A model generated the notes under the pieces. It worked only from the letters and a program-made list of their open reading frames with translations, made no database searches and was not told the origin of the DNA. From contig OX337228.1 of the NCBI GenBank assembly GCA_946965045.2, positions 4,588,001 through 4,652,000 on the forward strand: a stretch of 64,000 nucleotides of DNA. Reading direction: 5' to 3'. A program made the translations under genes and the position numbers. Positions 1 through 64,000 of this stretch are shown here, piece after piece. This DNA is from Epithemia pelagica. Its lineage: Eukaryota; Protista; Bacillariophyta. The first letter of the stretch is position 1. Each line of letters begins with the position of its first letter.

Positions 1-1
1 C

Positions 2-1291
2 CAACAACATAACAACAAACGACCCAGATTTACGTCTCCGAATCGCCCATCGGCAGGCTTGGCGCTTGCATCCTCTTCATCGGAGGATACCAATTCTGTC
101 GTTGGTCGTTTGGAAAAGCTGAAACAGCAAGAAGCACTCTTGGCGAAACAACTGGTAGCCGTGCAACGAGAGAAACGTAAAGCTTTGCAAGAGTCCAGGC
201 CTTTGCGTATAGGAGTAATTGGCTTTGGTCGATTTGGACAGTTCATTGCGCGAGCATTTGCGAACCATGGACATCAGGTCGTTGTCACCAGTCGTTCAGA
301 TTACACCGAAAGTGCCAATGCAATGGGCGTCCAATATGTTCCCTTGAATCAACCTGAAGCATTCTTTTTCTCGACACCACCTCGTACAACTGCGTCATCA
401 GCAGCAGAAAACGACGCTACCGACACCAATGGGGAAAATAGAAGGAAAGATAACAACAACACTCTTCTCGACATTGTCGTTTTCTGTGTTTCGATTGTCT
501 CCTTTGAGGAAACTGCTCGTTCGATGCTTCCCTACATTCAACGTGATGTAGATCAGCGACGACTTCAATGTCAGGCGGAGCAACGACAAGAAAATGAGAG
601 CAGCCTTGGTGAGGATAATGTCATGATTAAGGGGCCCATGGTTGTGGATGTCTTGAGTGTGAAGGAGCATCCGCGACAAATCCTGTTGGATTTAATGCCA
701 CCCGAGGTGGACCTCCTCCTAACACATCCCATGTTTGGGCCGGATTCTGGGAAAGATTCTTGGAAGGGCCTAACCTTTGTCTATGAGAAGACACGGATTG
801 CAGGTACTCTATACGAGCAAGAAGACGACAGAAACGACGATGAGTATCCTATCCAAGCTGTCGATCGAATGGAGCGTTTCTTAAGTATATGGGAAGAAGA
901 AGGCTGCAATATGGTGAAAATGTCATGCAGGGACCACGATGCCTATGCAGCCAATTCACAATTCATCACCCACCTTATGGGTCGAATACTGGGAGAACAA
1001 AAGGGGTTACAGCCAACTCCTATTGACACATCTGGGTTCAAGAATGTCCTCAACTTAATCGATCGCACCACCGCAGATTCATTTGAACTTTTCTACGGTT
1101 TGTTCAAGTTCAATCAGAATAGCCACGCAACGATTCTAAATCTTCGAGCAGCCATGGACGATGTAGTCGCTCGCCTTTATACAAAGGAACGAGAGGAAGC
1201 TGCGGAGCACGCAATACTTTCTAACCCAGTTCACCACCTCGAGAATGCACAACATCAAAACCCGTCTAGCGAAAGGCATCGGTCATCTTGA
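2..1291 (+). CDS. tyrA: Prephenate/arogenate dehydrogenase (TyrA family), 5'-partial
   Basis: Rossmann motif IGVIGFGRFG, DVLSVKE, HPMFGP and HDAYAANSQFITH motifs; frame is open back to position 2. Confidence 0.9.
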   Translation, partial: QQHNNKRPRFTSPNRPSAGLALASSSSEDTNSVVGRLEKLKQQEALLAKQLVAVQREKRKALQESRPLRIGVIGFGRFGQFIARAFANHGHQVVVTSRSDYTESANAMGVQYVPLNQPEAFFFSTPPRTTASSAAENDATDTNGENRRKDNNNTLLDIVVFCVSIVSFEETARSMLPYIQRDVDQRRLQCQAEQRQENESSLGEDNVMIKGPMVVDVLSVKEHPRQILLDLMPPEVDLLLTHPMFGPDSGKDSWKGLTFVYEKTRIAGTLYEQEDDRNDDEYPIQAVDRMERFLSIWEEEGCNMVKMSCRDHDAYAANSQFITHLMGRILGEQKGLQPTPIDTSGFKNVLNLIDRTTADSFELFYGLFKFNQNSHATILNLRAAMDDVVARLYTKEREEAAEHAILSNPVHHLENAQHQNPSSERHRSS

Positions 1292-1412
1292 TTGTGGTCG
1301 TGCTTGGCTTGAACAAAACACAAGGATCGAGCATATTCATGTAAGGCTCAAACCGACAAGATAACAATTGAAGATGTTGCGTCCACTCCTCCCCCCTTGA
1401 ATTCGAATATTA

Positions 1413-2272
1413 TTAATAATCCCCCGTTGATTCAACTTTTTGTCTCTTCGAGTCTGGTTCTTCAGGATCCCCAGCCCCACGTTCTTCAGGATACTCCTCG
1501 TCATCTTCTTCTTCATCTTCTTCATCATCCTCTGCATTCTCATGATCAAGCTCTTCGTCATCTTCTTCTTCGTCCTCTTCATCGTCTTTTGAGGCCCTTG
1601 TGTCGGGCGCAGTCGCATCGCCTCGCTCTGCGCCTTCTTTTTCTTTAGAGAGCGATGCCTCTTCCGGTTTCACTGAGTCTGATGCATCATCATTACTATG
1701 TTCTCTGTCAATGTTCATTTTCTCCGCGGATGCTTGTTTTTTCGCTTCTTTGGCATCCTTCTTCTGCTTTTCCTGTTTTCGGTGGTGCTCCAAAAATCGA
1801 TTCATTTCCGGTGTAAACTCTTCAAAGTCAAGCTCCTACACGTGTACTCAATGAATCAAGTGGATCGCATTATGAGGACCAATAAGATTATTTCTAGCAC
1901 TCAAACCAGTCAACTTACTCTTACGGCCGCGAGGACGTCATTTGCTGTGATTGTTTGACGTTTGTTCTCTCTGGCAAAATCATTCGCGCATGCCGTAATA
2001 TACAAAATGAATATACCTGTGGACCGAGCAAACGCCGCTGAAGCATCTTTACCAACATTGGTACTACTGGGAAGAGCATGTTTCAAAATGCGACGAACAC
2101 ATGCCAATGGGGGCTCGAACTCCATGGAATTAGGAGGAGCGGATGCAGCAGTTCCCAATGCATCCGTAGAACTGCTTCGGGCTGCATTTGATGATGACGG
2201 TGTCCCACCAGTTGATGATTTCGTTGCTGAGGAGGCGGCTGAAGGAGAAGCATTCGAAGATGTTGGATCCAT
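1413..2272 (-). CDS. POLE3: Histone-fold NF-YB-like protein, DNA polymerase epsilon subunit 3 / CHRAC17; 2 exons
   Basis: PPLACVRRILK..FARSTGIFILYITACAND..KRQTITANDVLAAVR, then GTAAGT donor and TAG acceptor joining to ELDFEEF; acidic C-terminal tail. Confidence 0.85.
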
Positions 2273-2699
2273 GATTGAAAGGGGAATGACGGTTCAATTG
2301 ATTATGATTGCACGGCCACTCCTAAAAATTGCGGCATCATTTTTTCTACCTCTAGGTAAATCTCCAAAGCCACATATCCAAGATAGCCCATCCTTGCTGC
2401 TCAGATCCCCTAAGGTTAGGGGTTAGGGGTGAGAATCTGGTCGCGTGTTAGTCGGATTCTGAGGAGTCATCTCTTGAGACGGCCAGACGCCACTTTGGCC
2501 CCTCGTCAGGCGTCAGGATCAGTCTGTCCTTTTCCCGTATGGGACCGACGACCGACCGTCCAACCACTCACCCATCCATCACACATTTTGATCATCATAA
2601 ATTCACAACAGAACCCGATTACTCCAATGTGAGATCGCAGATGTGGTCGACGACAGCTAGAAGGGTTTCTTTCACTCATAGAAGAGGCTAGTAACTGGA

Positions 2700-3779
2700 A
2701 TGAATTCCTATCAAAACTTACGAAGAAGAAAAAGATTCCGTGCAGTTTTGCAACTGAAGGCTGTTGTCGTCTTTGTTGCTACTTGCTTAAATGTCAAGTG
2801 TGAGGTTTGGGCTTCAGTATTTGATCACCAAATTTCATACTTGAAAGCATCTCGTCAAAAGCTTGCGTCTTACCGTGACGGCTTGTTGAACCGTCATCAG
2901 AAAGAGAGTCACGGTCATGCTCGATCATCTTGTTCTGACGCCGTCGAAATCCTTAAGGAACACATAGCGAAGACGACTCCAATTTCCGATTTCTACATAC
3001 AAGGGTGGCGATGGCATACATTGTCACTTATTCGTGAATCTAATCGTCTTTCTCAGGCTGCCGCAGCGATGCGACATCGGCGAAGTTCGAGCACAAGCGA
3101 AGATTTACTCAAAGCTGCAGAATACGTTGTAAACTTTAATATGCGAGGGCTTCATAGAATAGAGAGTGAGCTGTTCTTTCCCTGGATTGTCAAACGGCCG
3201 AGCGTACAGGAACAATCGAGAGAGATTATTGACTCTCTCCATACAGTTATGAGAGACCTTGACACTGTTCGGGAAAATGTGAAGAAACATGGGGCGAAGT
3301 TGGTAAGGGTTTTGTCGTTGGTCCAGTGGTGCTTGGTTCTGGCTGATGGAAGAAGTCTCTCATGTTGTTTTCCTTTTTTTAATATACAGATAGAGGCTGT
3401 CACGGCAGAGGACTGGAGTGATCACTCCTCATCATCCACGCTTTCTTATCGCTGTCTCAATGTTGTTTCTCAAGAATCGGCGGCCATAACTGCGCAGTCG
3501 AAGTACATCTTGGACACGGCTGATTCCTTGTTGGTTCCCTTGATTGAACGTTACGTATCGGAATCAGATCAAAAGTCTTTCAACAATAGAGTAATTCGTC
3601 TTTTGGGAATTTGGGATTCGCGACTCCACCTTGTCGGTATGCACCAGGCAACCTTATCTTTGCCCTCAGAACGTGTTCTCTTTCAACAAATTATACCCAA
3701 GTTGCCACAGTCAATGATCCAACGATGGAAACGCTTGCTGTATGATCCAAAAGTCCAAGCGCTCGAGGGATATTATTGA
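2700..3779 (+). CDS. Signal-peptide/TM protein with hemerythrin-like (HHE) motif; probable intron ~3303-3390
   Basis: Hydrophobic N-terminal segment, LHRIESELFFPW motif; GTAAGG...CAG inside the ORF. Confidence 0.55.
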   Translation: MNSYQNLRRRKRFRAVLQLKAVVVFVATCLNVKCEVWASVFDHQISYLKASRQKLASYRDGLLNRHQKESHGHARSSCSDAVEILKEHIAKTTPISDFYIQGWRWHTLSLIRESNRLSQAAAAMRHRRSSSTSEDLLKAAEYVVNFNMRGLHRIESELFFPWIVKRPSVQEQSREIIDSLHTVMRDLDTVRENVKKHGAKLVRVLSLVQWCLVLADGRSLSCCFPFFNIQIEAVTAEDWSDHSSSSTLSYRCLNVVSQESAAITAQSKYILDTADSLLVPLIERYVSESDQKSFNNRVIRLLGIWDSRLHLVGMHQATLSLPSERVLFQQIIPKLPQSMIQRWKRLLYDPKVQALEGYY

Positions 3780-4463
3780 CCAACTGTTGCTTGCACAGGA
3801 TTTCATTTGCTTAATTCATATAAAGGTGCGTCGATCTATCACTCGTACGGCTGCCAATCGAGGAATGTATCGTGAAGAGCTGGACCTGCGCGTTTATATT
3901 ATCACAGGTATAAGCATGTTTGCAGTGTCACTTGCCGTTTCGCGCCGAGAATCTACTCTTCATGGAGTGCATTCATCTCTGAGGTACAAGCGATGGCCCA
4001 AGGCTCAAGAGCAGTATTTACACATTTGAAACCAAAACAGGATTGTTGAGCATATCTTCGTGATTTGCTCCATTTCGTTGGATGTTCCTTATGGGGCGAG
4101 CTACATTCCAAATCCTTGGCGAATGCGCCCTGGCGCTTTTACGTGATTGGGACATAACCGTGGCACGGACATGCATATCATCGTATATTTCTCACACGAA
4201 TTTTTGTTTTTCTGCCAGTTCCGAGACTCACTGAGAGTGAAAGTCAGTTGGAAGCTTATGCCTCATCGAGCGATTGCGCGGAAAAAGTTAGCAAACAGAG
4301 CATCTGCTGAAGCTCTATTTCAACGTGGACAAATGTGGAAGACGAAGAAGGACTGACGAAGAAGGACTGACGAAGAAGGACATGAATATCTCAAACGTTT
4401 GGTTCCATTTCATCGGATCGACACTCCTATCAGCAACGTGCTAGCTATGCGATAATAGACTGG

Positions 4464-5090
4464 TCAACCTCTTTCCTGGTCAAGAAAATGCGTCATTTGC
4501 GATCGCCATTCCATTTCTTCCTTTCTCATTTCTTCATACCTCTCCGCTACAATCTTCTTCCATTCAGCTTCATCCATATGATTGTCAGGATCTGTAGGCC
4601 AAGCTGGTATATCGTCGCCCAACCATCGAGTTAATACAGGAACTCCAATATCCTGCCCCGATGCCTGTCGTTGCGATAATATTTCAAGTCGCTTCTTCAA
4701 TTTCTTTTCACCGTCAACCCATTTAGTGCTCATTTCATCCACCTTAATTAATGGTTGAGAATTCAACGCTTCCTCCTTACTCGTTTTTATTAACGGTGGT
4801 TGCTGGTGTCCTCCCATCATTATCTTGTGTAGTTCTTCTTCTTCTGCTTTCCGAATATCAGGTAACATATAAGTTGCTAGTGTGAGAAGGAATGCTAATG
4901 AGAGTAGAACGACGATCCCTGTATCAACCGCTTTAGATCGCTGGTTACGACCAGGTGCAGCAGTACCGGGTCGTCCAATTCCAGGCATGCGTCGTTGAGG
5001 CAACTGCGCATCACTGGCAACATCGCCGCTATTTCGTCTAGCAACAGGAGACAGGGCAGAGCCACTAACTGTTCGTCGACCTCGCAGCAT
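4464..5090 (-). CDS. Hypothetical single-pass membrane protein
   Basis: 208-aa ORF with TM segment GIVVLLSLAFLLTLATYML. Confidence 0.65.
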   Translation of the reverse strand: MLRGRRTVSGSALSPVARRNSGDVASDAQLPQRRMPGIGRPGTAAPGRNQRSKAVDTGIVVLLSLAFLLTLATYMLPDIRKAEEEELHKIMMGGHQQPPLIKTSKEEALNSQPLIKVDEMSTKWVDGEKKLKKRLEILSQRQASGQDIGVPVLTRWLGDDIPAWPTDPDNHMDEAEWKKIVAERYEEMRKEEMEWRSQMTHFLDQERG

Positions 5091-5216
5091 GATGGAGAAT
5101 GGTGTATGGTGTGGGCAAAAGACCGATGATGTTGATCGAAAGTATCAATGGCTTTTGAATCCCGGATAAAAATAAAACAAGACTCACAAAATTACTGTCT
5201 CGCTTTTGTTGTCACC

Positions 5217-6776
5217 ATGGAGAACCTTGTCCCTGCACCTTCGCGTGTCAACAGCAACAGACCTATGGAATCGTTTGAGTGGCCAACAGACTCACAATCC
5301 TATCAATTGCTGGGAAAGATTGGGCGAGGCGCATTTGCCACGGTATGGAAAGCAGTTCCGAAAACAGCGCAGTTGCCGCATACTCCTTTAGGGACCACAG
5401 CTCAAGGACAACAAGTACAACAGGCACATCCGCCAACCTATGAGTGTGCTGTTAAAATTCTGAATCTGGATCATGTCGACAGTGATCTTCAAGAAATCCG
5501 ACGAGAAGTCCAATCAATGAGATTAAGTTCTCATGCAAACATATTGACTTGTTACACAGCCTTTGTCTATGACATTCATTTGTGGTTGGTAACTCCGCTC
5601 ATGCGAAAGGGATCGTCCTTACATTGCTTGCAGACAGCTCGTAGATTCAACTGTCCAACGAGAAACTCCATGGAGCCACACATATTTTTCATTCTACAAC
5701 AGTCACTGCTGGGATTGCAATACATTCACGACAATCACCATATTCATCGTGATATGAAGGGAGGTAATATATTACTTGATTCCGATGGCAGTGTGAGAAT
5801 TGCTGATTTTGGTGTTAGTCAATGGCTAGATCCTCATTTCGGAGCCGGTGTGGCAGCTGCCAAGGCTCGCACATTTGTTGGAACACCCTGTTGGATGGCA
5901 CCCGAGGTCATGGAACAACATTCGGACGGTTACGATACAAAGGCAGATGTTTGGAGTTTAGGTATCACTGCTTTGGAGCTTGCCAAAGGATATGCTCCCT
6001 ATGCCAAGTATCCTCCCATGAAAGTTTTAATTCTCACCATTCAAGAAGATCCGCCGTCGCTGGCAACTTATCTAACGTTGGATGAGGACGGCAACGACGA
6101 CGACCCTCATCATGAACAACAACCACACTCGGCAGCCCAAAGATCGTCATCACAACATCAATCAGTGGTGATCACTGAGCAGTACTCGAAGCTTTTTTCG
6201 TCTTTTGTGGATCAATGTCTTCAAAAGATGCCCAGTCGAAGGCCTTCGTGTGCCGACTTGTTGCAACATCGGGCTCTACATGCCATGACCAACAATCCTC
6301 AACATTTGCAGGAACGACAACGACATTTACAAGAGCAAGTTTGTCAGTACGTGCCGGATGTTGGTAGCCACAACAGTGAACAACCATTGTACAACCAAAG
6401 ACTGCACGAGCAGGTGAAGATTGTGTCATCGCCATCCCATCAGCAACCTGAAAAACGACAAAAAGGCACGACGTGGGTTTTTTCTGATGGCTCGCAAGTT
6501 CTCTCTAGTACTGCGCTAAAATCTGGTGATAGTATGTCCGTAGACGATGTTTTTGATCAATTGGACGAATTTGGTAAAGAAACAGGAGGCGAACACTATC
6601 AGAAACAGGACCAACAGCAACAACCATCGGACCAATTAACGCAGAAGCGAAGTAGTAACAGTCAGGACCACCATGGTGATGATGACGACGATATGGATGA
6701 TTTTCTTAATAACTTGGAACAAACGTTGCCGGGAGAAGATTTCCAACGTCCATCTTCGGGTGCGGCTTCCAAATAG
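5217..6776 (+). CDS. STE20-family Ser/Thr kinase (OSR1/SPAK-like)
   Basis: IGRGAFATV, AVKIL, HRDMKGGN, DFG, TFVGTPCWMAPE, LTIQEDPP. Confidence 0.92.
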   Translation: MENLVPAPSRVNSNRPMESFEWPTDSQSYQLLGKIGRGAFATVWKAVPKTAQLPHTPLGTTAQGQQVQQAHPPTYECAVKILNLDHVDSDLQEIRREVQSMRLSSHANILTCYTAFVYDIHLWLVTPLMRKGSSLHCLQTARRFNCPTRNSMEPHIFFILQQSLLGLQYIHDNHHIHRDMKGGNILLDSDGSVRIADFGVSQWLDPHFGAGVAAAKARTFVGTPCWMAPEVMEQHSDGYDTKADVWSLGITALELAKGYAPYAKYPPMKVLILTIQEDPPSLATYLTLDEDGNDDDPHHEQQPHSAAQRSSSQHQSVVITEQYSKLFSSFVDQCLQKMPSRRPSCADLLQHRALHAMTNNPQHLQERQRHLQEQVCQYVPDVGSHNSEQPLYNQRLHEQVKIVSSPSHQQPEKRQKGTTWVFSDGSQVLSSTALKSGDSMSVDDVFDQLDEFGKETGGEHYQKQDQQQQPSDQLTQKRSSNSQDHHGDDDDDMDDFLNNLEQTLPGEDFQRPSSGAASK

Positions 6777-7045
6777 CTCAGTAATGTATAATTGTGACGT
6801 TTGCTGTTTTGTTTTTGAAGCCTGACGGGCTTTGAAGACTGGCTGTTTGTTATAGACAACGATCGGAAATACAACGACATCGAGACTTGGCAGCTCCACT
6901 CTAGCCGGAAGTTTCTGTTTTGCCTTAGACAACTATCTACGTACACTCTACTTGACTTTGACGCTGTCCCCGTCAATGCTCCACGCAATGGCAGCTGAAG
7001 GAAAACCTTCGTTAATACTCTATGGACGGTAGTAGAAAAGATTTC

Positions 7046-9535
7046 CTATTCGTCATATTCTGGTAGTTGAATGGGCTGTGTCGCGTGAGCCAACGCTCGT
7101 ATGCAGTCTCGAACGTTGGTGGCCAACCTTTCATCAAGACTTTCAACGGAAATATGCGCTGTCGAGCCTTCTCCGTTTGGATCCAAAGACTCGCTGTCAG
7201 GATCGAAGATCACCTTTACAGTGCACTGAACGACGTTGTTTGAGAGTTGTTTACTCATATCACCGCTCTCCGCTGCTTCTTGTTTTATTGAAGCTTGGTT
7301 TGTTGATGCAGTCGACGTGTTGGCGTCAGCAGCATCTGACGTCGAAGAAATGTTCTTTGGAACTACCGCTTCCAAGAATCCACTATCGGTTTGAATATCA
7401 TACGTTCCTTCGTTCCCTTCATAAACGGCTTCTACATTCTCAAATTGGCCCTTGAGAGATTGATATATGTACTTTAAGCGCCCTTCAGTTGCGGCTGAGC
7501 GCGTTTTGGATCGCTTACTCCTGCTGTTAACATCACCGTCTTCCACCTCTTCCTTTGTTCTTGGGTCGTCCTGCCGATAGTGAGAACAAGGCTGACTCGT
7601 CATGCGTACTGAGGCAGCACTACTCTGAGCGTGCATGATGAGTGCCACCACAGCATCGGCTAAGACGTCTGCTTCCGGTGTTGCGTCCCATTCAACAATC
7701 GCTGCTGTGCTTTGGGCGCCAGTTCTTGGATCTTGATTGGCAAGAAGCGGTGTCACGGTCACCCGCACCACGTCGTGCAACTGAAAGATGGTTGACACTA
7801 CAGTTTCTTCTGAAGAAGGTACCGAAGTCGTTTCTGTACGCACCGTTATACCACTAAACATCTCAACCAGGAAAACTTTCAAAGTAGTTATTGATCCTGC
7901 AAAGGGAACGTGAAGTTTAGAAGCGATGGTGCCAATTCGCAACGGCGTGTATGTGGCCAAGTCCTCTGGAGCAACTATCTTCGAATGAAAGTTATGGGTC
8001 ACCATGATGCCCCGAACCTCTTCACCTGCGGTCGCCACCCGACCTCTGGAGGATTCATACTTCGGCTGACTATCAACGCTCTTTTTATGCGTGTCGTCGG
8101 AAACTTGTACAAGTGGCTCTTGTGCCAAGATCCCCATCACTTTGGCCGATCGTCGTCGCGCAAAACGCAGTTTTACTTCTTGAAGATTCGGTGGCATGGT
8201 AATCGTAGGCCGTTTCGATTCCGGTAAAGTCTTGTACTGCAACATTAAGGCCGACTTTAGACGCCCCATTTCTTCTTTTGCCCCATGAACCAAGACAATG
8301 TGTCGTGGTGCCACTTGCGTAATGAAACTGCGATTCTGTACAAAGTCCACATGGGCACTGAAGCTCACATAGTCCACCAAGCAGTTGAGAGGCTGTCGTC
8401 TTCCTTCCAACGTGACAACTTCTTTGGGTTGCGTCATAATTTCTTTGGCCAAAGTATGGTCGACAGCGTAACCAGCGATTAAAACGCCATTGTTAGGATT
8501 GCTGGCCCACCGATCAAACAGTTGTCGGGAGACTCCAGACTGAAGCATACCCGGGGAGGCAAATACAACAGAGGGTCCTGAGTCGTCAAATGTGTTGACA
8601 TCAATGGACTTGAGATTTTGAATGAACTGAAATTTGAATGGATTGCTTACATCCATCTGGGATCGGATACGGGCGTTCATCATATTGGCATAGGTCTGGT
8701 AGACACGAAGTGCACGACTGGCCATTTTACTTGCGTACCAGATGGGTATATCTTGTAACTGCGAATTCGCCTGCCAGTATTCATCCAAGATCAGCAACAA
8801 TTCTTGCGCACGGCCCAAGGCAAAGACGGGGATCAAACAGCGTCCACCACGAGAAACGATACGTTCCACAGTGTTGGTGAAGCGAGCTTCACGTTCTGCC
8901 CGACTTGCATGGACCTGAACTCCATACGTGGACTCTGTGACCAGCAAATCAGGCTTTTTGTGCGGGATTTCCGCCGCCATTAGGTGCCGATCATCTTCCA
9001 TACTGTAGTCTCCGGTGTAGAGAACTGAGCGACCTCCCAACTCCAGAAAATACATACAGGCTCCCAAAACATGACCAGCATTAAGGGCATGAAACGACAA
9101 TCCTCCAACGGTAACGGTTGTGTGGTAATCCAACAATTCGACCTTTTGTAGACAAGAATACAGTTCGGATTCTGTATAAAGTACATCTTCTGGTTTGGTA
9201 TTTCGCATGGCCATCAATCTCAAATAGTCCCCCAGAAGCAAGCGCAAGACGGCCTTGGTTGGGTGCGTCATGAAAACGCGTCCCTTGAAATTTGTTCGCT
9301 CCGTCAAATAAGGCAAAGATGCGGCGTGGTCAAGATGAAAATGTGTGATCAAAACAACATCTATTTGGTCCGGTTCTATGCGATCCAGAAATGGTAGTCC
9401 ATTGAGGCCATCATATCCAGGATGAATGCCACAGTCCAAGAGAATCGTCATGCCACGAAATTCCATCACGTGACAGGAACGCCCCACCTCTTGGCCAGAC
9501 CCCAGAGGGGTTATCATCATGATGTCTTCCGCCAT
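7046..9535 (-). CDS. CPSF3: Cleavage and polyadenylation specificity factor 73-kDa subunit
   Basis: PLGSGQEVGRSC, THFHLDHAASLP metallo-beta-lactamase motif, beta-CASP region, SFSAHVD. Confidence 0.96.
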   Translation of the reverse strand: MAEDIMMITPLGSGQEVGRSCHVMEFRGMTILLDCGIHPGYDGLNGLPFLDRIEPDQIDVVLITHFHLDHAASLPYLTERTNFKGRVFMTHPTKAVLRLLLGDYLRLMAMRNTKPEDVLYTESELYSCLQKVELLDYHTTVTVGGLSFHALNAGHVLGACMYFLELGGRSVLYTGDYSMEDDRHLMAAEIPHKKPDLLVTESTYGVQVHASRAEREARFTNTVERIVSRGGRCLIPVFALGRAQELLLILDEYWQANSQLQDIPIWYASKMASRALRVYQTYANMMNARIRSQMDVSNPFKFQFIQNLKSIDVNTFDDSGPSVVFASPGMLQSGVSRQLFDRWASNPNNGVLIAGYAVDHTLAKEIMTQPKEVVTLEGRRQPLNCLVDYVSFSAHVDFVQNRSFITQVAPRHIVLVHGAKEEMGRLKSALMLQYKTLPESKRPTITMPPNLQEVKLRFARRRSAKVMGILAQEPLVQVSDDTHKKSVDSQPKYESSRGRVATAGEEVRGIMVTHNFHSKIVAPEDLATYTPLRIGTIASKLHVPFAGSITTLKVFLVEMFSGITVRTETTSVPSSEETVVSTIFQLHDVVRVTVTPLLANQDPRTGAQSTAAIVEWDATPEADVLADAVVALIMHAQSSAASVRMTSQPCSHYRQDDPRTKEEVEDGDVNSRSKRSKTRSAATEGRLKYIYQSLKGQFENVEAVYEGNEGTYDIQTDSGFLEAVVPKNISSTSDAADANTSTASTNQASIKQEAAESGDMSKQLSNNVVQCTVKVIFDPDSESLDPNGEGSTAHISVESLDERLATNVRDCIRALAHATQPIQLPEYDE

Positions 9536-9881
9536 GGTCTGATAAAGATGATCGTGGAGAGCGGGGAAAGTTTGTCGGTTTTAGCAGAAGAAATAGTCGC
9601 ATATAGGTCGCTTAAGAGGGGTTCTAGACCAAAAAGATTTCCATGGTCTTTTTCTAGAGCAAGCACGAAGGGGTAGAGTAAACCTAGGAGTGCGAGACTT
9701 CTAACTCCAAAAGAATAGCTCCCCAAAGCATGAGAGGATAAAATAAACTACTCAAATGTAAATAAACCAATGTCACTCAATGGCTCTGGTCATCCTAGTG
9801 ATCTCTTGCGACACTTTTCCATCGAGTACATTGCAATGGGCTATGAGCGAAAAAGGACGCGCAACCAATTACGCGGCCACA

Positions 9882-11081
9882 TCAGAACGAGGGAAGTTCC
9901 ACGTATCCAGGCAACCCAATCTTCTCGACCACTCCACGCTGCTTCAAAACAAAGAGGAGGATCCCATAGCCGACAACCACAAGAGCGATACCTGCCAACA
10001 TACCGGTACCAAAAGATCCCCCGGAACTGGCCGGCTGAGCTTCGGTGGATGCCTTGGCCTTGGACAAGGATTGTTTCTCGTCGCCTTTTTCAATCTGACG
10101 AACAAATTCCTTCACTGTTTTAAGCTTGGGATTGCTCGGATCATTCTCCGGATGTTCCAAACGCTCCCAAAATTCCTTTCCCGCAGAGGCGCACTTGTCA
10201 CGAAAGGCTTCATAACGCTCGACTTGTTCTGTCCTACCATGTTCCTTCGCCTCGAGTTGGCAAGAGTCAGGCAACGGCATTCCCCGCAATGTCCGGGGCA
10301 TTCCCATCAAGACTATGGCAAATGCGGAATCGTTCACACCATCCGTGCACTCCTGTGTATATTTGCGGCAATCTAGAGACCTTAGTTCAGATGCAGGGGG
10401 GAGACAACCGTTCAGTGTTTCCAACCCTTGTACACATTGTTCTTGGAAAATAGCTTCGAACTTAGACGCCAAACATGCCCCCATCTTCACAGACTTTCCA
10501 TCAACAGCATAAGGCCACAAATCAACGGTACAGATCGGAACTTCCTCGGCAAGCTTCGCAAAGCATTTCTCAGTGCCTTCTGGACGCAAGATCTCATCAC
10601 GGAGCATTTGGCCCAGGGGATTATTTCCAAGAACAGCAATAGCACATTGCTCCGGAATGTTCATTTGCGCTATATCTAATGCCCCCATTGAATTAACGCA
10701 CTTAATCATAGCACCGACCATAGCAACAAAGAGATCTTCTTCCAACTCCAACTCCTCATATCCGGAACAGTCTTCAAAATGAAGAAAGGCATTCCTCATC
10801 ACATCCTCTTCCGAAGCAGAGCAGGGGCGGGAGAGTGTCATCATCTGAAAAATCGCAGTCGGGTCAGGCATATCAGGGTTCCTCATGTTTTTAATGTCAA
10901 CACCACACTCTGAGAACGAACTATCAATCTCTTGAATGAGGTTATTGATAGCTGCATCTTCGTCGTAAACCATGTTTCGACCTCCAATCCCGCTCGCAAT
11001 CGGAGAGGTCAAATCCTGGCCAACCGCAAGATTAGTAAGCGCAAGAGAAACAGGAATAATGCTTTTCAACAACATTTTCAT
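9882..11081 (-). CDS. Type I membrane protein, Cys-rich luminal domain (paralog A)
   Basis: Signal peptide, 14 Cys shared with paralog B, C-terminal TM, short tail ending GYVEL. Confidence 0.8.
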   Translation of the reverse strand: MKMLLKSIIPVSLALTNLAVGQDLTSPIASGIGGRNMVYDEDAAINNLIQEIDSSFSECGVDIKNMRNPDMPDPTAIFQMMTLSRPCSASEEDVMRNAFLHFEDCSGYEELELEEDLFVAMVGAMIKCVNSMGALDIAQMNIPEQCAIAVLGNNPLGQMLRDEILRPEGTEKCFAKLAEEVPICTVDLWPYAVDGKSVKMGACLASKFEAIFQEQCVQGLETLNGCLPPASELRSLDCRKYTQECTDGVNDSAFAIVLMGMPRTLRGMPLPDSCQLEAKEHGRTEQVERYEAFRDKCASAGKEFWERLEHPENDPSNPKLKTVKEFVRQIEKGDEKQSLSKAKASTEAQPASSGGSFGTGMLAGIALVVVGYGILLFVLKQRGVVEKIGLPGYVELPSF

Positions 11082-11526
11082 TTGAGTAACCAGCTCTACA
11101 ATCTCAACGAGTCTTTGTCTCTAGAGAGGAGGAGTGGAACAGCCTGTGGAGAGATCAAGACCGCGACTCACGATTCACGATATGCCCACTCACACACTTC
11201 TTTGGTTCTTGTGTATGTGGGATGTGGGGGGTGCGCTCTGCACTTCCGTTTCCGGGTCACTTTGCAGTCTGTCACTCTCGTTGCATCTCGTGTATTCTGT
11301 ATTGCATGAATTGGCACTATGACCGGAGATGTATCAACATACCTAGGTAGACAGACAATGAAATGAAGGGTTTCGATCATCATGCAGTTTTGAAACAAGC
11401 TCTCTATAAATGAAACATGTATTACGCAACTTCTTAGCAACCTGTTACATTTCACATCATGTTTACCATGTGAACCGGAGCTTCACGGCCTGAATCCACA
11501 CGGTAGTGATCGCGAGTGTACGTCAC

Positions 11527-13128
11527 CTAGGCAAAACTGCTGTCCGAAGTAGTAGATAGTTCCACGAATCCCGGCGATGGTACTTTGCTACGACGTTTCT
11601 TCATGAAGAAGAAAGCAACTCCGTAACCAATCGCTACCAGAATGAATCCCGTAAGAACACCACTTCCAAACGATGCTCCCGAACTTTTCTGTGGTGCCTC
11701 AACAAGATTCGACATATCTAACTTCTCCTCTGAGCTTTCCGAGCCCACAGTAGGGGTACGGCAAGGTTCTGCTTGCTCTTGCTTTTGTTTCTCAAGTGCA
11801 GCTTGCTTTTTCTCGAGTTCTTCTTCTCGCTTTTCAAGTTCTTCCTGTTGTTTTTCCAATGCTTTTTGTTGTTGCTCAAGTTCTTGTGGGACATTGTCTT
11901 GATTGCCAGTCTCCTGACCACCTTCGTCTCTGTTGAGAAACTCAGCAAAAGTCCGCAAGGCTGGGTCTCGTGGATCATCTTGAGGATTTTCCATGCGTTC
12001 CCAGAACGACTTGCCTTGGGCAGCGCAGGTATTTCGATAGGCTTCATACCGATCAACTGCTTCGGTGAGGCCATTCGTTGACGCTTGTTGTACACAGGAG
12101 TCTGGTAAGGGCATTCCTTGCAAGGTCTTGGGAAGAGACATGACAAATATGGAAAAGAAGGATTCTCCAGCACTGCATTCTTGGGGGTACACGCCACATT
12201 CTGCAGAAGAAATGTCGCTTGAGGCAGGGAGACATTCCCCAAGTTCCCGCAAACCTTCCAAGCACTGGTCAGACAAAATTTGTTCGAGTTTGGAATTCAG
12301 ACAAGCTGCCATTTTGAAAGGCTTTCCATCGACAGGGAACGGCCACAAATCAATAGAACATTCAGGGATCGAATCTGCCATGGCGGAAAAACAGTGACCT
12401 GTTTCTCCAGGGTGGAGTATCACCTCTCGCAACATTTTGCCCAAGGGATGATTACCGAGAACTGCCATGGCACAATCTTCAGGAAGATTCATGGTCGCCA
12501 TATCTAGAGCAGACATGGAGTTGACGCATTTCACCATGGCACCAAGCAAGGAGCCCACCAGATCCTCATCCAGAAGTAATTCATCGTATCCGGAACATTC
12601 TTCAAAATTATCGAAAGCGTTTCGCATGGCTTCCTCTTCTTCCAGTGAACAGGTACGAGAAAGCTTGAGCAAATCCATGACGACAGAGGGGTCGGCTGGG
12701 CCTTCATCACCGAAAGCATCCATAGGAAGTCCGCATTCCGCGAAATCTTCGGCTACAAGTTCCAACAAAGCCAAAAGCATATCATTATCTTCTTCTTCGC
12801 CCCCAAATTCACCAGCACCATACGGATCTCCTCCATCCATACCAAACTGTTCGCCACCGAATTCACCAGCGCCATACGGATCTCCTCCATCCATACCAAA
12901 CTGTTCGCCACCAAATCCTGTTCCTTCGCTTGGGTCTGAAGGATAAATTTCACTCTCCACATCAAATCCCGATCCTGCCCCCTCCAAGCCACCCCCATAG
13001 GGCATCATGTCTTCGTTCTGAGCATCCAAAGAGGGACTCTCATACACTACTCTTCTTTGACCAGTAGCAGTTGCTCCTGGAAGAGAACCAAGGAAGCAGA
13101 CAGCAGTAAGAACGCGATTGAGCAACAT
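11527..13128 (-). CDS. Type I membrane protein, Cys-rich luminal domain, Gly/acidic repeats and coiled coil (paralog B)
   Basis: Signal peptide, same 14-Cys domain, QQQKALEKQQEE coiled coil, TM, GFVEL tail. Confidence 0.8.
   Translation of the reverse strand: MLLNRVLTAVCFLGSLPGATATGQRRVVYESPSLDAQNEDMMPYGGGLEGAGSGFDVESEIYPSDPSEGTGFGGEQFGMDGGDPYGAGEFGGEQFGMDGGDPYGAGEFGGEEEDNDMLLALLELVAEDFAECGLPMDAFGDEGPADPSVVMDLLKLSRTCSLEEEEAMRNAFDNFEECSGYDELLLDEDLVGSLLGAMVKCVNSMSALDMATMNLPEDCAMAVLGNHPLGKMLREVILHPGETGHCFSAMADSIPECSIDLWPFPVDGKPFKMAACLNSKLEQILSDQCLEGLRELGECLPASSDISSAECGVYPQECSAGESFFSIFVMSLPKTLQGMPLPDSCVQQASTNGLTEAVDRYEAYRNTCAAQGKSFWERMENPQDDPRDPALRTFAEFLNRDEGGQETGNQDNVPQELEQQQKALEKQQEELEKREEELEKKQAALEKQKQEQAEPCRTPTVGSESSEEKLDMSNLVEAPQKSSGASFGSGVLTGFILVAIGYGVAFFFMKKRRSKVPSPGFVELSTTSDSSFA
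12803..12916. repeat. 54-bp intragenic tandem repeat (x2) encoding GEFGGEQFGMDGGDPYGA
   Basis: Direct repeat visible at 12803 and 12857. Confidence 0.9.
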
Positions 13129-13614
13129 GGCTTCCTTTTGTGTCCGTGAATTCTTGTGGGACTGCTGGACGGTACCCTCGACAATCTTGTTCCTGCAGAT
13201 TTTTTGAAAAGTCCAAATGACAATGACCCTCCCTATTAACTATTAACCCTAAAGTGTTGTCTGTCCTCCGTACGATTTCGGATACAAAATACAAATTGCT
13301 CCCAAGCTGGCATCTGGTATGAGTTTTCGATCGCGCGTAATTTTATGTTGGGAACATACTGCTGGGGACCATTCACGAAAAACCACGGCTCAACATCAGC
13401 TGGGGCGTAATCCCTCTCGTTAAAAATAGAGATCTCTACAATAACTTACATCGTCGAATACCTAGAGTAGAGGTAGTTCCCTCTAACAAAAAAAGCAGTA
13501 ACACGTACTCCCAACACACTCTGAAGAAGAAGGAAAACAGAAAACAGCAACAGCAACTGCATCTCGCAGCGGCAAAGGACCTGAGACGACAACCAAATCG
13601 AGTGGGCTTGAAAC

Positions 13615-14613
13615 ATGTCAGATTCCAACGCAGAAACATGTGCTTCGGCAATGCAGTTCATTTCGCCATCGGCAACCCTGTACGTCCTAGTTATGTTGTC
13701 CATATTGGCGGTTCCCACCATCTTCTATCTGGTATCCTACTTGATTCCTCAGATCTACATGTGCTTTCGTCCTGTTCCAAATCTGAAGAAGAGGTACGAA
13801 GGATCGGAATGGGCCTTAGTGACGGGTGCTGGCAGTGGCATTGGCCGAGCTTTGGCTTTCAAATTAGCATCATTGGGCTTGAATGTAGTAGTTGTGTCAT
13901 TGGAGGACGAATTTTTAAAAAATACAATGGAAGAGCTGAAAAAGCAGTACGACCAGTTGAAATTTCGCTCGGTGGGAGTTACATTCTCACCAGGCGTCGA
14001 CTACATGTCCAAAATAAAGGAAGCGACGAAAGATATCGAAGTGCGGCTTATCTTCAACAATGCGGGATTCATGGTGACAGGCTTCTTGGATCAAGCGCCC
14101 ATAGGCAAATTGTTGGCCAACATGGAATGTAATGCAACTGCCTGTCTGAACATTTCGCATCACTTCGTTTCAATGATGGTGGCAAAGAAACAGACTGGAT
14201 GCGTTGTCTTCACAAGTTCTGTAGCTGGTTTCATTCCCACACCCTTTGCAGCGATGTACGCCAGCACAAAAGCGTTTGTCAGTCAACTCGCGGCCTGTTT
14301 GCATATTGAAGTCAAACCACTGGGCATTGATGTCTGTGCCATTCATCCAAGTCCTGTAGCTTCCAATTTCTACTCAAAGTTGGACCACAAGGTTGAAATG
14401 ATTGAAGCCGCAGCCAAAAATGCCATTCAGCCTGATGCCATCACAGACGACATGCTCCGAAGCATTGGTGTTTGTGCGTACCGTGATCTTGGAACTCTTG
14501 CGTGGGCGACGCGCATGGGAACCTTCTTTTTGCCCTACAATCTGTTTAGCGAGCTCTTTGCCACTTTTGCTCCGTTGATGCCCGACTGGAAGGCTCATAA
14601 CAAGAATCGGTAG
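13615..14613 (+). CDS. Short-chain dehydrogenase/reductase (17-beta-HSD / very-long-chain 3-ketoacyl-CoA reductase-like)
   Basis: N-terminal TM, WALVTGAGSGIG, NNAG, YASTK catalytic motif. Confidence 0.9.
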   Translation: MSDSNAETCASAMQFISPSATLYVLVMLSILAVPTIFYLVSYLIPQIYMCFRPVPNLKKRYEGSEWALVTGAGSGIGRALAFKLASLGLNVVVVSLEDEFLKNTMEELKKQYDQLKFRSVGVTFSPGVDYMSKIKEATKDIEVRLIFNNAGFMVTGFLDQAPIGKLLANMECNATACLNISHHFVSMMVAKKQTGCVVFTSSVAGFIPTPFAAMYASTKAFVSQLAACLHIEVKPLGIDVCAIHPSPVASNFYSKLDHKVEMIEAAAKNAIQPDAITDDMLRSIGVCAYRDLGTLAWATRMGTFFLPYNLFSELFATFAPLMPDWKAHNKNR

Positions 14614-15030
14614 GCATGGAATATCAGACGTTCATATTGGTTCGTCGTCGTCGAAGGTCGGGATGGGCAAAAAGAAAATAGTTTGCTCACATCCTCCTAG
14701 AATCCTTCCAATCTTCCTACGTGGTAGAAATGCTTTGTCCTAGCCCTAGGTAACTCCAAAGACAAAATGGTCCTCATCTGGAAAAGGACCACTGTGTAGT
14801 GTAAAGGTTGTTTTGGCAGTTACACCATTTTTTGGGTAGCCCAAGGCAGCATTGGTATACAGATTACAGATCCGTCTGTTCACAGTCCACAGCAAGCAAG
14901 GAAGGCGGGTAGACACCCTAGACAACTACGGTCGGAGGATCTTCATGGTCTGTCTGTCGGTATCTTTTCTTCGCTCTTCAAGTGTGCGTCTGCGTCGTAA
15001 TTTGCGGTAGTCGCCTTGTCGAGACGTCTC

Positions 15031-16957
15031 ATGTCCATGGCACTACCATTTCATAGCCTTTCAGTGGACGAATTGCGCATCGCTTTAAGCTATTTTCACG
15101 GTAACGAAGCAACTCTCACGAGCGAAGTATCCAACACAAACAGCAAGGTTGTCTTAAGCGATAGCTCGAAATCGTCTAAGGTCAAATCACCAAAGGCCAA
15201 CATCCAAGCGAGTATCTCTTCATCTGTGGACAAAACTGCAAAGAAATCTGACGTCTCTAAAACGATGTCATCTGAGACAATCGAATCAACTATTTTGGAG
15301 GCGTTGACTTCCTCGGAGGACAGCATCATCCCAGATACATTTCCTTGGGCCGAGAGCAAAGGGATTGATCATCTCAAGGTGATTGGTGCTATCAAGAGTT
15401 TGGAGGTGGATCAGTACGTATTGACCAATCCTCTTTCAAAATCTTTCTTCGAACTTACGGTACAAGGACAATCGGTGATGGAAAGTAAAGGTTCTCAAGA
15501 AGTGTTGGTTCTGAAAGCACTTCTGGCGGCTCCTGGTGGTGCAGGTTTGCCCATGCCGGAGTTGCAAAACGCCGTGGGAAAGGACGTATCCAAAGTTGGC
15601 ATGGCAAATTGCATGAAAAAGAAATGGATAAAGAAAGAAGGCAGTAATCTTGTTCCTGTCGTTCAACTGGAAAACATAGAAGACAAGGCTTATGTGTTGC
15701 TCCAGACTCTCACTGCAAAGGAAGGTGCCGAAGATGCCTTGAATGCAGCGGTAAGAGTTCAAGATCTAGTGTTACTTTGAGATTCAATTGCTTGTCTGGA
15801 TTTTCTCATTTTCTCTCTCCGCACCAACATGCTCCTTTCTGTTTTACCTTTGCAGTCTATCACTGTACTAAAAAAGCGAAAGTTCATCAGCCTAAAGACC
15901 ATCAAATCAGTCAAAGTTACTCGTGGCCCGAACTATGCTCCTCAGCGTGTGAAGAAGGCTGCGGACTTGACAAAGGAGCTCTTGGAGTCAGGTGCGTGGA
16001 AGACTACACCCTTCAAACCATACAACCTCGTGACATTAGGGGCGAAGGTGGAGGGGGGCTATTTGCATCCACTAATGAAGGTAAGAGCTGAGTTCCGCAA
16101 AATCCTCATGCAAATGGGATTCACGGAAATGCCCACAAATAAATGGGTAGAGTCAAGTTTTTGGAATTTTGATTCTCTCTTTCAACCACAATCGCATCCC
16201 GCTCGCGATGCACATGACACCTTTTTTATCAAGGAGCCTGCCAGCACAGTGAGCGTCCCTGAAGAGTATTACGAACGTGTCAAGACGATGCATGAAGTAG
16301 GAGGATCTGGATCCATCGGATACCGATACGATTTTCAAAAAGGAGGTACGTGTTGTGGTGCATTGAAACTTAGTTTTGCCATTGTCCTTCTTACCCTATC
16401 CAGAGGCCTATAAGAACTTGTTGCGTACACACACTACCGCCATTTCCTCGCAGATGTTGTATAAACTGGCCAATCAAGAGGGAGGTTTCCAGCCCGCGCG
16501 CTACTTCAGCATTGATCGAGTCTTTCGAAATGAAACAATGGACGCGACACACCTCTGTGAATTTCACCAAGTGGAAGGGTTAGTGGCCGACTATGATCTG
16601 AGTTTGGGTGATTTGATTGGGACCATTGAAACATTTTTCAGAAAGATCGGTATCACTAAACTTCGTTTCAAACCAGCTTTCAATCCATACACAGAACCAA
16701 GTATGGAGATCTTTGGGTACCATCCAGATCTCAAGAAATGGACGGAAATTGGAAACTCTGGAATGTTCCGACCTGAAATGTTACAACCTATGGGGTTGCC
16801 TGAAAACGTGAGAGTCATTGCGTGGGGTCTGTCTTTGGAACGGCCTACAATGATCAAGTATCGCATCAAGAATATTCGCGACTTGTTTGGACACAAAGTT
16901 GAAATGGCCCGAATCAAGACAGCTCCTGTCTGTCGCTTTCCAGAGGCTACTGCTTAA
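15031..16957 (+). CDS. FARSA: Phenylalanyl-tRNA synthetase alpha subunit, cytosolic; 3 exons (introns ~15752-15856, ~16347-16402)
   Basis: [49 protein letters not shown]. Confidence 0.95.
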
Positions 16958-17229
16958 AAACGGACGATAGTATTTGTTGTTCGATGAAATCTTGTATCCT
17001 TCACATTCATCATTATAGTGCCGAAGATTTCTATCCCGTCTAAGGTTAGACAAACGAGTTCGCAATATCCTTACTAGCTATGAGAATATCAAGCGAGGAA
17101 TGAGATAATCTCTTGCCTCAGTGTGTTAGGAGTATTGCACAAGTACAAGCCATTTGGGCCATTGTCCATTGTCCACTACTGTGAATCTCATCCTCATCAT
17201 CGGAAAACCCTCAGACGCGACTAAATATT

Positions 17230-19245
17230 ATGGGTCGCGTATTACTCGCCCCCGACACGTCACTCGCCGGTCGAAGCCGCATTGAAAAAAAGGAAAATCG
17301 AAATCGTCTTATTCTAAGCAAGATGATACGAAAAGCCACTTTAATGTCAGGATCATGTCGCTCGGTGGCGCATTCCCTAGTCAAAAGAAGTTATGGTAGA
17401 ACACAGATTAATGCTTTGCCAGGACGTGGTATCATGGACCAACGATGGTTAACTGGAATCAGTCCTCGCATGGTGACCACGGCAAGGACAAACGTCCAAG
17501 GGATGCAAGGACCTTTGAAGATTCCCTGCATGCAGTTCTCAACAACAACATCCAAGTCTTCTTCTATGGGTGAGATAAAGTGGTGGCATCCGGTTGTGGG
17601 AGGACTCGTCATAACGATAGCAGGGGGCATGAAATGGTTTCATGACCATCTCGGAGGAATGGAGGGATTGCAGCGATCGGTGTCCTTCTACAGCAAGGCT
17701 ATACCCAAGGTATGCTACATTCGACAAAAATAATCCCTTATCGTCTTCTTATCTCACGATGAATAAAAACTGCAGTACGTTCTGTATCGTTATCACATGT
17801 GGGCCGATTCTCCGGATGATGTGTGGGCTGAGTTGGACAGGGAAACATCGAAGGTCGCATTGGAGAAAATATTGGAGTTGGAAGGTTTCTATTACAAAGC
17901 TGGTCAGATGTGCGCAAGCAACTTGGGTGACGCATTTCCCGAAATCTGGCGTGATACGATGAGTATACTGCAAGATCAAGTACCTCCCCAACCCTATGAA
18001 ACAGTAGTGAAACGAATTTTGAAAAGCGAAATACCCGACCTGGAAGAGAAATTTGAGAGTATCGAAAAAGAACCCATCGGATCTGCATCTATTGGACAGG
18101 TTCATCGAGCGGTAATGCGCGATGGGAAGAAAGTTGTTGTCAAGGTTTGCTACCCCAATGCCGAGCGACTGTTGCGCGGAGATGTGCGCACTATAAAAGC
18201 ATTTGCTTCTCTTGCACAACCCGTCCATGTCCCCGCGTTGGCGGAAATTGAGAAACAATTTCAGACTGAGTTCGATTATCGCCAAGAAGCACAAAACATG
18301 GCTACGGTACGTGAAAATTTAGTCAAGGCAGGCCTGTGTGGGCCGGGTCGCATGTGCCAGGTTCCGAAACCATATCCGGAGCACTGTACCAAGCGAGTTC
18401 TGGTGATGGAAGAGTTGTTTGGGGACAAACTTGAAGTCGCTTTGAAGCGCGATGTAATGTTTCATGCGAGCCGATCAAACCAGACAGTAGAAGAATTCAT
18501 GCTCGCACAGAAGCTAGACGCAGACGAGAAGATTCGAAAGGGATTGAAGGTAGAAGGTCCTACGTCAGAGCAATACGATATACTGATCAAGATGGAAGAC
18601 GGCAAACGGCGCGTTCGGAACACATGGAATCGTTTGTATAATATTGTAACAGGAACATGGTTGTGGGGCAAGGGTGGGCTTCCTTATGACAGTAAAACAG
18701 AACTGCCTTTGAATCATGCCAAATTAGTCGACGATTTGATTCACATTCATGGGCATGAAGTGCTCATGGATGGTTTCTTCAACGGTGATTGCCATCCAGG
18801 CAACGTCTTGCTCTGTCATGATGAAGACGGCTCCCCACAACTTGGCTTGATTGACTATGGACAAGTGAAATCGTTGTCAAAGGAAGAGCGACACCTTTTT
18901 GCGAAGCTGATTATCGCTCTTGCTGACGAAAATTCTGACGATATTTGTGCACTGATTACAGAAGCAGGATATAAATCGAAGAACATGGATCCAGAAGTGA
19001 TGGTTCTATACGCGAAGGCGGCATTTGACGACGACAGCAGAGAAATCACTGGCGGCCTCCACATTCAATTGTTCATGGAAAAGATCCAAGAAAGAGATCC
19101 CATTGTGAGCTTGCCAACTGTATTTGTAATGGTTAGTCGATGCTCCCTGCTTCTCAGAGGATTGGCACACGCATTGAAACAGAGCCGCACGATTGCCCAT
19201 GCATGGAGACCAATTGCAGAACGAGTGTTGAAAGAAGACATATAA
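17230..19245 (+). CDS. ABC1/UbiB atypical kinase (ADCK-like); intron ~17710-17790
   Basis: YYKAGQ, IGSASIGQVH, FNGDCHPGN, LIDYGQ. Confidence 0.9.
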
Positions 19246-19379
19246 TTTGTGTAATTACACAAACAGCTAACAGACTAAGCGTTGCCGTCTTCGATGGTGA
19301 TTATGCTCTTAAGTATGCTTTTCGATCATTCGAGTAACATGATGTGAAGCGAGAGATGAAAAGCATTAAAATGGAATGA

Positions 19380-20033
19380 CTATTTCTTAACAACCCTGCT
19401 GGATCGCGAAGGTTTCGCATTAGCTTCGGCTTCTTGTCCTGATATTCCCTCCCAAAGGCTGCTCAACATTTTAGAAGGATCCTGTTGCATCTCCATTTGC
19501 TTCTTCATTTGCGCCTTCTCTTCTGGATCCAAACCTTCCATCATTTTCGGCATGAAGAACATTAGGCCCACACTGAAAGCCATCATGATGACCATGGGAT
19601 TTTTTAAGATGAACCAAATGCTAAATCCACGCTTTTGCTCAAAATAGTCAAATGTGGCGTAGGCCGTCAGTTCCAAAGGATGGTTTATTGGGTTCTTGGG
19701 AGCCCCGGCAAACGCATACTCCAAGCATTTCGGCTCACTTCCGTCCGGAAGTACCTGGATCTTAACTTGGGCAAAATGGTGCGTTGTAGAGATCACGTCG
19801 AGTTGATGAACCCCAGGAGCAACGTCGAATAGTTCAAAGGAACAGCCGTCATCGAGTTTGCAGTAAGTCGAGCGTTCCCCATGGTCAAGAGTTATTTTTG
19901 TTGTAATATTGAACGCTGATTTATCCGGGTACAGAAGACGGCCGCGAATTGTTGTCGTCTCCTCGCAATTCACAAAGGCTCCAATTAGAGTAAGCATAAA
20001 CGTAAGGAATCGAACTGGCTGAATCATTGTCAT
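19380..20033 (-). CDS. EMC7: ER membrane protein complex subunit 7
   Basis: Signal peptide, beta-rich luminal domain, FDYFEQKRGFSIWFILKNPM, TM, PKMMEGLDPE. Confidence 0.85.
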   Translation of the reverse strand: MTMIQPVRFLTFMLTLIGAFVNCEETTTIRGRLLYPDKSAFNITTKITLDHGERSTYCKLDDGCSFELFDVAPGVHQLDVISTTHHFAQVKIQVLPDGSEPKCLEYAFAGAPKNPINHPLELTAYATFDYFEQKRGFSIWFILKNPMVIMMAFSVGLMFFMPKMMEGLDPEEKAQMKKQMEMQQDPSKMLSSLWEGISGQEAEANAKPSRSSRVVKK

Positions 20034-20458
20034 GTCGAGTCTTGCTCCTAATGTATGGAACTGGGAGATAGATCCGGGGATTTTGGGTCTGGGGTCTGGG
20101 GTCTGGGGTTTGGGGGTGGGGGTTGCTTTGGATTTTGAGTGCGCGCGCATGCTCCGCATCATCTCCGCATGCACATACGCCCACTTATTATGGACGCGCG
20201 GAGCATGGATCGCGGATCGCGGCTTGCTCCCGCCACCCGCCCCGAAGATACCTTTGAGTTATCATTATCATTCTAAATCCCAATATTCGGGTCGTCATAC
20301 GCGTTATGCAGCCGGCAACAGATGGACAGAACAAATGGATGCCCAAAGCCCAAACAACACGAGAAGCTTTCGAGAATGGAGAGTTTTGATGGTTGTGTAT
20401 AAAACAGAACAGGAGTGAGCAGATCAACAGGATTGTGTAGATAGAAAACCATACCACA

Positions 20459-21469
20459 ATGAAGATGAATGTGCCATCAGTTGTTCGATACATATTGACT
20501 CTAGGACTTGTGAAGCACGTTCAAGGATGGTCGATCCAAAGTTCGAGCTGTTTTCGAAGGACAACATCCCTTGATATGGCATCAGTGGGAATCTTCTATG
20601 GCACATCGACCGGAAGTACTCAAGAAGTTGCCGATCTCATCTACTCGGCTTTTGGTGAGGATGTTGCAGCTGAACCAATTGATGTTGATACCATTGAAGC
20701 AGATGGAACTGCTCTAGGTAATGTGTTTGGACAGCACGACGCTTTGGTTGTGGGCACACCCACATGGAATACTGGGAGCGACATTCAACGAAGTGGCACT
20801 GGTTGGGATGAGTTGTACTACAACCAGCTACCTCATATTCACGAAGTATTGACAGGCAAAAAGGTTGCCGTATTCGGATTGGGAGACCAAGTATCCTATT
20901 CAGAAAACTATGCAGATGCGACCGGTGAACTGTTTGATGTATTTGAGGGACTGGGATGCAAAATGATGGGGGCATGGAGTCAGGAGGGATACGAGCATGA
21001 GGCTTCGAAGAGTATTCGAGGTGACAAGTTTTGTGGATTGGTGCTGGACGCTGTTAACCAAGAGGAGCTCACTGAAGACCGTGTGAAAACGTGGGTTTCT
21101 CAGCTCATTGGAGAGGGGATTCTCGGAAACGCTGATGACCGTACTTCCCAGACGAGCTCGCCGGTTCAAGTTACCGAAGCTGAGAAACCTGCAGAATATC
21201 CCGTAGCTTTAGAGGAGCAAAGCGCGTTGCTCGATGAGTCTATCGCGTCCCATTCGAGCGGAGGGTAAGTTGATTTGAAATGAGGCAAAAAACACGTTGG
21301 ATACTTATTCGCTGGTGTACTTACCCGGGCGCTTCTTCCTTTTCATAGATTCACTCCGCACCACAACGCAGTAACAGGAGAGACTATGTGGACCAGTGTA
21401 GATGGACGTAGTTCTTTCGTCTCAGCAGGAAGAGTTATCAAAGATGATATATCCAACTTCTCTCCCTAA
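20459..21469 (+). CDS. fld: Plastid-targeted flavodoxin; intron 21265-21348
   Basis: GIFYGTSTGST, GTPTWNTG, AVFGLGDQ, LVLDAVNQ; signal peptide ending VQG-W; spliced C-terminal exon GFTPHHN...NFSP*. Confidence 0.93.
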
Positions 21470-21858
21470 TGATGGGATTGGTTATGCAGAAGCGTCCAAC
21501 ATTCATTCGCTTTCATGTTAGGTACAATAAAAACAAGTCTTAAATAGTTGACTGATGCCTTAATGTCTTTCCTACATTCTCGCTCCTGATCTCCAACTAG
21601 CGCAATGCCAAATGTCAAGTTCCGTAAGGGTTTCCCTTACCCCCTCTATCGCATTAGTTATGACTGCATTCCAGTGATGAAAATGGGAGTCAATGTTCAT
21701 ATCTGTTCCCCTGCACAGTGTTGCATGCGTAACTCCGACGAGAGGAGAACGTCATCGCGGATCGTGGAGCAGTCAGAGGGACGCAGGGTGAATAATATCA
21801 TCACCTGAAGAAAGAAGAAGGGAATATATTCCGCGACCCAAAACTCATGCGTACCCAG

Positions 21859-22404
21859 TCACAGATCTGGAATGTCGATCACAGGATATTGAAGTAGTTC
21901 TGGAAAGTTGAGTACAATTGTGGCAATGACCACAATAAGAACCGAGAACAAGCCGATCCAGTTTTCCCGGTAAGGACTTAGGACCTCCTTCCATAGTTTT
22001 TCATCCGGCACTTGGCCAACTTCACGGGGTCTTCGTCGAAGGGATTCATTATATTTCCGAAGGTCTTCTTCGTCGATCCAATAGTCAGCTCCTTGTTCAC
22101 GTGCTTCAGATTTAATAAGAGGTCTGATTTCGGATATTTTCCAAAGGGCTTCATCAGAATTGTGATTCGCGCTCGAACTGACGGTTCCAGATGGGTTGTT
22201 TATAAGCTTGTTACGGCGACGACGCTTCTGCAAGTCTCTCCTAGCAGTCCGTTTCGCTGTTCCCCATAAGGCAGTGTGGGAGGTTGTGCGCTTGGATGAG
22301 ATAGTGACAACATGGTTCTGCGACAGGACGCCACCCGGAGCACCATGAAAGCTTTGAACAGTTGATATCAGCCAGAAACCTATTACCCATGTTATTGGAC
22401 GCAT
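21859..22404 (-). CDS. Hypothetical plastid-targeted membrane protein
   Basis: Signal peptide ending VQS-F (ASAFAP-like), C-terminal TM. Confidence 0.7.
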   Translation of the reverse strand: MRPITWVIGFWLISTVQSFHGAPGGVLSQNHVVTISSKRTTSHTALWGTAKRTARRDLQKRRRRNKLINNPSGTVSSSANHNSDEALWKISEIRPLIKSEAREQGADYWIDEEDLRKYNESLRRRPREVGQVPDEKLWKEVLSPYRENWIGLFSVLIVVIATIVLNFPELLQYPVIDIPDL

Positions 22405-22544
22405 TCTTGCCGCTACTTCAGTTCTTCGCGTAGTCAAAAGCCAAAAGCGGCAAACTGTGATCCATCAAAAGATCTTGATTCGATGACGTAAGATGTAAGG
22501 GAGTCATGACTCGTGACTCACTGGAACACCGAACACCGTTCTCG

Positions 22545-22685
22545 TACCCCCAAGCAGGGGTGAGTCAGTCACGCGTGATTGGATGCAAGATGTGCATCCG
22601 TATACTCACCCCCTTGGCTCGACCTGATCGCTCTCGACATTGATACAAATTTCATTCTACCTCCACGCATCCATTACGGTGGTGG
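22545..22685 (+). repeat. Left TIR of MULE-like element
   Basis: First 22 bp identical to reverse complement of the right end; further blocks GTATACTCACCCCCTTGGCTCGACC and CGACATTGATACAAATT shared. Confidence 0.85.
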
Positions 22686-24030
22686 AGGTGCAGAGGTATC
22701 AAATCGACCTACATCATGTCTTCTTCTTGACATAAACGTCGGAAGCTTTCTCAGAAGCAAACCCGACAAGCCTATGAAGCTCAGGTGGACCCAAGTCAGC
22801 CGGTGGCATCTGCAAGAGCAGGTTTTGATACTGGCATCGCCAAAACCAACAACACTCCTACATCCCAGGCCCGTTCCTCCTCAATCCCCGGTATCACGTC
22901 GTTTCGCCCTCCTTCCTCCGTTGCCGCAGGTGGTATTGATGCTATAGTTGCGAATTTCTCCTACGAAACTCCTTTGGCAAACCGACAGGCACAACAACAA
23001 CACTCAAGCAATCTTGTCAGGTAGGAACCATCCACATTTCTGGACAGCGCTGCGGCCAGCTCGTTGTCCCCTCTTCCCTATTGTCGTTGGACCAGTGTCC
23101 ATTACCAACACTCTGTCGTGAAACCCATTCAAGAAACCATGAATCGACCTGTGACACTCTGTACCAGTTTGAATTTTGCGCCGGATCCTTAATGCTAGCG
23201 GTGGTTTGATCCAAACGGCAGCGTCCAACCGTTCGTTCCGATGGACGTTTGGGGGCTTGAGCTATGTTGCAAGTTGTGTTGTTTTGGCTCGAGGCCGTCT
23301 GCTCCTTGTGTGTTGCCAGGGTCCGTCACCTATACAAAGCCTATGTAGAAGAACGGTAACACACACACATAATATGACCTCTTTGCTTCTATTTGTGTAA
23401 TGCACCAAGCTCCGGTCCTCCGATTCGTCATTGTAATACTCCAAGGTGGAATTGCTGAGATCGCCATAGTCGTCCACGTCTTGCGCATTTCCCACCACCT
23501 TCCAACTCCAAAAGGTATGACTGCCACAGTAAAGGAGGCAATGATACGTGAATGCCTGATGGATTGCAAGGAAAAGGACATGAAACAGGGGCTGGAAATA
23601 GAATAGGGGAACCGATGGTCATCCTTGTCGCTCTTGGGGGGAGAATCATCGTCCTGGGAATTGAGGCCGAACGAAAGGAAGACATGGTGTTGTTGGGAAA
23701 GCGTGTCCAATGACGAGACGACCGCCGCTGCACCAATTTCAGATCACGAAACAAAAGGAAAGATTCAAGCTATCTTTCGTTCACCGAGGAGACACACAGA
23801 CAGAAGAGATAAAAGCTGCATCAGATGGCACTATCAATGGAGACAACCACAACCTTCCATCCTTGTCTTGTCTTGTCTTGTCTTGGTTTATGGTTGTTCC
23901 GGTTCGTGCCTGGTGCAGAAGGTCTGGACCTTTGCATCTAAGGAAGGAACGGTACGCCAGTTTATGGCGGTTTAATTATCGATAAGAAAGCACCCCTAAG
24001 CGCATCCTACTAGAATCATCCGCGCGCAGG

Positions 24031-24080
24031 ACACGCGCACACCTACAAGAACACGCGCACACCTACAAGAACATGCGCAT
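24031..24080. repeat. 20-bp tandem repeat ACACGCGCACACCTACAAGA x2.5
   Basis: Directly visible. Confidence 0.9.
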
Positions 24081-24160
24081 GGCCCTTCCTCACGTTATTA
24101 CTAAAAATGTGCTTTCCAGAACCAGCAAGCGCATGACCCACATTTCACCAACTTCAACAC

Positions 24161-24237
24161 CATGCACAGTCAAGAACCAATAGTCATCACATCCCTCCAC
24201 CTTCATGCACAGTCAAGAACCAACAGTCATCACATTC
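24161..24237. repeat. 43-bp tandem duplication at the 3' end of the RING gene
   Basis: CATGCACAGTCAAGAACCAA at 24161 and 24204. Confidence 0.9.
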
Positions 24238-27200
24238 CCGACAAAATGTATGTCTACAAAGAAACAGTTCGCAATCCACTTTTCTGGTCATACAAATCGA
24301 ACAAACCTCGGGCTTGTATTTTGTCTCAACTCCTCTTTGTTCTAGTGTTGATGGCTTGTTACTCACGGGTGATTTTTTTGATGATTCTTCAGGGCGTCCC
24401 TCAATCGTAGTTGTAGTGTCTTCGAATGTTTTCCTATGTCCCTTTTCAGGGAATCCCTCGCTCGTAGTTGTAGTGTCTTCCGCTGTTTTCTTGTGTCCCT
24501 CTATCTTCTCCGCACCAAACATGTGGATGTTACTCTTGATCTTTTGTCCACACTGGGGAAACCATACATTATGATACTTGAACCGTATTCGTAAGCAATT
24601 TCCGTGAACCAGATGTCCACATGGGATGAGGGTACAGACTTCGCTGTCTGTATCTATTTTCAATGCCCTGTTACAGCATACGCAAGAATCTGGACAATAT
24701 ACAACGGTCGGTAGCAATCGATTTATATCTCTCTTGGAAAGTTTGGAGTCAAGTAACACCTCCTTCGGTTCTAATCCCACCTTCGGGCACGGTATGAACA
24801 ATATGTCACCATCCGTAGTCCACGTCTCTGAACACCCACCATCAGATAGATCGACGTTCTCCTTGTATTCGTATTTATCGGTATCACGTGAAAACCCCAC
24901 TTCAACGGGATCGTCGTCGCTGTTACCATCGAAATTGTCAGGTCCCAACACCAAAGGAGAAATCGAATTGCCACCAACAGCATGCTCTAGTCCTCTCGAA
25001 AATTCAGTATTGTACCGTATTTGATTACTCGAAAAACAATTGGATATCGACATACTCTTGTCTATCTGACCTTCTTTCCGACCCGGGTTTGGTCGACTAC
25101 TCATTATGTTTCCAAGCATTCTGATCACAATAGCTTGTGGCATTGGCTTTGGAGTATCCTTCTTAGGTTCTGGCATTTTCACAATGCGATATCGCCACTT
25201 GTTACATTCCTTGTTTGTATCATGTGTTGTTTCATCTTCTTCCACTAATGATGGGTCATAACATAGACTGACAGGCGGGGCACCTTTTGACGTATTGACC
25301 AGGTCCCATTTCCTTAGTACATGACGCGTCGTTCCTTCCCAGTATTGGTCTGATCGATTATGTATTGGTTCGTAGATATGAAGTATCTTTTTGTCGATTT
25401 CGAAAGCCAATAAAGCTGGGTCGCTGACATCAGTTGCTGTTGTCAAGGCAATGATCGCCAATATCAGTGTGTTTGGATCCTGTTGTCTCCATGATGACAT
25501 AGGAATTTTCTTAGGAAATGGGTTCCTGTTTGCTTCATCAAATGTTACTTTGTCAACATATACTAGGGTCTGATGGTTGTGATGGACCATCAATTTCAAA
25601 CAAGTATAGAAAGACTCAATCGGCATGCCCGTCCTTGAAGTGTTGTAGCAAAGATCTCTCCGACGATGTCTATGTGGGATATGCAAAACACGCGTTGTAG
25701 GGTCCTGGTCATTCATCAACCCACTGTAAGACATGCATAGTGTGCACCTAAATAATGTCTTGATTTCGACATGCGTGTTGTCCTTCCCCATACTCTTAGC
25801 ATACTGGGTTGCTAGCTTCATGGCCGACTTGATGTTCTCGTTGTTTCTGTTAGTTTGTTTTTCCGCGAACTTGTCTAAGTAACCGTCACCAATGTTGTCG
25901 ATGGATTCATTCGAGTCCCATGAGTCTTTTCTTCTCTTCTGGTTTACTATAGGATCAAGAACGTGTGGAATTTCAATGAAAGGCGGTGGTACCACACCAT
26001 CACCTGTCTCCTCATTTCCCTTGTTAATGGAAGCACAACGTCTCTAAGACAAAGAGATCAATCATTTTTGAGATTGTCTAATCCTTCTCGATTCTTGGCA
26101 AGTCGCTCGAACATCTTACCTCGTTGTCTGCGGTTTTTTCATTGTCGTCGCTTATAATCTTCCTGACCTCTTCCACACGGTCTGATTTGAGGGCGACTTG
26201 GTTCGACGTTGTAATGGAAGTTGGTAGTACTTGTTCCTTTCTCTCGTCAGTAGGATCATTACCAGCGACGACCTTCTGTCTCCTTTTTGCCGGCGAGTCT
26301 GTACTCCGACGTTGCACGGCAATTTCTTTCGATTTCCTGGCAGACAGTAACTCTTGTTTTTCTATATAATGCAGTAGATCGTAGAACATACCGCCATCGT
26401 CTCCGTTTCTTCCATATTGTACCAAAGAATCTCTTTCTTCAAGGTACATCTTGAACCATGTGTCAGGCATTGTATACAACAGTGCTTTCTCCATTTGGAT
26501 ATTGGAAATCACGTCCATGTTCTCGTCCGATGTCGATTCTGAGATGAAACGGTGTATGGCCACCATATGTTCGATAACCCATGCGATTTTACCAACAGGT
26601 ACGAGACGCGGTTTCCTGTAAAGGGAGGAATCATCTAGAAGGTATCGTTTCAATGCTTCTCCAATCCCACCGATCCCCTTGCGTGTCTTCTTAGAGACTA
26701 AGCCATGAGAGGAAAGAAATCTGATAATGGTTTGTCTCAGATTCTCAGCACTGTCTATCACTGTCGTCCCAAATGCCTGATTCCAAATATTGGAAACAGG
26801 ACTGTAGAGAGTCTTTTTGAACAACAGTCGAGCAACCATTGGAGTCAACTTGTCATCATCATCCATCTCGTTCTTAATTCTTGTGAAACAGAAAACGGAG
26901 TGACAGATGATATCTTGGAATGCAGGCGAATAACAGATTGGTAGGAATATCTTCACATAATGGCCGTCATGTGGTACCTCCACTGTTGTCCATTTTCCTG
27001 ATTTGTCTTGGAAAACACTTTCATACCAATTGAGGACACTTTCGTATGTAATGGGCATAATACCGGTGTAGTGAGATTCCTCGCTTGTGTGTGTTCGAAG
27101 TGTATGATTGGTACCAGAAACAGTCATAGTCGACACGTCCTTTCTTTTGTTTCGCACTTCATCATTCATTGAAGAAGGGTCACCAGGATTCTTGGCGGTC

Positions 27201-27244
27201 GGTGGCTTTTTGTAGCGAGGGCCCTTGATGCGGTTGCCCGCCAT
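24187..27244 (-). CDS. ~990-aa cargo protein: unknown N-terminus, Ulp1-peptidase-like segment lacking catalytic residues, two RING-like fingers; intron 26044-26119
   Basis: ORFs 26078-27244 and 24187-25995 join in frame through GAG|GTAAGA...TCTTAG|AGA (76 bp); CxxC..CGHxxHxxC and CSIC..CRHTFCREC patterns. Confidence 0.7.
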
Positions 27245-27261
27245 TTTGTACTTGTCACGAT

Positions 27262-28560
27262 GCGCTTTTTGTGTAGCGTCTTTCTTTCAACAACAACAAC
27301 AACAAGGGTAGTCGAGGAAGCGCTTTAATTGTAGCGTCTTTGAGACAACCTTGTGTACTTGTCTAAACAGTAAAAAGTGTGCGCTGAATTGTGTAGCGTC
27401 TTTGGTTTGGTCCTGAACTCTGGTGGTAACAAAACAACAACCAAATCGAAGGAATACACTACAACGCGCTTTATGTGTAGCGTCTTGTTCGTTGTGATCC
27501 AACAATCGGTGCCAGAATTTGCTACTCCAAAACCAGGGGTTGGTTGGTTGTCCAAGCAATCTCGCGACAAGAATAGAACAGAAGCAACTGGCTACCACCG
27601 TGTCACACTGCTTGCTTTGGGTCTGTTCTATTCAAGTCGGAGTATCACGAGGACAGGAGGGTTCTTGATAAACAATCTAACAGATAGCCCGAAACCGCTT
27701 TAATTGTAATAGCGTGATTGGAATGAAGGACAGAGCTGAGTGAAACAAGCAACAATCAGACAGATGCCCCAAGCCGCTTTAATTGTAGCGTGGTGATTGG
27801 AATGGCAGAGCTGCAAGATAGTGCAAGTGTCAAAGATAGGACAAATGTCGACAATATTTCGAATGCTCTGGTGGTCGTTCTTCTTCTTGGGTTCCTCTTC
27901 TTCTTGTTTTCCTGTTGTAGCGGTTTTGGAGTGAAGGTCGTGGTTGAAAGGAAGCAAGCAACAATCAGACAGATGCCCAAAGCCGCTTTAGTTGTAGCGT
28001 GATTGGAATGGCAGAGCTGCAAGATAGTGCAAGTGTCAATGTCTCAAATGCTCTGGCTGTGCTTGAGTTCCTCTTCCTCTTCTTCTGGTGCAGCGGTTTT
28101 GGAGTGAAGTGTTGTAGCGGTTTTGGAGTGAAGGTCGTGGTTGAAAGGAAGCAAGCAACAATCAGACAGATGCCCCAAGCCGCTTTAGTTGTAGCGTGAT
28201 TGGAATGGCAGAGCTGCAAGATAGTGCAAGTGTCAATGTCTCGAATGCTCTGGCCGTGCTTGAGTTCCTCTTCCTCTTCTTCTGGTGCAGCGGTTTTGGA
28301 GTGAAGGTGGCTGAAGAGGAAGCAAGCAACAAAAAGGTGGCTGAAAAGGAACCAAGCAACACTCAGACAGATGCCCCAAGCCGCTTTAATTGTAGCGTGA
28401 TTGGAATGGCAGAGCTGTTAGGTTGGTGAAAGAAGTTGGATAGGTGAAAGGATTGAAAAGGGAATCTCGGCAGAGAGAAAGCAAGCAACAAAAAGGTGGC
28501 TGAAAAGGAACCAAGAAACAATCAGACAGATGCCCCAAGCCGCTTTAATTGTAGCGTGAT
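27262..28560. repeat. Array of ten CGCT-N7-9-AGCG short inverted repeats; distal copies embedded in a ~200-bp tandem unit
   Basis: Copies at ~27262, 27320, 27381, 27466, 27695, 27774, 27983, 28180, 28381, 28540. Confidence 0.85.
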
Positions 28561-29574
28561 TGGAATGGCAGAGCTGTTAGGTTGATGAAAGAAGCTGGAT
28601 AGATAATGGGATTGAACAGGGGAATCTTGATAGCGTTGGGTGATCGATTGCTGTTGTTGCTGCTGCTGCTGTTGTTGTTTGTTGTGGTGTGTTGGGTGGA
28701 GGTGGAGGGAGATGAATGAGCATCGATTCTGGTGGTCGTTGATTGTTGAATGACTAGTATGCTAAGTTGTTCGGTTTTGTTCGATGGATCAGAGTGTTGA
28801 GTTGGTAATCCCCGCGGTTTGGGTGATTGGGAAGGAGGATCCATCTGAGACATTCTTTGGGACATCCATGTGCGTCAGTCTTTCTGGCAGCTGCTGTGTG
28901 ATGTGGTGGGAGTGGAAATTCGTGATTCAAAGGTGAGGGGACAGACGCTTGCGCATGAGGGTTGCGTCATGCGCGTCTCGGGGGGGGGGGGTCGAGCGCG
29001 CCAGATAGTTGTAGTGCGCATTATCGGAGTGTGGCGCGCGTTATTCGTGGTTTGATCGCGGGCTTGTGCGCATTAAAATTGTTGCATGCGCGTGATAGTC
29101 AGCTCGATCTCTAGGACTAGCTAGAGAAATGTGCATTGTTAGACCTAGATTTGCAGATTTAGTTGGGAAAGCAGGATTATAGTTAAAAACTGCGCATATA
29201 AAAATAAACTGCGCATAAAAAATTTTAATTCGGCGAATTTTTTCTAGAAATTCGCTTTTGGGGGTGGAAATCAAGCGCCAGGGCCCATTTCCCTCCTTAG
29301 ATGTGGAAGGCCGCTCGGTATTATGGGGAGAGAATGAGATGGCGGAAGGGACGTAATAGAGCGGTTTGGGAAGTCGGTGGATGGATCTTCATCTCCCTCG
29401 TTGTTGTCGCGAAATGTGGTGTTTTGCTGGTTGTCCATGCTCGTGAAGAAGGACAATTGAAGGCAACACCGAGTAGGCAGAAGTGTCGTCGATAGGATGG
29501 GAAAGCTTACGAGGGCTTGGGTGCGGTTGGACAACCTTCACGGCGGATGAAATCGACCTCACTAGTTTGGCACC

Positions 29575-29719
29575 GTGGTGGATGCGTTGAGGTAAAATGC
29601 AATTTGTATCAATGTCGGAAAATCGCCATTTTTGGGTGGTCGAGCCAAGGGGGTGAGTATACAGATGTACCTTTAGGTACGACCTATGTGCGACCTGGAC
29701 TCACCCCTGCTTGGGGGTA
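29575..29719 (-). repeat. Right TIR of MULE-like element
   Basis: Reverse complement of 22545-22685. Confidence 0.85.
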
Positions 29720-29817
29720 ACCGTTCTCGCGATCTCCAAAAACTCTAGAAAAAATTAGCCGTTGAACCCCCATCGACAATCGACATTGAAAACGAGCGTA
29801 AGCCATAGCCATATGCC

Positions 29818-30497
29818 ATGTCGATGTCGGATATTGGAACCATGGGAGCCGGCTGTACCGCATCAACGTTCTCCAACACAGGCGCTTTGGAATCAGCATT
29901 AATGAGAATGAAAGAATTAGAAATAAATTTTGTAGCAATAGACTTCGATTCCACGCTTATTGATATCCATACTGGAGGTAAGCAAGACAATCTGATGCCA
30001 TGCTGATTTTCCTGTTTGTTTGATTCTCCAAAGGCTCATTGGTGGAATTGACAGGCCGATGGATGGGGACGGCAGAAGAACTTGAGGGGCACGTACGACC
30101 AGAATTTCGGCACTTGGTCCAGGCTTTTCTTTTGAATGACATTCACGTAGCTATTGTGACGTTCACTCCGCAAACTGTACTGGTAAAGAGTATTTTGGAA
30201 AAGATGACACAACACGACGAGCGCTTGGCCAAATTTGTCATTCCAATACGGGGAGGAGACAAGAGCTGGACTTACAACGGTGATGGGTCACGACATGGAA
30301 AACAAGCCCACATGGCATCAGCAGTGGAAGAATTAATGCATCACAATGCAGAGACAGATATTACGAAACAAACAACAGTTTTGATCGACGACGACAGACG
30401 AAACATAAGGTTTGCTCTCTCAGATGGGACACGTGCGGTATGGTTTAATCCTGATAAACCACACCATCTCCTGCGAGACCTGGCCAAACTGGTATGA
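29818..30497 (+). CDS. HAD-superfamily hydrolase; intron ~29978-30032
   Basis: VAIDFDSTL (DxD) motif, VLIDDD motif; GGTAAG donor. Confidence 0.85.
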
Positions 30498-30810
30498 GCC
30501 ACAAAACACCAAAGTTCACAACTCGCGTGGCCACCTGTGTAATGGGTTGAGCATGTTCTTGGAAATCGATCATCAGACTCTTCATTTCATCACCATGTGA
30601 CCAGACGTAGCTGATGAATGCCTCGAGAATATCGTTCTGCTGTACGCCGACCTAACATTCCTATTTGCGAAACTTGAAATAGAAAATTCATTGACTAAGT
30701 CATAGTTTAGAGCGGCTCAAGGCTCAACAAAGAAATGCTCTCCATCAAAATATCATACACAAACATTTCTTCTTCTAGGCGTAAAGGGGGGAGAATCTTG
30801 GGAACACGGC

Positions 30811-32063
30811 TTATGGAATATTGGCATGACAAACTGCTGTTCCATCCTCTTCTTTCACTTTCACAGCCCCTGTTTTATCCACGAGGAAAGCCACAAGAAG
30901 GAATCTCAGCCCGCTGGTGATACGCTGTCCACAGTGGCGTAACTTCCCCGGAAATATAAGTGCATGACCGCGCTGCACATGGACTGTTGCATCCAAGCAC
31001 TCGAAATAAGTACCCCCACCTTCGTAATCAATACCACTACCATTCGAGAGGGCAATCAGAAAGGTCCACTCGGATTTGTCAGTGTGCATGTCCAACTTCT
31101 GGCGTTCTTTTTTTGTCACATCATACTTCACCATGTGCGGTTCTCGATCGTCTAAGACCAGTCGACGATTTTCAGAGAATTCTAGGATGGCATGTGTCAT
31201 TGTGTGGATCACCGGTTGGCAAATTGCGGCCAGGCTAGGAAATTCTCGACAACCCAAAGTTTGCTTCGCATATGTGTACGCCGCATACTGACCTCGACAG
31301 ACTTGCTCTGTTACTTGTACAATGCGATCGCAATGAGAGGCAGTCAAGCCAGAATCTGCAACGTAAATGTTATGCTCCTCAGACACGGTGACCCAGTCAA
31401 CGACTGTAATACACAAGTAATAAAAACAGAAAGTTATGAAACCTGTGAGAATGACCGAAACCCATCAGCACAAACAAACGGTGACAGCGTCACGTTCGTA
31501 CCTTGCTGTCTCGGTGGAACCGCCATGGCGGAGGCACGGAAAAGGTGGTCGACAGACTCTCCGTCACGAAGCGAAGGGATTTTATAGCTATCTTCGCGTA
31601 TAAAGTTCCTTTTGTGTCGCTGCTGAACTGGTGCTTGCTCTTGCTGTTGTCGTCTGTGCTGTTGTTGTTGAGGTGCCATCTCCTTCTGCCCAAGCATTGG
31701 CTGATCAGTTGGATACCGAATCGCATAAATATGTGTCCCTGATAACCCCTCTTCGGTAGGTCGAAGTGAGTGCCGTCGCACCAGCAACCGAGTGGGAGGA
31801 AGGTAAGTCGTGTGCGCCGTTGTTCCACATTCCACGTTAACCTTCTCTTTCTTTTGGTTCTTGTATATCAACCGATTCTGGCCGCTTGTGTCATCGTCAT
31901 TGCTCAAGTTCTGACGTTCTGACGGGGGATGAGAGTACGCGACCGACCGTCGAAACAGATCGTAAACAGCGGGATCAGGACAATCACGGCGAGAGACTCC
32001 TTTTGTTGGTCGAGTCAGTTCCTCTGCTTCCAAGACCTGGCACTTTGAGCACGTTATACCCAT
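30811..32063 (-). CDS. 2OG-Fe(II) oxygenase (prolyl-hydroxylase-like) with N-terminal extension; intron 31404-31501
   Basis: HTD, YEGGGTYF, HCG, R motifs; phase-consistent splice AAG|GTACG...TACAG|TC; true start uncertain. Confidence 0.75.
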
Positions 32064-32751
32064 ATCTTGATATTGGTTGGAGGGGTTCGGATTTGGTCGT
32101 CGATCCTTGGATGGGGTCCTGGAACTGGAAGAATAAGCCTGCTAACGAGTATCGATCAACAAACAGTGTGCATCAAGATGAGGGTGCTCGTCGGCAATCA
32201 GTTTGTATGCCCCTTGTCCGGAACGACGAAAACAATACAAGCTGTCGTTGTCAAGGCAAGCCTGGGTCTTCTATGCGTCACATGAACACATGAAAATGAA
32301 AGAAGAGGAAGCGTGTTGGGTTACTTACCTAACCTTTCCCCCCTTGTTCCGCCGCGCCCTTGGTCTTGGTGCATAACACGAACTTCTCTCTCACCGAGCG
32401 ACATGAAGACATACAAGTAGCACTATGACACAACGACAGTTGTATGACATACGCTCGGGAATGCACGGCGCGTCCTGCTCGTGTACGATCCGGATAAGGG
32501 GGACATGGGACATGGCCCGTACCACCCCCATTTTAACCTCCCCCCATTTTTTCACAAACCCATCCTCCGCTACTCCTAGTAGTACGGAAGCGTTAGAATA
32601 GACTGGTAGGAGTAGCCATTTTGTTCAGGAGTTCAGGAGGTAGACCGTTGCAAACAACATCATATAACATATAATGCTTCCTAAATCAGCCTTTTTCCAT
32701 AGGAAAACATTCACGAGTCTTCTACATTTTTACCGCATGATCAGCAAAAGG

Positions 32752-33950
32752 CTAGTTGTCGATGGCAGAAGCTCCGGAAATAATCTCAATAAGTTCCGTT
32801 GTAATTCGGGCTTGGCGAGCTCGATTGTACTGAAGCGTCAGCGAATCGATCATCTCCCCGGCATTCTTTGAGGCGTTTTCCATAGCGGTCATACGAGACG
32901 ATTGCTCCGAGCACGCACCGTCCATAAACGAGTGGAAAATCTGAGATGCAAGCATGTATTCGTAGAGGTCTACCATTCCTTCTTGTTTTTCTTCGGGTTC
33001 GAATTCATAGTCTCCTAGAACATCGTCTCCTTCGGCAGTTTCAACCTTGAGCGGGGTGAGGACTTTGTATGCCTGCTTGTAAACGGCCGCATTGAAAAAA
33101 GTGTTGTAAAAGATCAAAATTCCATCATATTCGAGAGCACCTGCCTCTAGAATTTCAGTCGCCAATCCTGATGCAAGAGCGAATGTTCCAGGGGCAGCAA
33201 TGTCTGTGGCTGACCGAAGAATCTTGTCTCCCAAAACACGACGCATCTGTGCACGTCCCTTGTCTCCAACAACAACGATATCGCACTCTTTTCCTTGACC
33301 ATGAATTTTCTTCACCGCATCCTTCACAGTACGAGTGATAAACGAGTTGACACCACCACAGAGACCTCTTTCAGATGTGAAAGGGACAATCAAAGTCTTC
33401 TGGGGCAAATCTTCAAATGTCACTCCTTCATCTGGGATTACCACAGGTTCGGGGCAAACTGTGCTAGTCCAAGAATTGAAGGCCGCGGCCATGGCGAGAC
33501 GGTTTTCATCACCCTTCAACTTTGCAGCCGACACCATTTTCATTGAGCTAGTAATTTTCTTGATATTTTTGGTGGAAACGATCTGGTTAAGAACTGCAAC
33601 AAACGTCAGTTAGTCACCTGCAAGACGAAATAGATGGTCATCTCGCGAATCTAATGTGTCCACAGGTTGCGCTTACTCTGTTTTTCAGTTGCCATTCCAC
33701 GAATTTGTTGAGATGTCCTGTTAAAGAAAGAATAAGCTGAGTGAGACCTTACAAGTCTTGATAACTCTCTACTGTTACTCAGCTCTTCAATGCGGCACAA
33801 CCCTGAGCGATTAAAGTCCTGTTCCTTATCCAAACTCACGGCATCCAACTATACTCGATTGAATTCTGTACTGCACATTGGCGTAATAATCCGGTACACT
33901 TACAAGCGCATCAAGCGCGGAGAAACCCGCGAGACGAAAGACGGCATCAT
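32752..33950 (-). CDS. ATP3: Mitochondrial F1 ATP synthase gamma subunit; 3 exons
   Basis: MMPSFVSRVSPRLMR transit peptide exon, KNIKKITSSMKMVSAAK, RGLCGGVN, YNRARQARITTELIEIISGA. Confidence 0.95.
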
Positions 33951-34408
33951 GGTGTAGTCTGCCAACAAATCGATTTGCCGTGCCACAACGTCACCTGATG
34001 ATCCCTACATGCTGAAAAAACAGGACGAAGGAAGGACATGCTGGACTCCAGTCCTGACAGGACTGAACTGTGCGCCCGTACAATATGAAGCAACTCGCCC
34101 TCGGGGCCAAAGGACTGACTGTATCGCGTACGGCGCGCGTCTGTTGTAATTCGTGTAGGGCAAGTACCTCTGTTGTGGGGTAGAACAAATTTGGCGGTCG
34201 TAAAGAGTCATGTTTCAATTTGAACACTTTCAAGCCGAATTCCCTCTACCCCGAATAGACATCTCGACAGAGACCGAAAGACACCCCTTCGTTCTCGTAT
34301 TTGCCTTGTCAATACCCGTCTGATTGTTCGAAACGTCAAGTCTTTGCTACGGTGGCCCATACATCATACAACAATTTCCGTTTTACTTACCGCAGCATTC
34401 TTGAAACA

Positions 34409-35219
34409 ATGGATTTTGGAGGCGCGATGAATGCTGACAACGCAGCGAATGTTGACCTTGTTTCGTGGTACATGGACATTCCTCCAATATCTCGGCTTTA
34501 CTTGACTGGTGCTTTTCTAACAACAGCTGCCTGTGCTGTTGACATCATAAGCCCATTTTCCTTGTATTTCAATTGGGAATTGGTCATGGGAGGACAGATA
34601 TGGCGCGTTCTAACGAGCTATCTGTTCTTTGGAGTGTTCTCGATAGATTTCCTCTTTCATATGTACTTTCTGGTACGTGATATATCATTCGCTGTGGTCA
34701 TCAAGCGTCCTTATACCTTCGTGGTGGCTCAATTCACTATGTTTCATCCACTGTCAGGTGCGGTACAGCAGGTTGCTAGAGGAAGGAGAGTTTCGAGGCA
34801 GAACCGCAAACTATGTGTACATGCTGGTTTTCGGAATTGCGTGCATATCGGTTGTCGCTTCGTATCTTAATGTTCATTTTCTGGGTTCGGCGCTTACTTT
34901 CATGATGGCGTACACATGGGGAAGATTGAACGAGTCCGTGAGGATGTCATTCTTGGGATTCATCACGTTCAATGCACCATATTTGCCTTGGGTTATGTTG
35001 AGTTTTAGCGTTTTGCTCGGAAACTCGATAACAATGGACATAATTGGTATTTGTGTCGGGCACATTTACTATTTTCTTGAGTTTGTGTACCCAGTTGTTG
35101 CGGAACTGCGAGGCTGGCAAACGAAACGAATCATGGAGCCGCCATCAATTCTTCATTGGATATGTGGCACGTATCAAGGGTTTGTAGATGAGGCTCGTGT
35201 GGAGCCAAACGAGGAGTGA
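34409..35219 (+). CDS. DER1: Derlin (Der1/Derlin-2-like); intron ~34675-34757
   Basis: GQIWRVLTSYLFFG, YSRLLEEGEFRGR, PYLPWV, GHIYYFLE. Confidence 0.92.
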
Positions 35220-35570
35220 TCTGGTTGGGTTGTCGGAGACACGAGATGCAAATTAGCTCTCGTTCAAGGAGAGTCCCATCGAATCAGGACATGAAGGTAT
35301 TTCACGCGGTGAGTGTGAAAAATGCATGCTTCACTTCCCTAGCCTTCATCGGAGCTATTGGCAGAGGTTTATAATAGCACAATATCAACTCAGCTGCCCG
35401 AAGAAGTTGATGTTGTTCGTCCTTTCCTGATCCGAAGCATCATACAGCTGTATCTGGATCGCTTCATTGTTGGCTTAGTTTACAATTAAATTACCAATTA
35501 TAGCTCAATTTCGTTCTATTACAGTCAACGAAATAGGACGAGCAGAGTATTACATTTCGGTCATGAGAGA

Positions 35571-37101
35571 TCACGACAAAGGTCCGTTGATACCACCCAT
35601 GATGCCGAGATTTTCAGAGCCATATACAGCAGCCTCTCGATGATACAAGTTCATGGGGTGTTGACGATGCGGGCTTTGCACCTGAGAAATTTCGTTGTAG
35701 CCTACATTCACCATCGGAGGTAGACCATGATTTCTCACATGGCTCACTTGGTGCACTTGTCCTGCTGGAAGATGTCTTGGGTCGACATAGCCAAGCTGAG
35801 AGTTTAAGTGTCCCATTCGATTCATATGGTTCATGTGGCTGAGCTTTCCGACCGGGCCGACATGATGCGACTGACCATGGCTGCTAGTAGAATGGATTGG
35901 CGCGCTTCGAAGACTCATGTGTTGCTGTTGCGCTAAAGAACCAATATCTTGTTCATGGCTGAGAGTCATTCCTGGTGCAGCTTCAATATAGGCACTTGCC
36001 CCATATCGTGGGGGTGATAAAAGCGTCCCAGGAGGAGGAACAGTTGATCTGAAAGCACCAGAATTCGATTGTAGCAACCTGCCAGACATCTGTGGAGAGC
36101 CCGAGGTATCTCGAACTGGAACCACATCACGACTAGGCTGTGGGACAAGCGACAGCGACTGATCGGGTTGATGATACACCTCACCGACCTCGTCTTGAAG
36201 AGAAGTTCCTGCAATTGATCCTTCATGTCCAGGAACGCCATTTCCATAGAGCCCTGCAGTTCCAACGCGATGCGCCTGTGGTATCGCGAACCGGGAAGGC
36301 CCACATGACGCAGCGGATTCTGACGGTGATACCACTGCCGGGGGGTCATGCCGCTTGTCGCTGACGCCTCCATTTAGAGCAGAGGAAGACACAAGACCTC
36401 CAGGAATAGGTGCATCCTCGAGGGCCGGCAGTGGGTTTGTCAAGTCGAGTTGGTAAAAGTCAGGCTCATCTTGTTTTTGCATTGGAAGCTTCTTATGAGT
36501 CTTGGGCAAACGTCTCATATACTTCTGTAAATGTGGCTTTCCTCGTAGAAACAGCTGTACGGGTGCAAAATCAGCAACAAGAACCAATGCGAGCGTGAGA
36601 TGTCATGAATTCATCGTGCATAGAGCAAAACCGGCATGGAACTCATACCTCGTGATAATATGAACCACGGTCAGGCCCAGAGCTGACGCGTCGAAAGCTC
36701 CAGGCATTCACTAGGCGATTGAAAGAATGATAATTGCTGTACTCAAAAAATAGTGGCATTACCATGCTCTCGAAAATGTTTGGTTTCAAGACTTTCCATG
36801 ACCGCCCATGGGGCATCCATGTGATTATGTCGTGAAACTCTTTCTGTGCCAATATTGCGTAGAGCTTCACTGGGAACTTTTGCACTCGTATAGAGGTTTC
36901 AGAGCTATTGCGCGATGGTGCGGGAGCTGGACCTCCACCCACGAGGGCCTCCTCATCGTCTTCGTTTACATGGCTGAAGTCGCGATATTTGTACGACTTG
37001 CCGCTCTCATTTGGTTCGACTTCGTTTCCATCGGCGTCAACAAGCACGAGAGCTGGGTTTGGTGTCTCAGATGCTGCTGAATCGTTCTCGCTTTCACCCA
37101 T
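35571..37101 (-). CDS. Heat-shock-factor-type transcription factor; intron ~36560-36645
   Basis: FPVKLYAIL, WMPHGRSW, SFNRLVNAWSFRR, YYHE|LFLRGKPHL. Confidence 0.92.
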
Positions 37102-38368
37102 TTTCGTCGTTGAAAGAATCCGCTTAGACGAACGACGATGTGCGGTTTTTTATGAGACGCTTCTACCCCGTATGATCTTCTTTGATTAGAGGATTGAAAG
37201 TTAACAAGCGTCTAGGGACTATTTTAACCAATAAACTTTTTGTAGTGCCTCCATCGAAGGGGTTATGGGCTTAGCTCTTAACTATGACCATCAGAGACCC
37301 ATACTATTGTACGAGTACTCTTACTCGTACTCGTAGTTGTTCTGATTCTGATGCGTTGCGGCGTGGGGGAGATCCATGATGGAATGACGAGTCAGCTACG
37401 AACTACCAGAGCGCTTTGGGGAAGTACTCGTATCCCACATGCACATGCACGAGGATATGCTTCTTACGAGTATGCTAGCTACCGGTAACTCAACTCTCAA
37501 CTCTCAACTCCTTACTCCTAATAGTTTCTGACAGCACAACGAGGATCAGTGTGTGGGCGTAATGGTGAGATTCAGGTTTCAGATTTTTCACAGGGGTAGC
37601 CTCTGTGGAGTATTTGTCATTCCGCATTGTGGCTGGGCAATATCGTCCAGTACCAAAGCAAAGAGAAAACACAAACCTGGGTCAAGTCGTACGACATTAA
37701 AAGTTAGAGGAGAAGAGAGAAGACCGGAAAAGTCTCTATAGAGAGTGTAGAGTTCCTCGTTCCTTCGCGTCACATCAACAGAGTCTCAGGACTTAGGAGC
37801 CTTTGAAGGATGGATGCTTGGCATGAAAACCAATGTTTTGCGATGGTCCGGCAGCGGGGCATCTCTAATCGTAGTTTCAGATGTATACTTTTTGGTTGGG
37901 GAAGGACATTGGTTGAGAGTCATTTTGTTTCCTGCTCGATGCTGTCAGTACCAGATGGTACACTACTTAACACTCGGCCATTCTCCCAACGTAAAATCTA
38001 GGAGATGCTTTGGTCTTTGGTCTTTGGTCTCCCCCTCGACTTCGATATCGACGGGACCCCCTGTTAAAACATAAAGGGGGCAGATCTAACCCCCTTTTAC
38101 AGTCACCATTGGGTCGCCTATGGGACGCCTCTACACTCTTTCATTGTGAAGACCCAAACATTCCCCTGGTTGAGGACTGGAAGGACGACAGGTTTCATAA
38201 AGTACCTGTCGTGCTTCTTGCCAAACCATCGATAGCAGTTGTGAGGTTTCTTGAATATATTCTTTGATTTTGGAGGTTGCTATCTTTGCTGTGTTTGACG
38301 GACACTGGCGTTTTCTTGGATCCCTGGCGATACACAAGTGGACTCAAGGGAGAAGAGAAGTAGAAACC

Positions 38369-38794
38369 ATGTTGAGCGACAATACAAAAATCGGTACCGG
38401 TCTTTTATTTTTAGGGTGTGTATTTCTGTTTCTTGGATGCATGTTTTTGTTTGATTCAGCCATGTTGGCCATTGGTGATATTCTGTTCTTGTCTGGATTG
38501 ACCTTGACGATCGGTGTTTCAAGGACAATTCGCTTCTTTTCAAGACCCGATCGATTACGTGGGATTGTCGCATTTTTTGGGGGTATTGTGCTTGTAATGA
38601 TTCGGTGGCCTATCTTCGGAATGATGTGCCAGTTCTACGGCCTTATTTATCTCTTTGGACAATTCTTCCCGATTGCCGCTGAATCAATGAAGGATACTCC
38701 TGTCATCGGTGAGTTTTTCCGTCTCCCAGCTGTTGAGCAATTCGTCGCAAGCTTCTCCGGTGGAGGTCCATCAAGTCGGCGTGCTCCTGTTTAA
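38369..38794 (+). CDS. GOT1: Golgi transport protein GOT1
   Basis: [35 protein letters not shown]. Confidence 0.92.
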
Positions 38795-38943
38795 AAGAAA
38801 GGAACGATTGATTCATTTTGAGATTCTGCCTGTACTAAGAAATAGTCTCCAGGCCATGTTATCACAAACTTCGGTTGAGATGTTTCAACTAAACATTTTA
38901 CAATGTTACACAAACAGCCGGAATCAATAGAATTACAATGAAC

Positions 38944-41049
38944 TTAGATGCTTTCTTGCATCAGTCGATCTATCAATTCCGCCTTTTTGCCCGAAACTTT
39001 TAAACCACGCTTCCGGAGCATATCTTTGAGTACTGGAACGGTATGTTTGCTTAGCGTGGCTGTTTCCATTCCAGCAGATGCGGAGGTGGGAGGATGGCTT
39101 TCAGTGGGCGAACGGCCGTGTTTCGAGCTTTTCTTCGACGTCTGTGCATAATTTTCAGTTGCGTCTCTTACGTCGTCAACATGTGCGACAATTTCGTCTA
39201 GAATTCTTGATTGAGGGGGGTCAACGCCGTTATCAGCAACGTCGTTCGACTGGAAGGGTATGGTTGCCTCCTTTGATAAAAGACCAGAGAATAAATCCTC
39301 GTCCTCTGTTGTAGCCGACGAAACTTTTGCTTTCGGTGGTCGTTCCGCAGAACGCAGTGACTCTTCGTTTGGTTTTTTAGGTGTCCTGACTTCGGCCTCT
39401 AGCTGTTCAAAGAAATCGTCGTTGTCAGGAATACTATCGTGAACCGGAGCCACAGAACCCAGTTCGGCTTCGAGCGAAGCAAAGAAATCCTCGTCGTTCC
39501 TTTTTCCGCCGTTTTTGTTATTTCTTCGCACTGAGCTGTTCTCTTGCCCCTTCAAGTCAGAGAGAAGTGAATCAAAGAAATCATCATCGCTCTGTTCGAC
39601 GTTGTCACTTGGTTTTCCGTCCTTCGACAACTCTCCCATCAACGACGTGAAGAAATCGTCGTCATCGCTGCCGTTGGAGGACTTCGATTTTTCTGAGGAG
39701 GAAGAGGGAGATGAAACGAAAGCGCTCCAGTCATCATTTCCCTCAATCGCTGCTGTTGCCTGTCTATTATCCCTTTTATTGTTACGAGGTCCATCGAATC
39801 TACGCTCTCTGTTCTGGCGAGGTTGTGGGGCAGAATTCCTACCCCATTTGCGCTCAGTACTACCAATGGCCCAATCCCCGCCTTGGTCTCTACGCGAAGC
39901 TGCATTCATACCAACTTGCCCGTCTGTCACATCATCAGCTCCTCTAGACCGCTGCTGATCTTGATACCAGTTCCAATTTCTTCTTTCGTCGTTGGTTCTC
40001 CCAGAATTTCTATCTCTCCGGAAGTTTCTCTCATTTCGATCCTGTCGACGATTTCGCGGTCCATTTCCTACCATGAAACTTCTGCGTAGATCACTTGAGC
40101 CTCTCCTGTCATTCCCGAACTGGTTCCTTCTATCATTCCTTTCAAAGTCACTACGAGTGACTGGTTGGCTTGGACCAGATAAGCCCTTTAAAATCTCCAT
40201 ACTTGACAGTTTTCTGACATCTTTGGGATCCATCCATTCTTCGTACATTGAGCCATACGTGTAAAACCGAACAAGAATCTTTCCATCCTTAAGTCGTCTA
40301 ACAATACCATCTTCATTGAAGAATTTACCCCTTCCAGTGACTTTGATCATATTGTCAACTTCAAGTCCAAGGTATGCCTTGATAGCATCAGCGTCCAACT
40401 TCGGCTTGCGGTCCGGAGTATCCAGAATCACTCCACCAAAGTCTTCTTCGTCCTCAGTTTCGTCTTCATCTTCGTACTCTTCCAGACCGAAATCTTCGAT
40501 TTCCAACTCATTGAGTGGACATGGAGCAGGGGGTAGTTTTTTGTGTCCTTTCTGATTCACCGTGCCCATCCAGCTACGGCATAAGTCGAGTGACTGTATC
40601 GTCTCATAAACATCTGAACAAAGTCTCAACTTTGCAAACACGTAGCCTTGATATTTCACTTTCTTTTCAGTGACCATACGGTTTGCGCCGTGAGATCTGG
40701 TTTTCTTCTCTGTTGGAACGGCAAATTTGATGGCATCGGGCAGATCTGCACAAGCGTCTCGGCATTGCTTTAGAAGGTCCATCTCTAACCCAGCAACACA
40801 GTTGATCAAATACCAATTCGGCTCAAGGTCATCTTCAATCTCTAGTCGGTCCCAAAGCTTTGCTCGCAACTCAATACGCGGAGATGCCTCTCTTCGACGT
40901 CGGAGTGTTGATGGCCTCTGGTGAAGGGCGTCATGATGGCGACCAGAGTTCTCATATACGTGCGTTGCTACTCCGACTGAGTTGAATGCCTGAGCAAACA
41001 GCATATCATGTATAAACAAACATGGAAGATAAAGAAAATTGCCTCTCAT
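38944..41049 (-). CDS. Plastid-targeted NusG-like protein (NGN + KOW) with acidic region and C-terminal SAP domain
   Basis: WYLINCVAGLE, YQGYVFAKL, KVTGRGKFFNEDG, TVPVLKDMLRKRGLKVSGKKAELIDRL; signal peptide ending AQA-F. Confidence 0.85.
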   Translation of the reverse strand: MRGNFLYLPCLFIHDMLFAQAFNSVGVATHVYENSGRHHDALHQRPSTLRRRREASPRIELRAKLWDRLEIEDDLEPNWYLINCVAGLEMDLLKQCRDACADLPDAIKFAVPTEKKTRSHGANRMVTEKKVKYQGYVFAKLRLCSDVYETIQSLDLCRSWMGTVNQKGHKKLPPAPCPLNELEIEDFGLEEYEDEDETEDEEDFGGVILDTPDRKPKLDADAIKAYLGLEVDNMIKVTGRGKFFNEDGIVRRLKDGKILVRFYTYGSMYEEWMDPKDVRKLSSMEILKGLSGPSQPVTRSDFERNDRRNQFGNDRRGSSDLRRSFMVGNGPRNRRQDRNERNFRRDRNSGRTNDERRNWNWYQDQQRSRGADDVTDGQVGMNAASRRDQGGDWAIGSTERKWGRNSAPQPRQNRERRFDGPRNNKRDNRQATAAIEGNDDWSAFVSSPSSSSEKSKSSNGSDDDDFFTSLMGELSKDGKPSDNVEQSDDDFFDSLLSDLKGQENSSVRRNNKNGGKRNDEDFFASLEAELGSVAPVHDSIPDNDDFFEQLEAEVRTPKKPNEESLRSAERPPKAKVSSATTEDEDLFSGLLSKEATIPFQSNDVADNGVDPPQSRILDEIVAHVDDVRDATENYAQTSKKSSKHGRSPTESHPPTSASAGMETATLSKHTVPVLKDMLRKRGLKVSGKKAELIDRLMQESI

Positions 41050-41427
41050 GAGTTTTGGCTTATATGAGAATGCGTTGTCCTTTTTTCTTTCAGCTGATAT
41101 GATGTCTCTTAAATTTCTTTGATGGATTGATGGATGTGGTTTTTGCAGATGGACAGTGGACGCAGCAACGTCCAGGCGACTTCTCGCTTACTCCTACTAC
41201 CTCTAGGAGTAGTAGCTAGTCTATGACAATACCAGCCCTACTCCTACCGGTAGTTGCCCGATGTCTTGGATTCGCAAGCCGCAACCATAATATTAGACTA
41301 GACCATGCTTGCAACGAACTTGATAACTTTAGGCATCCTACATCTCTTCAAAAGTTTCCCCCTTAGATCAGTCGGTGAAACGAACGACCTAAGAGAATGA
41401 CTATTATGTTACTGTCCTTGCGATGAC

Positions 41428-43191
41428 TTAATAATAAGCACGTGGCGGTTGTGCGGTGTATGAGTATCCAGGCTGAGGGGCATAACCTGGTTGTGCCCCG
41501 TATCCGGGCTGGGTGTATCCAACCCCAAATCCTCCCTGCTGTTGTTGCAACGGCGGCGGTCCTTGTTGGTTCGGCTGTCCGTAGACAACCATCATTCCTG
41601 CTTGCTGAGCTTCCGGACTAAAGAGTTGAGGTGGTGCCTTCATAATATCTTCCTTGGGTGCCTTCTTGGACTTTACTTCACTTATCTGATTCAAGGTGGC
41701 TTGTCCTCCAACAACTTGGTGTGCGGCCGGGGGCAGACCCTTGCTCTTCCCCTTTTTCTTCATGGCTTCTGACTCGTCCTCTTTCTTCTTAACTTCCAGA
41801 TGTACCTCCGCCGGTTGGTCAATATGATCGACGTTGACAAGCTTCTTCAAGGCCGCATCAAAAGGATTGAGAGGCGCTTCTTCTTCAAACTGAATCATTC
41901 CGGGTGTGTCACCATTGACTGCGACAAGAGCTTGTTCATTACCAGCCTTCACATCAGGTGACTCGAAGCCCACATTACCTCCTGCTGGAGGAGGACTCGA
42001 ATAGGCATTAAGAATCTCATTGGCCATTTGGGTGTGAGTGGCAGGTGGAGCGGCCTTGGGTTCAAACGGATCTTCTGGTGCGTACGTGTCGTAGACGTCA
42101 GTGGGTCCACCAGGGTTTGGTGTGTAAGTCTCCGTAAGAAGAGTTGTGCTCTGGGGAGCCGCGGCTGGGGCATAGTAGGGGGCTGGTGCTGGAGGTTGTT
42201 GGGCGTAGTAGCCAGGGTCTTGACCAGCGGACGGTGTGGCAGGAAGCGCCGGATACGACGCGGCTCCAGCATTCGATGTAGGATATGAAGGAGTTCCAGG
42301 CGGCTGTTGATACACTGGAGCAGCCGGCTGCTCGTAAGCAGGTGGTTGCTGGTATGCCGACTGTTGATAACCCGAAGCTGCGGGTTGTTGATACGCACCG
42401 TATCCACCGTCGTAGCCAACATTGGGAACCGTCGGGTCACCCATACCCAAGGACATAAGATCGTCTCCCTCTGGAACAGCCGCAGGAGCAGGTTGTGGTA
42501 CTGGAGCAGCTGTGGGGGCCATGCCTCGCTGCTCTAAATGGGCACGAGATTCTTCCAAGGACGCCCGGATAGCCTTTTGGAGATCTTCTTGTTCCTCTTC
42601 GGCGGATCTGGGAGCTTTGACAGATGCAGGAGGAACAGCGCTACGGGGAGCCCCAGCCCGATCACGAGTTCCACTACGTAATCCTAATTCGTACATTTTG
42701 GGCATTGTGAAGAACGACTGTCCGTCAATAAAGAGGTCGTACTGGCGGAAACCGGGGGTCGCAGACATGGGAGGAGTCGCATGGCAAAGAATCTTGACAA
42801 TGTGATTTCCTCGAGATGTCCAGCTGTGTTCCAAGACGTTTGTACGATTCGCCGTATAATGAACTTCCCTCCCGTCCATCATGATCTGTCGTTTTCCGGA
42901 TGTGATAGACCACACAACAACAACATCGTGTTCTTCTCCTCGACATGCTGTGCCTGTTTGTCCGGCTGCCAATGCTTCTTCATTAGGGAAACCAAAACGC
43001 CTGTCATCAACGGTTCCACTCTTAAGTTAGCTCACGAATCTCCACAGAGGTGTCCAAGACGTGTTTGCTGAACGTCGTTCCAACGCAACGTTAACAGTGG
43101 CTTACCATTTGATCCGTCGTTTCGTAGAAGCTACATGTTTGCCAGCAGACACAGCTGAGAAATCGATCTGGTAAATAGGGTATCTCGACAT
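41428..43191 (-). CDS. Uncharacterised protein with KRRxxW-FGF-CRGEEH domain, UIM-like motif and Pro/Gln/Tyr-rich region; intron 43001-43105
   Basis: Phase-2 splice TG|GTAAG...CAG|G; EEQEDLQKAIRASLEES matches UIM pattern. Confidence 0.75.
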
Positions 43192-43797
43192 TCTCTTAAG
43201 AACAACTGCACTACGATCAACGCAACACCAATACAGAAAAGACAACTGCTGATCCGCAACAAGTTGATCTCCAGCAATGAAGTGAATCCGGGCTGTGGCC
43301 GAACCCGATGCACTTTTTCGCCTCCACGCTGCAGCCAAATCCTCGTTCGCTCCATTCAACGCTTCAAGCAATAACTCACTATCGCGTGACGGTCCAACCG
43401 CTGAGTATCTTGTGCAATCGACAATGAAAATCTCCAAAAATGTTGAAAGTACTTGTAGATCCACAGTGCAACAAGATTTTTTGTCGGATACTGGAAAAAT
43501 TGTTTGGGAAAATGCTTTCGATTGGCGAGGCTATCAGGTACATTACTTACGTTAAAAAATAGTGTAGCCAATGAAGATCCAAGATCCAAAAATAGAAATT
43601 AGTTGCCACCAACAAAAAAACGAGAGAGAGGAGAACGGAGCACAAACATAAACATAAAACATAAACCGAGACCGAGCTACCTTGGACGATTCGCTACCTC
43701 AACAAGAGAACAAGAGTGTGACCTCTAGCAAAGCGTCGAGTGTCGATTGTGTTAAGGTTACCATTACGCGTACGGACTCCTATTCTTTGTCCATTTC

Positions 43798-45072
43798 ATG
43801 TATTACGACTCCATGGAAATGTCCATAGCCCACGAACACATCAAACATGATAATGACGACGATGATGATGGAAACATCAGGCATGATGATGGAAATATTA
43901 GCCATGGGTTCTCCTTTCGCACTATTTGTGGCCCTCTCATGGTCGGAAGCGCCGTCTGTCTGAGTGTTGTGCCATACATTCTTTCTTCTTGGCATTGCGC
44001 TATCAGCACATTCGTGTTCTTATGCGGCGTGCTGCTCTGCTTACATGACGTTGGTGATTGGTGTTTGGAGAGCACTCGGTCCTATATGAGAAGATCAATT
44101 GAGGGTGTTTCTCTTGACGAGCTTTTGCAGTCTGTGCATAATGCTGAATTAGCTGTGGTGGGAAATTTCGTGGGTTCCTTTGTGGGACAAATCGCTATGT
44201 ACGGTTTACCATGCTCGAAGGATCAAAGAGTTCGTCTCTTTCAATCTGGATTCGATGTCCCTGATGCAAGAGAAGCCCGACGTATGCTTCTAGAACCAGG
44301 AGGTTGGAGTGCTTTGTTGCCAGAGTCGGCACAGAACTGGATTTTTGAGCCTCCGTCAAAAGGGAAAATTACCTATCAATTTGTTGATGAAGGAAAAGGC
44401 CTTTCCTCGCCTGATCCGGAAACGAATAGTCATGACAGCACGCGTTCCTCGGATGTTTCTGATCTCTACGAGTTGGAGAAAGATAGAATACGAAGCAAAA
44501 CTTTTGTGGATGACGTCTCTGCCTTGATTGGTGTAAAGGTTGAACATGTGGATGAAGAGCCATGTGTTTCTGAATCGTGTGATGTACGAACAGGTGGACC
44601 AGAGGGATATGATAGTGCGTCAGTGGAAACGAAAGCAAATCCTCCTCCACCTATACATGTATTTGGGTCAGTGTTGAAGGAAATGATCCTTGAAACAGTA
44701 TCACACCATATGAACTTATTTTCGCAAAACAATACATTGGAGATCGCGGGAGCTACGACGTCTGCTCTTCTTCTAGGAAGACTCTTTATGAGTCGCCGTA
44801 CTCGGCGTATGATAATGGGACTCTTCGGAGGGCTTACAACTGTCGGAATTGCCACTGTATGGTCTCTTTCGATGATATCTCTTTCTGCGAAGCACTATGA
44901 CAGACTACGGGCTCTGCGAACAAATCCCGCTAGTCTTTCTTCTATTGGTTTGATACTGAAGAGGATAGTGGCACAAGCGACAGACCCAAAAATCCAAGGC
45001 TTACTGGCTGCTTTGGTCATGTTGTATTGGAGAAGACCTAGAAGGCGGGATAAAATAAGCTCAAAACCTTAA
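43798..45072 (+). CDS. Hypothetical multi-TM protein
   Basis: 424-aa ORF with several hydrophobic segments. Confidence 0.65.
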   Translation: MYYDSMEMSIAHEHIKHDNDDDDDGNIRHDDGNISHGFSFRTICGPLMVGSAVCLSVVPYILSSWHCAISTFVFLCGVLLCLHDVGDWCLESTRSYMRRSIEGVSLDELLQSVHNAELAVVGNFVGSFVGQIAMYGLPCSKDQRVRLFQSGFDVPDAREARRMLLEPGGWSALLPESAQNWIFEPPSKGKITYQFVDEGKGLSSPDPETNSHDSTRSSDVSDLYELEKDRIRSKTFVDDVSALIGVKVEHVDEEPCVSESCDVRTGGPEGYDSASVETKANPPPPIHVFGSVLKEMILETVSHHMNLFSQNNTLEIAGATTSALLLGRLFMSRRTRRMIMGLFGGLTTVGIATVWSLSMISLSAKHYDRLRALRTNPASLSSIGLILKRIVAQATDPKIQGLLAALVMLYWRRPRRRDKISSKP

Positions 45073-45348
45073 TTTTTAATTCATTCGTTTCTATGGTATT
45101 TTCGTTCACTAAATATCTATTGGTGGTGCGTATGTTTGATATATCTGAGAGACCTGCCTCAGAAAACAACTTTTGATAAACTTGGTCATGCGTGCAACCT
45201 TCAATAGCGACTGTTGCAGCATAGACTTCACCGAGATCCCTTTGTCGTCATCGAGGCCTCATAAAACAGACCATGCAAATTATCGGACAGGGATGGGCTT
45301 TACATAAATGACAGATAATGCACAAAGATAGCCCCTTCAGGAAGGCTG

Positions 45349-47499
45349 TTAAAACGAGCATGTGCTTGCTGGTGAATCCAGATCTTCAAAATCAGTAATG
45401 GAGCTCCGTGGGCTCCCAAGAGAAACCTTCTGTTGAAGCAATTCAGGACAGTGCTGGTCTGGAGTTATCACTCGCGGTCTTAGAGGCTGCCGTTCTACGT
45501 CGTCGCCCGTCCACACTCGCATGAGATCATCAGAGATCACAAAAGAATCCACTGTATCTCCTTCTGGATTATCATCTGTCCATGCTCCCATGAGATGCGG
45601 AATCGACGGCATACCACGCGTGGTGGAAAGTGACGGGGTTGGAGAGAGAGCTCTCTCATCGTTGTTATTGTTTTCTCTCGCGTTCGGGTCAATCTCTGAA
45701 CTGTACATATTTTCAGACAGAGGCATGACCTGGGGCCGCAATCCTGATAGCACCAACGAACCTGTATCGTTCGCATCAAGAAAACGTCGAAACCCCTCTT
45801 CACTCATAAAACGGCAAAAGCCAAAACTTGGCCGTCTTGATGAAAGGGCCACCGCCTCCATGTCTCCATACTTGCCAAGCGCAGCTCCAAGGTCGTCGAC
45901 TGAGATACTTGCATCAAGATTGTCTAGAATCACAGTATCCATCGGAAGTGGACTCGCAAAATCAAGACGAAGAACAGCCGCCACTCCAAGAAGTATCCGA
46001 GCTCCCTCGTCCGACGAAACGTCTTCGTTTCTCACTTTGATGAAGATAAAATCAATGAGTTTCTGCATGTAATCCAACTCACTGTCATTGGGATCCACAA
46101 GGGTGCGGCTTGTTGTCGCAGGGGCCGAACGGGTGCGGTGAGGAATCGATATGGGAAATGGACGCTCAAGCGGTGTTGTCAGGACGCCATCAGTTGATTT
46201 ATCTCGTCTTTTCCATTCATACGCTTCACACAGCGCGTCAACTTCGATTTGTTGAGGGTCCCGCTCCTCACTTGACACCGATTTGGAAGACAGAAGATCA
46301 AGGCTTTGTTGTGACACATAATCAGGGAAGAAAGTATGAATGATGGAACGCGAAACCATTCCTTCCAACTGGGGAAGGCATTCAACTATACGCTGTCGCA
46401 AGGATTCCAACATGGGCGAGTACACCTCGGAGTGTAGTTCATCTACCTCTGCAAGACCGTTACTGAGCCCAACCATCGAAAGACGATACCCCATTCCATC
46501 ACCAGGGTGGCGATCTGCAAGACTCTGCAGCGAATCAAGTTCACTACCACTTGATCCCAGGTGTTCACTCTGGTGTGAATGGACAATTGTCGGTCTTATT
46601 CGATATTCTTGTTCGTCCAAAATGCTGTTCGTCTCGTCCGATAGATCACTAGACTCCGAAGCCTCAACGACGGGGTTCTGTTGGCCCACTTCAAGGATGC
46701 TTGGCATTCTGTAGAAGCTAACTCCGTCCACAAGTAAATCATATTGCGTAGCCCCAGGAGTTGCCTCCGCATGGGCAACAACCTGCAAAAGTTCACCTGC
46801 GTAGGTGTGCCAAGAAATGTTGACTGTATGTGACCGAACGTCCTGGTGAATGAGGTTTGATATATTCCGTTTGTTCCAGTACACTCGGATTTTGCTGCTC
46901 TTGAGACTCCACACTAGTTCAACTTCATGTTCCTCTCCTCTGCATTCACTACCTTTATTTCCATTTTGCGCTTCCCCTATATTAGTAAACCCAAATGCCC
47001 TGTTCACGTGAAAAGAAGAAAAGCAGCGGCATGGTCAGCAACCAAACAGCCATAACATGGTACCACCTCGCCGAAGCCTATCTTTCATTATGCTCATTGT
47101 CGCGCTCCTGTCTTGGGAAAAATGCCGTTCATCGGCGAGAGACATGTTTTCGAAAAAATGGGGCACCATTTGCGCGCCATGATAGATAGAATTTGTTGCG
47201 ATGTACTCTCTGTTTCACAGTCTATAAAAATAAAATATGGGCCCGACAACTCCGACCACGAAATCGTATTTTCGAAAGGAGGACCATGACTCTTCAAGGA
47301 CTCTGAAACGGCCGAAACGATGACGAAAACAGTCAACCTACCATTGCAATCTCCTTTTCGAGCTTCGGAAGTAGCGACCCAGAGGTTCGTAAAAGAAACG
47401 AAGGCGGTAGGCCTTTGGGATTATCTCGTGTTGACCCATAGATCCTCGTTGCCTTCGTCGGCCCGCACTCGTTTGCTCCATCATTTCTTGAGATGTCAT
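45349..47499 (-). CDS. Paralog of the 41428 gene's N-terminal domain with C-terminal RRM-like region; intron 47000-47341
   Basis: Exon 1 ends SSKRRLQW via TG|GTAGGT, exon 2 AFGF..CRGEEH; VILDNL..FGFCRF RNP-like motifs. Confidence 0.7.
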
Positions 47500-48275
47500 G
47501 ACAGTTCTTTATTCATAGGATAGGAAGATTGAGTTGTCCAATCTGTTTCACTCAGTTTTGTCTGGGTTCACCAGGGACGGGATGGCAAGGAAGTGAAGTT
47601 GCGCCCAAGAAAGTGGTTCTCTTTGTATTTTTGTCGGTGGAGACCCAACGAAGAAGTGTGAGGAGAGAGAAGATGGATCAAGACTCTGAACTGCGAGCCA
47701 TCCGTTCCGGCCTCTCCGTTTACCGAGCGTCGCCTTCCAGGCAACCTACCTCGAGACTCCGAGAAAGAATTGATACAACGATTGGACATTTGAGCGCTCC
47801 AACGGAAAGTCAATTATTAATTTAGACGAGTCCAATTTGTACTACAGAAATTTAGAATATTTATGCCCTGGATGACTGTCAATAAATCCGTGGACGGAGT
47901 GACGGTCATGCCAGATTCGATATTCGATATTCGAGGCCCCGTACCACCCAGTGCAACGAAAAACAAAAACCAGTACTCATCAAATAATACTTCTACTCTC
48001 TGTACATTTACTCTGCCAGCGCAAGCGCAGTAACATAAAACATAAACATGGAAATGTGCTGGGTGTTGGACTCAACTACTCCTTCCACTATACCCCGACT
48101 AACGAACGACCAAAAAGGCTTTAACCTCAAACCCTCAACAGACAAAATCTTCTTCGCTCCTTCACCAATTGGTCCCAGCCACTTCATTGAGCCCCAGCAA
48201 GAGGAAGAATCGCCTAATAGGTGCTACTTTAGTGACCTTTTTCATTCCAGGGACGCTGATGAACGTCAAGGCCAC

Positions 48276-49619
48276 ATGCTCCATGTTCTCACTTTGCTTT
48301 TGAGCAGCGTGCCACTGGGAGTTGTAAACGTGCATGGGTGGCCTCTGGGAAACGTCGCGTATCATTGCTGGTCCCCCCGGCTTATCCAGCAAAACCGATG
48401 TCGACTACTTCACTCGGGACTACATGGACGGGAAGGAATCGACCTCCCCAGGCCAAACGATACGGAGACATTGGTGTTCACGGATTTCTGGGGATCCACC
48501 GTTCGAACAACTCGATGGAGGTCGCCCCATCTACCGTCTGACCCGGCCATCGATCAAACAGGAACACTTCCTGCTGGAGCTTATGTATCTTCATCCAACA
48601 GTACAATGAATAAAGTATGTCGTGTTTCACTTGCCATCAGTTTAGGCAGACAGCGCACTGGCGGTGAAGACGTTGATCCAGACCAGATGGTTCAGACAAT
48701 GCAGAGCTTTGTAGAAGACGGACTGTCCTCTTTTCAGCTTGAGGCAGTGTCATCTCCTCAACATGTCGTTGCTTGGAAAGAGGAGCAATTGTACAGACGC
48801 TTTCTGCAGGAGTCTCCTGGAACAATCCGGCGTCAGGCACATCTAACTGTACCGCTTCAGCTTCCGTATGGTCCGGATGCTGTCGTAAACCGTCAAACGA
48901 TTCGAGCAAAACTCTCTGGGTCACTCCTTCGAATGGGCTCCCCCGAAACACTTGACTGTGTCCTTTTGGACCCCGGACCATACAAATTATCGGACGATTA
49001 CGTCATGGATACCATGGATATTCTTGAAGATTTGAAACGAGAAGGTCTTCTTTTGGCCGTAACTGGGAGAAATCTCTCTCCGTTCGTACTCCGTTCCTTA
49101 TCCGATTATGGAGTCTCAGTTCTACAGAGAAACCAGAGGGATATGAATGCAGCAAACACATCAAATGTTGAATCGATTCTGTTCGAGCATCCCGGGACTC
49201 TGCCCTTACAAGCTACAGCCCCGCTGTTTGGCGGTTTGTTGACCGATAGATTTATCGATAGGGAATTCATTCCTCTTTCCAACGAGCTTTCTATCAATGC
49301 ACAACGGTACATGAGAGAAAGATTTCCAACAACAAAAGCAAATTCAGCTGTGGAGTGGAGGAAATTCCAAAAACGAGAGTTGGCAACATTACGAGACATT
49401 GCTCGTAAGCATGGAGTTTCAACCGCAACAGTTGCGGTCCGATCCTTGCTCCAGAATGAACAAATCGATAGTGTGGCGGTGTGCACCAAATTAAGCGGAG
49501 TGGACAGCGCCGGTTCTAGAAGAGAGTCAAGAAAGCAGCAGTTCCGTGATGTGTTCAGATTTGAGTTAGAGGAAGACGACATGGAACGTCTATGGAAATA
49601 TTCGGCTTGGGTCCTGTGA
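48276..49619 (+). CDS. Aldo/keto reductase-like protein, probably plastid-targeted
   Basis: Signal peptide ending VHG-W; PLFGGLLTDRF, LRDIARKHGVSTATVAVRSLL. Confidence 0.75.
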   Translation: MLHVLTLLLSSVPLGVVNVHGWPLGNVAYHCWSPRLIQQNRCRLLHSGLHGREGIDLPRPNDTETLVFTDFWGSTVRTTRWRSPHLPSDPAIDQTGTLPAGAYVSSSNSTMNKVCRVSLAISLGRQRTGGEDVDPDQMVQTMQSFVEDGLSSFQLEAVSSPQHVVAWKEEQLYRRFLQESPGTIRRQAHLTVPLQLPYGPDAVVNRQTIRAKLSGSLLRMGSPETLDCVLLDPGPYKLSDDYVMDTMDILEDLKREGLLLAVTGRNLSPFVLRSLSDYGVSVLQRNQRDMNAANTSNVESILFEHPGTLPLQATAPLFGGLLTDRFIDREFIPLSNELSINAQRYMRERFPTTKANSAVEWRKFQKRELATLRDIARKHGVSTATVAVRSLLQNEQIDSVAVCTKLSGVDSAGSRRESRKQQFRDVFRFELEEDDMERLWKYSAWVL

Positions 49620-49778
49620 ATCAAGTAGGCACGAGAAAATCACCGTCACGTGCTTTCCAAAAGGGAACGGAAACAAGATTATTTGTTTTAGTGAAACAGC
49701 AGCTAGCCTCTTGTCGTACTTCCGTGTCGAGCGAGATTAGGGGGGTCGACATTCACCGACAGCCACATCGTTAAGGTG

Positions 49779-50197
49779 TCACCTCGAACTTTCTGTTCGC
49801 AGATTGTATTTCGTTTTAAGCTCAGACGCCTCTTTTTGCAAGCTACCAATATGTTCTTGCAGTGTGTTGATAGACTGGGTTAGCTGTAGCAAAAAAGCAT
49901 GAGTTCGATTTCAGAGGAAGCACAAATCACGGTTCGACGACAGCAGAATCGACATACATTTTCGTGGTTACTTGCAACTGATGGAAGTACTTCTTCCACA
50001 GTTCTTTCGACAAGGACTTCTCCAACCAATCGATATGCGCGGCGATTTGGATTAAGCGGCTTTAATGTTTCCTCCACAAGCTTATGTTCATTCCTATCCA
50101 TTTCCAGCTCCGCAACTTTTTGAACGAGTTTCTGTGATTCTTGGACAAGTTCGTTGTACTTGCGCACAGCATCCGACGGCGCAAGCTCTGTTCCCAT
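49779..50197 (-). CDS. PFDN2: Prefoldin subunit 2; 2 exons
   Basis: ELEMDRNEHKLVEETL, YRLVGEVLVERTVEEVLP; second exon LTQSINTLQE..KYNL. Confidence 0.9.
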
Positions 50198-50801
50198 GGT
50201 GTCCACGCTTCACCTCTGCAAAACTGTTTGTTGTTGAACGGGAATCAGGCCAATCCTTTAGCTCAACAAAACCAATCCGTGCGGGGCCGGGCCGGATTTG
50301 GTTTTGGAAATTGTGCCTAACGCCGTCCTTACGCATTCGCAAAACAAATCCAAAAGACCGCGCCTTTTCGAATCCTGTCCCCCATCCTCCCCCACCCTTC
50401 ACTTAGAAAAATTGAATACTAAAACTTTTGGGTACTAAGGAAGCGCAAGGATACCGTTGAAGTCGAACGCCCGTCCATCATGTGTCACGCCCGCCCACCA
50501 TGTCGAACGCCCGCCTGACATATTCGAAACTGTAGGCAGCCTCTACACTAGCAAAAGTAAAACACTATCCCTAATGAATTTCCTGGATTTGTTCGAACAA
50601 ATCCAGAGTTCTGGATTGGCTGGAACAAATCCGGAAATGCTCTTTTACCCGGATATATGACGTCAACGAGACGCAAAATGCTGACGTGCACGAAATTTTG
50701 ATTTGGTTTTGCGAGCTAAAGGATTGGCCTCAGGGACACCCAGGATTTTTGTGGTGATCCACAGTTTTCTGTCTTGTCCGACATCCTACCAATGGTAACT
50801 T

Positions 50802-52162
50802 CCCTCGGTATCAGTGTCCACTGCTTAGCTGTTTTTTGTCTGTGCCATCATTTTAGGTTCCCAGGTGGACACAGACATCATTTTTTTCTTTTGAGACGAA
50901 TAGAAATGATCAAATGGCAAATTGGCACGCATACCCAGCTGGAGTTTTCACAGTTTGAAACAGACGCATGCCCAGCAAGCGGCCGTGCGTGGATAACTGC
51001 TGGTTGCTCCATAATTCATAATGACAAGCACACAATTCTTTTCTCTTGTTGCCGAAGCACATCGTACAAATGGCATTCCAGGTGAGTGTGATCCGTTGCC
51101 AATTGCCATGACAATTACATAGCTCATGCTCACTGATCACTGACACTTGTCACTTTTGTTTGCTCTGCTCATGGGAAGAGAGGCGATCATCTGTTGTGTC
51201 TCTGGGTAGCTCATTACGTGCCATTCTACATGTCGAAATGACGGATTTTTGATAACTTTCATTCGATTCATAAACAGACTTCAGACATTGTTTTCTTTAT
51301 ATACTAGGAGTAGAAATAGAACTCAAGTGCTATTCATTCGTAGAGTTCAGTGCATTCTGAATAATTTGTTGCAGATCTCTTTTCTGTTTTGAGCATGGCA
51401 ATGACTCTCAGTTTCACCATGAACACAAGCAGCTCTCACACGCTACAGCTACAACTTTTGACTCTATGAACTGATAGACATGGAAAGTAGGGTGTGGCAA
51501 GAGCAAGAGGGCTTCCCATCTATTTGAAGCAAAAACAACAAAGTGTTCGGTCATTGAGAAATGAGATGATGCTACGACCTATGACGATAGTGAATCATCT
51601 ATCCTACAGAAGACATGAAAGCAACCAACCAACAATCAAACAACAAAACAATTACTCCTACATCAACAAATGAGACGGGTAAGATACTCCAGTTGACATC
51701 AAGCGGCTTGTTCCTAGTCTACTCCTTCAACAAGAGACAAGCCAAAGGATCATGCATGAACAAGAGGAAAGATTGCAGCAGTGATGAGTGAGAAGAAAGA
51801 AAAAGAAACAAGAAGATTAGAAATAAGCCACAGTAGTGAGAAGTGAGAAGCAGTTCAGGTTCAGCCCAGCATGTTGCATCCATTGTTCTCACCTCATGTC
51901 ATGGTCAAGCATTTGGCTCGGTTTTTGGTGTTTTGTGACAGAGGAGGACGGGAGGGTTGCCCAAAAAATTTGAATCGTGGTGACCAGAGGACAACCACCA
52001 ACCGTCAACTATCACATGCACGCTGGCCTTGCTCCAACCCTGAGGAATTTTATTGGGTAGATAGACAGACGAAAAACATAAAATGCTGGCTGTGTCCACT
52101 TGGGAACCTATGAAGGTGGCACAGACAAAAAACAGCTAAGCAGTGGACACTGATACCGAGGG
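50802..52162. mobile_element. Nested 1361-bp non-autonomous TIR element in the left arm
   Basis: Ends CCCTCGGTATCAGTGTCCAC.../...GTGGACACTGATACCGAGGG, 46 bp perfect and ~82 bp total; absent from the right arm. Confidence 0.85.
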
Positions 52163-52348
52163 ATGATGAACGCCGTCCGATACCAAATATTTCTTAACAC
52201 GACTTGAATCATCCGTTGGATGTTGCCAATCGACTTTGACCGTTACTTACACGTTAAATCAAGATATCCTACAGTTTTTTACATCTATATAGTGTATAAA
52301 TTAGTGTAGAATAATTTCCATTATAGAGTAGAAGTACACTAATATAAT

Positions 52349-52658
52349 GTGTGGATGTTTGTGGACGTTTGTGGATCCACACACATCCACACGCATCCAC
52401 AGACATCCACACACATCCACAGACATCCACTGTGGATTTTTGTGGATATTTGTGGATCCACATTTATCCACAAATATCCACATTTATCCACGTGGACGTT
52501 TGTGGATCCACATTCATCGACGTGGACGTTTGTGGATCCACAAACGTCCACGTGGATCCACATGTGGATTTTTGTGGATTTATGTGGATTTATGTGGATT
52601 TTTGTGGTCCACAAATATCCACAAAAATCCACATTCATCCACAATCATCCACACAAGA
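52349..52658. repeat. GTGGAT/ATCCAC (GTGGATCCAC) subterminal array, left arm
   Basis: Dozens of GTGGA(T/C) and (A/G)TCCAC units; mirrored at 59247-59404 and 60112-60263. Confidence 0.92.
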
Positions 52659-52691
52659 CTCGCCGAAGTAGAACTCAGAACTCGCACCACC

Positions 52692-53441
52692 ATGAGCAAG
52701 AAGACCACCGAGACCGAGACGGAGGCAGAAAGTGGGTGGGTCAATTGGCGAAATTGTCCGGCACGGGAGGTCCTCCTTCAGGACCTGGAGCCAGGGGGTC
52801 TGCTTCACGACATGGACCATGTCGGAGCAGACGTCCTGTTCCATTTCTACAAATTAATGCCGCAATTCAACGACGTCGGGTTTGACCAGTTCAAGGCCAG
52901 ACTTGCTGACCATCGGAAGCAGTCTTGGAAGAAGCACGAACTAGCATCGAGGGATGAAGATGCTTGTGCTCACGATCGGCGGTTGTTTCCGCCGGAATAT
53001 CGTGATTCAAGGGGCAAGCTCAAGTTTGATTTGCACCCTGCCAAGGCCCTCCTTCGGAAAGACGTCACCGAGAAGGTGCATCTGGGAATGAAGCCGTCGG
53101 AACTACGCAAGACGAGGATGGAGTACCAGGAGTTCGACGCAAAAACGTTCAAGGATCGAATTTATCAAGAAGTTCGACGCCAAAAGTACCTGAACCACTT
53201 GGCAATTGAGCGCGAAAACAAGAAAGCAGCAAAGAAACAATCAAACAATACACCGATGCTGGGAAAGGCTCACTTTCACCAATACCTCCGGATGTTGGGG
53301 ATAGATGACAAGGCACCACCAAAAATGGATGTGGACGAACCACCGCAAAGCAAAAAAGGAAAACGCCGTGATCCACACAAAACACGCAAGAAACGAGTGC
53401 CCAACCCTGATGACGACAAGAAAAAGAAAAAGAAGAAGTAG
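52692..53441 (+). CDS. Transposon partner ORF (249 aa), tandem duplicated helical domain plus basic tail
   Basis: Internal repeat W.NCPAREVLLQDL..FKARL / FDLHPAKALLRKDV..FKDRI; convergent with the transposase. Confidence 0.8.
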   Translation: MSKKTTETETEAESGWVNWRNCPAREVLLQDLEPGGLLHDMDHVGADVLFHFYKLMPQFNDVGFDQFKARLADHRKQSWKKHELASRDEDACAHDRRLFPPEYRDSRGKLKFDLHPAKALLRKDVTEKVHLGMKPSELRKTRMEYQEFDAKTFKDRIYQEVRRQKYLNHLAIERENKKAAKKQSNNTPMLGKAHFHQYLRMLGIDDKAPPKMDVDEPPQSKKGKRRDPHKTRKKRVPNPDDDKKKKKKK

Positions 53442-53501
53442 CTAAATACGATAGTAGGCACATTGTATACGAATCCACTCCTCTAGAGTAGTACTACTAA
53501 T

Positions 53502-54404
53502 TTAAGGCTCAAATAGAACCAGCGTTCCACAGTCGAGTCCGTATTGGACTGTCACTGCAACGGCACGGAATGCGAGTCCATGCTTGTCGTCTGAGTGCCT
53601 CCATGTTTGGTTCATGGAGGCATAGAACGACATCTTGCCATTGAAGCTTTCATGGCGAAGACGGATGCGACTCTTCATGTTGTTGGCCTGTTTCGTGTCG
53701 TGATGGTTCGGCCAGGCAACCTTCTCCTTAAAATCGTTCTTGATGTAGCCGCGATCGCACACGGCAAGCTTCCCCTTCGGAAGCATCGCGAGCACACCCG
53801 ATCTTGAGAGCATCTCCTTGTCGCCCATCCCTCCGCGCACCGGCCCGTAGATGTGCACGCATTGCATACGCTGGGCTGCAAGTACAATCTGGTACTTGAG
53901 TCCCCCATGCGCATGCTTCTGCGTATAGTTCTTGCGGTCGAACGGAAGAAACTCGGTCTGATGCTTCCGTTCCCACGTCTTTTTGTCAACGCCATCGACT
54001 GAGATGGCAACCTTTTCCGTTGTAGGACAGTTGAGGGAAGCTGGCCAGTAGATGACCTTGCTTTCAAGACTCGCAAGGTGCGCAATCCAGTCCCAGAGGC
54101 GCTTGCCCTGGGCATATTCCGGACACATATCAAACTTATCACCTAGCTGTGTCGCATTGCGTGGGTAGTTCCATAGAAAGTAGTGGGCCACTAGGAACAT
54201 CTTAAGGCCACGACGGACTTCTTTGCTTGTTAGAGTCCCGTGGCTTAAGTCAAACCACTGAGATGCCATGACCAACGGATCAGCCCCATAGTGGGCTTTA
54301 AACTTTTCAATGCGTTTGGCCGAGTTGGACCTCTTTGAGTCAAGCTTGAGCAGACTCAGCCCATACTCCAGCACAAAGCTGGGATCCAAGAGTTCGGGCG
54401 CCAT
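53502..54404 (-). CDS. DDE transposase, PIF/Harbinger/IS5-like (DDE_Tnp_4-type)
   Basis: ISVDGVD, KHAHGGLKYQI, GP..G..D..ML, CDRGY, RHESFNG; intact 300-aa ORF. Confidence 0.85.
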   Translation of the reverse strand: MAPELLDPSFVLEYGLSLLKLDSKRSNSAKRIEKFKAHYGADPLVMASQWFDLSHGTLTSKEVRRGLKMFLVAHYFLWNYPRNATQLGDKFDMCPEYAQGKRLWDWIAHLASLESKVIYWPASLNCPTTEKVAISVDGVDKKTWERKHQTEFLPFDRKNYTQKHAHGGLKYQIVLAAQRMQCVHIYGPVRGGMGDKEMLSRSGVLAMLPKGKLAVCDRGYIKNDFKEKVAWPNHHDTKQANNMKSRIRLRHESFNGKMSFYASMNQTWRHSDDKHGLAFRAVAVTVQYGLDCGTLVLFEP

Positions 54405-54956
54405 CCTTTATGCGCCATAGTGGTCACGTTCACGCAACAACCAAACGAGCAGGGTGACCGGCACTCGTGAAGGGCAGAGGAAAAAAGGTCACGAGTAGGT
54501 GGAGACAATCAACAATCAACACATGAAGGTGTCAGACTCACGGGGGAGAGCAACTACAAACTCGTAGAGTGAAACGAATACATAAACAAAAGAATCTTCT
54601 TTATCATTGGCGCTTAAACAACAATCAAACAAAGTCGGTTTCCAAGATTGGTCTGGCGGCTTCGCAATTCGTGTCAAGGAAGTGCATTGTTGTGTTTTTG
54701 TCCCTCGTCCACGGTTGCATAAGATTTCTAAGATGGACGACCACGGCATAAAAATACATCTTCCACCAAGTGAAACCGAGAACGGGAAGAAGGAGGACGA
54801 GCTCCGAGCAATACACCCCGTCAAGAGGTTGACCTTGCAAGCCTCTGCAACAGGAAACCGGGAATCTACGGCCAACCGGCATCTCGGACGAGGCGACAAC
54901 TGCAATACTGGTGGCAGGCCGCGAAGAGACGTCCCATCCAATCTTATATTGGATTC

Positions 54957-56321
54957 TTGGCCTCGTACGGCGTTATCCGTGGGAAGGCAACCGAGTCGGA
55001 ACTTGCCTTGGAACTTCTTCAAGGTGAGCAAGAAATCATCCGGGCGACGAGGCGGGCCGAACAGCAACAGCAACAGGAACCACAGGAACCACACGAACAG
55101 GAAGAACAAGAACCACAGGAACAGACTGCTGTGAAGACCAAGCAGACAAGCAACAAGAAGAAGAAGAAGAAGAAGAAGAAGAAGAAGCACAAGAAAACCA
55201 TGGGCAAGGACGACGACACAACCACCATCACCGCTTCCACGAGCACAAGGAAAGCCGACGAGGACGACTACGACTACTCCTCAGATGAAGAGAGTAGCAG
55301 CAGCAGCAGCAGCAGCAGTGATTCCTCCTCCGATGACTCCTCGGCCTCGTCGTCTCGAAAGAAGAAGAAGAAGAAGAAGAAGAAGTCAAAGCGATCGAAG
55401 AAACATCGCAAGAAGAAGTCGAAGAGCAAGTCGCGGAAGAAGCTCTCTTCAAAGCCGAGAAAGGCTGAGAGGATGGAGCCTCCCGACACCGTCGAAACAG
55501 AGAAGGCCTTCGTCATCCCTCCCTCAGCCGCTGCCTCTCCTGCCATTCCGGAAGGGATGCTCTCCCCTGTCCCTGGGCCGAACAACGCTGTCCATACTCC
55601 CCACCAGAAATCTGCCCTCAAGAACCGACAGGCAACTCCCGGCCAGCAGCAGCATGTCTTCGGCGAGGTATCGGCCTTGAATGTGGACAACTACGACTAC
55701 GTGCCGTGTGCCACCGACTACCAGGATGGAACCTTGGAAGCACCTTGGATCATTATTGTGTGTGAAGATTTTCCTGAGCGCCACCGAGGCTTCGACGTGC
55801 AGAAGGTGTCGCAAATTGTCCACCAAAACTGGCAAAGTGAAGGATATCACGTCCGTTGCCATGTGGCGACTCCTGATGTTTTTTTGTGGTCCGCAACCGT
55901 CCCTAAAGAAATTGGCGCCGGTCGCGTTATTCGGGTCAAACAGCCCTCCCAAGATTATTGGCTGCGAGACATCCAGGTGTACCATCATGGGCAGAAGGAA
56001 ACAAGCGCACGTGTAAATTGTAAGTCAACGGAAACTGCGCACAAGGTGACCCAGACCGCGATCACGGCGAACAAGGAGGCACGCTTCTGGGCCTACACTG
56101 ATATCGTTTTCCCCCAGCGACTGGACAACCAGATTTTCTCGGGTAATGAAACCAAGATTACGATGCGCCACATTCCAGTGAAGATTCCTCCCGGTCACGC
56201 AGACAACAAGTACAAAAAAGACCTCACAAGCACTGTTATCTTCTGGCGCATCGCGATCAAGGGCCTGGGCGACGAAATCCAAGGCACAGAAAGCCATGAA
56301 GATGCCCATGCCTATGACTGA
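54957..56321 (+). CDS. Cargo hypothetical protein with poly-K/poly-S low-complexity N-terminus and globular C-terminus (start uncertain)
   Basis: Long ORF inside the element; no recognised family. Confidence 0.65.
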   Translation: MASYGVIRGKATESELALELLQGEQEIIRATRRAEQQQQQEPQEPHEQEEQEPQEQTAVKTKQTSNKKKKKKKKKKKHKKTMGKDDDTTTITASTSTRKADEDDYDYSSDEESSSSSSSSSDSSSDDSSASSSRKKKKKKKKKSKRSKKHRKKKSKSKSRKKLSSKPRKAERMEPPDTVETEKAFVIPPSAAASPAIPEGMLSPVPGPNNAVHTPHQKSALKNRQATPGQQQHVFGEVSALNVDNYDYVPCATDYQDGTLEAPWIIIVCEDFPERHRGFDVQKVSQIVHQNWQSEGYHVRCHVATPDVFLWSATVPKEIGAGRVIRVKQPSQDYWLRDIQVYHHGQKETSARVNCKSTETAHKVTQTAITANKEARFWAYTDIVFPQRLDNQIFSGNETKITMRHIPVKIPPGHADNKYKKDLTSTVIFWRIAIKGLGDEIQGTESHEDAHAYD

Positions 56322-56409
56322 GATATGCACGACAACAACATGAGAGTTCTACATGACAACATACGTATTTAGGATTAGCGACTAGTGGTGATAAAAAAGA
56401 TCTAAGAAA

Positions 56410-56934
56410 TTATTCGTTCATGTTACTATTACCGTCGTCGTTGCTGCGCTTCTTCTTCTTCTTGAGCTTGTACTTCCTGAAGTACACCTGGTCTTCGTTG
56501 TTGTGTTTCTCGATGGCCAGATCGATGTAGGTCATCATCATCCTGGCCAGATTTTCTCCTCCCTCACCAGTGGTCGTGATTTCTTCAAACTCGGCCAATT
56601 TGGCCGCCAAAGACTTCATGAGGAGGTGCACGTCGGCGTTGTTCTTGAACACGCCCTCCTCGTAGCTCTCGGCAGGCCCCTCGAGCTGGGAAACGAGCAC
56701 GAAGCTCTCGTGCTTTACCCTCGTACCCTTCAGCTTACCCTTGTCATCCTTGAGGATGACGTAGGTATAGCACTGCGTCGGCTGCTTGTCGTTGTTAAGC
56801 CAGCCCTTCTTCTTCTTGTAGACTCCACTGATGAACTTGATTTGCTCACCCCTCTTGTCCTTGAGGTCTTTGTCGCTTGCCATGGTCGTTTCTTCTTCTG
56901 TATCCTCCTCTTTTTTCTTCTTCTCGAAGCTCAA
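56410..56934 (-). CDS. Cargo hypothetical basic protein with KOW/SH3-like N-terminal motif
   Basis: GEQIKFISGVYKKKKGWL resembles KOW; K-rich tail. Confidence 0.6.
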   Translation of the reverse strand: MSFEKKKKEEDTEEETTMASDKDLKDKRGEQIKFISGVYKKKKGWLNNDKQPTQCYTYVILKDDKGKLKGTRVKHESFVLVSQLEGPAESYEEGVFKNNADVHLLMKSLAAKLAEFEEITTTGEGGENLARMMMTYIDLAIEKHNNEDQVYFRKYKLKKKKKRSNDDGNSNMNE

Positions 56935-57049
56935 CCTGCTTGTGATCGCCCCACGGCTATTGATTGATTGTTGTATTTTGTTCAGCGAGTTGTTGATGGT
57001 TTTGATCGCATTCTCTTCTTATCGCCACCCAGCGATGACAGGATAGCAT

Positions 57050-57340
57050 CGATTCCCTTGCGTGAGATGAGAGAATTCTTTCATTCTTGTGTGGATGTTT
57101 GTGGATGTTTGTGGATGTTTGTGGATGCACGCGTGCAATGTGGACGTTTGTGGATCCACAAAGCCCCACAAGCGTCCACAAACGTCCACGTGGACGTTTG
57201 TGGATCCACATTCATCCACTGTGGATGTTTGTGGACGCATGTGGATCCACAAACATCCACATTGCACGCGTGCATCCACAAACATCCACAAACATCCACA
57301 CAAGAATGAAAGAATTCTCTCATTACACGCAAGGGAATCG
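57050..57340. repeat. ~290-bp imperfect palindrome built from GTGGAT/ATCCAC units
   Basis: CGATTCCCTTGCGTG..GAGAATTCTTTCATTCTTGTGTGGATG at left mirrored by ..AAGGGAATCG at right; arms ~110 bp. Confidence 0.92.
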
Positions 57341-58556
57341 TCAGAGCACGAGGATCACAACAACAATCAAACAACGACAGAACAACGACCACCACCAATC
57401 TACATAGACAAGAACACGAAAGCTCCGCGGAACGAACCAAGTGTACCGTGAGGGAATGGACGGGCCGGGATGAGTTGGCTAGTTTCACAGACGTACGGCA
57501 AGTTTGGGAAGTCTTCCACTTTTTGGTTGGAACGAAGCAACAAGAGGATCAAGACTGGAGTCGAATGATGATGGAATAAACGAAGATTGCAGGCAGTGAC
57601 GACAATGGAAGATTCGACATGGATGGGTAAGGCATGGGAGGGCAACGACAAGGACACACGGCAACCAGACTGATTGTTTTGACCCAACAACGAAACCAAC
57701 CACAACAAGAAAGCAACAAACAACCACCTCCCAAACAACAAGAAGCAACATGAATGCAACAAGGTGATCTGATTGTCTCGGATCTGGCCTTCTCATCTTC
57801 TTGTCCTCCTACAACCGGTGTTGCGACATCTCCAAACGCAACAATCAACCTTCTTTCGACAACGAAACAATCCGCGGTCAACTCCTCGTTTCGCCCGAAC
57901 GAAGCAACAGCGACAACAACAACGGCAACAACAACAACACCATACTCAACAATCAATCGAAATCGTTGAGAAGGCAATAGTAGTGGCGATGGCGACAACC
58001 AGACGCGACAACGACAACATACGGCAACAACGACTAGCGGCAACAACGACAAGCAGCGACAACGACTGTCGCAGCAACGACAACGACGGCAAGCGACTAG
58101 CAGCGACAACCACAACCACAAGTGGCAACAACGACAGCGAGCGAAAACGACAACGACAGGACTCGGTGAGAACGACAACGAGCGAAAACGACAACCATAA
58201 CCACAACGAGCGACAACACAAGCGGCGACAATGACAACGAACGAAAACGAGCGACAACGACAGCAAGTGGTGACAACGAAAACAATACCACATCCAACAA
58301 TCCGCTCCTCCTTTCGGTCGAGCGAATTAATCCGTGACAATGACACTATCCGCAACAATCAAATCCTTCTCCTTCTTTCTCACGGCCTCGGTAGCAGCAC
58401 CATACTAAACAATCAGCTCCTCGTTACGCCCGAACGAAACAAAGGCAACAACACCACGACCATACTCAACTAGACGCAAACTATTCGGACGAGCATCATG
58501 CCAGCGACAACACTGCAAACAACATTCCTGTTGGACTTGAATGGATGTAACAACAA

Positions 58557-59213
58557 TCAACTAAGGCAAACGGATTGACGACAAGATTTTGAGCATCGGG
58601 TGGATGAACGTGAACGATGCACATTTAAGCTAGATTTCCTATGGACTATGCAACTCGTAGAGTAGAGGAGGCGATTTGTACTATTTGAGCTAGTTGTAGG
58701 ATAGGATTGCTTCGCCATATCCCCTGTGAAATCTTGTTGCCCAACACCTGTCAGCGGTAGCTCCGCTTTAGGATCATGGGACGCATCATTTGACAATGAC
58801 AGAAAAGAACGAGAATGTTTGATTATTGCGTTCACAGTTTGTAGAGGGGTCGAAACCAACCCGAAACCAACTCGAAACCAACTCGAAACCACAGTTGAAT
58901 CACGATATTCCGGCGGCAACAACCGCCGATCGTGAGCACAAGCATCTTCATCCCTCGATGCTAGTTCGTGCTTCTTCCAAGACTGCTTCCGATGGTCAGC
59001 AAGTCTGGCCTTGAACTGGTCAAACCCGACGTCGTTGAATTGCGGCATTAATTTGTAGAAATGGAACAGGACGTCTGCTCCGACATGGTCCATGTCGTGA
59101 AGCAGACCCCCTGGCTCCAGGTCCTGAAGGAGGACCTCCCGTGCCGGACAATTTCGCCAATTGACCCACCCACTTTTCGCCTCCGTCTCGGTCTCGGTGG
59201 TCTTCTTGCTCAT
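58557..59213 (-). pseudogene. Truncated inverted copy of partner ORF (first ~106 codons) fused to unrelated sequence
   Basis: Near-identical to 52692-53010; homology stops at CGTGATTCAA. Confidence 0.85.
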
Positions 59214-59404
59214 GGTGGTGCGAGTTCTGAGTTCTACTTCGGCGAGTCTTGTGTGGATGATTGTGGATTTATGTGGATTTTTGTGGATATTTGTGGACCA
59301 CAAATATCCACAAAAATCCACATAAATCCACAAAAATCCACATGTGGATCCACGTGGACGTTTGTGGATCCGCAAACGTCCACGTGGATGAATGTGGATC
59401 CACA

Positions 59405-60108
59405 CACGTACGCCACGGGGTACTGAAAACAGGTATTTGGTACTCTACTACAGAGGATTTGGCACGTGCCAACTTTCGACTCTAAGAAAAATAGTATCAC
59501 AATAAAAACTATAGGTCAATGTGTACGAGTAGAGAGAGCGGTGATGCAGAAAAGTGAGCTCGATGTTTTTCGTTTTGTTGCGATGATCGACGCGGAGCAA
59601 ACTTTGATGCCTGCTCATTCTCCACCTTGTCGTTGTCTTCTGCAAGCAGCTTATGCTTCCCGAGCTATCCATTGGGACTTGGGGCTTGGGGTTGCAAAAT
59701 GGAAAGCTCTCATGAGCTTTTCATCTTGCAGGGCACTCGCAAAAGCACTGATCACCCGTGCTGGCTCAGCGGGCCTTTCAAACATGCCTACCCCTACTCC
59801 CCGAGATAACAGAAGATGCTATGGTCCGATGGGTAAACGCTTCTACAAAGTTGCTCTATACATACCTATCCATAGATCTGTTGAATCGTTTACCCATTGC
59901 TAAAGTAGAACTTTCATTACACACCATCTTCATTCGAGGAAAAAGCAATTCGGAGAAGCAAACATGGCGTAGGTTACACGATCGTTTACGATTGTTGTTT
60001 CAGAGGCCCGCCGCACGCGCAACAACCTAGCGCTTTGATAACATTATAAACTGTACGTCCTTGAACAAAATAATACTACAGTACCGTTCACCGGTCTTGG
60101 GGTACGTG
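59405..60108. mobile_element. Nested 704-bp CAC-ended non-autonomous element (CACTA/CMC-like) in the right arm
   Basis: ACA duplicated at 59402-59404 and 60109-60111; ends CACGTACGCCA / TGGGGTACGTG; left arm shows the empty site GTGGATCC-ACA-AACGTCC. Confidence 0.88.
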
Positions 60109-62050
60109 ACAAACGTCCACGTGGATAAATGTGGATATTTGTGGATAAATGTGGATCCACAAATATCCACAAAAATCCACAGTGGATGTCAGTGGATGTG
60201 TGTGGATGTCTGTGGATGCGTGTGGATGTGTGTGGATCCACAAACGTCCACAAACATCCACACATTATATTAGTGTACTTCTACTCTATAATGGAAATTA
60301 TTCTACACTAATTTATACACTATATAGATGTAAAAAACTGTAGGATATCTTGATTTAACGTGTAAGTAACGGTCAAAGTCGATTGGCAACATCCAACGGA
60401 TGATTCAAGTCGTGTTAAGAAATATTTCGTATCGGACGGCGTTCATCATACCGGTAAGTTACCATTGGTAGGATGTCGGACAAGACAGAAAACTGTGGAT
60501 CACCACAAAAATCCTGGGTGTCCCAGGGGACGGCCAGATCCTGGGGGTCCACGTATCCTTATCCTTATGGGTTTTATTATTTTGTGTCGTAGGACTAGGA
60601 GAGTAGGGGTAGCGGACGAGAATCGCCCCAGAAAACCCGCTAGATGATCCAGCTATCGGCATCCACCTATTGGCAAGGCTTTCATCTTTCATGGAATTGG
60701 TTCAAATTACGAGCTCTCTTAATGAGTCTCATCTCATCGTGTGAAATTACTGGAAACGTCTAGCTAGGAGTAATATTTTAGGGAGGTCGATAAAAGCCAC
60801 AAAACTTTCTGTGCGTTCATAAATCGGGTGAAGATCTCCAGTTGAGAGAAAGGAAAGACCAATGGGAGTGTGTCTGGGAAAGAACGGTTGCGTTCTGGTA
60901 TGTCTCTTGTTTCCGATCTCTAGGGAACCAGAATTTCAGGATCTGTGTGATTTTCGTCATGACTTTGCTTTGAATCCCGTGTATTCACTTCTTCTCATTT
61001 CTTTTGTCTTTAGTCTCTTTACTTCGATCCGGAAGACCCTTCGAAAAGCTAATGAGTCCAGTGAAGATACCCGATGCCGATCATTCCGACGTCTCCCTTC
61101 TCCCTTCCCATTCAAGAAGGTGAAGTTCCGGCGGAGACATTGCGATCAGAAGTTCTTGGAGATTGGCAGCGACGTGGGAAGACATCATCAGAAAGATCCG
61201 AGAAAAGATCGGGCAGGGATCAGTCGCAGAGACAAGTTTGCCCCACTCCAAAGCGGGAGACGTACGATCTTGTTTCGTGTCTCGTGTCACATCTTTGCCT
61301 CTCCACTCTTGACATGCGCTTGACACTGACACCTACGTCTGGGACGATACACCAGGTTGTCAAGGACATCAGAGGAAGTGGTGGGGGAAGCGGTCTCGAA
61401 CATTGGTATACTCTTCAGAACATCAAATCGTATATAGTATTTGATTATACTATGTGATAATATGAGAACACCGATGGAGTTTGGAGACCACACTTGTGCA
61501 TTCGTATTTTCACTCCCGTACGTGTAACGGCACCGAAACTTTGGTACTTTAAAAATTACTGTTGTACTTTTACTGTGACAGTCCAGGGTCTTCGACCTTC
61601 TTCGCTCACCCCGATGCATCGCCGCTTCTATTACCCATTGTTCTCGCACACAAAAAGAAACAATCCTGGAGCAAAGACCAAACAAAGACCCTGTTTGTTG
61701 CGTTGGCAATCTTGTCGTCTCTGGTTGGATTGAGGACGGTCTCATCGATATAGTGGGATAATTGATATTCTATGCGTAACGATTGGTAAACAGATTTCGC
61801 GATTTGGATCCGCCCAAACCACCGCTTTGGCGGGCTTCGCTCAACACGCACCACCGAGAAGATTTTCCGAAGATCGCAAAACACGAACACGTCTTTGTCC
61901 AAACAGAACTGATCGTGATTGAGTCCATCGACTTCTTAACTCAAGTCTCAGTACGCTCATCGTTCACGTTCCACTAGTCATTCGACGTTCCATCTGAGCG
62001 CGACGGATTTCCCTTCCTGATCTTTCTCCACAGAACATTCGTACGATCAT

Positions 62051-64000
62051 ATGGTTAGCGAGAACGCAGCTGCTCTAAGAAGAGAAAACTCATCTGTTTG
62101 CCGTGGGCCAGATCTCAAACTCTACGTTCGCGATGTTCGAGACGCCACTGGAAGGAAGCGTTCGATTGTGGTTAAGTCATGGGCTACAGTGAAAGATGCC
62201 AAAGAGGCCATCCAACAATGTATCGCTCAAGTACCTATTCATACCCAGCGCTTGTACTTTGGGAGCCCACTCATGAGCAGTGGGAAAGAGTTACCCAACT
62301 ACCGAACGTTGAGTGACGCTGGTATCTATAGGTCTGGAGAAACTCTTTTCCTTGATATCATCTCTTCAGATGAAACATCGAAATCGTACTTGGGTGCTTC
62401 GCCAACACTACAACGGATCCAAGGATCGAACGACATTTGCATTTCCACATCTTTGTTAAACTCAACTCCTAAATTGCTTTCACATACGATTCATGATGCA
62501 AGGCGTGCATTTTCTCTGGGGATAAAACCTGACCTTATCATGGACGGTTCGGGTGGGTCTTATTACATCCATGATGTCAAGAAGAACAAGATCGCTGTGT
62601 TTAAGCCAGCCGATGAAGAACCTTATGCAGAGAATAACCCTCGTGGTTATCTACCGCATCAGCAAGGGGGAGAATTTGAAGGTCTTCGTCAAGGAATTGC
62701 TCCTGGGGAAGCGTGTATCCGAGAAGTAGCAGCGTATCTGCTTGATCACGACGGTTTCTCTGGCGTCCCGATGACAACATTAGCTGAAGCACGACACCCT
62801 GCTTTCAATACTAATGGAGCTCGTCTCAAGGTATCGGAGGGTGGAGCTTCAATCGGGGCCCATTCACTTGGCTCGCCTTCTCGTTCGACCAGCGCTAGCC
62901 AGGGAATTCCGAAGAAGGTTGGATCTTTTCAAGAATATGTACGTTCTGAATGTTCCATGGATGACATGAGTCCTAGCAAGATCTCTGTTGAGCAAGTCCA
63001 CAGGATTGCGGTTCTCGACATTCGATTGCTGAATGCCGATCGAAACGCAGCCAACTTGCTTTGCCGAAGATTGCGTGATAACAGTATCGAACTTGTTCCC
63101 ATTGATCATGGATACTGTTTACGGTCCATGTGTGACGTCTCGTGGATGGACTGGTGTTGGCTCGATTGGCCACAGGTGAAACAACCGATGAGTGCCAAAA
63201 CGAAAGATTACATAAAACGGCTCGATACGGAAAAAGATGCAAAGATTGTACAAGAGAGGCTGAACATATCGAATGTTGCCATTGATTACATCCGTGCTTC
63301 GACGGCTCTCCTCAAGGCAGGTGTTGAAGCTGGAATGTCTTTGTATGACATCGCCATTTTGTGCTGTCGCAATGACAATCTTGCCGAAACACCCTCTCTG
63401 CTTGAACATTTGACGGCAATGGCATCGGAACTTTCCAAGGTAGCCCTTGACAACGAAGAATGGCACCACGCCACTGCGTCAAGAGCACTTGAAGAGCAGC
63501 TGTCGCCCTACCGCAGCTCGAACGTCCAGATCAATTCTGGAATCAAGTCGAGAGATCGTTCGTCCAGTCGATTTCATCGGTGTGCGTCGAGTGGAGAGTT
63601 CCTTGTGTCAATTGACGTTGAGGACGAAAACCCCCGAAGCAATCTTAGTTTGGCTTTGGGGCAAAGCCATGCCCCTCCTCCTCCCCTGGCACTTTCGTCT
63701 GGTTCGGACTCTTCAGGTGATAACAACGAGGATGTGAAAGAAGATCAGGAGGAAATCGAAGAATGGGCTCACAATATCATTGAAGACTTCCAGCCTGTCC
63801 CCCATGCAAGAGTGGGACGGAAAACTCGCTCCGGATCCTCTTCGGATGAGGAGAGTTTGTCCACCTCGCCAAAGGGGTTCTGGCATGTACCACCAGGTTC
63901 TGTGGGTGATGCATCTTCTAAGTCGTCTTCATATGATGATGATAGCTTCGGCACTTCTCCCATGATCTCTGACAATTTCGTTGGCCCGTCTCCAGAAACA
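62051..64000 (+). CDS. Phosphatidylinositol 4-kinase gamma (type II-like) with ubiquitin-like domain, 3'-partial
   Basis: Own translation: UBL-like [57 protein letters not shown]; no stop before window end; upstream exon possible. Confidence 0.9.

Follow-up and report, generated by a model that had tools for sequence, protein, structure and literature searches.

Giant inverted arms at a diatom locus as the probable product of a tail-to-tail fusion between two copies of a four-gene Harbinger-type transposon

Are the kilobase-scale inverted arms that bound a transposon in the diatom Epithemia pelagica a trait of its family, or a feature of this one copy? The locus lies in a window of 64,000 nucleotides (assembly GCA_946965045.2, contig OX337228.1, positions 4,588,001 to 4,652,000), and a preliminary description had read it as an apparently intact PHIS-type element of a fold-back-like lineage, with giant composite terminal inverted repeats (TIRs) and two cargo genes. 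The structural observations behind that reading were reproduced: CAG stands on each flank, the two ends are identical over exactly 68 bp, and, once the two nested insertions reported within the arms are removed, ~920-bp arms of 916 bp (50734-50801+52163-53010) and 922 bp (58895-59404+60112-60523) can be aligned end to end, differing by 11 substitutions and by 6 bp that are missing at the site of insertion 1 (98.8% identity). Self-BLAST of the arms gave E values from 0 to 1e-29, far beyond chance. Insertion 1 has ~90-bp TIRs and no target-site duplication (TSD), takes the place of ACCGGT, has a second copy at L020:495-1870, and is polymorphic between this locus and its counterpart in a second assembly (L005). 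Insertion 2, whose ends suggest a CACTA/EnSpm-like element, is dispersed (its called ORF belongs to a nine-member cluster), and is present in L005 and absent from L017. Features of the locus are collected in Table 1.

Table 1. Features of the composite locus, in window coordinates (clade, the related Harbinger-type elements; L-numbers, contigs used for comparison)
Feature	Position	Strand	Remark
Left CAG target-site copy	50731..50733	+	CWG TSD at 14/15 two-ended clade insertions
Left terminus of the autonomous copy, with the true family-A TIR of 12 bp (GGACACCCAGGA)	50734..50745	+	Common to both ends of L001, L007, L008 and L017
Nested insertion 1, non-coding element of 1361 bp with TIRs and CCC..GGG ends	50802..52162		Absent at the same locus in L005
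Left subterminal array, decamer-spaced TGTGGA/TCCACA repeats	52350..52653		
ORF2, partner, 249 aa, convergent with the transposase	52692..53441	+	AlphaFold pLDDT 92
DDE transposase, 300 aa, triad D137/D217/E252	53502..54404	-	Pfam DDE_Tnp_4, E=9e-8
ORF3, 538-554 aa in intact copies	54733..56321	+	37-bp deletion near 54806 shifts the frame in this copy
ORF4, 157 aa, weak KOW/SH3-like N-terminus and helical C-terminus	56410..56883	-	
Fusion zone, two right subterminal arrays joined inverted	57050..57340		Identical in L005
30-bp perfect palindrome, strand-switch point	57175..57204		In the right array of autonomous and non-autonomous elements
Inverted copy of the 3.05-kb non-autonomous derivative	57175..60523	-	97-99% identity to stand-alone L017:9528-12578
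1.55-kb filler of the derivative	57341..58894		99% identity to L017
ORF2 codons 1-106, within the right arm	58895..59213	-	
Nested insertion 2, 704-bp element, CACGTAC ends, ACA TSD	59405..60108		
Second left end with its 12-bp TIR, forming the composite's right boundary	60512..60523	-	Runs on into left-end sequence and not into the family right end
Right CAG target-site copy	60524..60526	+	

The native family copy is ~5.6 kb long, with 12-bp TIRs, CAG duplications and decamer repeat arrays inside both ends. In the two-ended copies L001, L007 and L008 the right end is distinct from the left, so that the ends of the present locus are not those shared by the other copies. The right third of the locus corresponds instead to a non-autonomous derivative, made up of a left end, a truncated ORF2, filler and an inner right end, which stands alone in L017 with its own CAG TSD and 12-bp TIRs and matches the locus in inverted orientation (57090-59409 at 97%, 60109-60524 at 98.8%). 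Furthermore, the right arm carries alleles diagnostic for L017 at arm positions 334 and 916, and the cluster of the chimeric ORF has two members only, this locus and L017. At its start the filler has repeats of the subterminal type known from a sister family, and it holds a dispersed repeat; it has matches at L004:7373-7450 (80%) and also in L010 and L015.

The locus is thus a full-length copy (50734 to ~57200) joined tail to tail with an inverted 3.05-kb derivative, both right ends being missing (about 0.9 kb is gone), and what look like giant inverted repeats are the left ends of the full-length element and of its shortened sister copy. We put at roughly 80% the probability that it is an inverted heterodimer, specific to this locus, of a cut-and-paste PHIS/Harbinger-type transposon with four genes. 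The most likely cause would be a break at the site repaired by synthesis-dependent annealing, in which one strand would have copied inwards along the derivative, starting at its left end, and annealed via the palindromic array. The 30 bp that precede the palindrome agree with the array of the derivative, not that of the autonomous element, and therefore more than one slip took place. Three variants private to the locus are shared by its two left ends, which would then have exchanged sequence and acquired the two further insertions. No empty allele was found in the collection, in which the flanking genes are single-copy.

A possible, though improbable, alternative is that the composite formed elsewhere, jumped here as one unit and so founded a long-TIR subfamily; this would differ from an in-place fusion in history alone, with no difference in structure. 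The CAG matches on both flanks favour such a jump, as do the retention of a TIR and a full subterminal array at both ends, the 701-bp TIRs with a CAG TSD of a sister family in the same assembly (L020:8598-14306), and the similar roles of the two ends in mPing (PMC9921582). Against it, a TSD is also preserved by in-place repair, and protein-cluster look-ups, in which one other assembly was sampled, returned no second copy of the composite; the left-end/left-end arrangement is probably a one-off at this locus. Appreciably less plausible is the independent insertion of an autonomous copy and a derivative as opposed neighbours, followed by deletion of their right ends and the intervening host DNA. 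Long tail-to-tail repeats are deletion-prone, and, with CWG at every insertion, independent flanks would share the triplet about half the time, so that the TSD match is weak evidence when taken alone; however, both elements would have had to insert within a short distance.

That the family is fold-back-like, its normal form having ~920-bp TIRs and captured cargo, is very unlikely: the arms are real, and long-TIR four-gene families such as that of L020 exist in the same assembly, but the two-ended copies, L017 included, carry 12-bp TIRs and the right arm belongs to a separate derivative, which rules out the giant TIR as a family trait and overturns that part of the preliminary description; ORF3 and ORF4 are kept across families and samples. 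Least credible is an artefact of assembly in which two repeat copies were collapsed or chimerically joined, since the junction, despite sitting in a palindromic repeat array, recurs identically in L005 with both unique flanks, in an allele that has neither the 1361-bp insertion nor the 37-bp deletion and is distinguished by SNPs as well.

The placement of the transposase as PHIS/Harbinger-type was borne out. Its DDE_Tnp_4 match lies above the curated cut-off and is shared by all 29 aligned transposase homologues, among which the catalytic triad is conserved; matches to IS5 NCBIfam models were weak. With this IS5/Harbinger-type transposase go perfect TIRs of 8-15 bp and a 3-bp TSD, within the 0-3 bp of PHIS elements. 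As tabulated from insertion flanks rather than an empty site, CWG is duplicated at 14 of the 15 two-ended insertions of the clade, in agreement with the duplication first proposed; the clade TSDs are all CAG or CTG, with neither the TWA of the strict PIF/Harbinger group nor the ANT of Pangu/Harbinger2 among them. The TIR of 12 bp starts with GGA (GAA in L002 and L018), CWG being the TSD; a GGG-starting TIR with another TSD was rejected, as the flanks duplicate only with the GGA start. The transposase tree, built by a quick method, comprised unnamed homologues of 270-360 aa. Compared with a fragment of a canonical Harbinger transposase that the same assembly contains, the transposase was not significantly similar. 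Searches of PDB sequences with transposase, ORF2 and ORF4 profiles returned nothing significant, and no viral relatives were found. One match at 32% came from a prokaryotic bin (L102), which may be a mis-binned eukaryotic contig. As had been suggested, the family has been mobile recently, with no more than 1-5 differences in 903 nt among six copies of the transposase gene. We regard the element as a PHIS/Harbinger variant.

For the remaining three proteins there was no match to a named family. No credible Pfam assignment emerged for ORF2, ORF3 or ORF4, Foldseek gave no match at E<=0.001 for the ORF2 or ORF3 model, the Atlas fold search gave only TM values below 0.35, and Atlas feature searches with ORF4 and the ORF3 C-terminus gave no matches; structural fold matches for the three are all weak (Z below 7). 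ORF2 is predicted by AlphaFold to form two tandem three-helix (HTH-like) bundles, which weakly resemble FF, homeodomain, GARP/Myb and SANT folds alike (Z 4-6.5), and none of 92 ORF2 homologues has a Myb/SANT Pfam match. ORF3, folded from the natural intact L005 allele, is predicted to comprise an N-terminal helical bundle, a low-complexity linker and a C-terminal alpha-crystallin/HSP20-like sandwich, the last a weak match (Z 5-6.8). At the present locus the deletion brings a stop after 133 codons, and its junction is absent from five other copies; the element is therefore intact, as first described, in its transposase and partner but not in ORF3.

Each of the six related short-TIR families has ORF3 and ORF4, as do unrelated metagenome contigs, the four ORFs showing 30-49% identity across the six families and a dN/dS of about 0.05-0.16 each, indicative of purifying selection. 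All four core genes are found together in the metagenome contigs L036, L037 and L041, and gene order is shuffled across the lineage over a transposase divergence of 33-65% identity. This conservation and selection rule out captured cargo, the role first assigned to the two extra genes; judged from sequence comparison, ORF3 and ORF4 are conserved core genes of a four-gene Harbinger-type lineage of diatoms. A SET gene accompanies all four in the relatives L036 and L041, and none was found in this family.

In the family, the transposase would be the cutting component. The left subterminal repeats are probably ORF2 binding sites, related families having subterminal motifs of their own, and ORF2 may bind these arrays as the functional counterpart of the Myb-like partner of Harbinger. 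ORF3 and ORF4 would act as conserved accessory subunits that probably help the complex to assemble or to gain access to chromatin; a role at chromatin is hinted at by the alpha-crystallin-like fold and by the SET gene that some relatives carry. Tentatively, the clade may be an undescribed PHIS group whose obligate four-gene module (transposase, tandem-HTH end binder, a protein with HTH and alpha-crystallin parts, a KOW-like protein and, in some cases, a SET enzyme) acts as an assembly or anti-silencing complex, with end replacement via palindromic subterminal arrays as the origin of long-TIR families like that of L020.

In the Harbinger systems described so far, two proteins are required. A lineage in which four genes are kept under purifying selection makes it testable which extra proteins a eukaryotic cut-and-paste transposon needs, and raises the question of whether they are anti-silencing factors. 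The locus also shows clearly, both parental element types being known, how a short-TIR transposon can gain kilobase-scale inverted arms in one step, and it warns that long TIRs seen in a single copy may not characterise the family.

The literature searched (Repbase and most subscription journals lay outside its scope) yielded no account of a diatom Harbinger with four genes, consistent with the earlier suggestion of an uncharacterised lineage. With the PIF/Harbinger group of PHIS (Han et al. 2015, PMC4482050), in which TIRs of up to 1042 bp are recorded, the element shares DDE_Tnp_4, a helical DNA-binding-like second ORF, a 3-bp TSD, a G-starting TIR and a length of ~5 kb; that group has a TWA TSD and two ORFs, whereas here we find CWG, four conserved ORFs, no Myb/SANT Pfam match and no significant similarity to the canonical transposase fragment. 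The suggested link to NuwaI (PMC4482050) stands for the CWG TSD, and the 12-bp TIR falls inside NuwaI's range of 12-61 bp. Compared by description, however, NuwaI has two ORFs, a Myb/SANT partner and usually GGG-starting TIRs, as against four ORFs and a GGA start here, and has been found only in animals, as against a probable diatom host here; membership, for which the TSD is the sole argument, is not established. Pangu/Harbinger2 (PMC4482050, PMC12730594) shares a second ORF without known motif, short GG-starting TIRs and hosts that include heterokonts, and differs in its ANT TSD and two ORFs. HarbingerS of oomycetes (Kojima and Jurka 2014, as cited in PMC12730594) is likewise a multi-gene stramenopile Harbinger, encoding a SET-domain protein; the SET gene is absent here, and its presence in two relatives points towards HarbingerS. 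At the level of predicted fold alone, ORF3 weakly recalls the Arabidopsis IDM complex (HDP1/HDP2 with IDM2/IDM3; PMC5339849), in which a Harbinger-derived transposase and a DNA-binding protein act with alpha-crystallin-domain proteins in anti-silencing, although the IDM components are host genes and ORF3 is a transposon gene. The precedent for the one-off rearrangement is Galileo (Marzo et al. 2013, PMC3573991), whose TIRs are lengthened by inverted internal sequence via repair or conversion and which includes chimeric copies from different subfamilies and copies with 'two extended or recombinant TIR'; Galileo belongs to the P superfamily and its longest-TIR copies lack a transposase, whereas the composite described here keeps a complete transposase and partner.

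The element at 50734-60523 is flanked by CAG and shares exactly 68 identical bases between its termini, and its inverted arms, put at ~920 bp in the preliminary description, measure 916 and 922 bp once 50802-52162 and 59405-60111 are taken out, with 11 substitutions between them and a 6-bp loss at the site of insertion 1. The arms enclose four ORFs, and the transposase is, as proposed, of PHIS type with a conserved triad. "Intact", as the element had been called, holds for the transposase and fails for ORF3, in which a 37-bp deletion near 54806, its junction found in no other copy, brings a stop after 133 codons.

Coordinates of features in the window and on comparison contigs
Feature	Location	Strand	Remarks
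CAG duplication	50731-50733 and 60524-60526		
Insertion 1	50802-52162		Non-coding TIR element, CCC..GGG ends, no TSD; second copy at L020:495-1870
ORF2	52692-53441	+	
Transposase	53502-54404	-	DDE_Tnp_4, E=9e-8; D137, D217, E252 conserved
ORF3	54733-56321	+	Not intact
ORF4	56410-56883	-	
Strand-switch palindrome	57175-57204		30 bp, perfect
Matches to inverted L017 derivative	57090-59409; 60109-60524		97%; 98.8% (filler 99%)
Insertion 2	59405-60108		704 bp, CACGTAC ends, ACA TSD
Inverted-repeat pair	22545-29719		~140 bp, 74%, ~7 kb apart, two ORFs enclosed
Repeat array inside that pair	27670-28630		~200-bp period
Tandem paralogous host ORFs	9882-13128		Two, no assigned function; 10447-10811 vs 12275-12639, 66% DNA match
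Insertion in family A copy	L001:12115-12456		~340 bp, left end
Sister family, long TIRs	L020:8598-14306		701-bp TIRs (97.9%), CAG TSD
Distant relative	L021:9408-20667		Further gene order, retroelement in ORF3
SET-domain genes	L036:2846-3484; L041:3283-3780		Over Pfam cut-off
Left end and partner-gene start, three times	L018: 12058, 14295, 16531		~2.24-kb period, same flank; Epithemia clementina
Transposase relative	L102:4001-4600		32%; contig labelled uncultured Desulfobacteraceae MAG

Each of the two known copies of the CCC..GGG element lies subterminally in an end of a four-gene Harbinger-type element and has AT directly after it; in the window the insertion takes the place of the palindrome ACCGGT, and it is possibly target-specific. 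Insertion 2 is CACTA/EnSpm-like as judged by its ends, and its called ORF belongs to a nine-member cluster spread over several contigs.

Near-identical transposases led to five loci of the same family (family A), all in one public assembly (ENA ERZ21939226). One of these, L005, is the window locus itself (flanks 99.4-99.9% identical) and represents another haplotype or strain, as both insertion 1 and the ORF3 deletion are absent there. Two complete copies (L007, 5594 bp; L008, 5574 bp) have 12-bp TIRs and CAG duplications, the right end departing from the left after base 12; L001 is alike apart from one TSD mismatch (AAG vs CAG) and a nested insertion, and L006 is cut off at its right end. Across the six copies the transposase genes show 1-5 differences per 903 nt, and the activity of the family is therefore recent, as had been suspected. 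The related families B, C and D and locus L002 likewise have perfect TIRs of 8-15 bp, and most families carry a motif of their own inside the ends, in family A a decamer-spaced TGTGGA/TCCACA array. Tabulating TSDs from the collected ends bore out CWG targeting, with perfect CAG or CTG at 14 of 15 two-ended insertions, and a weak preference for Y-CWG-R was seen (22/28 flanking bases, p=0.002).

The long arms, previously read as giant TIRs of a fold-back-like lineage, are instead a left-end/left-end fusion at a single locus, both parent types of which were identified. Within the right arm, the first 106 ORF2 codons pass into foreign filler, and the protein cluster of this chimeric ORF has one other member, on L017. 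On that contig lies a non-autonomous derivative, complete at 3051 bp and flanked by CAG, which runs from a left end through a truncated ORF2 and 1.55 kb of filler to a right end; its inverted matches to the window show that the locus is an autonomous copy joined tail to tail to an inverted derivative. The strand switches at a palindrome also present in both parents, 344-404 bp inside the right end, and the ~0.9 kb absent corresponds to both outer right ends (7728 bp once the insertions are excluded, vs 5594+3051). An assembly artefact at the junction is argued against by L005, which carries an identical junction zone. Right arm and L017 have alleles in common at arm positions 334 and 916; three further variants (150, 259-260, 681), shared by both arms and absent from the five other left ends, suggest sequence exchange between the arms after fusion. 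Protein-cluster and locus look-ups returned the composite once.

The most likely origin is a break at this locus whose repair drew on two templates; the strands copied from them would have annealed through the self-complementary subterminal array. The derivative itself resembles a template-switch product, because its filler begins with the subterminal repeat of a sister family; in Galileo, TIR extension through repair and conversion has been described together with chimeric copies (PMC3573991). Equal CAG flanks would also be expected had the composite jumped to this site as a unit, but in-place repair would preserve them too, so that the match does not prove such a jump. Two independent CWG insertions are likewise compatible with it, since their flanking triplets would be equal half the time. 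The composite could still be mobile, as TIR and array are kept at both ends and the two ends of mPing behave alike (PMC9921582). Long arms do exist in the clade, as the sister family on L020 shows (38% transposase identity; reshuffled order ORF4, transposase, ORF3, ORF2), both ends having been seen for this one copy only. L019 has one end in common with that family, the other being broken by a retroelement.

ORF3 and ORF4 had been regarded as cargo. Identities across six aligned families (ORF2 43-49%, ORF3 32-42%, ORF4 30-36%) and occurrence among 80 mostly short metagenome loci (at 17, 10 and 12 of them, respectively) instead establish ORF2, ORF3 and ORF4 as core genes; metagenome contigs L036, L037 and L041 carry all four genes in differing orders. 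Between families B and E, dN/dS was ~0.09 for the transposase, ~0.14 for ORF2, and ~0.16 and ~0.05 for ORF3 and ORF4, whose dS is near saturation. A diatom host is probable; named relatives occur in Epithemia clementina (transposase 59%) and Entomoneis (ORF4). In the Epithemia relative the transposase is accompanied by a convergent ORF2 and by remnants of ORF3, and CTG flanks the ends. A profile search with ORF2 retrieved 2346 proteins at E<=0.001 (50%-identity representatives). The L102 contig may be mis-binned eukaryotic sequence or hold a bacterial relative.

Fold assignments for the three accessory proteins are weak. ORF2 is modelled with high confidence (pLDDT 92) as a tandem pair of three-helix bundles. 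FF, homeodomain, GARP/Myb, SANT and Tc3 paired domains all match this model weakly and without discrimination (Z 4-6.5), and Pfam gave no Myb/SANT match; the protein would bind the subterminal arrays. In ORF3, a confident N-terminal helical bundle precedes a low-confidence C-terminal sandwich that best matches small heat-shock/alpha-crystallin and CS domains (Z up to 6.8), and ORF4 gave sub-threshold KOW-like matches only (uL24 E=0.11; KOW E=0.05). By analogy only, the ORF3 fold recalls Arabidopsis anti-silencing, where host Harbinger-derived proteins act with alpha-crystallin-domain proteins (PMC5339849).

The element belongs to PHIS and works like a two-component PIF/Harbinger cut-and-paste element. 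A search of papers, with Repbase beyond its reach, found no published description of a four-gene diatom PHIS lineage. In a quick-method tree, the short-TIR families of the assembly form one group (support 97) nested in a larger one with the Epithemia protein, and comparison of the transposase with a canonical Harbinger fragment on L006, a limited test with one stretch of 221 aa, gave no significant similarity. The five-gene, SET-carrying metagenome relatives (L036, L041) point to oomycete HarbingerS, compared by description only, a group that Kojima sets close to Harbinger2/Pangu (PMC12730594). CWG duplications set the clade apart from strict PIF/Harbinger (TWA) and Pangu (ANT); NuwaI, to which a link had been suggested, shares CWG, but has two ORFs rather than four and an unlike host range (PMC4482050). 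The NuwaI partner protein carries a Myb/SANT domain, a fold that the ORF2 model matches weakly, alongside others, and that Pfam does not find in ORF2. The element at 50734-60523 belongs to a diatom PHIS lineage that has four genes and targets CWG, and the genes once taken for cargo are the core set of that lineage.
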